DNA of 57,474 nt, filler included, from Ionaspis alba (taxonomy: Eukaryota), in NCBI GenBank assembly GCA_964255285.1. It is 4 parts of 4 records of this genome, joined end to end, with 100 filler letters (N's around TTAATTAATTAA, not from the genome) between each part and the next. Parts side by side here need not be neighbours in the genome. Positions count along the whole stretch, not along the records: positions 28,824 to 43,102 come from CAXUUL010000428.1; 3 more parts are not named here. One strand, 5' to 3'. Below, piece after piece: positions 1-57,474 of the stretch (within the stretch, counting starts at the first letter, position 1; every line of letters begins with the position of its first letter). The notes below the pieces were generated by a model. The model ran no database searches. It was not told where the DNA came from and worked only from the letters and a program-made list of their open reading frames with translations. The translations under genes were made by a program, and so were the position numbers.

Positions 1-1103
1 AGGCTTCGTCCTACTCAGTAGTCATTGAGTGTCTGTTACTACCTTTTTAAGAAAGAATATTCATTCCCTGGCCGGAAAGGTATGACTTTTTGGAATGGTA
101 AAGAATAATCTTGCAATTGCATTCTTTCCCCACTTCTCCAATCTCCTACCCATCTACATACATTAAGACCGAAGCAAGAAAAAGAGGCACTTCAAACACC
201 CAGCCCAGCTCTTTTTAGCACAAATAATGCAGAAAACGCACCCTTGTCAGCAGCCAAATAGTCGACATGACAGACTCTCGCAGCAGTAAGCGTAGTTTAG
301 AGATACCAAAGACTCGTGGCGTTCTCTCTCGTGGCATTCGTAGTTCGTCGGGTAGATATCGTATCGATCGACAGCTCATAGGTAGTGATAGATTCGCCAG
401 TCGCGCTCCTACGGTAGTAGCAGAAGCAAAATGGAAGCAAAAAAAACAACAGAAATCCCCCGATATTCCCAACCCACCCCATAGATCGCCAACCCGCTAC
501 GACCGACAGCCTACACCCGAAATACAACCCCCACCCATGATGACCATGCCGATGATAGTAAACCAAATGATACAGTAGATAAGACAAGCCAATGTAGCGA
601 CGAAAGCCATTGCACCCATTCTAGGGAGCCGAATCTCATGAGCTAGAATATGTCGCGAAGCCGAAGAATAGCGGGCAAAGAAACCAGACACACGCACAGG
701 CAAGCGGGTATCAAAAGTATACGTTAGGAACCAGAAAATACGTCGACATCCATCATCATTACGACCGTAATGTTTGCAGAGAGTTGAGGTGAAGGGGGAG
801 CGATGGATGAATGCTGTGCGGGCCGAATAAGCTAAGGATGTCCTAAACTCCGTAGCTCGAAGGAAAAGAGGATTTCGTATAATGCGATGATGATAATGAT
901 GATGCGAAGAGCAGCTTTTGGATTGAACGAAAGACGGATTTATGGGAGCCATGTCGACCTCCAGAAACAGATATGGGGCATTTCAGCAACGGTTCAAATC
1001 GATCTCGGTAGCATCATGAGGCCTGGGTCCCTTCGTAGATGTTTCAGACCCATCAAGACCCAGCCGACGTGATACGCATGCGCCATTAGCGACAACAATA
1101 TCT

Positions 1104-2897
1104 TCAATGATGCTCGTGCGTGTATTGCACACCCTGCATAGACGAAGGAGCCGAAGAACCATTCGTCAACGGAGGCAACGATCGATCGAGGTCATGCATT
1201 GGTGGCGGCCCATATTGATGATGAGAGTATATCGGAGGCGGAGCCCGTTGCGGTGGTGGAGGAGGCGCTGCTTGTTGCTGCTGTTGTTGTTGACGGAGGA
1301 GCTGCAACTCCTGCATCAATCTTTGGTTCTCGTTCCGAAGCCCGTCATTATCGCGTCGGCTCAAGTCAAGGTCGTGACATGCGAGGCGGAGCTGTTTATC
1401 TGCATGTGCACCATTTTGTGCGGCGTTTTCAAGAGATTTGATGTAATCCGATGCTGGCGAAATTAGCCAAAGCTGGACACAGGAGGATGGAAATGTCTGA
1501 ACATACCCTTTGTCAGAATCTCCCATTTACTTGACTTGGATCCTTGGTTCGAAGGGATCTGTGATCGAAGGTTCTCGAATAGATCCTTCATCTCGCTTCT
1601 CCGTTTCCGTTCGGCCATTTTATGGCTGACTCGTAAGGCCGGAGTTCGACTATACGGTGTAACACCTTCTTCGGCTGACATGTTTGATTCACTAAGATTG
1701 CTTAGTTGGTTTTGCTGAAGTGTGTGATGATGCGTTCCAGGCATGTCTGTTGGTAGAACGTCAGCCAATATATTCATCTGTTGCACACTGTGAAAGTCCT
1801 GCATACCTTCGTCCAGACGACGCTGACCAGCAGGAAGACGTGAATCACTTGTAACAACACTGCTCGCAATCGAATTATGACCGCTATCACGTCGAGAGAA
1901 GATCCCAGATCGATTCTCATCTACACTGCTGGCAGCTCGTTGTCCCGGGATAGGTGGCAAATCACCAGGACTCATGTCTGGTGGATCAGGAAAAGCATAT
2001 GCTTGACCTGGTGCAGGTTCGTCGGCATTGTAGATATCACTCCGAGGGTTCCGTCCAATTGGTGGGGCTATGCGAGGAGTGAATGAAGGGACTCTATGTT
2101 CGACCACACCGTGTGGTGAGAGTGGTGACATTGGAAGTTGTCCTGATGATCGAGAATTCCTCGTGCCAGTGCCATTGGTGATCCCCCGTTCTCGAGACAG
2201 GTTTTGTGCGAGTGAGGTAGTCGATTGATTTACGCTTCCAGTGTATGGTGAATTAGTGCCATTGATCTGTAGGCTGTTCATGCCAGAGTTGACCTGACTG
2301 CCCAAACTGCTGCGTCGAGATTCTTGTGGAGGGAATTCTTGACTTTGCCGTGATGGGTCATGGACTTGGTTCAATGATGGAAGCATACTGGAACCTGGAG
2401 TAAAACCTGGTGATGCTAGAGCACTGGATGTACTTGGCGTATGTGCGTGGTCCGCGGGATGAGATGTGTTGCTCAATTGAGCGCCCAATTGACTAGAGTT
2501 TGATATTCGACTCGGAGACATGTAGTACGAGTTGGTGTTTGATACAGGATAACTCGTGCCGCTTGAGTAAGCAGATGACCCTATCGAGAAACACTGTTAG
2601 GCCCTTCATTTTCGAAGCAAGCAAAGAGACACCAGCAGAAACGTTCTCGATTGAGTGCAAATTGAACGGAGCACTGGAAGAGCTAGGAGACTCACGAGTA
2701 CTCTGAGGCTGAGAAGACCATGCACCAGAATCTCTTTCCCTTGTACTAGCCGGTGAGGGAAGGCCACTGGATCCTGGTCCGGGGAGATTACTGGTCAAGG
2801 CAGTGATGGAAGGGAGTTGACCACGAAGGGTAGGATTAGAAGTTGGAGGAGAATTCCCCGTCTCCCACACTCGGTGAGGAGGAGCGGTAGTTGCCAT
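1104..2897 (-). CDS. devR: bHLH transcription factor, DevR/Esc1-like; 4 exons (2897-2696, 2580-1807, 1746-1507, 1453-1104)
   Basis: bHLH basic/helix region PYSRTPALRVSHKMAERKRRSEMKDLFENLRSQIP...KSSKWEILTKASDYIKSLE after splicing; GT donors, CTRAY branch sites and YAG acceptors join ORFs 2493-2897, 1463-2521 and 1104-1526; Q/P-rich tail. Confidence 0.85.
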
Positions 2898-5276
2898 TTT
2901 GACGGTATTTTAGGCCAATCCCTAGATGTGGCTGTCGGCACTCTGTTCGAAAGACACAGATCGATATGGTCCTACAACGAGAGGTGCACGCCGAGGACAA
3001 CAATCTATAGTAATAAGATTTGCTATCGATGGAGAACAGACAGTCGTAGACCTGTTCAATGCTCTGCAGGTTCCAAGGATTGTATGCCGAGGTGGTCCAA
3101 CGTCCGACCAGTTCACCACATGCCGGGTCAATCCTGGGAGATGTAGGACAATATAAGAAGATAGACGTAGAAGCGAAAGGTGTGTAGTCCAGTACTGTGA
3201 GGTATAGCTGCCTCGAGCCTTGACCAAGAGCTAGGCTCAACCCGATACCGGGTAAATTCCCCGGACACTTATCTATGGATCACACAATTTCGAAAAGGTT
3301 GAAGTCTTTGCTGAAAATAGCCGTTGGAATGTAGGTTTCGGATGATCTCAGTCATATGAGATCGATGGTAGTGGGACCGTTGGAACACGTGGGAACGAAA
3401 CGGTGGTTGGCAGAGACGGTCTCGTTCAACGGCCTGTAGCGTAGCTCTTGGGCGATCTCAACTGCAATTCGTCTCCCCGAGTCTCCACACTTCCAAGTCT
3501 TGGTGTGATGGCTAGTATATTATCTGGTCGAATCTGTCGAGGGTAGTTGGCAAAGGTTTGTGTAAAGCGCTCGATCCTTTGGAACTGCTCGAGATCCACA
3601 GCGCGCGGCGCTTCAAAGGGGAAAATGGGACGAGTGGAAAAAGAGTGGTTGAAGGACGAAGAATGAGTTCGATGAAGTCGAAGAATCGAATGGTACTCCG
3701 GACAGGCGGCAAGGAATGATTGACGAAGGATCGATGTCCTGAAGTGGTGAGGAAGGAGAGGTGGTTTGCGGGCGCAAAGGATGTGTGAGAAGAGGGTATG
3801 AGGTTGCGGTTAGGTTCACCTCCGTGCAGATGGTAGTAGTAGAACGATCCCCTGTCGTGTCGAGTAAGCACCAGAAGGAACAGTAGTACTTTGGCCGGCT
3901 GGACCAGCAGACTACTGTTCTCTCCTTCCCAGGCACTTCGATCCTATTCGGCTGAACCTGACGCGGACTACTGATCCCTTGCGTCCGGCACTTGCGATGG
4001 GTCCAGCAACAGCGCGAGCCTTGCAGAGAAAGGGAAAGGGAAGAAAGCGAAAGGGGGCGCAGGGCAGGGGGGAATATAAGACGTGCACAATGCGGAGGAG
4101 GATGAATGTTGGTGGGGGAAGGTATATTGGGTTATGCCAGTGGCCAGATCTGTCTGAATGTTCGTGATCCTTTTTGCTTGCTGGGCTTACTGCTTTGCTG
4201 CGTGTTCCTAATGTCGACTCCAGGGGACCAGGAATCGAGTACAAAGGCAGGCAGCGGAATAAACGCAGAAGTAGATGAGACCGGTGTAACGTTCCACTCC
4301 TTGAAGGGAAACTGCTTGCCTTGCCTGGCTCTCCAATTATTATTGATGCTTGTACACAGCTATGAGACGAGAGTATAGACACACACAGCCTATTCTACGT
4401 GACCTTCTAGCCACTGGGAATCAATGCTGGCATCGCAATCGATCTATTCTTAACACCGAAATCATTGTTCATGTATCGTGTGCAATCTTTCTTCACCTCG
4501 AACAAGGCAGCATGATCACATTTACGGTCATGTTACAGCCGGATGAAACTATTTACCATCTGTTCCACGCATTAAGTTGCCTCGCTCAACGAATACGAGG
4601 CAAGGAGTACAGATCTGAAAAGAACTGGGGCAATATACTAGTGGCGATGACTTCAGACCTCTTGTTTGCTTAGTAGAGGCGGACTTCACGTGGCTCTGAC
4701 GGGCCACGTCCAAGGAGGCAGCGTGGTGGATGGGCTGGGCAAAAGCTGGGCGATTGATCTGAGAGGATGAATTGGAAATGGATGGATGTGTGTAGTGTGA
4801 CATGGTCATGATGGGTGGGTGGGTGTGCTGGGGATGTGATTGATTGTGATTGATTGCTTTCTGCTGGTTCCGCCTGGGGGAGGAAGGGCTTGGCCCCCCT
4901 TAGGCTTCCGTGGCTCTCCCTTCTGCCTTCTCTATTGCTTCTGGCTCCACTCTTAAATCACTTTGATCCAACTCTAGCTGCCAACCCTAGCGGTTGGGGG
5001 CGCCCCCTAAATCGCCTGAAGCTGTTGGTCTCCGCGCGCTGTTGTGCTTTTTCCCGCTGGCTGAGATCCTGCCGACCCCTGCCCGGCCATCCTCTATTCC
5101 TCCTTGTTCCCATCTCCCCTGCGACTCTCCGGGGAGGGTGAGCAGGGGGGTCACGAATACGTGCAGATGCACCCGCGTGGCCCATTAATGTCAAGTAGCC
5201 GATCACCGATGACTTTGCCCCATGTGCGTACAAGGATTGCGTTCCCGCAGCAGGACTGGGGTCCGACAGAGGGAGG

Positions 5277-5290
5277 GTGTGTGTGTGTGT
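5277..5290. repeat. short (GT)n microsatellite
   Basis: gtgtgtgtgtgtgt run. Confidence 0.8.
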
Positions 5291-8200
5291 ATGTGCGAGA
5301 GTCAGCAAGAGTCGAGTACATACTCGTACGGAATAGAGTAAAAAGTGTATGTATAACAGGATGTTATGTGCAAGCAGGAAACACGCACGAAGATTTTGTT
5401 TCGGAGAATTAGTTCCATCCATACCACAGATTATTCTATCACAAAGTTAGTCTTGTGCCTAATATATATTATTCAAAAATGTATGACAAAAGGCAGCGTT
5501 GCAACGCGGACGAGAGCCCTGTTCCAGCTGGTCTGCGCTCAACCTTCGTCAGTCTAGCAGACTCGGGCTGGAGTCAGCATGATCGTCTCGCAGGAGGAAG
5601 CGGCAGCTACTTGAGGTATTCAATGGGCATGAACTTTGCTCGTCAGAGGATCAGCAATAGTGAGAGCAGGATACCGATAGTCATGATGGGTATTAGGTAA
5701 CGGTCGCGCTCGGGTCATCATCCCACTCTCGCCCTCTCTCTTCTTCCTTCGAGCAATCAAATTGAGTTGTCCCCGAGGTCTTCCTTCCCGCCCTGCCGTC
5801 CACCCATCTTCAGGAATCCCTCTTCCATGTGTGTTCGGCGTGGGGAATCTCATGTACTACCTGAGCTGTCCTTCGTCACTCCCACATGAGTAACAGGCAC
5901 TAGTGCCAGACTGCTGAGGAGATTTGAATCACTGCATTTTCCCCTGCCTCTCGAATCATCGACCGTTGCAAATAAGCCCGCCTATCAGCTTTACTCGCTA
6001 TCTTCCTTTTGTGCTCCTTCGCTTGACGGATATGCGTGGCATTGACGGCGCGGAGAACCGAATGGAGCTTTGACTTTGCGAATTTCGAAACAGACTTGTG
6101 TGGGAAATAGTCGCGTTCCTCTTCTTTCGATATTGCCGGAAAATTTAATGGGCATTGGAGTGGACGAGACCTCCCCAGGGCCGTTGTGGATCGGAATGGC
6201 TGGGGTCCGACTGATATGCAGAATGCAGATGCAGCAGCTGCTACGACAGGAATCACACCTTAACATGTTCGTGGCTCTCGTTCCCCAGTCAGCAATGGTA
6301 TCATACCCACTTTTCGACTCTCGCAAGGGAAAACCCGCTACCGTACAATTGAAAGAAGAAAAAGCTCGGATCGCGAATCTTGTACGACTCGGATCAATCA
6401 TGGTTGCGTGTCGTTGTGGTGGTGGTGGTCCTCAACGGCAGCTACCCGACTTGTCCGTCACTGCAATGCATCAAGACCCTTTCACAGGAGCACATTAACT
6501 CTGTAGATCTCATGGTATGGTGGTGTACAACAAGGCCACGAGCCTGACTTTGCGTCTGGAGTGGTCGCGTAACCCATCTCCAGGTACAAGGTTAGAGGAC
6601 AATGGCACTTGTAACCAGTCGGTGGAGCAGAACTCGAAATGCAAAGATGCAGCCATAAGCAGAGTGATAGCGCCGAAATGTTCAGTGGCTGCAGATTCCA
6701 AATCCATAGAAGGAGATTCTATTGGTCAATCGAGTCTCGAAGGTCACTGATAGGATACATGTCGTGTATGCAGCCACTACTGTGGTGCATGAACTCGACA
6801 GCTCAAGTGCTTCCAGCGGCATCTTCACAATGTCAATCGAGAGTGACCACGCTTGAATCCGGTCACTGGCATTTTCTTCGCACCTTCTAGTCAACCCATC
6901 GACAAGTTGCTTCTCCTTTCGATGCATGCTTAGTCTTGATACCGAAGGCTTGCTGTGGCTGATGGAAACCCCCGTGTCAAATGCGTTCCACATTACCGTC
7001 TTTTGCACCCTCTAATGTTCTTTACTCCGATCTTCTTCCATTTACCCGCCGTGCCCGCCAACCAGGTTGCTCAAGTATCACAGCATCCAGAACTACACCA
7101 TTCGCTCCCAAGCACACACACGGCTGCCCGCAAAGATCGAGTCGCCATCTCATTTACCTTCCCTGCCAAGCACGCATCTACCAACAACAGCTACCCTTCT
7201 GTCCGACTTTCGGATGCTGCCGAACTTTGAACGTCTTCCTCTCATTCTCAAATCTCGTTGTGCGGGCTTCCGTCACTTAGCCAGGATTAAAAGGATCGAA
7301 GAGTCTTGTACTGACGGCTATCGACATCTCCGTAGGCATATTGCATCCAATGACTCCCCGTCCCTTATTCTCGATACACCTATCATGCGGTACAACGAAG
7401 GCCCATTAACCAGATTTATCATCCTCGGCTCCGGCAGTTCTTCTGGTCATTTTTTCACGTTGTTGCTGGTTACGGGGGGTTGATATCAGAACCTGTCAAC
7501 CGTCGTTTTTGTGCTATGCTGGGCATGCTTTCGCTTGTGCTACAGCAATTTTCTCATACTGGCTCCACGTCGAGACACCCCAGCACTTTTCTCTTGCTAC
7601 TTGCTTCTCGTCAAAACATTCCTATACGACCTCACATCCTTGCTGCGATCTGCTTCCATTCTCACGCGAGCTCGGATCTCTCCACGATCCAAACAGGGTT
7701 GTGGAATGAGAAAACCGGGTTCAGGATGCCAAAACATGAAATTAAATCCCCTTGCCTCGTTATGCGCCAATGTACGACATCAACACCGACATTTCTGTTT
7801 CAGGGAAGAAGCCGTTGAGCCGCTTTGTTCAATTATAGACAGTGGTGGACCAATAGCGTTGATGAAGTGAGTGTCCACTATCTGTCGTCCTGTAAAGCCA
7901 CCAGGTTTCGATATCCCTTGCTTCCAGTACNNNNNNNNNNNNNNNNNNNNNNNNNNNNNNNNNNNNNNNNNNNNNNNNNNNNNNNNNNNNNNNNNNNNNN
8001 NNNNNNNNNNNNNNNNNNNNNNNNNNNNNNTCCCAATTTACCTGAAACCATGTGAGGCATGCCATCCCACTCATTCCTCGGCTATCTTTAGATCCACGTT
8101 TTCTCAGCATGATCTCTCCGCCATTTCGCCCCCTTTGCTCCAGGAACAGTCACATTATCTCACGATATCTCTGCTGATTGCTGGAGATTGCTCCGCGTAG

Positions 8201-8384
8201 TACAAGGCTTGGAACGTTTGACAAGCTCTTGGTATCGATGAGAAAACTAGCCGCGGCTTCGGCAGTAGAATCAGTATTGTCCCGAATTTGGTAGCGCGAT
8301 GAGTCGTGAGTCTAAAGTCGTTTAGCCGCTGTTGTCTCCTGGGAAGAGTCGGTATGTCGTTTCTCCTGCACCCGATCAGTCGAC

Positions 8385-9123
8385 CTATCGCCTAAACGGG
8401 ATATGCACCAACCACAGTATTTTCTTTTTTCCGTCTTGAAGACGCCATGTCAATAATGGCAACAGGGCCTCGACACTTGTGTAGAAATTCCTATTGCAGA
8501 TGTTGCAAGATGGGGGAACACGAGCTGTTGTTATAACGCGGGAAAACATTGACTTGGCGCGATTGCAGGAATTAGCAAGCTCAATGAACGGGCCCGATAA
8601 ATGTGTTGCATGGCAACGTGTGGGAGGAAGCGGCGCTTCAGCGTCTGTAGTCCCCGTTGATCCAGGTTGAAGGCCTAACGACGTATGATTGTCAAGTTTC
8701 CTCCTTCTCCTCCTTGTCCTCCTTCTATTGTAATGGCAACGTTGCGCCAAGAACATGAAGCATTAGTTTCTCCAGTTTTCTCGGATTTCATGGAAGACAT
8801 CTTCGAAATGTGCATGAATACTCGCAAAAACAATGCGTATAAGTACTTTGCTCTTTCTCGTGTTTAGTTTTTCCTCTAACAAGCCTAGATCATTCATTTC
8901 ATTCCGCAAGGTAGCAATCAAAGAGGCGTAAACATCGTCACTGACACATAACCCTTTTTTTACAGTCTCCAGAGAACAGCTCGTCGAGCAGTAGCGTGTT
9001 TGTGTACGGGAGGACTCCATCACTGAACCATTGTGCGTGGCCGCATCAAAATCAACATCAGCTAAACAAGTCACCGAAAGAGGTGTCAACGATTCGTGGG
9101 TCTAGCTTTCTGCGGAAGAACAT
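8385..9123 (-). pseudogene. hypothetical gene interrupted by an in-frame TAA at 8763-8765
   Basis: ORFs 8763-9089 and 8385-8756 are in the same frame, separated by one stop (…RENWRN*CFMFLAQRCHYNRRR); possible first exon MFFRRKLDPRIVDTSF from ATG 9123. Confidence 0.3.
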
Positions 9124-9657
9124 TTTGCTCCAGTGTAGTCCCATAACTTTTTGCTTGCTTGTGGCACAGTGCAGCGGGCAATTCTCTTTATCGGCTTTAT
9201 CGGCTTTATCAGACGCGATGAGGTTCTTCTTTCCTTCCTTCGCAATGCTCACTTAAAACTCTCCTCTACCACATGCTCTCTTAGAAACCTCGTTCACTCT
9301 ACGTTGACAAATCCGGAGCTCTCGCGCACAGTACCAGCAACAACGCTTGAATTAAGGCATGGCCATCGCTGTTTCAACGGACGCTTTATGTGTACTAGAA
9401 TTAACTAGATGAAGCTATCTGCCGAACGATAACGAAGCGTCCACATTTATATTGAGGTCTTGTCTCCGCCCTGGAAAAGACTGGTCACAATATCAACCAA
9501 GTGCTGAAGATACGCACAAACCATCTCGACTGCTCGTGACAGATAACTCGCTCTCGACTCCCCTCGAAGGCACTTGATCTCCATCATTCGGACTCCTACG
9601 ACAAAGCTCACAATATGGCTACACCGATAGGAGTACACACCGACGACCTCAGTAAGC

Positions 9658-11242
9658 CTACTTGCCGCCTTTGACCTTGAACGCAGCACCCCTCCGACTA
9701 CTCCTCGTCGTAGGCTTTCCCTTACCCCTACCCTTTCCCATCCCACCCAACCCGCTCTTCCCTTGATTTCTACTAGCCCTATACCCTTCGAACACCACNN
9801 NNNNNNNNNNNNNNNNNNNNNNNNNNNNNNNNNNNNNNNNNNNNNNNNNNNNNNNNNNNNNNNNNNNNNNNNNNNNNNNNNNNNNNNNNNNNNNNNNNAA
9901 GGAAAGGATGGTAGAGCTAGTGAACGTACCTTGAACTGAACATAAGCAAAACCTTTGCCGACTCTCGTGACCTTGTCCCTGACAACTCTTACACTCTCGA
10001 TTGTACCTGCGTTACCAAAGACACGCCAGAGACCTTCCTCAACATCACTCGACTCCTTGCTCTTCTTCGCAGGCTTCTTCCCACTCTGCTCTTCCTCTGC
10101 GGCTCGTATAGCGCTCTCGTCATCCACGAAGCCCAGATTGCCCACGAACACGCATCTCTTATGATCTACGACGCTCGGATGTGCAACACCGTCAACGTGT
10201 ATATGTCGGTCCAGTACTATTGTCCCATTCAGCCGCTTCACGGCTTCTCGAGCTGCAAGAGGGGTACTGTAGACAGCGTAGGCATTTGTGGACCGCGTGG
10301 TAGTAGGCATCAGGGCTTTGGTGACGAAAGCGGCGCGTTTGGGGATGTTCGGGGGTAGAGGCGTGGAGCGGAAGCGAAGAGTGAGGAGTTTGTGGGTGAC
10401 TGACGTCTTGGGGTCTTTGGTATTGGGTAGCGAAGAAAGATGAGAAGATAGGTGTGCGAGGAGGGCTCGGTGGGCAGATTTGGTCGTTATGGCTGTTGTG
10501 GAGATGTTGGAGAGGAAGATGGTGCTGTTGGACTTCTCGAGATCGTTGGCGGGTGACGAAGAGATGGTTTCGTGCTGGATAATTTCATGCTGGATGAGTC
10601 GTGTAGATGTCTTCGAAGAAGAAGAGGAGCCCGATATTGACGTATTGTCCTCGTCGTTGTCGTCGTTGTCGTCGTTGTCAGACTTGGAGGCGGACTGCCC
10701 ATTGGATATCTCTGTCTCATGGCGAGTCTTGCGACGTTTGTCGGAAGGATTCTTGGATTGACGAGCAGTCTCCTTGTCCTCTTCCTTCGCCAGTCGTCGC
10801 ATGTAGACTTCTTCGAGGTTGTCTTCATTGTCCTTGCGCTTTCGTTTTCGAGGAGCTGGTACCTCAATCCTTCCAGTGGATTCTGGCCCGTCGACTTCTG
10901 AAGCCATTGATGCTCCAGTCTCGGAGAAGCTTTCTGAATCTTGTTGCACGGAATCCAGGTTATTGGGATCGGAATCCAAATTAGTTGGGTCATCTTCTAC
11001 AGATGTTGATATCCGCCTCTGTAATTTGGGACTCGCTTTCGCTGTTATTGCAGCCTTGAATTAGATAATTAGCTTCCTACATGGTCAAGTTCTAATTTCA
11101 GGGACACTTGGAGACATACACTAGACGTAAAGAGAGCTACAAGGGCTGGGTCAACGACTTTGGGAGCTGCAGTCAGTGTGCTCTGCGGAGCTGATGACCC
11201 CTCCCCAGCTCCATTTTTTGATACTCTGGACTTCTTACCCAT
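9658..11242 (-). CDS. NOP12: nucleolar RRM protein Nop12 (spans assembly gap 9799-9898)
   Basis: N-terminus MGKKSR…VDPALVALFTSS; two RRMs (TIFLSNIS…STNAYAVY…LNGTIVLDRHIHVDGVAHP; RCVFVGNLGF…ESVRVVRDKVTRVGKGFAYVQF); typical C-terminus VFEGYRAS…GKPTTRSSRRGAAFK* after the gap; intron donors at 11119 and 9929. Confidence 0.92.
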
Positions 11243-11724
11243 GTCTTCTTGCAAGCGCAGACGTAGAGTAACGTTCTTAGCTTGATGACGGTATGGGTTT
11301 GAGCTTCACAATCTCTTCACCTTTATTCCTCACGGAAAAAATCCCGGAATGTTTATCGGCCTTATCGGATCTAACGCTAGCAAGGGTCCAAGCGATGCGA
11401 TGACCGTGATCTTGGCAAAGACCGGAAGAAGCCCCATTGTGGGCCATTCTTCCTACATTACTGCCCATCTACATTTCCTGATCATCTTCATTGCCCCAGG
11501 CTTGAGTCGTGGCGACGTTCACAACGACCTGATCTCGTTCTGTCTTTTCTCACATCCGCACACACTACACCCTTCTTTGGCGCACTTGACAGGATTGCCA
11601 AACAAACCGAGCTCCTGTTTGACCCAGCCCAAATTCCCTGATTTCAATCAGACGAGCAGAAGATACCTCAGTCGCATTGAAGCATTCAATACAATATCTG
11701 AACAACTTGGGACTCAAGTATACT

Positions 11725-14322
11725 ATGAGTGCACTGTCGCGGGGCAGTCGCACCAAAGTCAAGCAGCTGAACGGAAGTATTGACAGCGCAACAACACAAG
11801 GTAAGTCCTTGTTTCTCTTGTAGCGGTTGTATCTTCTGTCGTGGGATCTTTATGGTTGTTACAGGCAGACTTCGAAGTCTCGACCGGCTTGCTTTCCTTT
11901 GGAATCCAGTTGGGCAGAACCGTAACACGAGCGCTTTCACCGGCAGCAAGGTGCTGGTAGCCATATCGTTAGGAGCGTTCTTTTCAGCCTTCACTAATCT
12001 GTTTCCGCTGCAACAGGCCTCGACTTGACCATTACCGGAAGCAACTCTGCAGACAACGTTGCTCCTCCTACAATGGCTCCAATCCCATCGTTACCTGTCT
12101 TAGGAGACGCTCAGCTTGCCATCGAACCGTCAGCAGCAATAGGCGCGATCCTTTCTGCTGCGTCCAGACAATCCAACGCAGATGCGACATCTACAACTGC
12201 TTTGGCAGATATCGAACATGTGTCTGAGATGGACCACGATGATCGCTCAAGCAGTCTGAGTGACGTTGAAGATAGGCCGACAGCTGTCACGAATGAAAAG
12301 CGCATTGGAAACTCGTCCCCTATGTCTGATGAGGCGGCATACGATACCGAAGCTGAAACGGAACGACTGGAAGAGTCTCCACACAAGGGCAGGAAACAAC
12401 TCAACATTACGTTGAGCGTGTCAAATAAAGCAACCACGGAGGATGTTGGGCAGACACATACAGTGACAGCCGAATCCTCACGCTCTAAGGAGATTGCGGT
12501 CCCCGTTGGAAGCCATGGCAAAGACCACGACGATAATTTCGATCAAACCTCCGATATTACATCCTTGGGCGACTCAGATGGAGGCGGTGAGAGCAGAGCG
12601 ATTTCTTCAACGACCTTCGCGGGAAAGAAACGCAAGCGCTCGGATCAGGAGCACTCAGAAAATCCCACCGATGATAGCCCCAAAGCCTCAAAGAGAGTAG
12701 CCACTCTTGTTAGTCGAATGGTCAGCGGTGAAGGGGACGTGGAGGAAACAGAGTTGACTATTCGCGAAGATGAGGCCAAGGATGTTGAAGACTTACCCGA
12801 GGACGGCGACCTATCTGATCTCGGAGATGAGGATGCTGGGAATTTTCTTCATCCGATCAATTACACCTCGAGAAGGGCCGACGGGACGGAGAAAATGACT
12901 GAAGAGCTCGGAACAAATGGTCTTGTGTCACGAGACATTTCGCCAGGAGCCGAAGACAATCTTGCCGAAGTCAGGACCATCGAGGGAGATGCCGACGTAG
13001 ATGAACCGGGTGGTGACGCAGACATTGAAGTTACGACGCGGAATGAAGAAGAAATTGTCAAGAAAAGAGCCGCCTTGGATTCCTTGGGTGCTATTGAGAA
13101 GGACTTCGCCACACTTCGCGACAAACTTTTTGATGAGCGACTCACCCAGCTGAACGATGAGCTGGAGATGCTCAATCAACCCAATGTTACTCATCCTGAA
13201 TACCTAGCGATGATGGAAGCGATTGATCGGCGACGTGATGAGAAAATTGAAATGGCGAACACTAGATTACGTTACAAGCTCCAAGCATTAGAGAACAAAA
13301 CGGTGGCAACGCGATCAATATGTCATGGCCAGTACATGCAAGACGTTCGCGAGATAACCGACACAACGTTGCAAGAGGCCAACAAGGAATGGTATGCGAT
13401 TCAACGTGAACGAAGAGCTCGTGAGGAAGATGAATCGAACTTTGCGTGTCATTTCCAACCCAGACGATCCAAGCAGATTATCAATCAGACAGCCTACAAT
13501 ACCGAGGTCTCCATTCTTTCCGGAATTGCCAAATACAGAGGTTTTCCAGCTGCTCCGGAAATCAAGGCCGCAAAGACAAGCGACGTTGAAGATGATTTGC
13601 GCCGCATGGGTGTAAGTTTCTCTCAAATATTCTTCGGCAAAATTAGGGCAAGTACAACTGACATCGCGTTTGTAGTCCGCAGCACAGCCAGCACCTCTCA
13701 GAATTGGTCCCACTCTATCCAACTTGTCACGAGCACGACCAGCAGCCGAAGAACAATTCCTCGAACAAACTCCATGGGCCAATCCTCAGCATCCATCGCA
13801 TCAGATGGTCAATCCTGCGCAACGACAGATTTCGCAAAGCGCGAGACCTTTCAGCCCCTTCACTACTCCAGCATCGCAAAAACGTGCTACGGAATCTGAA
13901 GCACCAAATGGCTCTGCATCCACGATTGCAATTTTGCATTCAGCACAAGGCTCTTCTGTCGCTCCGACACCCTTGAGTATTGAGCAGACCATACCAAATC
14001 ACTCTACTTCGAACCATACCCCTGGTCCAAGTCAATTCCTCGAAACACCTTCGAGGCGCAATGGTCAAAGCTCTTATGATAACGAGCTTCCTAGACGATC
14101 CGCGAGCACTGTGCTCGATGACAGTGCCCACAAATCGACATATGCAGTTCCAGAGTCAACGAGATCGCAAGAGCAGACTTATCACCCTGCTAGTCCGTCA
14201 TTAAACTTCCAAGCCTCATCCTCTAATATCCCGGCCGGAACGTTCCGCGGAAGATTCTCGTCACCCTTCCAAGATTCGAATCCAAGGACTCAAAGTCCCA
14301 GGGACAAGCCATACGGTTCTTC
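11725..14322 (+). CDS. DEP1: Sds3-like domain protein Dep1 (Rpd3L HDAC complex subunit), 3' truncated at contig end; exons 11725-11800, 12017-13611, 13676->14322
   Basis: SSSLSD…DTEAETERLEESP motif; Sds3-like coiled coil (AALDSLGAIEKDFATLRDKLFDERL…HPEYLAMM…QTAYNTEVSILSGIAKYRGFPAAP); AEEQFLEQTPWANPQHP in exon 3; splice sites keep frame. Confidence 0.85.
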
Positions 14323-14422
14323 NNNNNNNNNNNNNNNNNNNNNNNNNNNNNNNNNNNNNNNNNNNNTTAATTAATTAANNNNNNNNNNNNNNNNNNNNNN
14401 NNNNNNNNNNNNNNNNNNNNNN
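14323..14422. other. artificial contig spacer N44-TTAATTAATTAA-N44
   Basis: six-frame stop linker flanked by 44 N on each side. Confidence 0.97.
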
Positions 14423-15465
14423 ACATCGTGGATCTCGTTGCGAGTGGCTTTGGATCCGGTAAGATCAGCTAGAGGAGTTACCAGAACGGGCCGAGAGATA
14501 GGAAGTAATTGCTTCGGACTTTCCTTTGGTGGACCTTGTGATTTATGTATCCTGGTAGTGACCGTTTCATTTCTGTCTCTGGCGGTTTGCATCGACGAGG
14601 ACCTTGAGATCTTTGCCGTCTTTGTAGAAGGGTTTGGATTCCGAGACTGGAGTGGCTTGAGGTCCTCATCGCACTTGCGCTTCTTTGCGTTGCTCGCAAG
14701 ATTCGCGGAATCCTCGGTTGCATCTGCCTGCACTTTCTCTTTCGCTGGGCTATCAGACCACCTGATCAGATCCACTGCGTCACCGCTGGATTCGAGATGT
14801 TGTAGAGCCAAGTCATCTTGCTCCGAATCCTTCTCGTCCTGAGGACTTTTGATCGGCTCATTCGGTTTTGGTGTTGCATGTATCTTCTCTGGTGGTACTT
14901 TAGAGGCATCTTTCCGAATCGCTTCAATATCTTGAAATGTCGGACTCTGGGCTCTTCTCTTGTCGTGACCAATTGCATGGAAATTGGCAATCTCCAGATG
15001 TCTGTTATGGTCAGCGGGTGTCCGCAACACCCGAGCCTTCCTCTGTACATACACAACAACACCATCACCATTCAGCCTCTCCCTTCTTGCTAATTGATAT
15101 TTCGTAACACTAACATAAGAGCCCTCTCGTATCTCCCCGGTAGTGACAAATGGGTGAATTTCGTGTTTAAGTATTGCTTGCAGCAGGATCCTGTCAGTAC
15201 CCGAAACGAACCACGGGATTGCGCAATGATCCTGGTACGTACCCTGAATGGCATTTTCGCCATCACTTAGCCAGATTCGATAAGCCTCCCTTCTCTCTTG
15301 ATCATCGGGATCGGTAAATGAAAGAATATAGATTTTGTCTACCAGAAACGTGAGAGCGGGCGGATAAACCTCAGTTCGTACGAGTTCTCTAATCACGGGC
15401 TTGAGAACAATTTCAGACGTGTGGTCAAGGGTTGTTCTCAGTCTTGAGGTTCGGACTACTGCCAT
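14423..15465 (-). CDS. OB-fold protein with RPA70 N-terminal-like domain, 3' truncated; two in-frame introns likely
   Basis: YRIWLSDGENAIQ|AILKHEIHPFVTTGEIREGSYVSVTKY…HLEIANF resembles the Rep-A_N OB pattern; low-complexity linker follows. Confidence 0.6.
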
Positions 15466-15831
15466 GGACAGGATACCGACTTGTCAATCGAAAGATTGAA
15501 GACAAGGACATGGTCAGAAGAGGTGCATGGCATTAGATGATCCGATTATGGCAGGTGTCACAAGTACGGTCTCAAGACCGTGTCGCATGGAAGTGCACAA
15601 AGTGGTAGCTGATAAGATTAGATTAGATCTCTTGGCCGAACAGGCTTCTTCGGAAGCTTTTACCGTCGGAAGGCATCAAGCTCTTCCCCGCCAAATTCCT
15701 ATACGACAACGTTCGAGAATGACACCACAGCTGCAGTTGGTGCAGGATGCAGTAATGTGCTCTAGTAAGACTCATCGGAGCACACAAGCTGCGTCGTCAT
15801 CCAAATGGTGATATGACATTGTCCATAATAT

Positions 15832-18800
15832 ATGTCGAGGTTGTCTTGCAATTCACCGGACACACCTACCTATGGTGAAGACATACAGCTTCTTGCTCGA
15901 CAAGCTTCTACGTCGGAAGGCGAGGACCATGGAGAGAGCGACAACGACATATATTTGGATGGCATTTCATTCCATGGGCAGCAGGACACTGAGCACCAGC
16001 AGAGGCCCCCCTCATCGGTGAATATCTTTGGTCTTCTAAGGCGAGCACGAGCAGCAATGTCTCGGTCCCCTCTGTTACGGTCTACACGAAGCCAAGATCT
16101 CCCCTCCTACACAATTCCATCACTATCTGGAGATGGAAGATTAACGTCTAAAGCGAGGGATAGAGGGAAAGGCAGAAGAGTAGAGGGGAGCCAGGAGACC
16201 AGATCTTCAGCTGAGCGGAGGGGATCTTTTCTTCAATCCACGTCTGCATCAAGTGTCGAGATTCCTGCAGGTCACGGAGGCAACCTGTTTGAAGACATTG
16301 GTTCAACTACGAACGATGACGAGACTGAACAGGATGCAGTCGTCGACTTAGACGCAGAGGGTACAGAGTGGAGCGACAAAAATCCTCCGGATAACTCACC
16401 GTTGGTCTTACGTTTCCTTGGTTGTGGGACTCTGTTCTTCAGATTTGCTGCCAGATTCGAACTTGGTTTCTTTTGCATGCTCGTCTATCTTCAATGATGC
16501 TTCATATCATGTACTACATAGCTTGGCCCCAACTCCAAAAAACATACGTCAACCACGAATATAAACCTTGTGGAAATAATCTCTAATTGCTAATGATGAC
16601 CATTATGAACACAGGTATCCGCAGGTGAGAGTATCTGTATCTGCTATTGATAACACATCTCTTTCCATTAACAGTAGGCATTCACATGTCCCAATGATGA
16701 GAGACAACGACAAGCTGACGTGCAGTAGCACCCCGCATGTGGATTCTTTCTTTATTCTTTGCTCTCTTAGGCTCAGCTACAAACCTCTTTTTCTCGCTAA
16801 GATATCCAAGTGTCGCTATAACTCCTATTATTGCTCTTGTGCTTGTTCATCCGTTGGGCAAAGCATGGGACGCTATACTGAAGCGTCACGACGATCCGAA
16901 AGAAACCTTCGAGTATGGTGTGAAGGTCCAAAGCACTCCCTCCGAACACCAACATGGTGAATTTCCATCTCTCCAGAGGCGTTTTAGGTTGTGGCTTGCT
17001 CAAGGGCATTGGAACGAGAAAGAACATGCTTGTGTCTATATCAGTAGTAATGTCTCTTTTGGCTTCGCATTTGCAACCGATGTACACAAGTCACTCTACC
17101 AATGTGCCTCTTCAGTGGCTAAGCATTAATAGGTCATTGTCGAACAGACGAAGTTCTACAAGCAAGACCTTGGGATTTTATACCAAGTTCTCTTAACCAT
17201 TTCCACGCAGATCTTAGGATATGCCTTCGCCGGTCTGACCAGACGCTTCCTAGTGCGTCCTCCGAGTATGATATGGCCAGGTGTACTAGCGTCAACGGCA
17301 ATGTTCTCGACTATGCACCAGTCGGAGAACAGCAAGGCAAACGGCTGGATCATCTCCCGCTGGAAGTTCTTCATATACGTGTGGACTGGGGCTTTCGCGT
17401 GGTATTTTTTGCCAGGGCTTCTTATGCCTGCCTTGAGTTACTTTAGTGTCATCACCTGGTTTGCCCCGAATAATGTCGTGGTTGCTAATCTGGTCTGTGA
17501 ACTCCAATCACGATAGAAACAACCGTGTCTGACGATATTTTTCAGTTTGGCGTCTCGTCTGGACTTGGTCTCTTTCCTGTGACGTTTGACTGGGCTCAGA
17601 TTGCTTACATCGGTAAGTGTAGAGATACTGATGGTCTACATTGATTGCTCCTGCCGATGAGCTACTGACCTCCAGTAGGCTCCCCTCTTTTGACACCTTG
17701 GTGGGCAGCAGCAAACGTTGTCGCAGGACTGGCCATTGTCATGTGGATAGTGGCTCCGATTCTCTGTCAGTCAATCGAGTTCCAGTACCAGAGCACGACT
17801 GTTGATGCAATCTAGATTATAGAAACACCCTCTACTCAGCCTTTATGCCAATACTATCCAGTGCAGTCTTTGACAATACGGGCAAACCTTATGATGTAAG
17901 CAAGATACTTACGCCTGACTTCCTCTTCGACAGAGAAGCCTATGCTAGATACAGCCCGATCTATCTCCCTATTACCTATGTTCTCAGCTATGCTGTACAG
18001 TTTGCAGCTCTCTCAGCTCTAGTGACCCATACCATCTGTTGGCACGGGAAAGATATTTTGCAGCAAACCAAGGAATCTTTGATGAAGCAAGAAAGCAATA
18101 ATAATATTTCGTACCGACCTATCAATCGAGGTGGTCCCGGCTCTGGTGAGGATGCAGGTCCAGGCATCTATTCGGGGAAGGACCAGCAGGACGGCTCGGA
18201 GCTCAACGGTTCTGTGGGATTTCGAGATGTGCACGCAAGGCTAATGGAACGCTATGAAGATGCACCGATTAATTGGTACCTAATGACTTTTGTGGCTATG
18301 CTCGTTATAGGTATCTTTGTGGTAGAGTAGTAAGTTGTCGACGGATCTGTTTCGAAGAGAGGCTCGTCTCACAGCACACAGTTACCCCGTCCATCTGCCC
18401 TGGTATGGTCTCCTACTAGCCTTGAGTATAACGGCCGTGATGTTTTTGCCTGTCGCAATCATCATGGCCATCACGAACCAGCACAGCAGTCTGTACCTGA
18501 TCTGCCAACTAATCTGCGGTGTGGTCTTTCCAGGCCGTCCCGTCGCAAACATGGTGTTTGTGACGTACTGCTATATCAGTTCTGCTCAAGGCATCAAGTT
18601 CTCCTCTGACCTCAAACTCGGCCACTATATGAAGATCCCTCCCAAGCTGCTTTTCACCGTCCAAATGGTGGCTACCCTCGTCTCTAGTCTGACCCAGGTC
18701 AGTGTCCTCAATTGGATGTTCGTCAAGATCCCTGGCCTTTGCACGCCCGATGCTCTCAACGGCTTCACGTGTCCTATAGCTAGGGTACACTTCAATGGCA

Positions 18801-19381
18801 GCATACTCTGGGGTGTTGTTGGACCGCAGCGATTCTTTGGGGAAGGAGCGCTATATCGGCATCTCATATGGGCATTTCTTGTCGGTGCAATTGCGCCTGT
18901 ACTTATCTGGCTGGTAGGACGCCGGAGTGAGAGGACGTTCTGGAGGAAAATCAATCTTCCCGTGCTGTTTGGTAGTCTTAGCTGGATCCCGCCGGCGGTA
19001 TGATCCCTCTCCTGAACAGTATATGATAGTACATCACTAACTATTGGGAGACGGGACTCAATTTCTCTGTATGGGCGAGTGTTTGCTTCTTATTCAATTA
19101 TGTCGTGCGAAGACGGGCTTTTGCTTGGTGGGGTAAGTATACGATGACTATGTCTGCGGCGCTCGATTCGGGTCTAGCATTTGCATTGGTGGTGGTCTTC
19201 TTTGGGTTCATATATCCAGGTTGGATGGACAACTTCCATTGGTGGGGTACAGAGATATACAAACGGGTAAGACATTGCTTACTTCTCGAAATGCTTCTCC
19301 TACTGACTGTTTTAGGGCTGCGATTGGCGAGCTTGCTCCTATCTGAAAGTCAATCCTGGTGGACACTTCGGTCCCCCTTGA
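15832..19381 (+). CDS. OPT-family oligopeptide transporter, multi-exon
   Basis: SPYPQVRVSVS, TPRMW, HWNEKEH, STQILGYAFAGL, RPPSMIWP, FDNTGKPYDVSKIL, SDLKLGHYMKIPPK, SILWGVVGPQR, SAALDSG motifs; ends GCDWRACSYLKVNPGGHFGPP*. Confidence 0.95.
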
Positions 19382-19735
19382 GGACGTAAGTGAAGGGATG
19401 TCGAGGAGACTTCACTGCTCCATACCACACCATGTCAGTTTCTTGAGGCTATGAGAGGCAAGATTGCAGACTGAATCCGAGTAGACCGCGAGAGATCGCA
19501 TCTAAGTGATCGTTAAAGCTTTGAATTGATTACCAAGGAAAGATCGGTTAGACCGTAGACATGATAGTAAATTTTCGTACAAGATAACTTTAGTTTACAT
19601 AGCAATAGCATGAAATTTACCGAATCAGAACTTGACCGTCCACATTTCCTATTCGCCACGCTCAAAATCGGTGCTCAAGCAAATGGTATCATTCGTAAGA
19701 TCATTAAAGAAATATGTTCTCTCCAAAATTTCACT

Positions 19736-22059
19736 TCATTCATCCTCAACGTGCCTTCTCCATTCGTCCACTCGCCCTTCCGTGGTATTACTCGTCAGCC
19801 CAGCCATCGCAGAGTGCCTCCTTTCCCTGGCCGCCACTCTGACTGCCCTTGGTGGTGGATGTTGTGCGGTCTGAACGCCATCTGGCCGATGCCGTGCAGC
19901 CTCCGAAGCATAATCAGTCGCCGTCCTCCTTGGCACGAGACGTTCCGGCGGCGCTCGACCAGCCCGACGTCCAGCTACAGCATTCCGCCGGGCTGGTTGC
20001 GGCCTTGCTGGTTGCGCAGCAATAGGCAGTGGCGGAGGTGGCGGTGGGAGGATGGGTACGTTTTGGACAGCAGCTCTCCCACCACCAGTCTCAGCAATCA
20101 ATCTATCAGCAGCATCAGTCTGATTGCGGCCGTAATTCGCAACCAGGATATCCGCTGCCCGCTGCACGAAGTGCTCGTTCAAAAAGTGCCCTGCCGCATT
20201 GCCCACCGCGAAGATTCCGCCTCGATCTTCGCCGTCATCGAGGTCTAAGCTCTGCATTCTCCTTGCTATGGCTTCGTCTCTACGCTCTTGCTCCCGTCTC
20301 CGCTCCAATTCCTCATGATATGCCCTCGGCCCTCCATCCGCGCCACGAACTGCCTCCCGTCTGGCTTGCGGCACATTCATGTGATTTAGCCGGTCGTTCT
20401 CCACAGCCTGGTAGTTGAACCAAGGGCAATCGCACGTTTTCCACTTTAAGCCGCAGATCATGCAGAATTCGGCGCGGCACCGGCACGTCATATGGTTGCA
20501 CCCTTCTCTGAGCTCGACAGTTGCCGAGCAGTTGAAGCAGCGCTGCCAGCCCTCTTTCTTCGCGATCTCGGCGAATCGTTGTGTTGCTTCATCTTTAGGG
20601 CACTCCCGGCTAGTGTGCCATTTGCCGTTGCAGGTTACGCAGACTTTCGTTTTGCATCGGGCACACTTGCCGTATTTGCGGCCGCCATTGAGACCACCAG
20701 AGGTGTCAAGGTGGATGTTGGCGGGCTTTATCCATTCTCCGCAGCCGCGACTGGGGCAGTAAACGCGGTTTTTGGTGGTGTATTCTTGGTATTTTTTGTT
20801 CCATTTCATTTTGAATTTCGTGTCGAAGAGCTTCTCGACGTGTTTCAGGGGTATGTGGTCTGCGGTACAGCATTTGGGTGGCATGTGCGCGGGATCAGTG
20901 ACGGACATGGTGAAGATGCGCCGAAGGCAGCTGTGGCACATGCGGTGGCCGCAGGCTAATTTCGCAGATTTAGATATTGGAACGTCGTCCGACATACAAG
21001 TGAGGCATTCGATTCTGGGGCAATGTTAGCATCTATTCCGTGCACGAAGGAGGGAAGAGCATGATTGTTCATAATATAAAGGATGTTGGACGAGATGGAG
21101 TGGAGACGTACTGCTGCTCTGGCCCAACTGGCCTAGGTGGTCCAAATATTGTCCCGAACACGCTGGCAGATCGTCCAAGTGATTTGGGAGTAGTGATTGT
21201 GGACTTTGGCTCTGTGCGGACCGAGGAAGCGACGGAACTCGCCACCGGGGCCCGTTGTACCTTGCGAGTTGATGTTTGACTGCGTACTATCGTAGGTCGA
21301 CGAACAGGTCTCGTAGAACCATCCCGTGTCGAAGCGCTTCTACAATATTTAAGCTCATACCGCTGAAAGGTATTCACATCTTGCTCACCTAGTCTCTCGC
21401 GATCTATGACTGCTGACGACGGTGGCTGCATCAGGATCTAGCCCCCGGACAGTCTTCCTTTTTGTGGTTTCCTCTCCTCCATGATAGGTATGCCTTCTTC
21501 CACCTCCTGGTCGTATAGTCCTCGCAGTCATCTTGTGTTCTCCAGACCGGTCCGAGGGTTCCAGACCCAGTGTCCTCAGAACTCGAAGTCGATCTGGTAT
21601 GAAACTTGACGTGCTCCTCCTCTCCAAGGGTCGCCGAGGCGATCGTAAGGACGTGGTGCTCTCCTTAGCATGATTCGCCACCGAAGTTTTATACACGTAG
21701 ATAACAGTGTCGTCGTCCTTCTCTTCCTTGCGCTTTCTACGTGAATGGTGTTTAGATGACTGGTGCCTCGTTGGTGGATCCAGCGAAGTACTTGTGTGCG
21801 CTGGCTCAGTCTTAGATCGCCTTCTCACGGTACGCCTCGACTCCATCCGTTTCGGCGAGTCTCGGCTGTCTTTCTCTGCTCTGTTGTGGAAATCTTCACG
21901 TGCCCGCCGATGCTCCTCGACATCGAGCGCATAGATGTCAGAACGTTCAGACGTAGACGATGAGGAAGATCGAGTCCCTGTTTCACGAGTGGAGACTTTT
22001 GTACGGCGATTTGAGCGCTTTGGTCTCCTCGAGGAACCTTCCACAGATGCATTCGCCAT
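19736..22059 (-). CDS. RBR (RING-IBR-RING) E3 ubiquitin ligase, 3 exons
   Basis: CLTC…CGHRMCHSCL…PPKCC; YCPSRGCGEWI…CARCKTKVCVTCNGKWH…C; WQRCFNCSATVELREGCNHMTCRCRAEFCMICG; R/S-rich N-terminal exons joined by GT-AG introns. Confidence 0.92.
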
Positions 22060-22655
22060 GCTGACTTTCTGGGCCCTTCATTTAGTTGACGCTACACAGA
22101 CTGGAAAGCATCGAATGAAAAATCAACTGTGCCCTCCACCTTCCAAGCGTGCCCCTCCGGCAGATCTGTTTCAGTGGCCCAAATTCCTTGGTAGCAGACT
22201 TTGGCGTATCGATTGTTGGGCACTTCAGGCTGTCATGCAGGTGGGCAGTGGCAGGCGATGCAGCCAATTAGGGGATCTTCGCTCGCAGACCAGTGGATGA
22301 CCTGTGCGCTACAAGTGCTTGCACAATATCTTAATTCGAACTAAGAAGAATAGTTTGAAGAAGTAAAGTCGTATAAGAACGTCGAATGAAGGTCGAAATT
22401 CAGCAGCCAGTAAGGTATCAGGTACTAGCGTCTCTTCATCAGGCTCGTTAGGGCTCGCATAAACGCCGCAAATGGTATAAGACTGAGGCAAAAAGGACTA
22501 GTTCTAGCCTAGACTAGATAGAGGTTTTCATGCAAGTCACTCATTGCCGAACTACAGCGAGGTTCTCGTCGACATAGTTTTCGTCTATTTAAAGTCTAGT
22601 GTATATTAGTATGTTCCACGATTCCTCGGCCGTCAGCTCCACCTAGCATATCTCC

Positions 22656-23667
22656 TTAGACTTCATACTCCAAAGTTCCCCCTACACATCGCCAGAACTC
22701 CTCCACCGTCTCTTTTTGCCTCTCTCCTCCTCGAATAGCCAGATACCTCCTCCCATCAACCTTTGGGTCCCATTCTCCCTTATTTCCACCTACCATCATA
22801 CCTCCCGCTTCTTTTAGTATTACCCAGCCCGCTGCAACATCCCATGCCCAACATCCACCTTCCCAGTACGCATCCATCGTACCAGAGGCAACCGCACATA
22901 GGTTCAAGGCCGCAGAACCCAGCGATCGTAGTGAGTGGACCATTGCTCCACCACTCTCCGTCGACCCTGCGAGCGCGGCAAAGGTCTTCGTCTTGACCTC
23001 CCAATTATTCCCTTCCCGCTCATTTCCCCATTCCACAGCTACCAAAGCCTGGCTGAGGCCTTTGAGCGGCTCAGGTGGATCTTGAAAGGGTAATTGTCTT
23101 GTCTGCTCGTCTACCGTCCCGAGTATCGCGGAGGTAAGAAATGCTCCCTTTCCTTTAATGGCATGATACAGCTGTCCAGTGAAAGGGTTGTAGACGACCC
23201 CGACTTGCGGGATGAGATCGTGCACGAAGGCAAGGGATATGCTAACGTAAGGGTATGCGTGGACGAAGTTGGTGGTGCCGTCGATAGGATCGCAGACGAA
23301 TGTCGGAGCGGAGGTTAAGTGAAGGCCTGGGTGGTAGGTCTCTTCGCCGAGGAACCTAAAAGCCGTGAGCTGAATGTAGACGTATAGCACTTGTGAGAAA
23401 GCTGGGATGCTTACTTACTCGTAATCTGGATATTTAGATTTCAAAGTTGTAGAGACCATATGCTCGACAGCTTGGTCGGTCTCGGTAACAAGGTCAGAAG
23501 CTAGAGAAAATCAGACAATAAAGCTGGTGTTGAGAATGTAAATATTTACAATTCTTCTTGGTTTGGACATTGCTAGTGGAGGGTTGGACCGAGGTCATCA
23601 TGACCCCGGCCTTCTTTGCTATCTTTATAAGGACATCATGGATCTCCTGTAGATTTAGTATCACCAT
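22656..23667 (-). CDS. inositol monophosphatase, multi-exon
   Basis: KKNS..DLVTETDQAVE, FLGEE, CDPIDGTTNFVH, RSLGSAALNLC, WEGGCWAWDVAAG signatures; ATG at 23667 (MVILNLQEIHDVL). Confidence 0.95.
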
Positions 23668-24027
23668 TGTGCATTGGTGTCTCCTGTGTGATGGCTGATA
23701 CGAAAAGTCAATTGCTAGAAATTTTGAAAAATGAATAATGACGATGGGGGCAGAATATTTGGTGCTATCTTATCAAGCTCACCGCCTTCGTTAGAACGTA
23801 TGAAGCTTATGACTCCATGACATGTGGACTACGGCAAAGAATTTGCCTGTACAAAACTTCTTAGATTCAATCAGTTCTAACTGGCCAACATTGTTTAGAA
23901 TCTAAGTGGACTACTTATATGCAGCAAAGGGTATCAATCAATACATAAACGTGGACAAAACACTGACTGCCGAAGATGTCAACAAGATCGATCTCAACTC
24001 CTACAATAGAGAACGACAGAAGCAGCA

Positions 24028-27000
24028 TCAATCCCTCCTTACTTCCCGCTCTTCCAGTGTATATCCAATGCTGCCCTTCGACGTTGACAGCTGCTCCTCT
24101 AACGACTTTCTTAAGCCAAGTTCATTGGTCGTAGACTTGGAAGGCGATGTCGGCATGGGCACGACAATACGGCTTGGTTTCGATCCTGATTTGGAAGAAG
24201 CACTAGATCTTCTGCGATCCATCTGTTTCTGTTTCCTGGTATGGGTTACGCTCATCGCATCATCAACGCCGTCATCAAGCTCAGGAGGACTCTTGCCGTG
24301 CATTGGCATCTGGCGTTCAGGTCGAGGCGAGCGTGGAAGCATTGCCGCTTCGTAATCGTCATCGTCGTCATCGTCAGTACCTTCGAAGAATCGATCGTCC
24401 CATTGTGCAGAGTCCTCCCGCACAATCCTTGGCATTTTGGAGTTGTTGCTAAGGAGACTATCTGTAGGAGACTTCAATTGCTCGAGATGGTCCTCCTCTT
24501 CAAAACTTTGACTTGGCGTCGGTCCGTCCAACTGATCTTTTACTTCTGTACCGTGCTCGCCAACAGCTTCGCCCACTGGTTTGGCTCTCTCCTCCGCAGG
24601 CTCGAATTTGTCAGCAGTTGTTGCGGCGTAAGTGTCTGCGAAATGGGTATCGACCAAATGCTTAATTACAGGCCAGCCGTAAGCATTTGAGAACATACGG
24701 CGCACCACGATGTTATTATGAGCATCCGGCTCTAGTCTTACGAGGACTTTTCTCCAGGTCAGATCTCGATGATATGCTCTGGCAATTTTCTCTTCCACTT
24801 TCATACCACTTGAACCACCGCTGTTGATGCTCTCCGAACCACTATCCTTGGACGACGGGGACAAAATATCCTTGGTGTTGCCAGATAGAGTCCTTCTTAT
24901 AGCGGATCGTTGCCTGGCAGGAGGATCTGGAATGTCATCTGGATGATAAATACGGTCATGGAAGATTGTTCGTGGACGCTTGGTTGGATCAGTAAGGAAA
25001 CTCTCGTTCGGTATTGGAGGATTGAGAATATCTCCTGCAGCTTCGAAGACGGATGTCTTTGGTGGGGTAAAAACATTGTCCGGCTCCTCATATAAGGATC
25101 CACCTCTAATTGCTCCAGGCCTCGAAGGACTACGAGACCTGTCTCTATCCTTGGCGTCTTGGTTCGAACCGTCTTCCAAAGTATTGTCCGTAGTCTGGCT
25201 CCTGCTGTATATCTTTTTGTTCTTCGGCGATAGCTGGGGGCTTCCTTTGGCATGACCAGGCCGCAGGAGGGACAAAAAGCCAGCGAATGGTGAAGATGGT
25301 TGAGCTTGCGATTTGCTCCTAGAACTACTACTGCCACCTTCCACGTTTGTTTGACGTTGAGGAGGAATGCCAAGAAACTGGTGAGGCTTAGGTTCCTTGG
25401 GCTCGTCTCCTGCGTTGTCATCCTTCGTTGCGTCTTCAGGAGGTTGCGGTACAGTATCGCCATCGCCTTGCCGAGTTGGTGTGTTGGCTCCCTCGTCCTC
25501 ACTGTAATCCGCTTGAGAGCTGTTCTCACCGTCAAACCAGGCGCGCGGTGTCTTTGGTGCAGAAGCATTAGAGCCCGTCAGCTCGGCCCAACCCCAACCT
25601 GCCATCGTTCCAACTAAACCGTTCTCACGTCGAGCCTTCTCCACTCGACCAAGACCTCGCCAATCCAGAAACAGTAGGCAAGAAGTCCGCAACGGAACGA
25701 TCCCATCATTGACCACGTTGGAGTAGACCGTTCTATTTCTAAACATCTTCAGGACGTGATGGGCAGGCCCTGAGGGTAGAATTCGCAAGAGAGGTTTCGA
25801 TCCAGGATCCAATTGTCTATGAGCACGCTGGCCTTCTGTACCGATTCCCGCAATCATTGCACCCCACCCACTTCGTACCATAGTAGGTGGTCTCCATGTA
25901 AGCCCCAGGTCTTGTCCCGTCCTACCCACCACACCGAAGTCCAGTGCAAACTTGACATATATCGGATTCTCATTAGACAGACCCAGAAATGGCGTCGCGA
26001 GCGCCACAAAATTGATTGGCTTGATCTTCTCGAAAAAGTGGGGCGAATGTTTGTGAATATATGCTATAGCATAAGTCTGCGTCAATCCACCCAAAGAGTG
26101 GCCAATGAAGCTGATGCTCGTGATCTGATAGGCCATATTGGATGTCATTACCGTTTCCTTATGTATAGAGCTGTGGTCATGCGAAGGTAGACCAGTATGT
26201 ACGTCCTGCGGCTCCTGGCCTGTCAAAGCTCGTGAGATCGACTTTGTGACAGATTTCTTGGCCGGCAAATACGGTTGATCTGGATATGTCATGGACAAAA
26301 CGTACTTGGCCAGACGCTTTCCGAGGTACTGAATACCTCGCTCGGTTCGAACAGTATTTCCGGAAAAGCCTCGTACTATCACTTCTTCATCTTCGCTGAA
26401 ATCTATTTCTTCGTCTAGCTCTTTCTGACCGCCCGAGAGCGGAGCAGTGGACGTGCCTCTTCCTGGCGACTTCAACTCGGTGTGAGTCTTCGATTTGTCG
26501 GCTGATAGCGAGTCTATTGGAGGAATTGCTGGTGCTTGGGACTGTTTTCTTTGTCGCCTTCTTCTTGAATCTATCCTAGCCTGCTTTGATGCAGTATCTA
26601 TACTTTCCTTCAGGTATAGCATGTCAGCCCCAAGATTGCTATGTAGTCCATGCGTCAATATGACGAGATGGACCTTTTTCCGCCTTCTTGCTCTTAGCTT
26701 CACTACTCCATCCGCTTCATACTGCTGGAATCTGATCCGATCAGGTTCTGTGGTAGCAAGATCCTGGCCCGGTTCTGCAGGTTCCCGATCATGTCCTGCG
26801 CCCTTGCTTGACTCTTCCCAATCCGATAGGGAGGGCTTGTTCCACAAGCTGGCGGTATCGTCCACGATGAGCTTGACAGCTCTAGAATACAATCCTTTAG
26901 GCTGAGCTGCACTGTGACCATCTTTGCTCCGCTTGCCTTGCTGGTGATCGTGTAGTTGTCCCGGCGTAGTGTGTACCGTCCCAGTCAAGCCCGCAAATCC

Positions 27001-27529
27001 AAGCTCGGTCGACTTCTCATCCCTGCCAACTACCAATTCATAATGCACAGTAGCTGTCGTAGAGAAAATGACTTGTGAAGACACCTCGATAATCCATGTC
27101 ACTGTTGGTATGCTTCCGTCGATATTTCTTCGGACGTTGGCCTTCCCCACTTTCTCCCTTATGTTCTCAGGTACCATTAGACGGGCATTCCAGCTGCCTC
27201 CTGCCTTTAGGTTGGGCTCAAATTGGGGAACACCATCGCGGCCAGGATTCTCTTGCTTGGTGTTTGGGTCGAAGATCGAGGGGTAGCAAGCTGCATATAA
27301 CGTGTATGGTCCATGGAGATATGCAGCTCTCAACGCTACTGCAGATGTGTTCTTGATCTTGACGTAGAGTTGGGGTGGGGTTGGGACAGTCCGGTCATGA
27401 GAAGGTGTATAAATCAGCGTATACCTAGTCGATGGTCAGCTCAGCTCTGGAGGTGTAACAATAACCTGATATGACTTGCCTGACCACTTCTCCAACCCTG
27501 ACACTACCCGTTTGATGGACGAGCAGCAT
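24028..27529 (-). CDS. DUF676 putative lipase/serine esterase (Rog1-like); exons 27529-27480 and 27424-24028
   Basis: HLVILTHGLHSN, ISFIGHSLGGL (GxSxG), ATPFLG, YSNVVNDGIVPLRTS, WRKVLVRLEPDAHNNIVVRR; first intron is GC-AG. Confidence 0.93.
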
Positions 27530-28249
27530 CCTTTCAACGCGGCGTATTGTGTCCGGCGGGGGAATCCGCCAACTAGTGGTGTTGATGTTTATAACACCAG
27601 CGGAGGCCACGGCATCCTGCTCTGCCACCTTGAATTGCTGATATAGCCTCGGTGTGACAAGCATGACAGCGGATACTCGGCATCCTTCTGTATTTACGAT
27701 CTGCCATGCTAGTAATCGTCTTGGCACTACAAGCAAAATAAAAGCTGCTTCGAGCTCACGTGGGCGTTCATTAAAACCTTGCCGCATCTAGAACAATCTG
27801 GTGATCGGATTCTATCTAGCTTCTCCCCATCTTAAATCGCTCCTTGATTTCTCCTCTCACGGAATACGAATTGGACTCCAATGCGGGTTCCAGCCTGCTG
27901 GCTGCAAAGCCCTCGCTCGCACATTATCTCCTTCAATCGCTGTCTCTCCTGCCTCGATCACCACCCTTCCACAACTACCAAGGTCAGCACCCTTCCTTCT
28001 ACGGCCATGGGCAGGCGAAGGGATGCGATGGACGACGTATGGGACGGAGCTGCACACACCGAAGCTGACCGAGTCCACGGCGTAAAGCATTGTTTCCAAG
28101 ACAGAAAGATCACGACCAAACCTTGGAACGTTATCTTCAGCATAAAACTTGGACCATCTGTTCCCTACTCACTGACTCCCAATAATCTCCAGAAGAACAC
28201 ACAGCGCGCAATCGGTATTCGGACACCACAGCCCCTACACAAGTATTGT

Positions 28250-28723
28250 TCAAATAGACTTTTCTTGCAATTTCCTTCCATGCTTGATGATATCCTGATT
28301 ACGGAACACCTTTTGCTCATTTCCTCGTACCGCCAGGTCAACCATTGTGGCTCCAAGCTCATTGATTCCGATGGATAAAGAGTCACCCGGGATAAACCTT
28401 TGAAGGAAAGCTTTGTCCTTGGGCACTACGGCTCCTGGTTTCACGACGTAAATCGTAAATTTTCTCTGGGAGCTGTCTTCTGCAGATTCCAAGACTTTTG
28501 CCTCTGCTGCGCCTCTGACTCGACGTCCATTGGCAAAGTACCATAAGGACCGTTTCTTCTGGCCTTCTTTTGGAGGCGGTTCGGTAAAGGCTCCACCCAG
28601 TTGGACGTATCGAAATTGTGTTGAGCCGGGAGGCCGTGTCTTGATAGCCTTAATGAATGTAAGAGGATATTCAATGTCGACTCTCTCGTCCCCATTAAAA
28701 GTACCCAAGCACCAAATAGCAGC
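28250..28723 (-). CDS. NAD(P)-binding Rossmann-fold (epimerase-like) protein, 5' part lost at contig end
   Basis: AIWCLGT…VDIEYPLTF…FRYVQLGG…RRVRGAAEAKVL…YVVKPGAV…SIGINELGATMVDLAVRG. Confidence 0.7.
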   Translation of the reverse strand, partial: AAIWCLGTFNGDERVDIEYPLTFIKAIKTRPPGSTQFRYVQLGGAFTEPPPKEGQKKRSLWYFANGRRVRGAAEAKVLESAEDSSQRKFTIYVVKPGAVVPKDKAFLQRFIPGDSLSIGINELGATMVDLAVRGNEQKVFRNQDIIKHGRKLQEKSI

Positions 28724-28823
28724 NNNNNNNNNNNNNNNNNNNNNNNNNNNNNNNNNNNNNNNNNNNNTTAATTAATTAANNNNNNNNNNNNNNNNNNNNN
28801 NNNNNNNNNNNNNNNNNNNNNNN
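28724..28823. other. artificial contig spacer N44-TTAATTAATTAA-N44
   Basis: same linker as at 14323. Confidence 0.97.
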
Positions 28824-28875
28824 ATCTCAAAACATTTATCAATCCCGAAACTTTTTCTTAGTTCTGTGAGATTTC

Positions 28876-28900
28876 TTTCAAGATGTTGAGCATCTCGAAA
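28876..28900. repeat. degenerate palindrome copy TTTCAAGATGTTGAGCATCTCGAAA
   Basis: matches consensus with a CpG->CpA change in the left arm; further decayed copies at 28824-28833 and 28956-28987. Confidence 0.75.
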
Positions 28901-29039
28901 GAATCATCAACTTTAAAGCTTTACATTTATTTTCTTCTTTCACTAGATGGATGTCTTTCAAGATGTCTTACGTTTTACGTCTCAAAACAATTAAAAATCC
29001 GAAAGTATAAATTAGATATTAACCCTCTATAAGCTCTAT

Positions 29040-30809
29040 TTACAAAACCAATGAACGATAAGAACTCGGCTCACCCTCTCCTACTTCGCCCTCTAGATCT
29101 ATGACGTTGCTATCGACAGCACCTCCTTTATTGCCTTTACCATCGATATCCATATCTTCATGTTCCTGCTCTTTTCCCTCTGTACTCTCATCTTCACTTT
29201 CGATATCAGAATCAACTTCACTAAATCGTTTCCCTTCAACCTCTTTTCTTCCATCCATTGTGACCAAATCCAACAACGAAGCATTACCATCTTGCGCTTT
29301 ATCTTCAACCCTTAGTATCGATGGTCGTCGTCGCGCTTCCAAAGGTATTATTACATTGATATCAATAGCTCTGGTGATTTGTTTGCATCTAGGCACTAAT
29401 TTGACAATACAATCCAAAGTCACCTCCAAAACATTTACACTCCAGGCTCTGAAACTTCAATATTGTCAGCGTAGTAATTCCATCAATAATCAGAAATTAT
29501 ACCTGGTGATATCTTGTTCCGGCAAAAGCACAAACACTCCTCGACCCAGACGCGCCTCCATCGCCTGATAAGGTTGACTCAATGCAATCTCGTTCTTCAG
29601 TCGTATTCTGCTTTTTTTGCACCCACCTTGACTGACAGTCTCGAAATCCACACCGTCCAGTTTATGCACCAAATAATCGTTGACGACTGATCTCCAATTC
29701 CGCCCATGAGATGTTTTCAACCCCATTTTTTCAAATAATTGTCGAGTTTCCGTTTTCGAGTCACACGCGTCTTGAACCATCAAGCTGTATTGATGATAGA
29801 ATTCTGACAGGTGAACATACCGCATACATCGATTTACGACGGCACTGGTTCGCGTAGTTGCCTGCCGTTGATATGCTTCCAAGGTCAATCGTATTGTTTG
29901 GGGAGCTCCAGTTTCCACTGTTGCTTGCCGTTCAGAGGATGCCCCGATATCTTCATCCGCTGCAAGATGAATATGCCGTATCGTCGACAAAAACTGTCGC
30001 AACTGCTTTTTCCCTTCTTCACCAAACACCCGGGCCCAAAACAGTATACATCTGTCCAGCATAGCCACTTCTCTCTGCTTGACTGTGGTTTTCTCGCCCA
30101 GCTTCGCCATTGCCAAATCCCTAATCTGAAAAAACACTTCGGGATGCACCAACAAAGGAGTTGCTTGTTTCCCTTGCGCTTTGTTGAGCAGTCTAGCCCA
30201 AGTATCCTCCTTCGTCATTGGCTCTTTTTTTTTCTTGCTGGGCATTCCAGTTGCGCGGTCTTGGAGTCCTTCATCTTGCCGATCTTCATGATTGTCACTG
30301 TTACTGGGACTTGACCCATCGTCCCGATTGTCCGTAGTCAAAGCTTTGGGCAACAGTTTTGCCTGTGATCGTGTCAACCTTTCAGTTTGTTGACGAGTTG
30401 TGGAAGTCTTTGAGGCTGCAGGGCCAGTGGTCTGAATAGGTTCGGAGGACAACGGCTGGCTCGTAGAATCTAGACCTGTTATCAAAACCTTCAACCAGAA
30501 TATTGGGTCACTGTATTTACTCTTGTTTTGGGTGTCTGGCAGGCCCGAACTGGCTGGAGGTGGTGATCTAAATATCGAAAGATCAGGTCCAAGACCAAAC
30601 CTTTGCCTTCTCCACTCCGATAAGAATCGCTGCAACATATCGATTTCCACAGCTTGATCAGCAGCTTCAAAATCCTCGAGGTAGTCCTTCAATAGACCAA
30701 GCATCGAGGCCTGGTCTTTAGGAGCCTCTCGCTGCCCAGACTGCAGCCCAGTCGAATCTGGGATTAAAGGCATTGAATCTGGGATTAAAGACACATCATC
30801 GTCAGCCAT
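29040..30809 (-). CDS. hypothetical helical protein A1 (paralog of 31154-33020); phase-2 intron at about 29455-29502
   Basis: 439-aa ORF ends …LGRGVFVLLPEQDIT at a gtataa donor; ctgac…gaag acceptor continues FRAWSVNVLEVTLD… into ORF 29040-29429; acidic tail. Confidence 0.7.
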
Positions 30810-31088
30810 TGTAGAGGCCTAGCACTTCCACGTACTTCCTCGGTCTAGCATTGCCAGTGGACTTGACCGTGCTCTTTATCGTCTACCACACTCCGAGGCT
30901 CCTTCCGCCAAGGCGGCGGTATGGAAAAATTTTGATCCAGGCTATCTAGCCAAATTCAGTGATGAAGCTCTCTTGCGGTTCCAGTCATTATCTTGCTGTC
31001 ACTGATACAAAGCAAGAGCTGCAACTACTTCTACTTATGCCAACTACTTCTATCTTACATCCGAATTCGGTTGCCATGTCCAAACACC

Positions 31089-31114
31089 TTTCGAGACTAT
31101 CGATCATCTCGAAA
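31089..31114. repeat. palindrome copy TTTCGAGACTATCGATCATCTCGAAA
   Basis: read directly; about 40 nt 3' of the stop at 31154. Confidence 0.95.
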
Positions 31115-31153
31115 CTCTCAATATCCTAACCCAACCCATCCGATTCATATCTT

Positions 31154-33020
31154 TCAATCGGCCATCTCCACATCAGAATCCGAATCAAAGGTCGTAGATC
31201 CTCCATGCTTAGCTTCATTTGTTGTGTAGGTAGGATCATCCGAGTCGTCATCCGAGTCGTCATCCAAACTTTCCTCATCCTTCTTTTTATCAGCTCCCTT
31301 TTCCTGCTTCTTCGCTCCCCCTCCATCACCCCCTTTAGCCACAGCTTCTTCAATTTCCTCTTCCTCCTCCACCGTATCATCCCAATCCTGCGCCTCAATG
31401 GGACCAGCTGTCTTTACCGGCTGAGGCGTTGATGCAAGCTCTTCAACACTTCCCTCCTTAGCTGCAGGCTCGGTCGGTATGGATTGAGCCCCCAGCACGT
31501 TGTCGTCATCAATCTTCTCGCTGGCTAGCCGGTTGGGGCTCGACATAAGCTCCACCAGATTGACTTTTGAAGACAGAAGGTTGGTTGTCTTCTGGAGGGT
31601 TATAACACGCGGCATTTGCCCGTCGAAAATAGGCTCCACCACATCTAGCATGAAGCTCTGACATACGTTCTTCACAACAGGGCTAATGTCCAGCAAGACC
31701 TTGCCAAAATTCTTGATGTGACGGACCGGCAGAGCGCGTATGCTGACTATTATCAGCAAGATCCATACTGACAGACCGTGGTATCAAATACTCACCAAGA
31801 AACACTGTCCGGTGGTACTATCCCAATGATCCCCAGCGTGAAAACCTCCACAAGCCTGTAGACTGATCGGCCAAAATCAGTCGTGGACTTGAACAGAGCC
31901 TTCTTCCTCTCTTTATCTTTCTCGTCTTTCCAACCTCCATACAATTCTTCCGACAACAGATCATGCAGCCACGAGTCTAATCTTTTCCCCACATATTTCC
32001 TCCTCTGCTGGAGTACCTTCAACCACTCAAAAACCTCTCCTTCCTCGGCCTTCACATTGACTTTCAGTTGATGATACTCCATCCACAACCTTCTGTGTGC
32101 TTCCAGCACAAACATAGTCGCAAACCCACTCATGAGTTCCGTCCTTTGGACCCCCTCAAACAAGCTGATCACCTTCTTTATGCCTGTTGGTAGATCCGCT
32201 TCCTTGCTCAAGGTACCTTCGGTTTTATGCCCTGCTTTTCCCGCACTTCCTTGTCCCTCATGGATGGCGATAAGAGCCTCCCTCAGCCTCAGCAGATTCC
32301 TCTCACTGAAGGTATCTATCATCAACTTCTCACAGGTTCTGGCGCCCGGTGGCCAAGTTGCCACGACAGCTTTATCTTGCACCACTTTTTCCAACACCTG
32401 TCTCAGAGTTGGGCCACCTTTGACGGGACTGAGATAAGGAGTAGTCACCAGACTCTTCATCTGGGATTTGGAAGGTGTATGCTTCCCTTTGGAGGGAGTC
32501 GACGGCACATCGTCTTTCGTCTTGCTTTCGGTTTTCTTCCCCTGCATTTGCACATCATCAGCGTTCATCCTGCTCGTTCAGGGTTCGAGATTATCGATCA
32601 TCTCGAAACTCTGTCGATTACCTACCTGGGATATTTTCTCATCTTCAGCCTCGCTCAATATCTTCTTATTTCCAGCCTCGCTCGATTTCTCTTCATCTTC
32701 AGTCTCGCTCGAGTTGTTCTCGTCTTCAGCCTCGCTCGAGCTCTGTGCATCAATGAGGTCTTCAACCTCATTCTCGTCGATCGAATATCCATGCACTTGG
32801 GCCAGATTCTGATCTAGAGCATTCAACAAGTCTCGTATCCGGTCGATCTTAGCGCGCCACCCAGTACCTTGACCCACATAGGCAACAATCGCTGCAAGGA
32901 TCTGTTTCACTGTTGGTCTGGAATGTCTAACTGGCAACTGGGATGGATGGCATCCTAGAAACTTACGGTTTTCTCCCCACTCTCTTCCTTCGCCTCCTTC
33001 GCTTCGGTTGAGCTGGACAT
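31154..33020 (-). CDS. hypothetical helical protein A2; exons 33020-32967, about 32901-32626, 32541-31796, 31742-31154
   Basis: ORFs 32578-32937, 31792-32568 and 31154-31759 are joined by GT-AG introns; FGRSVYRLVEVFTLGIIGIVP motif; acidic C-terminus; first acceptor uncertain. Confidence 0.7.
32584..32607. repeat. palindrome copy TTCGAGATTATCGATCATCTCGAA inside a predicted intron
   Basis: lies within minus-strand intron 32542-32625 (gtaggt…gctgat…atgcag). Confidence 0.92.
32640..32740. repeat. about 30-bp coding tandem repeat (SSEAEDExx) x4
   Basis: cttcagcctcgctcga-like units repeated. Confidence 0.75.
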
Positions 33021-33277
33021 GGTGTATGGACGATCGAGCGTGAATCCCCTGTCGGTGTGGCTGACTTTAGACTGTTGAAACTTCGATGGTGGGGTGGATG
33101 GTGGGGGTGATGATGTGGTTAGTTACTGGGTTTGTTGACATGGTAACCGTCACAAGGCTGAACAAAGCAACGCTAGTTAAATGCTGCCTAGCCAGTCGCC
33201 TCAAAACGGCAGCAGCACCGACCATCCCACGGTCTTACAAGCTACAAAACATCTCGAAAGATCGAGTCTACTACGTC

Positions 33278-34711
33278 ATGGCTGAACCTTCCCTCTCCCC
33301 CGTGCCCAACCAGATGGCAGAGGGTGATCGTGTCCGACTGGCTTTGTGTGTGCTGAAGCTTTTTCGCACCCTCCGGTGAGCTGCTACCTTACTGTTGTCC
33401 TTTCTCTGTGGTCTAGAATAAGTCAGAGCTGACAAATTTGTCTTTAGTGGCCATACTGTACCTCCTGTGCCCACGAACCTCATCGAATGCTCAGCGGATG
33501 ATATTTGGCGGTTTGTTCGGGATCTGCAAGTGGCCACTGGTCAAACAGCTTTCGATAGGGAGATTATGGCATTATTCGAATCATCAACTGCCTTCATCCG
33601 TCCTCTCCCTGAAAAATTCAAGTCACAGACCTTGCAGACTCGCAAAGGCGGCAGCAAGGTTGTACAGTACCCGATCAGCCTGCTCTTCACGCCACGTGCC
33701 TTGTGCATCGATTCGACTTGGGAACACCCGAACGAGCTTCAAAGCAACCCAGCAGAAGATGAGATGAATCCGGTGCCTCCACGGTATCGGAAAGGACCAC
33801 GCTGGTCCACGAACAGCTGCGCTTATGACTGTGCAATAATGCTCTCGCTTTACATGGAAGTGGGCCGTGTTGAATACGATCAGTTGCCACTTCACTCGCT
33901 GGCGAAACTCAGTTAACCCGAACAGGCACTTCGACGCATCGTTAGCCTTGACTGGTCTCGTCTGACAGAAGATCAGTTAAACCTGGCCCGCAATTTGCTC
34001 AAACAGACTTTGCTGGATCAATGGGCTAGCCAAGGCCACGATACAGGCGCCAACGATTACCAGTCGGTCAGTGATATCTGGGTTGATCTTAACAAAGGAA
34101 CCCGACAATGCTGCACCGCCACTGTCGTTGCCTGGTTCTGTGGGGACTGCCACAAACTTGTCCTTGGTCCTACCAGTATCCCGCGTCAGCAGGTTGAACT
34201 CGCGTTCGATTTCTATACCACCACGCAGCCGTACGACAACCCTCCCAACGTTGCAGCCACTATCCAGCAGCGAATGGAGCGTCATTTTGCTCCAAGGCTC
34301 ATCTCAGCCACCGATCCGCCAAGCAGAGATGTGCTGTGTCCTTATTGCAAGAAGAGGATCTACTACAAGATCAAAGCTGTCTCGACTCGGCTGCCCCTCC
34401 GTTTGGTATTAGGAGCAGACTGGGAAAGTAACGATGTTCCCGTGCCAGGTGCTTTCGAGGAACTGCATATTGGCTATCGTTCAGTGAGGAATGAAAATCG
34501 TATGGCTCACTACGAGTGGCAGGGTGTGGTGTTGAGCCGATCAGCACACTTCTGGGTGGTTTGGAAGTTAAATGCAGATCTGCTCCTGCTTCACGACGGC
34601 CTCAAAGGTAGCAAGGTCCAGTCACTAACTTGGGCCGAGTTCGCAGGTGCTCAATGTGGATGTGCAATGCTGATATACACATTGATTAAAGACGAAGAAG
34701 TGCATACTTGA
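33278..34711 (+). pseudogene. USP/C19-like papain-fold cysteine peptidase with Zn-finger Cys pairs; premature TAA at 33914-33916; intron 33376-33447
   Basis: Cys-box GPRWSTNSCAYDC, CGDC and CPYC pairs, His/Asp box SAHFWVVW…LLLHDGL; ORFs 33467-33916 and 33995-34711 are in one frame across a single stop. Confidence 0.7.
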
Positions 34712-34948
34712 TTCTACATTCAGGCAGGCAATACGTTGGATTTGACACCCTCTGTACACTAAACCATGGAGAGGTTGGAAGACGTCGGGTTAGGCCAAGT
34801 TGAAAGTGGGACCACCAGGGTTACAGTTGATCATGAAACAAGTTGCATCAGGTTACTGGCCACCGCGAGCTGCCCGTTGGCCATTTCTAGTAATACATAT
34901 CCACAGCGCCCGCAGACAAAACGTGCTATCCACCTGACAAGCTTGGCC

Positions 34949-34973
34949 TTTCGAGACTACTGATCATCTCGAG
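34949..34973. repeat. palindrome copy TTTCGAGACTACTGATCATCTCGAG
   Basis: read directly; about 36 nt 3' of the stop at 35009. Confidence 0.9.
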
Positions 34974-35008
34974 TTATATCCTATCCTGCCCAAACCCCCA
35001 TATCTAAT

Positions 35009-36184
35009 CTAACCTTCCTTGATGTCCATCAAATCATCCAATGGTGTGGTCTTGCTAACCTTCTTGCCTTTTTCCTCGGCTTTGGCTGGTGCAGGCTTGG
35101 AACTGAGCTTGCTAGATGGTACAGGCTTGGGACTAGGTTTGTTGAGCTTGCTGGATGGTGTAGGCTTGGAACTGAGCTTGCTGGATGGTGTAGGCTTGGG
35201 ACTAGGTTTGTTGAGCTTGCTGGATGGTGCAACCTTGGGTTTAGGTTTGTTGGCCGGTGATATCTCTTTCATCAATCCACCGGTGAGAGTTCCACTCATG
35301 AACATGCTGAGGAACTTATCAGCATCCCAAGTTGACTTAGGCGTTTCAGCTTTCCACTCCAGTCAGCTTCCTTTGGAGAGAGCAATAATCAGGGTAAGAA
35401 AACACTCACCCAGATGCTTCGATGGCTTGGAGGGTCCTTCAGGCATTTTGGCTGTATTTTGAATGGTCTCCTCAGTAGGCTCAGCTGACTTGACTGATTC
35501 AGATATCTCAAACTCGGCAGTGTTGCTGTCAACCTCTAGACCGATCTCCATCGGCTTTGGCTGAAGACTCAGTGCAACTGGTGATCCTTGCTCAGTCACG
35601 GTGATCTTCTGTTTCTTGCTTGGCGATGCTGGATCCGGTGTCAGCACAACACACTACGAGGACAGCTCCTCATACTTACTGAGAAGTTCGCCCTCCGCAG
35701 AGTGCTTGTGAGTCGATTGAGGTCCAATTGTAAGCTCTACCGGTTTCGACTTCGGCGTGACCCAATGCTCAAGCTCGGTCGCAAGCTGGAATTCAGGCTC
35801 ATCCATTGGTTGCATCGGCTTCGTCTTTGCTGTCCCGGAAAGGTCAGATTGATGCTTAGGGTGCTCGTGCTGGGTTGACGGTGATGTATGAAACATCGTA
35901 GTGACTGTCACGGCTTGAGATGCAGGTGCCTGTCCTTGCAAAGGGTGGATCACTAAAATTCGTGTAAGACGGGCTAGCAATATCTTCCAATATTTTTTTT
36001 TCAGTGTACCTTCCGCCACTATACGCAGTATCTGTGCCAATTCTTTGTATCCGTTCAGGTAGCCCTGAGCCCGAGGCCAGATGATCTCGTGAAGCAGGCT
36101 ATGGAGCTGTATATACCAGTTAGCCGGCACGGAAATCCTGGGAATGTGGTCGAACCCTGGCCATATCGTCGTCATGGAGATCAT
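35009..36184 (-). CDS. hypothetical protein with K/P/S-rich repeat tail; exons 36184-35680, 35628-35410, 35349-35009
   Basis: three ORFs joined in frame by phase-1 introns (gtaagt…ctgac…ccag; gtgagt…ctgac…aaag). Confidence 0.65.
35088..35250. repeat. alternating 30/39-bp coding tandem repeat (KPTPSSKLS / KPTPSSKLNKPSP)
   Basis: gagcttgctggatggtgtaggcttgg core repeated about 4-5 times. Confidence 0.85.
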
Positions 36185-36427
36185 GGTTATTTTCAGCCAT
36201 CTTTACTAGCGCTTGCGCGATTTTGACAATGCAGTTGCAGGATATGCTCGTAGGACAAGGATGTGGAGGTGGTGGTGAAGCAGGGTTACTACAAGGTCAT
36301 GCGGCAGTGGAAGCCGGGATGCTGCATCGCTGTAGGAGGTGTGGTTATCCGACAAAACAAATCCGTTGCCCGTGGCAACGGATCAGCACACAGCCGACCA
36401 ACAGATGCGGCCGGATCACTGCAGGGG

Positions 36428-36452
36428 TTTCGAGATGTTGATCATCTCGAAA
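36428..36452. repeat. palindrome copy TTTCGAGATGTTGATCATCTCGAAA
   Basis: read directly; lies in the divergent intergenic region 36185-36594. Confidence 0.95.
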
Positions 36453-36594
36453 AGCATAAAGCACCTCATACCGTCTTCTGTTTTACTGCCAAGTTAAGCT
36501 CTCAGTCATCCGTAAAAGATCCAGCCTCTCTGCCACCAGCCTACAATACTAACAATACCAACTCTACGGCTGGCAATTCAGACCCACCAGCTCC

Positions 36595-37713
36595 ATGATG
36601 GACGACGAAGATTCCATCCAGACCACGACAGATACCCAGTCTTGGGAATGGGTCAGCACCCACACCACGCAATTCCCCATCAGCAGTCCCATCAACCATC
36701 AGTCTCTACACATCCACCCTACCCTGCTTCTACAGGACACCGCCGATGTCCCCGTCATGGATGAGAATAGTGCGATGGCTCCGATACCACCCCGATACCG
36801 CCAGGGTCCTACGCCAGCTGCCAGCAACAATGCTGTCGATGTCGCTTTTATGGTAGCATTGTTTATGGAGGTCGGCCGGGTGGCTGCAGATCAGATGACC
36901 GAGCGTGAGATGGATCTGCTTCCTCGATCTGCAAGCATTACCCGCAGCGCCATCCGACGTGATTGGACTAGCCTCAACTGCGAGGAAATCAATCAGATGC
37001 GAGACTTCATTGAAGATCAAATCAGACAGGAGTGGATTCAGCGAAATGAAAGTTCTGGTCGTGACCTTCCAATAAATTTCGGCTGGACTTTCGCCCGAAT
37101 TACTCGTGGTTCTCTACAATGCCGACTGGTCATGGCCGCAGGTTGGTTTTGTTACAACTGTTGCAAGGCCTCGTTGAGCCCCACTTCCACTCCTTCCATC
37201 ATTGAGGTCATGGGTCTTAACGAGGCTGCCTATGAGTTTATCGGTGAGCACGAGAGCCAAGGATGCTCACTTAGCCAAGCTTTAAGGGAATACTTCCGCG
37301 CAACCGAATATCGCAAAGGCAAATGCTCGTATTGCGGAAAGAACGTCCCTCGGCAGCTGAGACTCCTCTGCACGACCTGTCCTGCCCGACTCGTGCTCGG
37401 AAGCGATTGGTGGCGCTCGGATTTCACATCTCCTTCCCCCTTCGACGGGATGGAATTTGAATATCACAGTGTGACAGGCGAATGGCGCGACGTACGATAC
37501 GCCTGGCAATGTTGTGTCGGTGTGGGGAGGATGACGGGGCGGTACCAACTTGCATGGAAGATGTCGGAATGGATGGTCTGGGTCTACGGCGAGAAGGATG
37601 ATGGTAGTGTGGAAATGATAGGGTTGGATGACTTTCAACGCCGCATCGATTCCATCGAGATGATGGTGTACACTCGCGTGGAGGATGAACCGATTACTGT
37701 TACGTTCCGGTAG
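36595..37713 (+). CDS. catalytically inactive paralog of the USP-like peptidase
   Basis: colinear with 33278-34711 (PxPPRYRxGP, MEVGRV..DQ, DW..L, WFC..C.K, CxYCxK, PxRLVLGxDW, YxSV, YxWQ) but NSCAYD->SNNAVD and AHF->GRY. Confidence 0.75.
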   Translation: MMDDEDSIQTTTDTQSWEWVSTHTTQFPISSPINHQSLHIHPTLLLQDTADVPVMDENSAMAPIPPRYRQGPTPAASNNAVDVAFMVALFMEVGRVAADQMTEREMDLLPRSASITRSAIRRDWTSLNCEEINQMRDFIEDQIRQEWIQRNESSGRDLPINFGWTFARITRGSLQCRLVMAAGWFCYNCCKASLSPTSTPSIIEVMGLNEAAYEFIGEHESQGCSLSQALREYFRATEYRKGKCSYCGKNVPRQLRLLCTTCPARLVLGSDWWRSDFTSPSPFDGMEFEYHSVTGEWRDVRYAWQCCVGVGRMTGRYQLAWKMSEWMVWVYGEKDDGSVEMIGLDDFQRRIDSIEMMVYTRVEDEPITVTFR

Positions 37714-37760
37714 TTGGAAAGCACCCATAGAGCTCACTACAGTGAATCCAAATCGTGGCA

Positions 37761-37788
37761 GTTTCGAGACAATCGATCATCTCGAAAC
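37761..37788. repeat. palindrome copy GTTTCGAGACAATCGATCATCTCGAAAC
   Basis: read directly; about 48 nt 3' of the stop at 37713. Confidence 0.95.
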
Positions 37789-38429
37789 AAGTGACTGTGG
37801 TGACATCACATGCGACCTAGTGACATGTTTGTGTGTTGTACAATGGTTTATCCTAGGTTCGCGATATGGAGGCTCGCTTCTACAAAGACATTGTGGGAAG
37901 CTGACAGGTCTTGACCCGCACCCTCGTTGCGAGTAATCTTCTACCAGAACCCGTCTGCCACAATCGGCCTCCTCCGAGCATTCCCCGACTTCACCTTAGC
38001 CCAACTGCCACCTGGTTGTGGCGACTGACAAGTATTGGTAGCACGAGGCTTTCTTTCCTTTTTGAGTTGAGGATACACCTTCGGGTCGAAGGCGATAGCC
38101 CTAGTGCCATCCTTCTTGGTCCAATATGACCATCCGCAAGAATGCCAGGCTCGGGGCAATAGTGATATCCCCACCTCCAGCCAAACTGCCTTCGCGCGAC
38201 ATAGCGGGCATTTTTGGAGTGGGTCTGCAAGCCACTTCGTCCGGTCAGTACAAGTGCACTATTATGGGACCAACTGCCCTGAACTTACCCGCTCGAGGCA
38301 ACTGGAGTGAAAGACGTGTTGACAGCACATGATACGGAGGAGATGATCGTACTGTTCATATTTTTCCAAACACACAGAGCATGCTACGCGTAGTCAGCTG
38401 AAGAGCCCTAACCCAAATATCTCATATGT

Positions 38430-38654
38430 TTACCTGGTGTTTCGATCGGATGATGCGGCTGTAGAGTCGTGGGTTTTTCTTTTCTGCCCGAAGTCGTATT
38501 TATCCCAGTGTCGATTTTGTCTGTGTATATTCAGTCTTTCCATCCAGTCAGAACAGCAGTGGTGAAACCAACCTGGCTTTGTAATCTTTGGTGGCAGTGG
38601 GATCTGCTGACCCGTCGGATCGTACAATCTCGCGATGCGCTTCCATCGCGCCAT
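38430..38654 (-). CDS. small hypothetical ORF (74 aa)
   Basis: ATG-started ORF in the element, followed by the AGAGCCCTAA motif also found after the 1335-aa gene; no recognisable domain. Confidence 0.25.
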   Translation of the reverse strand: MARWKRIARLYDPTGQQIPLPPKITKPGWFHHCCSDWMERLNIHRQNRHWDKYDFGQKRKTHDSTAASSDRNTR

Positions 38655-38869
38655 GGTTTATGATTTCACTGACAGATCCCAAGTGTGAGTATTGCAGTAT
38701 CGTGACTGTAACCTCAAGAAAAACTACAGCCGTAGAAAGAAAAGATGAATTGGTGGGAGGTAAGGGATGGGAGGTTGTCTCAGAGGTCGCAACCGCGTTT
38801 CTGCGAAATCAACAACGCCATATTAGATTGATACGGGTCACTGTCCTCGATCCTAACTAGAGCCCTAAG

Positions 38870-41800
38870 CTAAACGCTCATAATCGTCAATTGACGTTCC
38901 ATCTCCTCCGATGTCCAATCCAGCATACGAGGCAGAGCGTCGGGCGTACCTGCACGAGCTTGGAGTTTGCCCCATCCTCGATAGTCTGGCTTTCGAGGGT
39001 CAAGCAGTAAAGACCACCACACCCGATGCCCTCCAATCTTGCTCACGGAAATCATACATCCTGCCGCCGCCGTGACATCGGGCACGGGATATATCCAGTG
39101 ATAACGCACCAGTTCTGCTTCAAACTTCCGCTCCCAGCTGCTTTCAGGATCCACCTCTGGGGCATAGGACTTGTATGTTTCCCGAGCAGCCTGATAAGCT
39201 TGTCTGTAGGGCTTGTTGATGAACCGGGTCCGCACCGTTTCCCCATCCGTCCCCCACAAGATGTCAAACAGCATCCCGAATTCTTTGATGGTAGACTTGT
39301 TACCGTTCAACAAATAAGGCTCTCGCCCAAAAATCTCACGGATTGTGGTTGAAGAGAATCCTACCATCGCCTGTACTGCCTTATCGAGCTGGGCAGGATC
39401 AACTTCCTTTTTCAGGGTCGCGACAACATCCCGTCGATACTGCTGCAGACATATGTGTATCATATAGTGGGTGATATAATCGTGGGCTTTTTTGTTCCGG
39501 AACCGCCTGTACCAATGATCACAGTCGTTAATCTGAACGGTGAAATCCCGGACGGCCTGGACATCTTTCCAGTTGGCCTTGTAGTGGGCCATCAATGCCG
39601 AGTTGCCAAACGGTACCTTGTTCCTGAATCTATGTTTAAACATCCTGGCCTTCCAATCAACCAACGGTGCCATCCAACAATAACCGTATCGCAAAAGACT
39701 GATCCGAAAAGCGAGGCCAACGTACGCACGTGTTTCCCCCGACCGCATCACAAGATTTCGAGTACTCCACCACAAGGCCCCTTCACGGGCCAGCTCATGG
39801 GCAACCAGGGAATAGCGCAGACAACGTAGAAACATAGCCATAATTTTGGTTTCTTCCCAGGTGACATAACTACGGTTGCATCGGGCCGCGGTCATTTCAA
39901 AACCCGCTGCGTACTTATTGACGTTATTCCACACATACCGTAGGAAGTTTTCCGTGCGGACCGGCCATACTGCTCGGGATTGTTCGGCTGCATTGTCGTC
40001 AATATCGTCCACAGCGTGGGCGAGCGATGCTTGGTATATCTCCTGAAGAAGGGACCACGATATCCGATGCTCTTCTCGGACCCCGAATGATTTCTGGATG
40101 GAGCCGTTGATTGCCTTATTAACCCGATCTTTGCTGTGTTTGTAGCTTTTCTCCAACACATCCTGCGGGGCTTGGGTGGCATGGGCAGCGGCGGCAGCAG
40201 CAGCGCGGACCCCAGGGTCCAGTGCCAGACCCTCCAAGCCGTCGTTGGCAAAAGGAAAGGTTTTCCCAGCATCGAAGATTTCCTTGAAAGAGGAATAAAA
40301 CTGACTATACACTAAACCGTCCCGGCGGAGCGAGGATTTAGCCGATGGTGTAGATGAAAGGTTGGAAGTATCCCGCAGCATAGCTACGTCGTAGAAGACG
40401 TGGTTACCATTCGGCCTGTTCCCGTACATCTTCTGCACATAGGTTTTCAAGCAGCAGTGGCGCCAGAGAAGGGTCTGGGGCTCGGAGTCTCGCGGCAATG
40501 CTTGCCGCGACAGACAGTGGACGGATGGGCAGGTTTCTTTGCCTAAATCCACATAACAGTCCTTGAGGTCCATGTAATCGGTATCAAGCACCCTATCGAC
40601 AAAAGTAAAAAACTGCTCCAGGCAGCCGTGGACAGTCGGGGCTTGGTCCTGTGCGGGCTTGAATAGAAGTTTGGTGCCTTTGGCGGAAAAAAACAGCTGC
40701 ACGTCTGCAAAATCGTGCAGGCCCGGCGTCGTCGAAACAGTGCGGAGTACATCAATCCAGATCGATTCCAGCCGATCCTGAGGGATGAAATAGGCAAACA
40801 ATTGCCGGGATTGATAGGAGGTGGTCCTGTGGGTCCGACCTTCTGTTTGACGGGCTGTCGATTGTGCACGAGCATGGGCGTAAGAGGAAGGTATATGCTG
40901 TGTGTGGTTGGCTTCCAGATTGGAGTGCAAAGCAGGCAGGAAGACCATATCGGTCCATCGGCGAAGCTGATTGTCATCAAGACACGTGAATTTCTGCCCG
41001 AATTGCCGCAGACGAGGGAAAAGTACGTAGATACCTAGCTCTTTGGCCATGTTGGCGTTTCCCAAGAACAGGTGGGGGGTGTCTTTGATATGCACTTGTT
41101 CCCTGTGAGTCCTTCCATGCTGATCTTCTGACTGAATCTCTTGGTGTAGATGCAGGTCCGTACGGATATTCTGCGTCATCTGAGGGGTGGGATTGTACCA
41201 AATACCTCGCCGAGCAGCAGCAAGGGAATGGACAAAAAAAAGATAGCTGTCGATATCCAATGCTGTTTCTGGCTGGCTGGGTTCCGTCTTCTCCGCATGA
41301 AGGCAGATGCTGGGCGGCGAACTTCCTGCCTGAGCCGATCCGGTATACCAGTTGCGGAACTGTCGGTTGCAACCAAAATCTATATTGTGTTTTCTGTCCT
41401 TCAACATTACATCGTAACCCAGGACCTTGGGGATATCGTGGAAATAGGCGTTTGCAAGCGCGTAATGATCGACAACATCAAGATCATGGAGCCGGCTTTG
41501 CTCTTCGTGCTCCTTTTCGGAGCAGCCATCGAAGGATTTCAACTGGGCCAACAGTTTCAACGCAGTATCGGAAAATCCAGGTCCGGAAGAGTGGTCTAGA
41601 GATGACAGGTCAAGATGCGGGGTTTCGAGATGATTGTCATCTCGAAACTCCTCATTGCTGTTCACCAATATGGGCGCAACAAGATTCGGGGTTTCGAGAT
41701 GACTGTCATCTCGAAACCCCTCAATGCAACTTGCCGCTATCGAGAGTACAGACGGCATCGAAGGCAAACCCTCAATATCCGATGGTCTAACATTGGATCC

Positions 41801-42877
41801 ACGACGTACAGCCTGCAATTTATGATTATCAGCTGGTGTCGGTCGCGGCATTGTTTCCACAGATGATATGGGGGCAAAATAGCTGCGAATCGAAGAACCA
41901 GTGCTTGGCTTGTATGAGCTTGGTGAAGGGTTAACTGTTTTCCGAGGGCGTCCTCTGCTGCGGGTAGAAGTATGCTTGGCTGGGGCTTTCGACGTGGCCT
42001 TGATCGAAACATTACCCGGATGGTTGAGAGTACCAGAAGTGGGTGTAACCAACTTTTCTGCCGAATTTCTAATGTCATTGTCCCAAGCATCGTCATCGTC
42101 TACCTCTATTTCGATGTTCCCGCCTGTTTCTCCATCTCTTTTGCATTGCGGGTTGGTGAAAAGGCCGGCCGGAGGAAGTAGGGATGAAGGGAAAGCACGA
42201 TAGGAAGGTTGTTTGTGAATCAAAGTGTTCGAAGAAGACTCCGGACTAAGCGCCGCAGTCAGCATAATTGATTCTGTGGCGTCAGCGACAGCGTTGAATG
42301 TTGACGATTGACTCGAAAGCATCGTCGGATCATCATTTTTGACCCAGGGACTGGATACTGGATGTGGTGGTAAGATATCTGAATTCCAATCATCTTCTAT
42401 GTTCGAAGACCTTGGAGAGGGTAATTGATGGAGATTCGAATTTCTGGATTCAACCGGCATTGATATGAGATCATCTTTCATCTCTAATGCTTGATGGAAG
42501 CTCTGTAAAGATGGACTGGGTGAGACGGAATTGGTTTCGGTTATATCTTCCGACTCGTTATCCGTCGATTCGTTTGAAAAAACATCGAAAGATGCATCAC
42601 TAAAAATCGGCTCGTTATCAGTAGAATGAGCTGTAGGTACTGGTAAATCGTGCTCGGTGGCAATGGTCAAGTTATGAAGTCGTAGTCCGATATTCAGCGG
42701 GGTAGGATGAGTTTGGATATCGTCTGGATTGCTTTGAATAATTGTCATACGTTGCTGGGCTTGCGATTCAGTAACGAAGGTTGTATATGGTTCGATTTTG
42801 GATTGTTGTATTGATTGTTTATTAGAATCTTGTGCTTCTACCATAGAAGTAAATCTGGAATGGGTACGTTTAGCCAT
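38870..42877 (-). CDS. 1335-aa intronless protein: disordered N-terminus with AT-hook, large C-terminal domain of unknown function (putative replication initiator/transposase)
   Basis: uninterrupted 4-kb ORF; RSRGRPRK AT-hook; motifs DIDS, YVDLGKETCP, GLVYSQFYSSFKE, SFGVREEHRIS; functional call is inference. Confidence 0.8.
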   Translation of the reverse strand: MAKRTHSRFTSMVEAQDSNKQSIQQSKIEPYTTFVTESQAQQRMTIIQSNPDDIQTHPTPLNIGLRLHNLTIATEHDLPVPTAHSTDNEPIFSDASFDVFSNESTDNESEDITETNSVSPSPSLQSFHQALEMKDDLISMPVESRNSNLHQLPSPRSSNIEDDWNSDILPPHPVSSPWVKNDDPTMLSSQSSTFNAVADATESIMLTAALSPESSSNTLIHKQPSYRAFPSSLLPPAGLFTNPQCKRDGETGGNIEIEVDDDDAWDNDIRNSAEKLVTPTSGTLNHPGNVSIKATSKAPAKHTSTRSRGRPRKTVNPSPSSYKPSTGSSIRSYFAPISSVETMPRPTPADNHKLQAVRRGSNVRPSDIEGLPSMPSVLSIAASCIEGFRDDSHLETPNLVAPILVNSNEEFRDDNHLETPHLDLSSLDHSSGPGFSDTALKLLAQLKSFDGCSEKEHEEQSRLHDLDVVDHYALANAYFHDIPKVLGYDVMLKDRKHNIDFGCNRQFRNWYTGSAQAGSSPPSICLHAEKTEPSQPETALDIDSYLFFVHSLAAARRGIWYNPTPQMTQNIRTDLHLHQEIQSEDQHGRTHREQVHIKDTPHLFLGNANMAKELGIYVLFPRLRQFGQKFTCLDDNQLRRWTDMVFLPALHSNLEANHTQHIPSSYAHARAQSTARQTEGRTHRTTSYQSRQLFAYFIPQDRLESIWIDVLRTVSTTPGLHDFADVQLFFSAKGTKLLFKPAQDQAPTVHGCLEQFFTFVDRVLDTDYMDLKDCYVDLGKETCPSVHCLSRQALPRDSEPQTLLWRHCCLKTYVQKMYGNRPNGNHVFYDVAMLRDTSNLSSTPSAKSSLRRDGLVYSQFYSSFKEIFDAGKTFPFANDGLEGLALDPGVRAAAAAAAHATQAPQDVLEKSYKHSKDRVNKAINGSIQKSFGVREEHRISWSLLQEIYQASLAHAVDDIDDNAAEQSRAVWPVRTENFLRYVWNNVNKYAAGFEMTAARCNRSYVTWEETKIMAMFLRCLRYSLVAHELAREGALWWSTRNLVMRSGETRAYVGLAFRISLLRYGYCWMAPLVDWKARMFKHRFRNKVPFGNSALMAHYKANWKDVQAVRDFTVQINDCDHWYRRFRNKKAHDYITHYMIHICLQQYRRDVVATLKKEVDPAQLDKAVQAMVGFSSTTIREIFGREPYLLNGNKSTIKEFGMLFDILWGTDGETVRTRFINKPYRQAYQAARETYKSYAPEVDPESSWERKFEAELVRYHWIYPVPDVTAAAGCMISVSKIGGHRVWWSLLLDPRKPDYRGWGKLQARAGTPDALPRMLDWTSEEMERQLTIMSV
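41622..41720. repeat. two tandem palindrome copies inside the CDS (41622-41648; 41688-41720)
   Basis: GTTTCGAGATGATTGTCATCTCGAAAC and perfect GGGGTTTCGAGATGAC-T-GTCATCTCGAAACCCC, 69 nt apart; both encode FRDDxHLETP. Confidence 0.95.
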
Positions 42878-43102
42878 AATAGTTAGAATAGCGAAAGATT
42901 ATTGTGAGATCCAATTATTTCTATAGACTGTAGTACGTAGTAGCAAGACACGACCTAATGACGAAACGCTAAATAATTATAATTTTCTATTACAGCCACA
43001 AATTTTTAATAGCTATATTATATATTTAATAAAAATGATTAACTATAAAATAGAATATCCAAATTTTAAAGAATATGAGAATTCTATTAATTAAGTTAAG
43101 AT

Positions 43103-43202
43103 NNNNNNNNNNNNNNNNNNNNNNNNNNNNNNNNNNNNNNNNNNNNTTAATTAATTAANNNNNNNNNNNNNNNNNNNNNNNNNNNNNNNNNNNNNNNNNN
43201 NN
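43103..43202. other. artificial contig spacer N44-TTAATTAATTAA-N44
   Basis: same linker. Confidence 0.97.
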
Positions 43203-43583
43203 GATTGCTCCAATTTTTCCAGCTCCTCGGTCAGTGTGAGGTTACGCTGTGTTGAAGTGCTAGCCCTAGACATGTTAATTATCACTCAGCCCTCCTGTAT
43301 GTACAATATCCATTAATCTCTAGCAGTAATTGATCGATGGAGCTCAACCGCAAGCCACAAAAACGTCGCGCGTTAGGGTTGACGCGACCGCTATCTTAGC
43401 GGCATCGGCTTCGGTATTCAGGTGTGGCGCAGCAACTGGTCTGGCCCAGACAATGACGACGACTTCCAACGACTTGCTTCCTGCAACCTAGAAGACCACT
43501 GCACGAACTTTCAGCACTCTGCTATAACTGGGAATTTAAACTCTCTCCTCCTTCCTCACTGTCTAATTGACCTGTTCCTCGAC

Positions 43584-44715
43584 ATGCCAGCACCACTTGC
43601 AAAAGGTGAGCCCCTCTATCACCCCACTAAGCGCCCAAATGCGGCGACTTCAGAGAATATACCATGTTGCACGCCGGCGAGCTGTAGCGATACATACATG
43701 AGATCTAGTCGTATAATATGACAGTGTAGTGATGCTGACTATGCACGATATAGGTCTCATTATCTCCATATCTCTTCTCCTAGCCGCCGGACTAGCTGTC
43801 TACGAATCCCCGCAAGTCAGACAATGGGTCGATGAGTCTCGACGAAAGATAGCAATCGCCCTACACAGTCTCGGAGATGAGATCGGACCAAATCGTTCCC
43901 AAAGTGAAGATGCCTCAACCCGTGAAGACGAAAGTACCGAAGCCGCGGAACGGAGACGAAGAGCCCGACAGGAAATACTGGAGCGTGGGAGGGTAATGGA
44001 AGAGAAACGTAGATCCAGATCTGGACAATCTACAAGAGGCAAGAGCTTCGACGATCTTGTCGACGAGGAAGGGAAATTGAAGAAGGCCACGGAGAAGGAA
44101 GCCAAGAGCACAGCTACAGAGACGAAGCCTCAGGACGAAGGATTGAGGAACAGGAACACAGAGGCGAAAGGAGCTGCCATGGGTGCTGCTATGGCCGACC
44201 CATTCGCGGACGAAATGCATATGGATTTCGAGTCACTGCACAGTCCTGCCACAGTCGAGGCCGATGCCTCAACTCCTCCACCTAAAGTCGAAGACAACGT
44301 GCCCCGTTCCTCACCCGCAGTTCTACAACAAGAACAACAAAATCTCGCAACCAATACCGACACCGTCTCCAACCATCCTTCCGAACTCCTCGTCGATCTC
44401 ACGCCTACCACATCCCAAGCCTCGAGCCACAATAACGACCTTGCTGAACTGACCAACGAACCGCCACCACAGCAGCTGAACTATGAATCTGTAAACGAAT
44501 GGGCCGAGCACTCCAGCGCCTCGTTCTACACTCCACCGCGGTCCGAAAACGCAGATCATGACGGTCATCGGAACCCAGCGACTGCAGCTTCCGACGCAGG
44601 TACGGGTGAGCATGTTGAGGCTGGTGATGTGGATGTCGTAAGCGAGCTCGGAGATGGTATAAGTACGCCGGGGAGCTGGACTGAGGTCGGTAGCCAGATT
44701 AGTGATGAGGACTAG
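43584..44715 (+). CDS. conserved fungal hypothetical protein with N-terminal TM anchor; exons 43584-43605 and 43754-44715
   Basis: MPAPLAK|GLIISISLLLAAGLAVYESPQVRQWVDESRRKIAIALHSLGDEI; C-terminal STPGSWTEVGSQISD; canonical phase-1 intron. Confidence 0.8.
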
Positions 44716-45025
44716 GCGTTCGGGTATCGTCTCGCTGGCGCTTCTGAATAAAGACGGTCTCGGAATCTGATATGGATCGCATGGCTTGCATGAGAATCGG
44801 GTGTGTTGAAATACTGCTCCATTTTGTCCATTATTTCCGATATTTCTTGGTCTTTTGCGAGGTTAAATTCTCGTGATAATCAGTGGGTATCGCAAATTCG
44901 TGCCTCAATCATACCAACCTACGAGCTGCGCCAGCTCTTGGCTCTATCTGTCGTCTTTGTAGCGACCTTTCCGTAACACCAAAACTGATTCGTCGTCTCG
45001 TGACACTTTTAAATGTTCTAAGTCA

Positions 45026-45816
45026 TCAAGCACCTACCATCCGTCTCACCTTCTCCAATAGCACTCCGCTTTCCCTTCCCAGCCTTCTTTGCCCATCCTT
45101 CCCTACTCTCCTCGCCTTCGCCATAGCTCTCCTCTCCCTCTCCCTAATCTCCATTTTCCTTTCCCGCTCCTTTCTCGCTACTTCGGCTGCTTCCCGCCTC
45201 TTCTTCGCCTCTTCCTTCTTCCTCGCGGCTTCACGGGCTTCTTGTGCAAAGGGAACCGGTTTCGGTTTTCGATGACGGGGTTTCGAGTTCGCAGACCTCG
45301 AGGCTTCGAAATTGGTAATATCAGCAGCGGGAGGTGCATCAAGCATAGCCTGCCGTGCAGGATGAAGGTCGAGGCTTGCTGGCTCGGCTGCTTGCGCGAA
45401 CACTGAGGTGATATTGGGCGGTGGTGGCGAGGAGCGGGCTTTTAGTTTGGCGTAGGATTGCTTTACCTTCGCTTTGTGGATGAGGTTCTTTTTGATCTTC
45501 TGGACTGTGCTTCGTGAGCTTTCTAAATTTGTGGCCAGACTGGAAGCACGGTGCGTACCTTTTCGCCGGTGGGTCCCATCTGGAAGGTTATCTGGTCCTA
45601 CAGAGAATCCTTTCTTGGGCTTTTTNNNNNNNNNNNNNNNNNNNNNNNNNNNNNNNNNNNNNNNNNNNNNNNNNNNNNNNNNNNNNNNNNNNNNNNNNNN
45701 NNNNNNNNNNNNNNNNNNNNNNNNNGGTTATCTGGTCCTACAGAGAATCCTTTCTTGGGCTTTTTGGAGGTTGGTTCTGAACCTTCTGCATGTTCGATAG
45801 AACGTTTGGAGGCCAT
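45026..45816 (-). CDS. basic coiled-coil rRNA-processing protein (Fyv7-like)
   Basis: KKGFSVGPDNLPDGTHRRK|…QKIKKNLIHKAKVKQSYAK…LHPARQAML…RLGRESGVLLEKVRRMVG; spans a spurious gap. Confidence 0.7.
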
Positions 45817-46124
45817 TTAATGTGATCAATACTCGAGATTCACGATCAAGAGTAAGGTTCAATTTCTTAAGATAAGTGTCAGTAATTCTTTCATAACAGT
45901 AACAGGAGCGAGATGGAGAATAGTATCTCCTAAAACCGACGTCCTTAACCGAGAAACGTCTAACTCGTAATCTCATACTAAATTAATAAATAGTCCTCCT
46001 AAGGTGTACGGGAGAATTCATAACATTGCTAGCTACAGCGGACTGTCCTATATCATTCACGACTACTTCGCCGTTGCTTTTATACCATTCAATGTCCTGC
46101 GTTTCGTAGACGACAACACCTCTT

Positions 46125-46738
46125 CTAACACGCTTGTTCCAGAACTCCATTGGCGGCCATTGTGGAGATGGGTATACAACAAGCCATGCCTCCGTACTCA
46201 TTGAACAACGGGGTGGGCATAGCAGGATTGATAGCAGCACAATCAGCGCTTCCTTGAGCGACTGCGCCAGGGAGAATACCCGGAACAGTTGTGGTCACAG
46301 CCGGTAGGGTGACAGCTGGTAAGGTGGTGGTTACCGCCGGCAAAGTGGTGGTCACAGCGGGTAAGGTCGTAGTCACCGCCGGTAAAGTAGTGGTGACAGC
46401 AGGTAGGGTCGTTCTGCACGACGCTGCACATGCTAGAATACAATTCTAATAAGCACTGCTCTTGGCACAGAAGTCGTGGGAACATTTGAGGTAGAAAAGC
46501 ATACCCTGAGGTGCTGGAGGTGCTGGTGTATATACAGGCCCACCTACTGGTGCAGGTGGATTGCTGGGCCCTCTGACGATTATCGGTATTCCCTTCCAAA
46601 AGTCAACGTGAGCCGTCAACACATTTCTAGGACTATACGTACCCACCAGATCACTTGGCCAGCTGGACCGGCCTCTCCGTATCCAAGGAGGACACCACCG
46701 GTGAATACCGTTCCCGCAAGAAGACGAGAGAAGTACAT
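46125..46738 (-). CDS. small secreted Cys-containing protein with TTTLPAV repeats, 3 exons
   Basis: signal-like MYFSRLLAGTVFTGGVLLGYGEA; introns gtacgt…gaag and gtatgc…ctag give an open frame; Pro-rich linker, CAASC, repeats, C-terminal C…CC…C. Confidence 0.65.
46291..46412. repeat. 21-bp coding repeat (TTTLPAV) x5-6
   Basis: translation TTLPAVTTTLPAVTTTLPAVTTTLPAVTTTLPAVTLPAVTTT. Confidence 0.85.
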
Positions 46739-48625
46739 CGTTGGACAAATAAAACCGATATAGACTGAATGAGGGTTGAAGAGTCAAGGAAAGGTAGCTG
46801 GGATATGTGATGAGCACAACAGACCAGCAACAACAAAGCTCAAGACAAGGCTTCTCCACTTTATACCACGCTTGCACTCGATCAGAGTCAGTCATGTGTG
46901 ATCAGAATTTGGGGTCCGAAGATCGATCGTAGACCACCAACATGCAATTTACACTTTTCCGACTGTTCTGTTAGACAGCTACAAAAGAGACCGAGGATCT
47001 CCTTCGAGTTGCACCTCATACCGGCGTCTGTATGCGACGGCTACGATTCTGCATATTGTTGGTATGAGGAAACGAAAGCTTGGTGCGCAAATATTGCTCT
47101 GCAATTCATTGTGAATATGATCTCCAGGTAGAATTGGCTGCACGTATCAATTTGACTTCAACCTAGAGATGGTCAGGCATATGCGACACTGGTCACAGCA
47201 TCTTGCATGAGGGTCTTTCTGCGTGTGTTGGTACGATCTCTTCCATCGATTCATCTGCTCCACTTGGAAGGTGGAGACCGTGAACAGCAGCGACGTTAGC
47301 GTTTATTTGCTAAACTAGCGTGCTACTACCACGGCTGCGGGCCGACCCAAGCGAGTTAAACGTTTTCCGACGAGCGGAGTCGTCTCCGAGAACCGTACGA
47401 AGTATAGCTAAAATCTTATCATTTTCTGAAGGACTTTTGCAGGCAGTCTTGTGCTAGATGGACATTGAGGAGAGAAATCTTCAGTCTCCAGGCCTCTTCG
47501 AGTTGCTACTCTCTGCTCTTGCCTTTCCACGATGCTGGAGTACTCCCGAAGAATATACACGTGCAACAGCATCATCAAAAGCCGCTCTCCTGCTTGTGCA
47601 GACCCCACTGGCCGCATCTCCACAAAACAGCTTAGCTATCGTCTTTTCCCCACAACGTGTTCCGAGGAGCCGTGGAGCCGAACCAACAGAATTCCATCGG
47701 CTTCGCCTATAGATCTGCAGGTTGATTCATATCTAAACATCCAAGACATTCTCAGCTGGCATTGTGTTGCCACAAAGAACCATGTGAAGCCGACATGATA
47801 CCGATATATGGCACTCATTCTGCAGCGGATGGTCGGCTCTAATACCAGGATCCTGATGAGTACTGCGTTTGTGGTGCAGGATGGTTTCATACCTTTGAGG
47901 TAGCCCTCATAATGTGAAGACTATGCTGTTACCTGCACGTGAAATATATCAGAAGCCCGGACGGTCAATCTTTATAGCTTTGCTATATGAAGATGTTGCA
48001 TTTTGCTCCTTGATATATATTTCCGGCTTTGCATCAGTTGTTTGTCCTTTTATCGAATACCACCCTCTTGTATACTTTAGACGCATCAGTTGGTGGTACG
48101 ACTTCGACTTGCCTTCCTTATGACCTCCTACTGCGTTCGATCTACTGCATTGACTTCTCCGCTGATGCAAGTAGTATTGGTACTAGTCTGATCTTGGCTA
48201 TGCGTCTCCTTTGATTTGCATAGGCAATAGCAGCATTACATCTTTTGGTTCCTCCTAGATCCAAAAACTATACTTTGATTCGTCATGGAGCATGCAACCG
48301 GACACGCAACAACTAACCATTGAGAGCATCTTGATTCATTTGACCACGTTCTCAGTGATCATACGACCGGCTACAAGAGGAGATATTTAGGTCGTGCATC
48401 GTTAACGCACTTCGACGCCTTCGATCTCGGATATGCCACTCGAGTGTTGCTTATCTTGTGGAGATCGTCGATTCCGAAGACGGTCAAGCACCCACAAGTA
48501 TCTAGGACTGTGTTCAAGTGGGCATGTCTATATAACTGTCCAGGCCAGGTTGTGTTCAATTGCTTCTTGTGTTCAGCAGCAGATTCTAAAATATTATCCT
48601 TGGGTCTTGAACCTAGGTTATCAGA

Positions 48626-51600
48626 ATGCGGGGCTATCATTTCTTTCCTCTGCTCGTCTCTTTGAGCGCTACAATTACTGGTTATTTGGTTCAAGCTCAA
48701 GAGCCGGGCATCTGTCCTCAAGACAATGGCAAATATAGGACAACCTCAGCCGGTACGTGCTTTTCCTTTCTCTATCTGATTCTAATATCAGTTTTCGTTG
48801 AATACTATATACCTACGGTGGCTTCACTCTGTCCAAATCCATAGTCATTAGTCTGTGGTACTTCAATTGACCTCTTTCTCCCGTGCTCATGAGCTCGTTA
48901 CGCATGTGATACGACGTATTTGCTTTGGCAACTGAGCACTGACACTGCTCCCAGGGACCTTCCTGATTACCTGTGGCATGAAGTCTGCACGCAACATGAT
49001 GGGGCCTCCTAATCCTGAGACAAAACCCAGCTTCGCTGCCTGTATCGATGCCTGTGCTGCAAGAGCTGGTTGCAAAAGCGTGGACTACAACGCTGATACG
49101 TCAGCTTGCACTTATTTGGGTGGTGCATATGTATGTCGTCGATTTAGTGAACGCCTCAAATCGCAATCGAGCCATGTGCGCTTTGTGGAGCTCGTCTCGG
49201 CTCATATGCTCAAGTCTATCATACTGTTCGATAACTGATGTATGTCCAAATATCTAGGTACCTGCGCTTGCCAGCGCTAGCGGTCCAACAGTCCATAATG
49301 CCCGCCTTGCCACCAAGCCTGCAGACACGGCCAACACAGGAACGGGTGGCACGTCTGGGACGGGATCAGGAGGTACCTCTGGAACAGGGTCGGGATCGGG
49401 AGGTACCTCTGGAACAGGATCGGGATCAGGAGGCACCTCTGGAACAGGGTCGGGATCAGGAGGTACCTCTGGAANNNNNNNNNNNNNNNNNNNNNNNNNN
49501 NNNNNNNNNNNNNNNNNNNNNNNNNNNNNNNNNNNNNNNNNNNNNNNNNNNNNNNNNNNNNNNNNNNNNNNNNNTCGGGATCAGGAGGCACCTCTGGAAC
49601 AGGGTCGGGATCAGGAGGTACCTCTGGAACAGGATCGGGCTCTACGACCGGAGGACAGACAGGAGGTGGATCCAATCAAGTGCCTATCGGTGGTTCCTCT
49701 GGAACGTCAACAGGATCTGGCTCAACCCCAGGATCCAGCTCATTTGTGTACACAGAAGATGCAAAATGCAATGGGGCACATAACAAGGTGTACATATCTA
49801 GTGATGGTAAGATCTTCTGAAGTTCCAACTGCATGTTTGCAGCGTGCTATCTTTGAATCTCTACACAAGAAAGCTGCTGAGCATTTATCCTAGGCACTTA
49901 TTACATAATTCAGTGCAATTACCAGGCCAGTCGGACTCTGATTAATAGCGGAACGTCGCAAGGGTTGAAAGAATGTGCGTATGGGTTGAACACTGAAGCG
50001 AATTCTGCAGTTTACTAATAAGCGTAGGTGCTGAAAGGTGTTCGGCCACGGTAAGCCGTATTCCTAGATCAAGCCTAAGCATCTCTGATCTTAGAACAGA
50101 ATGGCTGTCTTTCGGTACAATTCAATGCTCGTGCACTACCCGGAAGTACGGACTCTCTGGGCACCTGTCGCCTTTACGGAGAGGGGGACGCCGCTACACA
50201 AAGGAGCGAATCACATGACTTTGCGTATGTCAATCCAGCCTCGGTCCTTTTGGAGTGATCATAAGCCGTCTCTGATGTAATTCTTAGCTACGCTATTGAT
50301 CCGCCCACCCAAGACGCTCCAGATTTCCCTAATCAGTTATGCACCACTGTAAGTACCACTACATTCCTTTGATCAATCCAGGCTAACAGCTGCAGGCATG
50401 TCCTTACTCAGTATGATTTGACTCGTCCATATACCACGTAAGTGGGTGGGCTAATAGTACCTAGGATGGGATGACATATACTTCGTCGTTCGGAGAAGCA
50501 TTCAAAATGGACTGCGGAAAGCGGCATGGAACAGCCATCCTGTCCATGAGTTATACCGACACTTTCAACCAATGCGAGTAGCTAAATCTGCTTCTATGGT
50601 AGGTCTTCGCTGATGGCATTCTTAGGCATGGACAACTGTGCGAAGATTGTTGCGTGTCACAGCGTCGATTATCAAGCCCGTAAGCGGAGCCGTTCCCATC
50701 CAATCGTGCTCTAGAGACTGACAAGTGGTGACCAGGGACTAAGAAATGCTATTACGGAACCCACCACGGCAACCCTATGATAATGGCAACAGGCTTTGAT
50801 AGTGCACACAGCGTGGGATGTGCAAATGCTTGTGGAGAAGGCTGCTGTGGTTGCGGCAAAAAGGTTGGTCAAACACAGCTCCATTTCCTTCAACTGTTGC
50901 GGCCGCGTTCCGTCCCGACACTATATATCTTGATGTGAATGTGTCACGCGATGCGGCGCTATCTTTCATCTCTCAAATGTGTTTCTCCGTCCTGTGGGCT
51001 GCTGTATAATTGATGGAAAATGCTACCAATACAATCTTGCGCACTCATCACTGACCTCCGCTAGTCTGAAACCCAAGAACCCGAATTGCCCAAGAAGGCG
51101 GATATATCTTGTGGCAATCAGGGTCTTGCATATGCTGTATATCCCAACAAGAAGGCCGACGGCACAAATAACGCGTATACCGATGGCTATCCTAGCTTCG
51201 ACCCCAACCTCTTCAAGACCATGGCACCAGAATATTCCGGCAATACCAAAAATTTTGGTTTTCCAAATACCCAGAACATATATGCGCAAGCACCGAAAAC
51301 GCCCGATTATGTCACCGTCAATCACAGAGGCTACATCTTTGCGGAGCAGTCTGGCGAATACACGTTTACTTTCCCGTCCATTGATAACATTGCTTTGCTC
51401 TGGGTTGGCACGACAGCTTATTACGACTACACTCGCAGCAACGCCAACCTTGAACAGCTATACGTCGCGGCGGGAGGGCAACCGGTGCAATACAAGGCCA
51501 CGTTCACAGCGGGACAGTATTACCCCTTCCGAGCCATGTTCGGCAATGGCGGAGGCCCCGGAAACTTCAAGCTCAGCATCAAAGGACCGGATGGGAAAGT

Positions 51601-52070
51601 CATCCTCGACGACACCACGGCCGTCTCGCCAGCCATTGTCCAGTATTCCTGCGATGGTGTCTCGGCACCTAAATTCCCGGAATTTGGAGCCGAGGGTCCT
51701 GCTCCCACGGCTCTTTCAACTACGGAAGGCTGCCCTGCCCTGGACCAGCAGCTTCGAACTGTTGATGGGCGTCTGTATAAGATCTTCTGCGGTGCTTACA
51801 CAACAGCGGGTAATGAGATCCGTTACGATCAGCGTTCGTTTGCGGACTGCTTAAAGGCGTGCTCGGCCGAGCCAACTTGTCAGCAGATTGATTTCACGGG
51901 AACTGGTATGTCCTTGTGTTGTTTCTTGTGTGGTCGAGTATGCTAAATTGATTTCAATTCTAGCTGCCATGGGAACTTGCTGGTTGAAGACTGCTGTTGA
52001 ATCTGGACCTGCCCGGCTCAACCAAGGGTCCAACGCAATTTCCGCCTATGCGTGGCCGCCAAAGAAGTAA
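48626..52070 (+). CDS. secreted adhesin/lectin-like protein with PAN/apple-like Cys modules, Gly/Ser/Thr repeat and GLEYA (PA14-like) domain; many introns
   Basis: signal peptide MRGYHFFPLLVSLSATITGYLVQA; FAACIDACAARAGCKSVDY and FADCLKACSAEPTCQQIDF apple-like modules; NHRGYIFAEQSGEYTF…DNIALLWVG…GQYYPFRAMFGNGGGP GLEYA motif. Confidence 0.8.
49350..49640. repeat. 30-bp coding tandem repeat (GGTSGTGSGS), collapsed at gap 49475-49574
   Basis: ggaggtacctctggaacagggtcgggatca units on both sides of the gap. Confidence 0.9.
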
Positions 52071-52111
52071 TGTCGTTGGATGAAGGACGTTGAGTCGTAG
52101 GGAAAGGCTGT

Positions 52112-52138
52112 GGAAGAAGAAGAAGAAGAAGAAGAAGA
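52112..52138. repeat. (GAA)9 microsatellite in 3' region
   Basis: gaagaagaa… run. Confidence 0.85.
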
Positions 52139-52685
52139 AAAGCTTGCTTGATTCGGGCCATTTGCCCTTCCTACCGCGTGATTTGTCGTCGTTGCTTTGT
52201 ATATTCATGGGAGTCATCGTTAGCTTGTGGTAGTCCCATTCGATTATTGGCCTCGAAAGGTGCTCAGATTCCTGTGATCTAGATCCTGGATTGTCCAATA
52301 ATCCTAGCTTTCAGGAAATAACGGACCTTGTTATCCAAGCTATTTGTGGCAACAAACATTCCCAACTTCTTCAAAAATTGCCAGAGCAAAATAACACTTG
52401 GAGAGGATGCGATGATTGAGCTGTAGTGCTCAGCAGACAACGATACAGCCATACGAGTTGGAACTGAGCAGTTAAAACTTGTATTAAGCTCCCTTCTCCA
52501 GCTTGCGACAACAAGTACAATGACTTTGCTCTTCCAACTGAGATCAAGACAGTACTCATTACCACTCCACCGGGACGAAAACGTTCATTCCAGTATTAAA
52601 GTCCAGTACCAACCTCTTCCGCCGAAATTCAGAGTAGAGACATAACATACCGCAGCGCTACTAGTAGCCATCCGCAACCTCCCAC

Positions 52686-54591
52686 TCAGAAGAAAGAAAT
52701 TATCCAAAACAGCTTGAAAAACATAGCCCTCTCACCGCCCCCTAAATTCTCGACATCAATACTGCTTGCGAAGAATTGAAATGAGGACATCGTCTGTTTG
52801 GTCACGACCGAATACAATGCAAAGGGCCCAGCGCTGCCGATCAGGTTCAACTGCACTATGGTCGAGGAATCGATTTTTGGGTTCTTGATCCCAGGCTGGG
52901 ATATTGGGAATGAAATGTCTGGGAATGAGATAGTGCCTTTCAGCGACTTAGGAGGATTGGCGGTTCGTAGCTGCGGGATAAAATGTGTTAGTAAGGCTGT
53001 AAGTGAAAAGGTAAGTAAGGAATGATGGCGCTTACCGCTGCGGTTATATTGAATGTGAACTCGTGAGGGCCTTCTGAAAAGTTGAAAGCGGCAATTCCGG
53101 GGCTAACGGACGAAAGCGTAGGAACCACGAACAGGTTGTCCTGCAGCGGAAGACGTTGGCCGCCTATTTGAATGCCGGAGAGGCCGCTGCTTCCGGCAAA
53201 AGAGACGGCAAATGGGTATTGGAAAACTGGGCCGTATATTGCGTTGCCACGATCTACGTGGTCGGTGGTGGCTACAACGTTAGTCGGAGTACGCTGCCCG
53301 AACCGATCAATAACTGTGATGGTTAAGCTCTTGGGAGCAGGAGCATTCCCTGGAGCTTCGATATAGCGGATGTAGCCGCCAAGAGTCAGTTTGCCACTCC
53401 AGTCAACATTGAGAGTGAGGTTGTGGTATTTCAGTTCACGTGGGTCCAAGACAGGAGTCAATGTCACTCCGCGCGGGACCGTGTTGAGCATACGAGCGAA
53501 GAGATCCGCGCATGTGGATTGGAATTTCTCCGGTGATGCAGCTAGTCTCCGAATTGTGGCATTTCGGTCGGAGGAGAACAGGCGCAGATCGGATTGCACG
53601 GTCTTGTTCGTGGTGACGACGAGAGGGTCCGTAGACTCGCCACGGACATACTGCATGGCGACATTGTCGTCGAAGTTGGCAACAGTGTCATCCCATGCGA
53701 CTCGGCCATCAGCGTTGTTCGGGCCGACTGCCGACTCAGGAACAACCTGGGGAAAGGTGGCATGGTGCACACCTCCCATAGTATGTCCGCAAACGGTTAG
53801 CGCAATGGCGTCTTCCTGATTAAAACCGGCACGGGCCATATCGGCCAGGGTTGTCCGGATATCGGTTTCAGGCTCAGGAACCCCTTGGCGGCCAGGGCCT
53901 GTAGCATCGATACGTCCGCCGCGAAGGGCAACGGGTGCGCCGCCGCAGGTTCCCATTGCCATTGCTGCTCCTACTGCTATAAGATCTGCCATGGAGACTT
54001 TGGCGTTTACGAAGAAGCTGAAGAAGAAGAGAGAGTCGTCGAAAGCCGGGCCGGCGTTCTCGGGGCGATGTGTTTCGTAGCCGATAGAGGCGTCGATACC
54101 CCCGGTTCCGGCTAAGATGTCTGCGGTCACGAAATCATCTTCGGAGTGTCAGTATGTTTCCTTGATTTGGTCGGCTTTGCTTCAATGAACAATGCTGAAC
54201 GATATTGATCAAATGCTTCTCCCATCTTCAATCTTACAAAAGAGTCCTCGAGGGATCATCATAGCCAAGTACAGTGCAACTCAGAGACCTCCAAGATCTT
54301 TGTATAATTTGCAAAGCACACCAAGAAATCAAACTTACGGAAGGCAGTTCGTATCCATTGGGCCGTAGTCTGCCGTCCCAATGCATTGTTGGGCAGACCA
54401 CCAGTGCTAGAATCAACGTAGTTCGTGCAAGGTACGATGCCTCCAAGCTTGAAGCCGGCTGGGCCTGTATTATCGAAATAGACATGTTCGAGCTCATTCA
54501 TGACAAAGAGTTGTGACTCCGGAGGAATCTGGGCGGAGACCATGCCAACAGGTATAAGAAAAAGGCCGAGGCCTTTGAGGATTGTGAACAT
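52686..54591 (-). CDS. secreted fungal hybrid-type heme peroxidase (peroxidase-catalase superfamily), 3 exons
   Basis: signal peptide; distal WIRTAF|HD with the His codon split by an intron, TGGIDASI, ENAG, RGGRIDAT, proximal CGHTMGGVH, SDLRLFSSD. Confidence 0.88.
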
Positions 54592-55712
54592 GATGACAGA
54601 GTTTGATTCAATGTTAAGATAAAAGTCACTTGCAATCTAGAGGGTGTAAGTCCAGAACGAATAGATGTAAGGGAAAGCATCATTTAAATGTATTAGCATA
54701 GAGTTGCGGTGACCATTCTCTTCACTATGGTGAGTGTGCTGCGTGCTAATCTTGTAGTACGCAGCATATTCCTCGACAACGCGGCTTCACACGCAGTCAT
54801 CATCGCGATGTAACATGGAAAACCATCTACGGAGACCCTATCAGAAACAGTCTTCACCATCTCTTTCGGTAGGAATTCCATGTACTTCCCCACCCATTAG
54901 AAAAGGCAGCTGAAGATTACTCTCCACCAATTCGAGCGCCTGATATATAACAAAAATCGCTCGGTCTTATGACCATGGTCGAATGTTCTGGACAGCGCGG
55001 AGCATGAAGGTATCTTCCGGCCTTTGGACAAGCAGGGTCGGAGATGGCCCTGAATCGGATCTGCAGGCGTGGAAGCTGGCAATTGCGATCCTTGATCGCC
55101 TTTCCAGTAGGCTCTGCTTACTTGCGGGGAGCTGCATGTTTCCGAAGTGGCTGCATCAGTCGATAAGTCGCCAAGTGATACTGTTTTTGGTTGCCCTGCA
55201 GAGAGAATCCCTGGTGCTGTGTTGCGCTTACAGAACTTCATGGTTGGTGCGATTGTCGGCAATCAGGTAGATAAATGCAAATTCGGATTTCTCTAGCAGT
55301 ATATACCTCGTAACGGTGTGCCGCATCAATCATTTTCGAGACCACAATTCGGACGAACCCTCGAAAGGCAAATGGTTTGGCGTCTTTCTTCACCGGAGGC
55401 TTCGACGGTCACTAGGGCAAAAGGCCAAGAGCCACGCGAAAGGTGAGCGCTAAGATGTCAGATCCTTGTCGTCGCTTGCTGACTAACATAAGCTTACTCT
55501 AACATCGTGCCAAGAAATTCAACATCGGTTGCGCAATTCCCTTTCCTGGCCCGACTGCAGATGTCTTCCTTTCTGCTGGGGTTTTGCTCAGATGTGATTG
55601 GCCTGTTTGATAGAGACTTCCCATCGAGTCTCTGTAGCATGCATCTGGTAAACCATTGACATGGGACCTTTGTGCAAGTATCGCTCTTGCATTGTGGGTA
55701 GTGAGATCCATT

Positions 55713-57474
55713 CTATGCTTTACCTAAGAGCAAATCCGCACACCTCTGACCAATAAGATATGCGTTGATCTGGGTATGATTCGTCGTCAAGATCGGACAG
55801 ACACTCATGTCAGCGACCCGCAGTCCCTCCACGCCCACCACCTTGAAATCATTATTGACAACTTTGTCTGTCTCATCTGGTTTGCCCATGACACAAGCGC
55901 TCATTGCATGAAAGCCCTGGTTCAACGTTTCTTTGACAAACTGTGTCATAGTGGCCTCATCGTCGATGGCAGCCAACTCGTTATCATCATTGGGTGAGCG
56001 AGGACCAAACAGGACAGTTTTGATAATTGACGAGAAGGCTGGCGTGTTGGCTATTCCTACCATTTCCTTTAATGTCTCAACAGCCACGCGAACATCGTAG
56101 GGATGAGAAAGATAGCCAGGATCAATCACAGGGGGCTCTCGTGGATCCTTGCTGCCAAGCATTAGGCTGCCACGAGAAAGGCAGTTTTGGCACAAACCCT
56201 CCATCGAGAGAACTGACGTGTTCGCTGGAAGGGGTCCTTGATAGAAGAGCGGTCCACCGTGCAACCAGAGTTCCGTGGTAGGTCGTGTCTCTACTGTCAG
56301 AAAATCTTGGGTTACTGGAGGCAGTGCTTGGAATTCCTTCGACGCGAATACTTCAGGGAGTCGGGGGAATAGAACTGATGCACTCGCGCCGAACATTGCT
56401 AACGGACCAGTCTTCAGCGTTTCATATTCCTCACGGGCCGCAGCGAGGGCGGCCGGATCATTCATGAGCTGACTGTGCCCGGCAATGGTTGACTCGATGG
56501 TGAACTCGCAGCCCAGTGTGCAATGGTCGCGCAAATTCTGGCCAACAGCTGGGAGATCCTGAATTACGGGAATACCGTGCAAAGTCAGATGTTTTGCAGG
56601 TCCAATGCCTGAAAGAAGAAGTAAATGTGGCGACTGGAAACAGCCAGCTGTGAGAATGATCTCTTTCTTTGCGTGCACAGTGATTGGAATGTCCGAGTTA
56701 TTGCCTTTCAGAGGAAGGAGCTCGACTCCAGTTGCTTTCTTTCCGTCAAGTATTACCCTCGTGCAGACTGTTCTTGTGACAATTGATAAGTTCTTCAAAC
56801 GCAGGCGTGATTCTGGTGACAGGAAAGCGGTAGCACTCGTCATTCGAACTCCATTGTCGACGTTGAATTGCGCAACTGAAATCCCTACAGGGTCGCCGTC
56901 GTTGTGATCAGTGTTCACAACATGTCCAGCTTCTTGGCAGGCGAGCAGACAATATTTGATGAGTGGCTGCCATGCTTTTCCGTAGCCCACAGCAATAGGA
57001 CTACAAGTCTTTAGCATTCCTTTTCACGACACAGCAGTCTCCCAATTCGTCTTACCCTCCATTGCCGTGAGCTTCGGGACTCGGCATCGCGTACTTCTCC
57101 TCTCCTATCGGACATTGAGGTCTAAAGTCCTCCAGCTATGACGGTTCAGTATCCCACTAAGTATCGACTCTGTGCTTCAAACCTCGTTCAGGACCGGTAA
57201 TACACTCTCCCATCTCCACCATGGATCTCCCACAAGCTCAGCCCAATTATCATAATCAGCCTTTGGCCCTCGTACCCAGGCCATGAAATTGTTCGCCCTT
57301 GTCATACGGCTCAGTATAGCGCCCTGGATGCTTTGCTCCTCAATGCACTTACGAACTACCTCCCATACCACGACCACGAGGATATGTAATGACTCTATCA
57401 CCTAGCGCCTTCTGTGGCGTGGTGGAGTAAAGCCAATTGCCCTCTGGATTCCCATACTTCGAGAAGGTCAGACC
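55713..57474 (-). CDS. GMC oxidoreductase, 5' end outside window
   Basis: GSEKYGNPEG…/NFMAWVRGPKADYDNW; EIILTAGCFQSPHLLLLSGIGP; VGQNLRDH; SRGSL…PVIDPGYL; FHAMSACVMG…VVGVEGLRVADMS. Confidence 0.93.

Follow-up and report, generated by a model that had tools for sequence, protein, structure and literature searches.

The window analysed here, 57,474 nucleotides of the Ionaspis alba assembly, consists of four pieces of ~14.3 kb each, joined by N...TTAATTAATTAA...N spacers. One of these, contig 3 (C3; 28824-43102, 14279 bp), carries the genes and palindromic sites collected in Table 1. When contigs of the source run were compared with it, 206 were placed on contig 3, and C>T or G>A made up 706 of the 725 kinds of change listed among the genomic copies; the contig represents, in whole or in part, a multi-copy element that has copies bearing RIP-like mutations. 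Self-BLAST of contig 3 and of 16 relatives found neither terminal repeats nor terminal inverted repeats. The loose end of another genomic copy falls inside a palindromic site, at 32603; one such case is expected by chance among ~70 loose ends.

Table 1. Genes and palindromic sites of contig 3, in window positions.
Feature	Position	Strand	Remarks
439-aa ORF	29490..30809	-	without Pfam family
Gene of two ORF pieces	31154..32568	-	258 aa + 165 aa
Paralogue of the 372-aa ORF	33278..34711	+	in pieces 33566-33913 + 34274-34708
176-aa ORF	35654..36184	-	without Pfam family
372-aa ORF	36595..37713	+	two CxxC pairs
1335-aa gene (P0001)	38870..42877	-	N-terminal part poorly conserved, holds two in-frame palindrome copies
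Weak decayed copy	28824		ATCTCAAAA; first base of contig 3
Degenerate full copy	28876..28901		TTTCAAGATGTTGAGCATCTCGAAAG; left arm G>A; near left end of contig 3
Weak decayed copy	28956		TTTCAAGAT...GTCTCAAAAC
Type A copy	31089..31114		10-nt centre; 40 nt past stop codon of gene 31154..32568 (-)
Type A copy	32583..32608		15 nt upstream of ATG 32568
Half-site	33235..33260		right arm CATCTCGAAAG only; 18 nt ahead of ATG 33278
Type A copy	34949..34974		right end worn (..TCTCGAGT); gap between ORFs 34274..34711 (+) and 35654..36184 (-)
Type B copy	36428..36452		GGGG-TTTCGAGATG-TTGAT-CATCTCGAAA; between divergent ORFs
Type A copy	37762..37787		48 nt past stop of 372-aa ORF; convergent gap ahead of 1335-aa gene
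Type B copy	41623..41647		within 1335-aa ORF; in-frame reading FRDDNHLE
Type B copy	41692..41716		within 1335-aa ORF; in-frame reading FRDDSHLE

The 372-aa ORF is possibly USP/UCH-like, which we give as a lead only. In the model of its paralogue the start and the first intron were read by eye, and the two pieces of the gene at 31154..32568 are putatively joined across a 53-nt intron-like unit (31743-31795; GTGAGT..CTGAT..CAG). A Pfam scan of 12 ORFs of the window gave no Pfam family and no recognised DNA-binding domain.

The palindromes of contig 3 are real, exclusive to the element within the window and mostly non-coding. Searching the whole window for TTCGAGA-N{9,10}-TCTCGA gave 13 matches counted by strand, corresponding to 7 sites (31090, 32584, 34950, 36429, 37763, 41624 and 41693). 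All 7 are in contig 3, and the remaining 43 kb, from the same assembly, has none. This bears out the confinement of the family to contig 3 that had been noticed in a sequence-only reading of this DNA. Shuffled sequence gave a mean of 0.02 matches and at most 1, and 13 were reached in 0 of 100 shuffles. Contig 3 holds one degenerate full copy and one half-site besides. All occurrences in the window of ATCTCGAA (8/8) and TCATCTCGAA (6/6) lie in contig 3, while the bare heptamers are less exclusive to it (TTCGAGA 7/12, TCTCGAA 9/14). The 26-mer as first proposed matches, at three mismatches or fewer, only at 31089, 32583 and 37762, because the remaining sites carry a 9-nt centre. Three of the copy positions in the sequence-only reading were shifted by 1-4 nt (37761 for 37762, 41622 for 41623 and 41688 for 41692). 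The half-site that it placed near 33250 is found with its right arm alone kept, the decayed copies at 28824 and 28956 are present and weak, and the common polarity with a better kept right arm is recovered on the plus strand, where TCATCTCGAA occurs 6 times and TTCGAGATGA 2 times.

At every contig 3 site the arms are identical words of 10-11 nt around a centre of 3-6 nt that varies in sequence and length. Such fixed arms with a variable centre fit a sequence-specific reading of the stem or of half-sites, and not a fixed duplex spacing. Since at least 22 bases are fixed at eight places, which point mutation could not reach, the copies probably descend from one another. The second copy within the large ORF (41692..41716) is a 69-bp in-frame duplicate of the unit 41611-41658, with 92% identity. 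The polarity is also seen in finer details: the worn arm is the left one in 4/4 type A sites, the plus-strand centre of type B is TTG or CTG, and not CAA or CAG, in 4/4 sites, and in the related locus L034 the plus strand reads AGCG in 4/4 asymmetric centres. Both C3 and L034 have genes on both strands, yet sites of one polarity, which may be no more than the legacy of a founder copy that was itself asymmetric. Comparison of 8 nt on each side showed no direct repeat, and thus no target-site duplication, at 8/8 contig 3 sites, and the palindrome units of the relative L009 likewise have flanks without direct repeats. Coding sequence is avoided, with 8 of 34 sites in ORFs of at least 150 aa although such ORFs make up 62-66% of the DNA, and the sites of contig 3 number about one to each intergenic gap. 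Splice signals surround 1 of 9 window sites; on the minus strand GTAGGT, CTGAAC and CAG around 32583..32608 form a 56-nt intron-like unit, and when it is removed the exon frames fail to join.

Around homologues of the 1335-aa gene the exact contig 3 motif was found at 0 of 43 loci. The sequence-only reading had named such an absence as grounds for its own refutation, and formally the result goes against it. As a test this was too restrictive, since palindromes of other sequence occupy similar kinds of places at the homologous loci. Under a strict definition, two or more separate sites with one exact 7-nt arm in common, palindromes were detected in C3 and at 6/43 loci, and in 0/3 of the other window contigs; shuffles gave a maximum of 1, apart from a single 2. 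Looser matching brings in L011 (9 sites) and L019/L028 (5 sites). Once near-identical loci are merged, there are 8 distinct elements with a private palindrome, C3 and seven others. By the strict test 36 of 43 loci have no palindrome family, most of them being barely longer than the gene, and L023 and L026, at 15 kb each, have none either; some relatives show tandem 15-bp arrays in place of palindromes.

Each palindrome-bearing relative has a version of its own, and compensated and concerted changes are seen among these versions. In L034 a compensated variant of the contig 3 palindrome is found, TTTCGGCATGA..TCATGCCGAAA, in which both arms have changed together (TTTCG-AG-ATGA / TCAT-CT-CGAAA in C3 vs TTTCG-GC-ATGA / TCAT-GC-CGAAA in L034). 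The accessory gene content varies between related elements, and the family of the 372-aa ORF is common to C3 and L034 only. In L009 and L011 the large gene adjoins an SNF2-type ATPase gene, and these two genes have 53% identity over 799 aa, with their first two introns at aligned positions and in the same phase. Just past the 5' splice site of each orthologous intron lies the element's own palindrome, whose centre is AATT in 10/10 copies of L009 and TGCA in 7/9 copies of L011 (the other 2 are one base different); no L011 copy has the L009 centre. Removing the palindrome-bearing units, 4/4 in L011 and 2/2 in L009, yields one uninterrupted ORF in each, of 1520 aa in L011 and of 832 aa in L009. 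Based on their common 5' splice site, palindrome and C-rich tract, the L011 introns are sister introns.

The 1335-aa protein, with a conserved core of ~900 aa, belongs to a large uncharacterised family of 2183 representative clusters at 50% identity that lacks any Pfam domain. No Rep_trans, HUH, DDE or tyrosine-recombinase domain was found by Pfam in the window protein or in 40 aligned and 25 further members. With E-values up to 1 allowed, none of the 40 matched a Pfam family, PF02486 included. In the alignment Y428, Y432 and K436 are invariant, together with several D and E. The predicted fold of the core is confident (pLDDT 84), and its only recurring neighbours are the Rep_trans initiators 4cwc, 4cij and 4cwe, which take the top rows in three structure searches, 1-2 Z above the next. 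The matches are 4cwc_A (Z 5.5, 170 aligned, rmsd 5.7), 4cij_A (Z 5.0-5.3, 182/267 aligned, rmsd 5.1) and 4cwe_A (Z 5.0), all below the Z of 8 under which a match may mean a common arrangement only. Foldseek gave E-values of 4 or worse, and no HUH structure is among the fold neighbours listed. The modelled core may weakly resemble Rep_trans rolling-circle initiators, at a Z of about 5.

The private palindromes of related elements suggest a docking site for the element's uncharacterised protein. The reading that we prefer, tentatively and at somewhat less than even chances, is that they are hairpin or cruciform sites, multiplied by copy and paste, that the element's own protein recognises. They would be private cis-acting sites of a multi-copy fungal element, read sequence-specifically by an element-encoded protein, most likely the 1335-aa one, probably either in extruded form, hairpin or cruciform, or as a pair of half-sites. 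A copy-and-paste step within the element would add copies without target-site duplication and with polarity kept, and all copies in one element would be held alike and self-complementary. Binding by a protein, the large protein as the binder and nicking or recombination at the sites are what we infer from these patterns. We favour a DNA transaction over plain control of transcription, namely nicking, strand transfer or recombination that would serve replication, transposition or the pick-up of genes; the placement after stops, before starts and in introns suits an RNA-level or regulatory role equally well. The sequence-only reading had offered four roles and preferred none: operator, cruciform nicking origin, recombination site and micro-element footprint. 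It is partly borne out. What finds support is a site recognised by its sequence and linked to the element of the 1335-aa gene, in view of the relatives' private palindromes, their compensated palindromy and the one polarity; a classical excision footprint or MITE is unsupported because target-site duplications are absent at 8/8 sites.

Several known systems are similar in part. The bacterial REP/RAYT system (REPINs) has imperfect palindromes of 20-40 bp, non-coding and private to the lineage of the gene among them, with an HUH single-tyrosine transposase and hundreds of palindromes spread genome-wide; the subterminal hairpins of IS200/IS605 are related to it. Here too private non-coding palindromes surround an associated gene, without target-site duplications and with strand polarity, and in eight elements beside the large gene they flank it and co-vary with it. 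The differences are that the host is a eukaryote, that the copies are confined to the element (0 in the other 43 kb of the window) and not genome-wide, that neither an HUH motif nor a Pfam match is present in the large protein, and that some copies lie in spliceosomal introns and a coding linker. Integron attC sites with their gene cassettes, and Helitron 3' hairpins with gene capture by end bypass, are another comparison, since here co-oriented imperfect palindromes separate unrelated genes, accessory content varies and target-site duplications are missing. Co-oriented sites with one gene per interval are found in contig 3, with gene models partly made by eye. However, the ORFs scanned gave neither a tyrosine recombinase nor a Rep/helicase domain, and the genes are in both orientations.

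PMC4797284 describes Rep_trans initiators as enzymes that nick DNA at a conserved stem-loop and recognise an inverted repeat specific to the plasmid, with an active site of a catalytic tyrosine and three metal-binding carboxylates. The double-strand origins of the pT181 family of rolling-circle plasmids, treated in the same source, resemble our sites in being inverted repeats that are part conserved and part element-specific (the reading by a protein being putative here), and 4cij, 4cwc and 4cwe, the weak structural matches that alone recur for the large protein, are initiators of this type. Yet such a plasmid has one origin whereas eight dispersed sites are found here, and the large protein is four times larger than Rep_trans, without a PF02486 match and with a Z of only about 5. 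Fungal introner-like elements and internally symmetrical (stw)introns, as described in PMC8469720 and PMC3609843, occupy many unrelated genes and have terminal repeats of 45-55 nt. Similar spliced units are found here in the relatives only, where the sister introns of L009/L011 share a palindromic core without visible target-site duplications, together with the one window copy flanked by splice signals; the copies differ in lying within one element, mostly outside introns, and in having a core of 16-26 bp.

One alternative, rather unlikely in our view, is a transcriptional operator, in which an element-encoded dimeric factor at intergenic palindromes switches the element genes together. The frequency of roughly one site per intergenic gap agrees with it, as does the position of sites 143-167 nt and 18 nt ahead of two start codons, one of them in a divergent gap (ATG 36595 is 143 nt downstream of site 36428..36452, or 167 from its first base). 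A private factor would also suit a private co-evolving motif, an SNF2-type ATPase gene adjoins the large gene in L009 and L011, and TBP appears lower among the weak fold neighbours of the core (Z 3.3-3.8). However, sites 34949 and 37762 are in convergent 3'-3' gaps, others sit in introns of 55-142 nt beside the 5' splice site (L011 4/4, L009 2/2) or in frame inside the large ORF, the half-site spacing differs by 1 bp, the polarity is one despite genes on both strands, and a DNA-binding domain was recognised in no ORF scanned.

We also regard as rather improbable a selfish micro-element, an introner- or MITE-like local self-copier that survives where it is harmless (gaps, UTRs, introns, a disordered linker) and is useless to its host element. 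To our knowledge a unit of 25-26 bp is far smaller than any MITE, and target-site duplications are absent. The copies are nevertheless most probably paralogous insertions, the in-frame pair is in a poorly conserved linker of the window protein, L009 units of 16, 42, 53 and 383 bp end in the same termini, and the L011 sister introns share the features given above. Symmetrical introns that proliferate without target-site duplications give a precedent in Hypoxylaceae (PMC8469720). Against this, the motif is confined to the element, with 0 copies in the other 43 kb of the window, and the palindromes of orthologous introns are intact and concertedly changed at only 53% identity of the SNF2-type proteins, a pattern not predicted by free-running decay.

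RNA hairpins, stem-loops in the UTRs and introns of element transcripts that would act in processing, transcript stability, the control of splicing or the making of small RNAs, are a very doubtful explanation. Sites 40 and 48 nt past two stops, 18 nt before a start and in the relatives' introns hint by their placement at a role in transcripts, the predicted stems range from -6 to -26.5 kcal/mol, and at 4/5 asymmetric sites the minus-strand RNA folds better, via G-U pairs. The stem sequence is nonetheless invariant among the copies within an element, beyond what pairing alone demands, and at 37762 the better-folding strand differs from that of the adjacent gene. The in-ORF pair forms an inverted repeat with 36-nt arms and weak miRNA-like Rfam matches, which are far under the gathering score (31 vs 100 bits). 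Hardly credible are excision footprints, in which the tips of a departed terminal-inverted-repeat transposon with ends TTTCGAGATGA... were joined, as P elements leave them, and ragged repair gave invariant outer arms and a variable centre, since no target-site duplication is seen at any of 8 sites, eight independent insertion-excisions in 14 kb with none in 43 kb are implausible, the window has no longer element with these termini, and concerted change between relatives would be unexpected.

If the recognition-site reading is true, a huge unannotated and well-folding family (2183 clusters) would gain a concrete DNA partner, and eukaryotes would have a counterpart of the bacterial palindrome-plus-enzyme systems (REP/RAYT, rolling-circle origins, attC sites). 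A broader proposal, which we consider unlikely, would make the large protein the founder of an undescribed superfamily of mobile elements in eukaryotes, which would move or replicate by Rep_trans-like tyrosine nicking at private hairpins. The hairpin sites would multiply inside the element, mark off the genes that it picks up and, in some lineages, have given rise to spliceosomal introns. Under the recognition-site reading, the intron copies of the relatives would be a dated case of sister introns that are mobile-element recognition sites, which bears on intron origin. The covarying motif variants of C3, L034, L009 and L011 make up a natural specificity-swap set for binding or nicking.

All full copies of the palindrome found in the window lie in contig 3 (28824-43102, one of four ~14.3-kb pieces joined by N-TTAATTAATTAA-N spacers), as the sequence-only reading had proposed. 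A search of the whole window with TTCGAGA-N9-10-TCTCGA gave 13 matches over the two strands, which make 7 sites, all in this contig; the shuffle expectation is 0.02 and the observed count was reached in 0 of 100 shuffles. The long arm words are confined in the same way, with all 8 window occurrences of ATCTCGAA and all 6 of TCATCTCGAA inside contig 3. The half-site that had been placed near 33250 and the two decayed copies were found again as well (see the table). Type A sites have the form TTTCGAGA-yw-ATCGATCATCTCGAAAC and type B sites the form (GGGG)TTTCGAGATG(A)-3 to 5 nt-(T)CATCTCGAAA. The claimed common polarity is borne out as well: the + strand counts are 6 for TCATCTCGAA and 2 for TTCGAGATGA, the worn arm is on the same side in all four type A sites, and the type B centres, taken on the + strand, give TTG or CTG in 4 of 4. 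By eye, the spacing and triplets of the palindrome fit neither a heat-shock element nor a Zn2Cys6-type site. Contig 3 is AT-rich at its two ends (42878-43102 and 28824-29100, GC 0.41-0.42 vs ~0.50 inside). Its first base falls within a right-arm-like word, so a palindrome may be where the assembly broke.

Palindrome sites and associated features of contig 3
Feature	Position	Pattern-search position	Strand	Placement or state
Type A site	31089	31090		left arm worn; starts 40 nt past the stop of the minus-strand gene 31154..32568
Type A site	32583	32584		left arm worn; 15 nt upstream of ATG 32568
Type A site	34949	34950		left arm worn; second gap between 3' ends
Type A site	37762	37763		left arm worn; 48 nt past the stop of the 372-aa ORF, convergent gap
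Type B site	36428	36429		between divergent ORFs; ATG 143 nt downstream (167 from the site's first base)
Type B site	41623	41624		inside the 1335-aa ORF, in frame FRDDNHLE
Type B site	41692	41693		inside the 1335-aa ORF, in frame FRDDSHLE
Further full copy, close to type B	28876			one arm worn
Half-site	33235-33260			right arm alone; 18 nt upstream of an ATG
Weak relic	28824			
Weak relic	28956			
Intron-like unit, 53 nt	31743-31795		-	between two ORF pieces of 31154..32568
P0001, large gene (1335 aa)	38870..42877		-	

None of the 12 contig 3 ORFs has a Pfam family, and 6 of the 11 ORFs on the other three contigs do; the genes there (HLH, Sds3, IBR, DUF676, peroxidase, GMC oxidoreductase) are ordinary eukaryotic ones. 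One DNA run contains 92% of the words of the stretch, and 206 of its contigs align to contig 3, 51 of them at >=99% identity, 28 at 95-99%, 48 at 90-95% and 79 below 90%. The differences among the aligned copies are C>T (371 places) and G>A (335), against 13 places with T>C and 6 with A>G; in the 24 listed changes of the first two kinds, with 697 further rows outside that listing, the context is CpA in 14, CpT in 7, CpC in 3 and CpG in none. One-directional hypermutation of diverged copies is the signature of repeat-induced point mutation (RIP). It follows that contig 3 is one copy, with few mutations, of a multi-copy element, and that the fungus has a RIP-like process. A loose end of another genomic copy lies inside a site at 32603; it is consistent with chance. 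Short pieces of contig 3 were also found at 99-100% identity in a run of the same study labelled as a different organism, at a depth of ~3 vs 64-200 in the source run; either carry-over between libraries or an element common to both could account for them.

The placement of the sites was determined from ORFs and from splice signals by eye, so that the gene models are partly by eye. On the minus strand around 32583, GTAGGT, CTGAAC and CAG form a 56-nt intron-like unit, and the flanking frames fail to join. The two sites inside the large gene are 69 bp apart and represent an in-frame duplication. ORFs of 150 aa or more make up 62-66% of the DNA in contig 3 and in the metagenome loci L034, L009 and L011, which surround relatives of P0001, and contain 8 of the 34 sites there; the sites thus avoid coding sequence, by a measure that is crude since ORFs extend into introns. 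The 372-aa ORF (36595-37713) has a paralogue at 33566-34708, both with CxxC...CxxC and then P-x-R-L-V-L-G. L034 has one homologue of the pair, and the family was found in contig 3 and L034 only. In a protein atlas the nearest entries to the 372-aa ORF are USP/UCH ubiquitin hydrolases (0.94, 159 shared features), which is a lead only; a word search matched nothing besides the ORF itself.

One of the questions that follow, posed already by the sequence-only reading, is whether the motif accompanies homologues of the large gene. Our sample is 57 kb of one genome and 43 metagenome loci around P0001 relatives. The exact motif is in 0 of the 43 loci; several loci have palindromes of their own. When at least two separate sites with a common exact 7-nt arm are required, as a strict test, contig 3 and L034 have 6 sites each, L004 has 5, L009 and L031 have 3 each, and L012 and L014 have 2 each; the other 36 loci and the three other contigs of the window have at most 1, and 20 shuffles per sequence gave a maximum of 1, apart from a single 2. 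When mismatches are allowed, the counts are 10 for GTAGACAATTGTCTAC in L009, 9 for GTAGACTGCAGTCTAC-like words in L011, 5 for the palindrome particular to L031, 5 for GGGGTACCCC in L019 and 7 for ATCTCGAGTT in L014, where 6 form an array; by our own arithmetic, a 16-mer allowed up to 3 mismatches would match ~0.05 times by chance in 14 kb. Merging near-identical loci (L012/L009 99.5%, L025/L014 100%, L028/L019 99.3%) leaves eight distinct elements with palindromes. L023 and L026 (15 kb each) contain nothing comparable to these families.

Other relatives have 15-bp tandem arrays beside the gene in place of palindromes. In L017 the unit GTGCATCTCACAGGC occupies 1-164 and 4545-4776, on both sides of the large gene and in direct orientation, and in L011 there are 24 units of CAGGTGCACGCCCAG at 4463-4843, beside the large gene; these arrays look like iterons rather than palindromes. 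The accessory genes vary by sub-group: L009 and L011 have a gene of SNF2 type, L019 and L028 one with an OrsD domain, and L014 and L025 a weak F-box-like ORF.

The weightiest evidence comes from two comparisons. The L034 palindrome, TTTCGGCATGAGC(G/T)CATGCCGAAA, stands at 6-7 gaps between ORFs, and relative to contig 3 the two inner arm bases have changed in a complementary manner on both arms, AG/CT having become GC/GC; within either element, every copy has that element's own version. In L011 the palindrome lies in four units of 142, 55, 81 and 79 nt, all of which have GTAnGn, AG and a branch-like CTRAC; their removal creates a single 1520-aa ORF with SNF2 motifs, and in L009 removal of two such units gives an 832-aa ORF that reaches the contig end. 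The two SNF2-type proteins are 53% identical across 799 aa. Introns 1 and 2 agree between them in phase and in aligned position (417.0 vs 423.0; 687.33 vs 693.33), with the palindrome 8 nt past the splice site, and the palindrome centre is AATT in L009 and TGCA in 7 of 9 L011 copies. Such aligned introns with element-specific centres indicate that the positions are old and that the sequences changed in concert.

The large protein has 40 word-indexed relatives with 29-59% identity and a Pfam domain in none, the closest being P0002 (59% identical, on a 17.6-kb contig); the contigs of the relatives are mostly 4-8 kb. A profile search found 2183 representative clusters at E<=0.001, 678 of them at <=1e-30. 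Pfam gave nothing for it among 12 window ORFs, 40 + 25 family members (the 25 long ones lacking any relevant domain) and 23 neighbour ORFs. IMG/VR gave no relative, a PDB sequence search gave 0 matches, and Foldseek against PDB and BFVD gave none at E<=0.001; two viral proteins resembling the VETF large subunit, among the weak BFVD rows, are too weak to use (E 1.2-2.3). DUF8286 clusters of the protein atlas (0.94, 164-168 shared features) fall under the 170 mark and the Pfam model has no match; the name is absent from the literature searched. The conserved 906-aa core has a predicted fold with pLDDT 84.4 and pTM 0.80, and a 451-aa sub-domain one with pLDDT 78.5. In three VIA-align searches the top rows were always Rep_trans rolling-circle initiators (Z of 5.5 for 4cwc_A, 5.0 and 5.3 for 4cij_A with 182/267 residues aligned, and 5.0 for 4cwe_A), 1-2 Z above the next rows, where TATA-binding proteins follow at 3.3-3.8. 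By the tool's yardstick this predicted likeness is a lead and no fold assignment. In the family alignment numerous charged residues are invariant, and there is a Y428-x3-Y432-x3-K436 motif. In P0002 the peptide GFGDDNYPQT stands at the place of FRDD.HLE and its codons could encode an 11-nt-arm palindrome; 10% of control 10-mers are equally able, and we do not use it.

How did the palindromes spread within an element? Convergence cannot account for this number of fixed bases at this number of places, which suggests that the copies are paralogous and that a copy-and-paste step exists; such a step would lay down palindromes without target-site duplication and would keep their orientation. We tentatively favour the option that each element encodes a protein for which its palindromes are private recognition sites, and that they serve a DNA transaction, which might be nicking, strand transfer or recombination. 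Several features point this way: none of the 8 contig 3 sites is flanked by a direct repeat, the sites have one polarity and a variable centre or loop, they occupy every gap type (convergent gaps, introns, a coding linker), the accessory genes between them vary, and the only recurring structural neighbours of the large protein, the Rep_trans enzymes, act by nicking a stem-loop and recognise an inverted repeat that is element-specific, according to PMC4797284. The likeliest reader is the large protein; that a protein binds, which one it is and any cleavage at the sites we infer. As for polarity, the asymmetric L034 centres also read AGCG on the + strand in 4 of 4, with genes on both strands in both elements; each such 4/4 has a two-sided chance of 0.125 if insertions are independent, and descent from an asymmetric founder copy could explain it too. 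A transcriptional operator, to which the sites just upstream of an ATG could be assigned and the convergent and intronic ones less readily, is doubtful. A selfish introner- or MITE-like unit is equally doubtful. Where relatives have the palindrome in introns, these copies are similar to introner-like elements and to the symmetrical sister (stw)introns of Hypoxylaceae (PMC8469720), which likewise lack target-site duplications but differ in being genome-wide with 45-55-nt repeats. Less probable still is an RNA hairpin. The full copies (half-site 33235 left out) have predicted hairpins of -6.0 to -26.5 kcal/mol as RNA and -4.1 to -17.3 kcal/mol as DNA, but within one element the arms are invariant and the centre differs from copy to copy, in length as well as sequence, which argues for sequence-specific recognition of the stem or half-sites and not for pairing alone. 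Rfam gave 3 matches, every one far under the gathering score. Excision footprints, with no direct repeat beside any of the 8 sites, are very improbable.

The closest workings to those of the favoured recognition sites are bacterial REP/RAYT, IS200/IS605 hairpins and attC sites, and rolling-circle origins can also be likened to them. Unlike REP/RAYT and IS200/IS605, the contig 3 system has no HUH domain, and unlike REP/RAYT its motif has no genome-wide spread, as far as the 57-kb window shows; in contrast to Rep_trans initiators the large protein has no PF02486 match, and in contrast to attC/integron systems no tyrosine recombinase was found among the scanned ORFs. The literature searched, with most subscription journals outside it, gave no description of the large-protein family or of element-private palindromes in fungi.

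Larger repeats were also seen around the palindromes of relatives. L034 has a ~48-bp palindrome (..CGTCACGTGATTTCCGCATGTGCGCATGTGGAAATCACGTGACG..) at 2590-2660, upstream of the large ORF, whose core is a one-base variant of the repeated palindrome of this locus. L009 contains units of 383, 53 and 42 bp (5600-5982, 7810-7862, 8731-8772) bounded by GTAGACAATTGTC...GACAATTGTCTAC, of which its 16-bp palindrome looks like a collapsed form, and a 213-bp tandem duplication (5087-5508) that encloses a palindrome. In contig 3, a 27-bp tandem repeat (4 copies, 32636-32744) encodes an acidic SEAEDE-type repeat on the minus strand, and a 69-bp repeat (2.3 copies, 35083-35252) lies within a low-complexity ORF. 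In contig 4, a 30-bp GGAGGTACCTCTGGAACAGGGTCGGGATCA-like tandem repeat at 49370-49630 spans a 100-N assembly gap (49475-49574), probably encodes a Gly/Ser/Thr-rich stretch and accounts for the recurring AGGTACCTC words.
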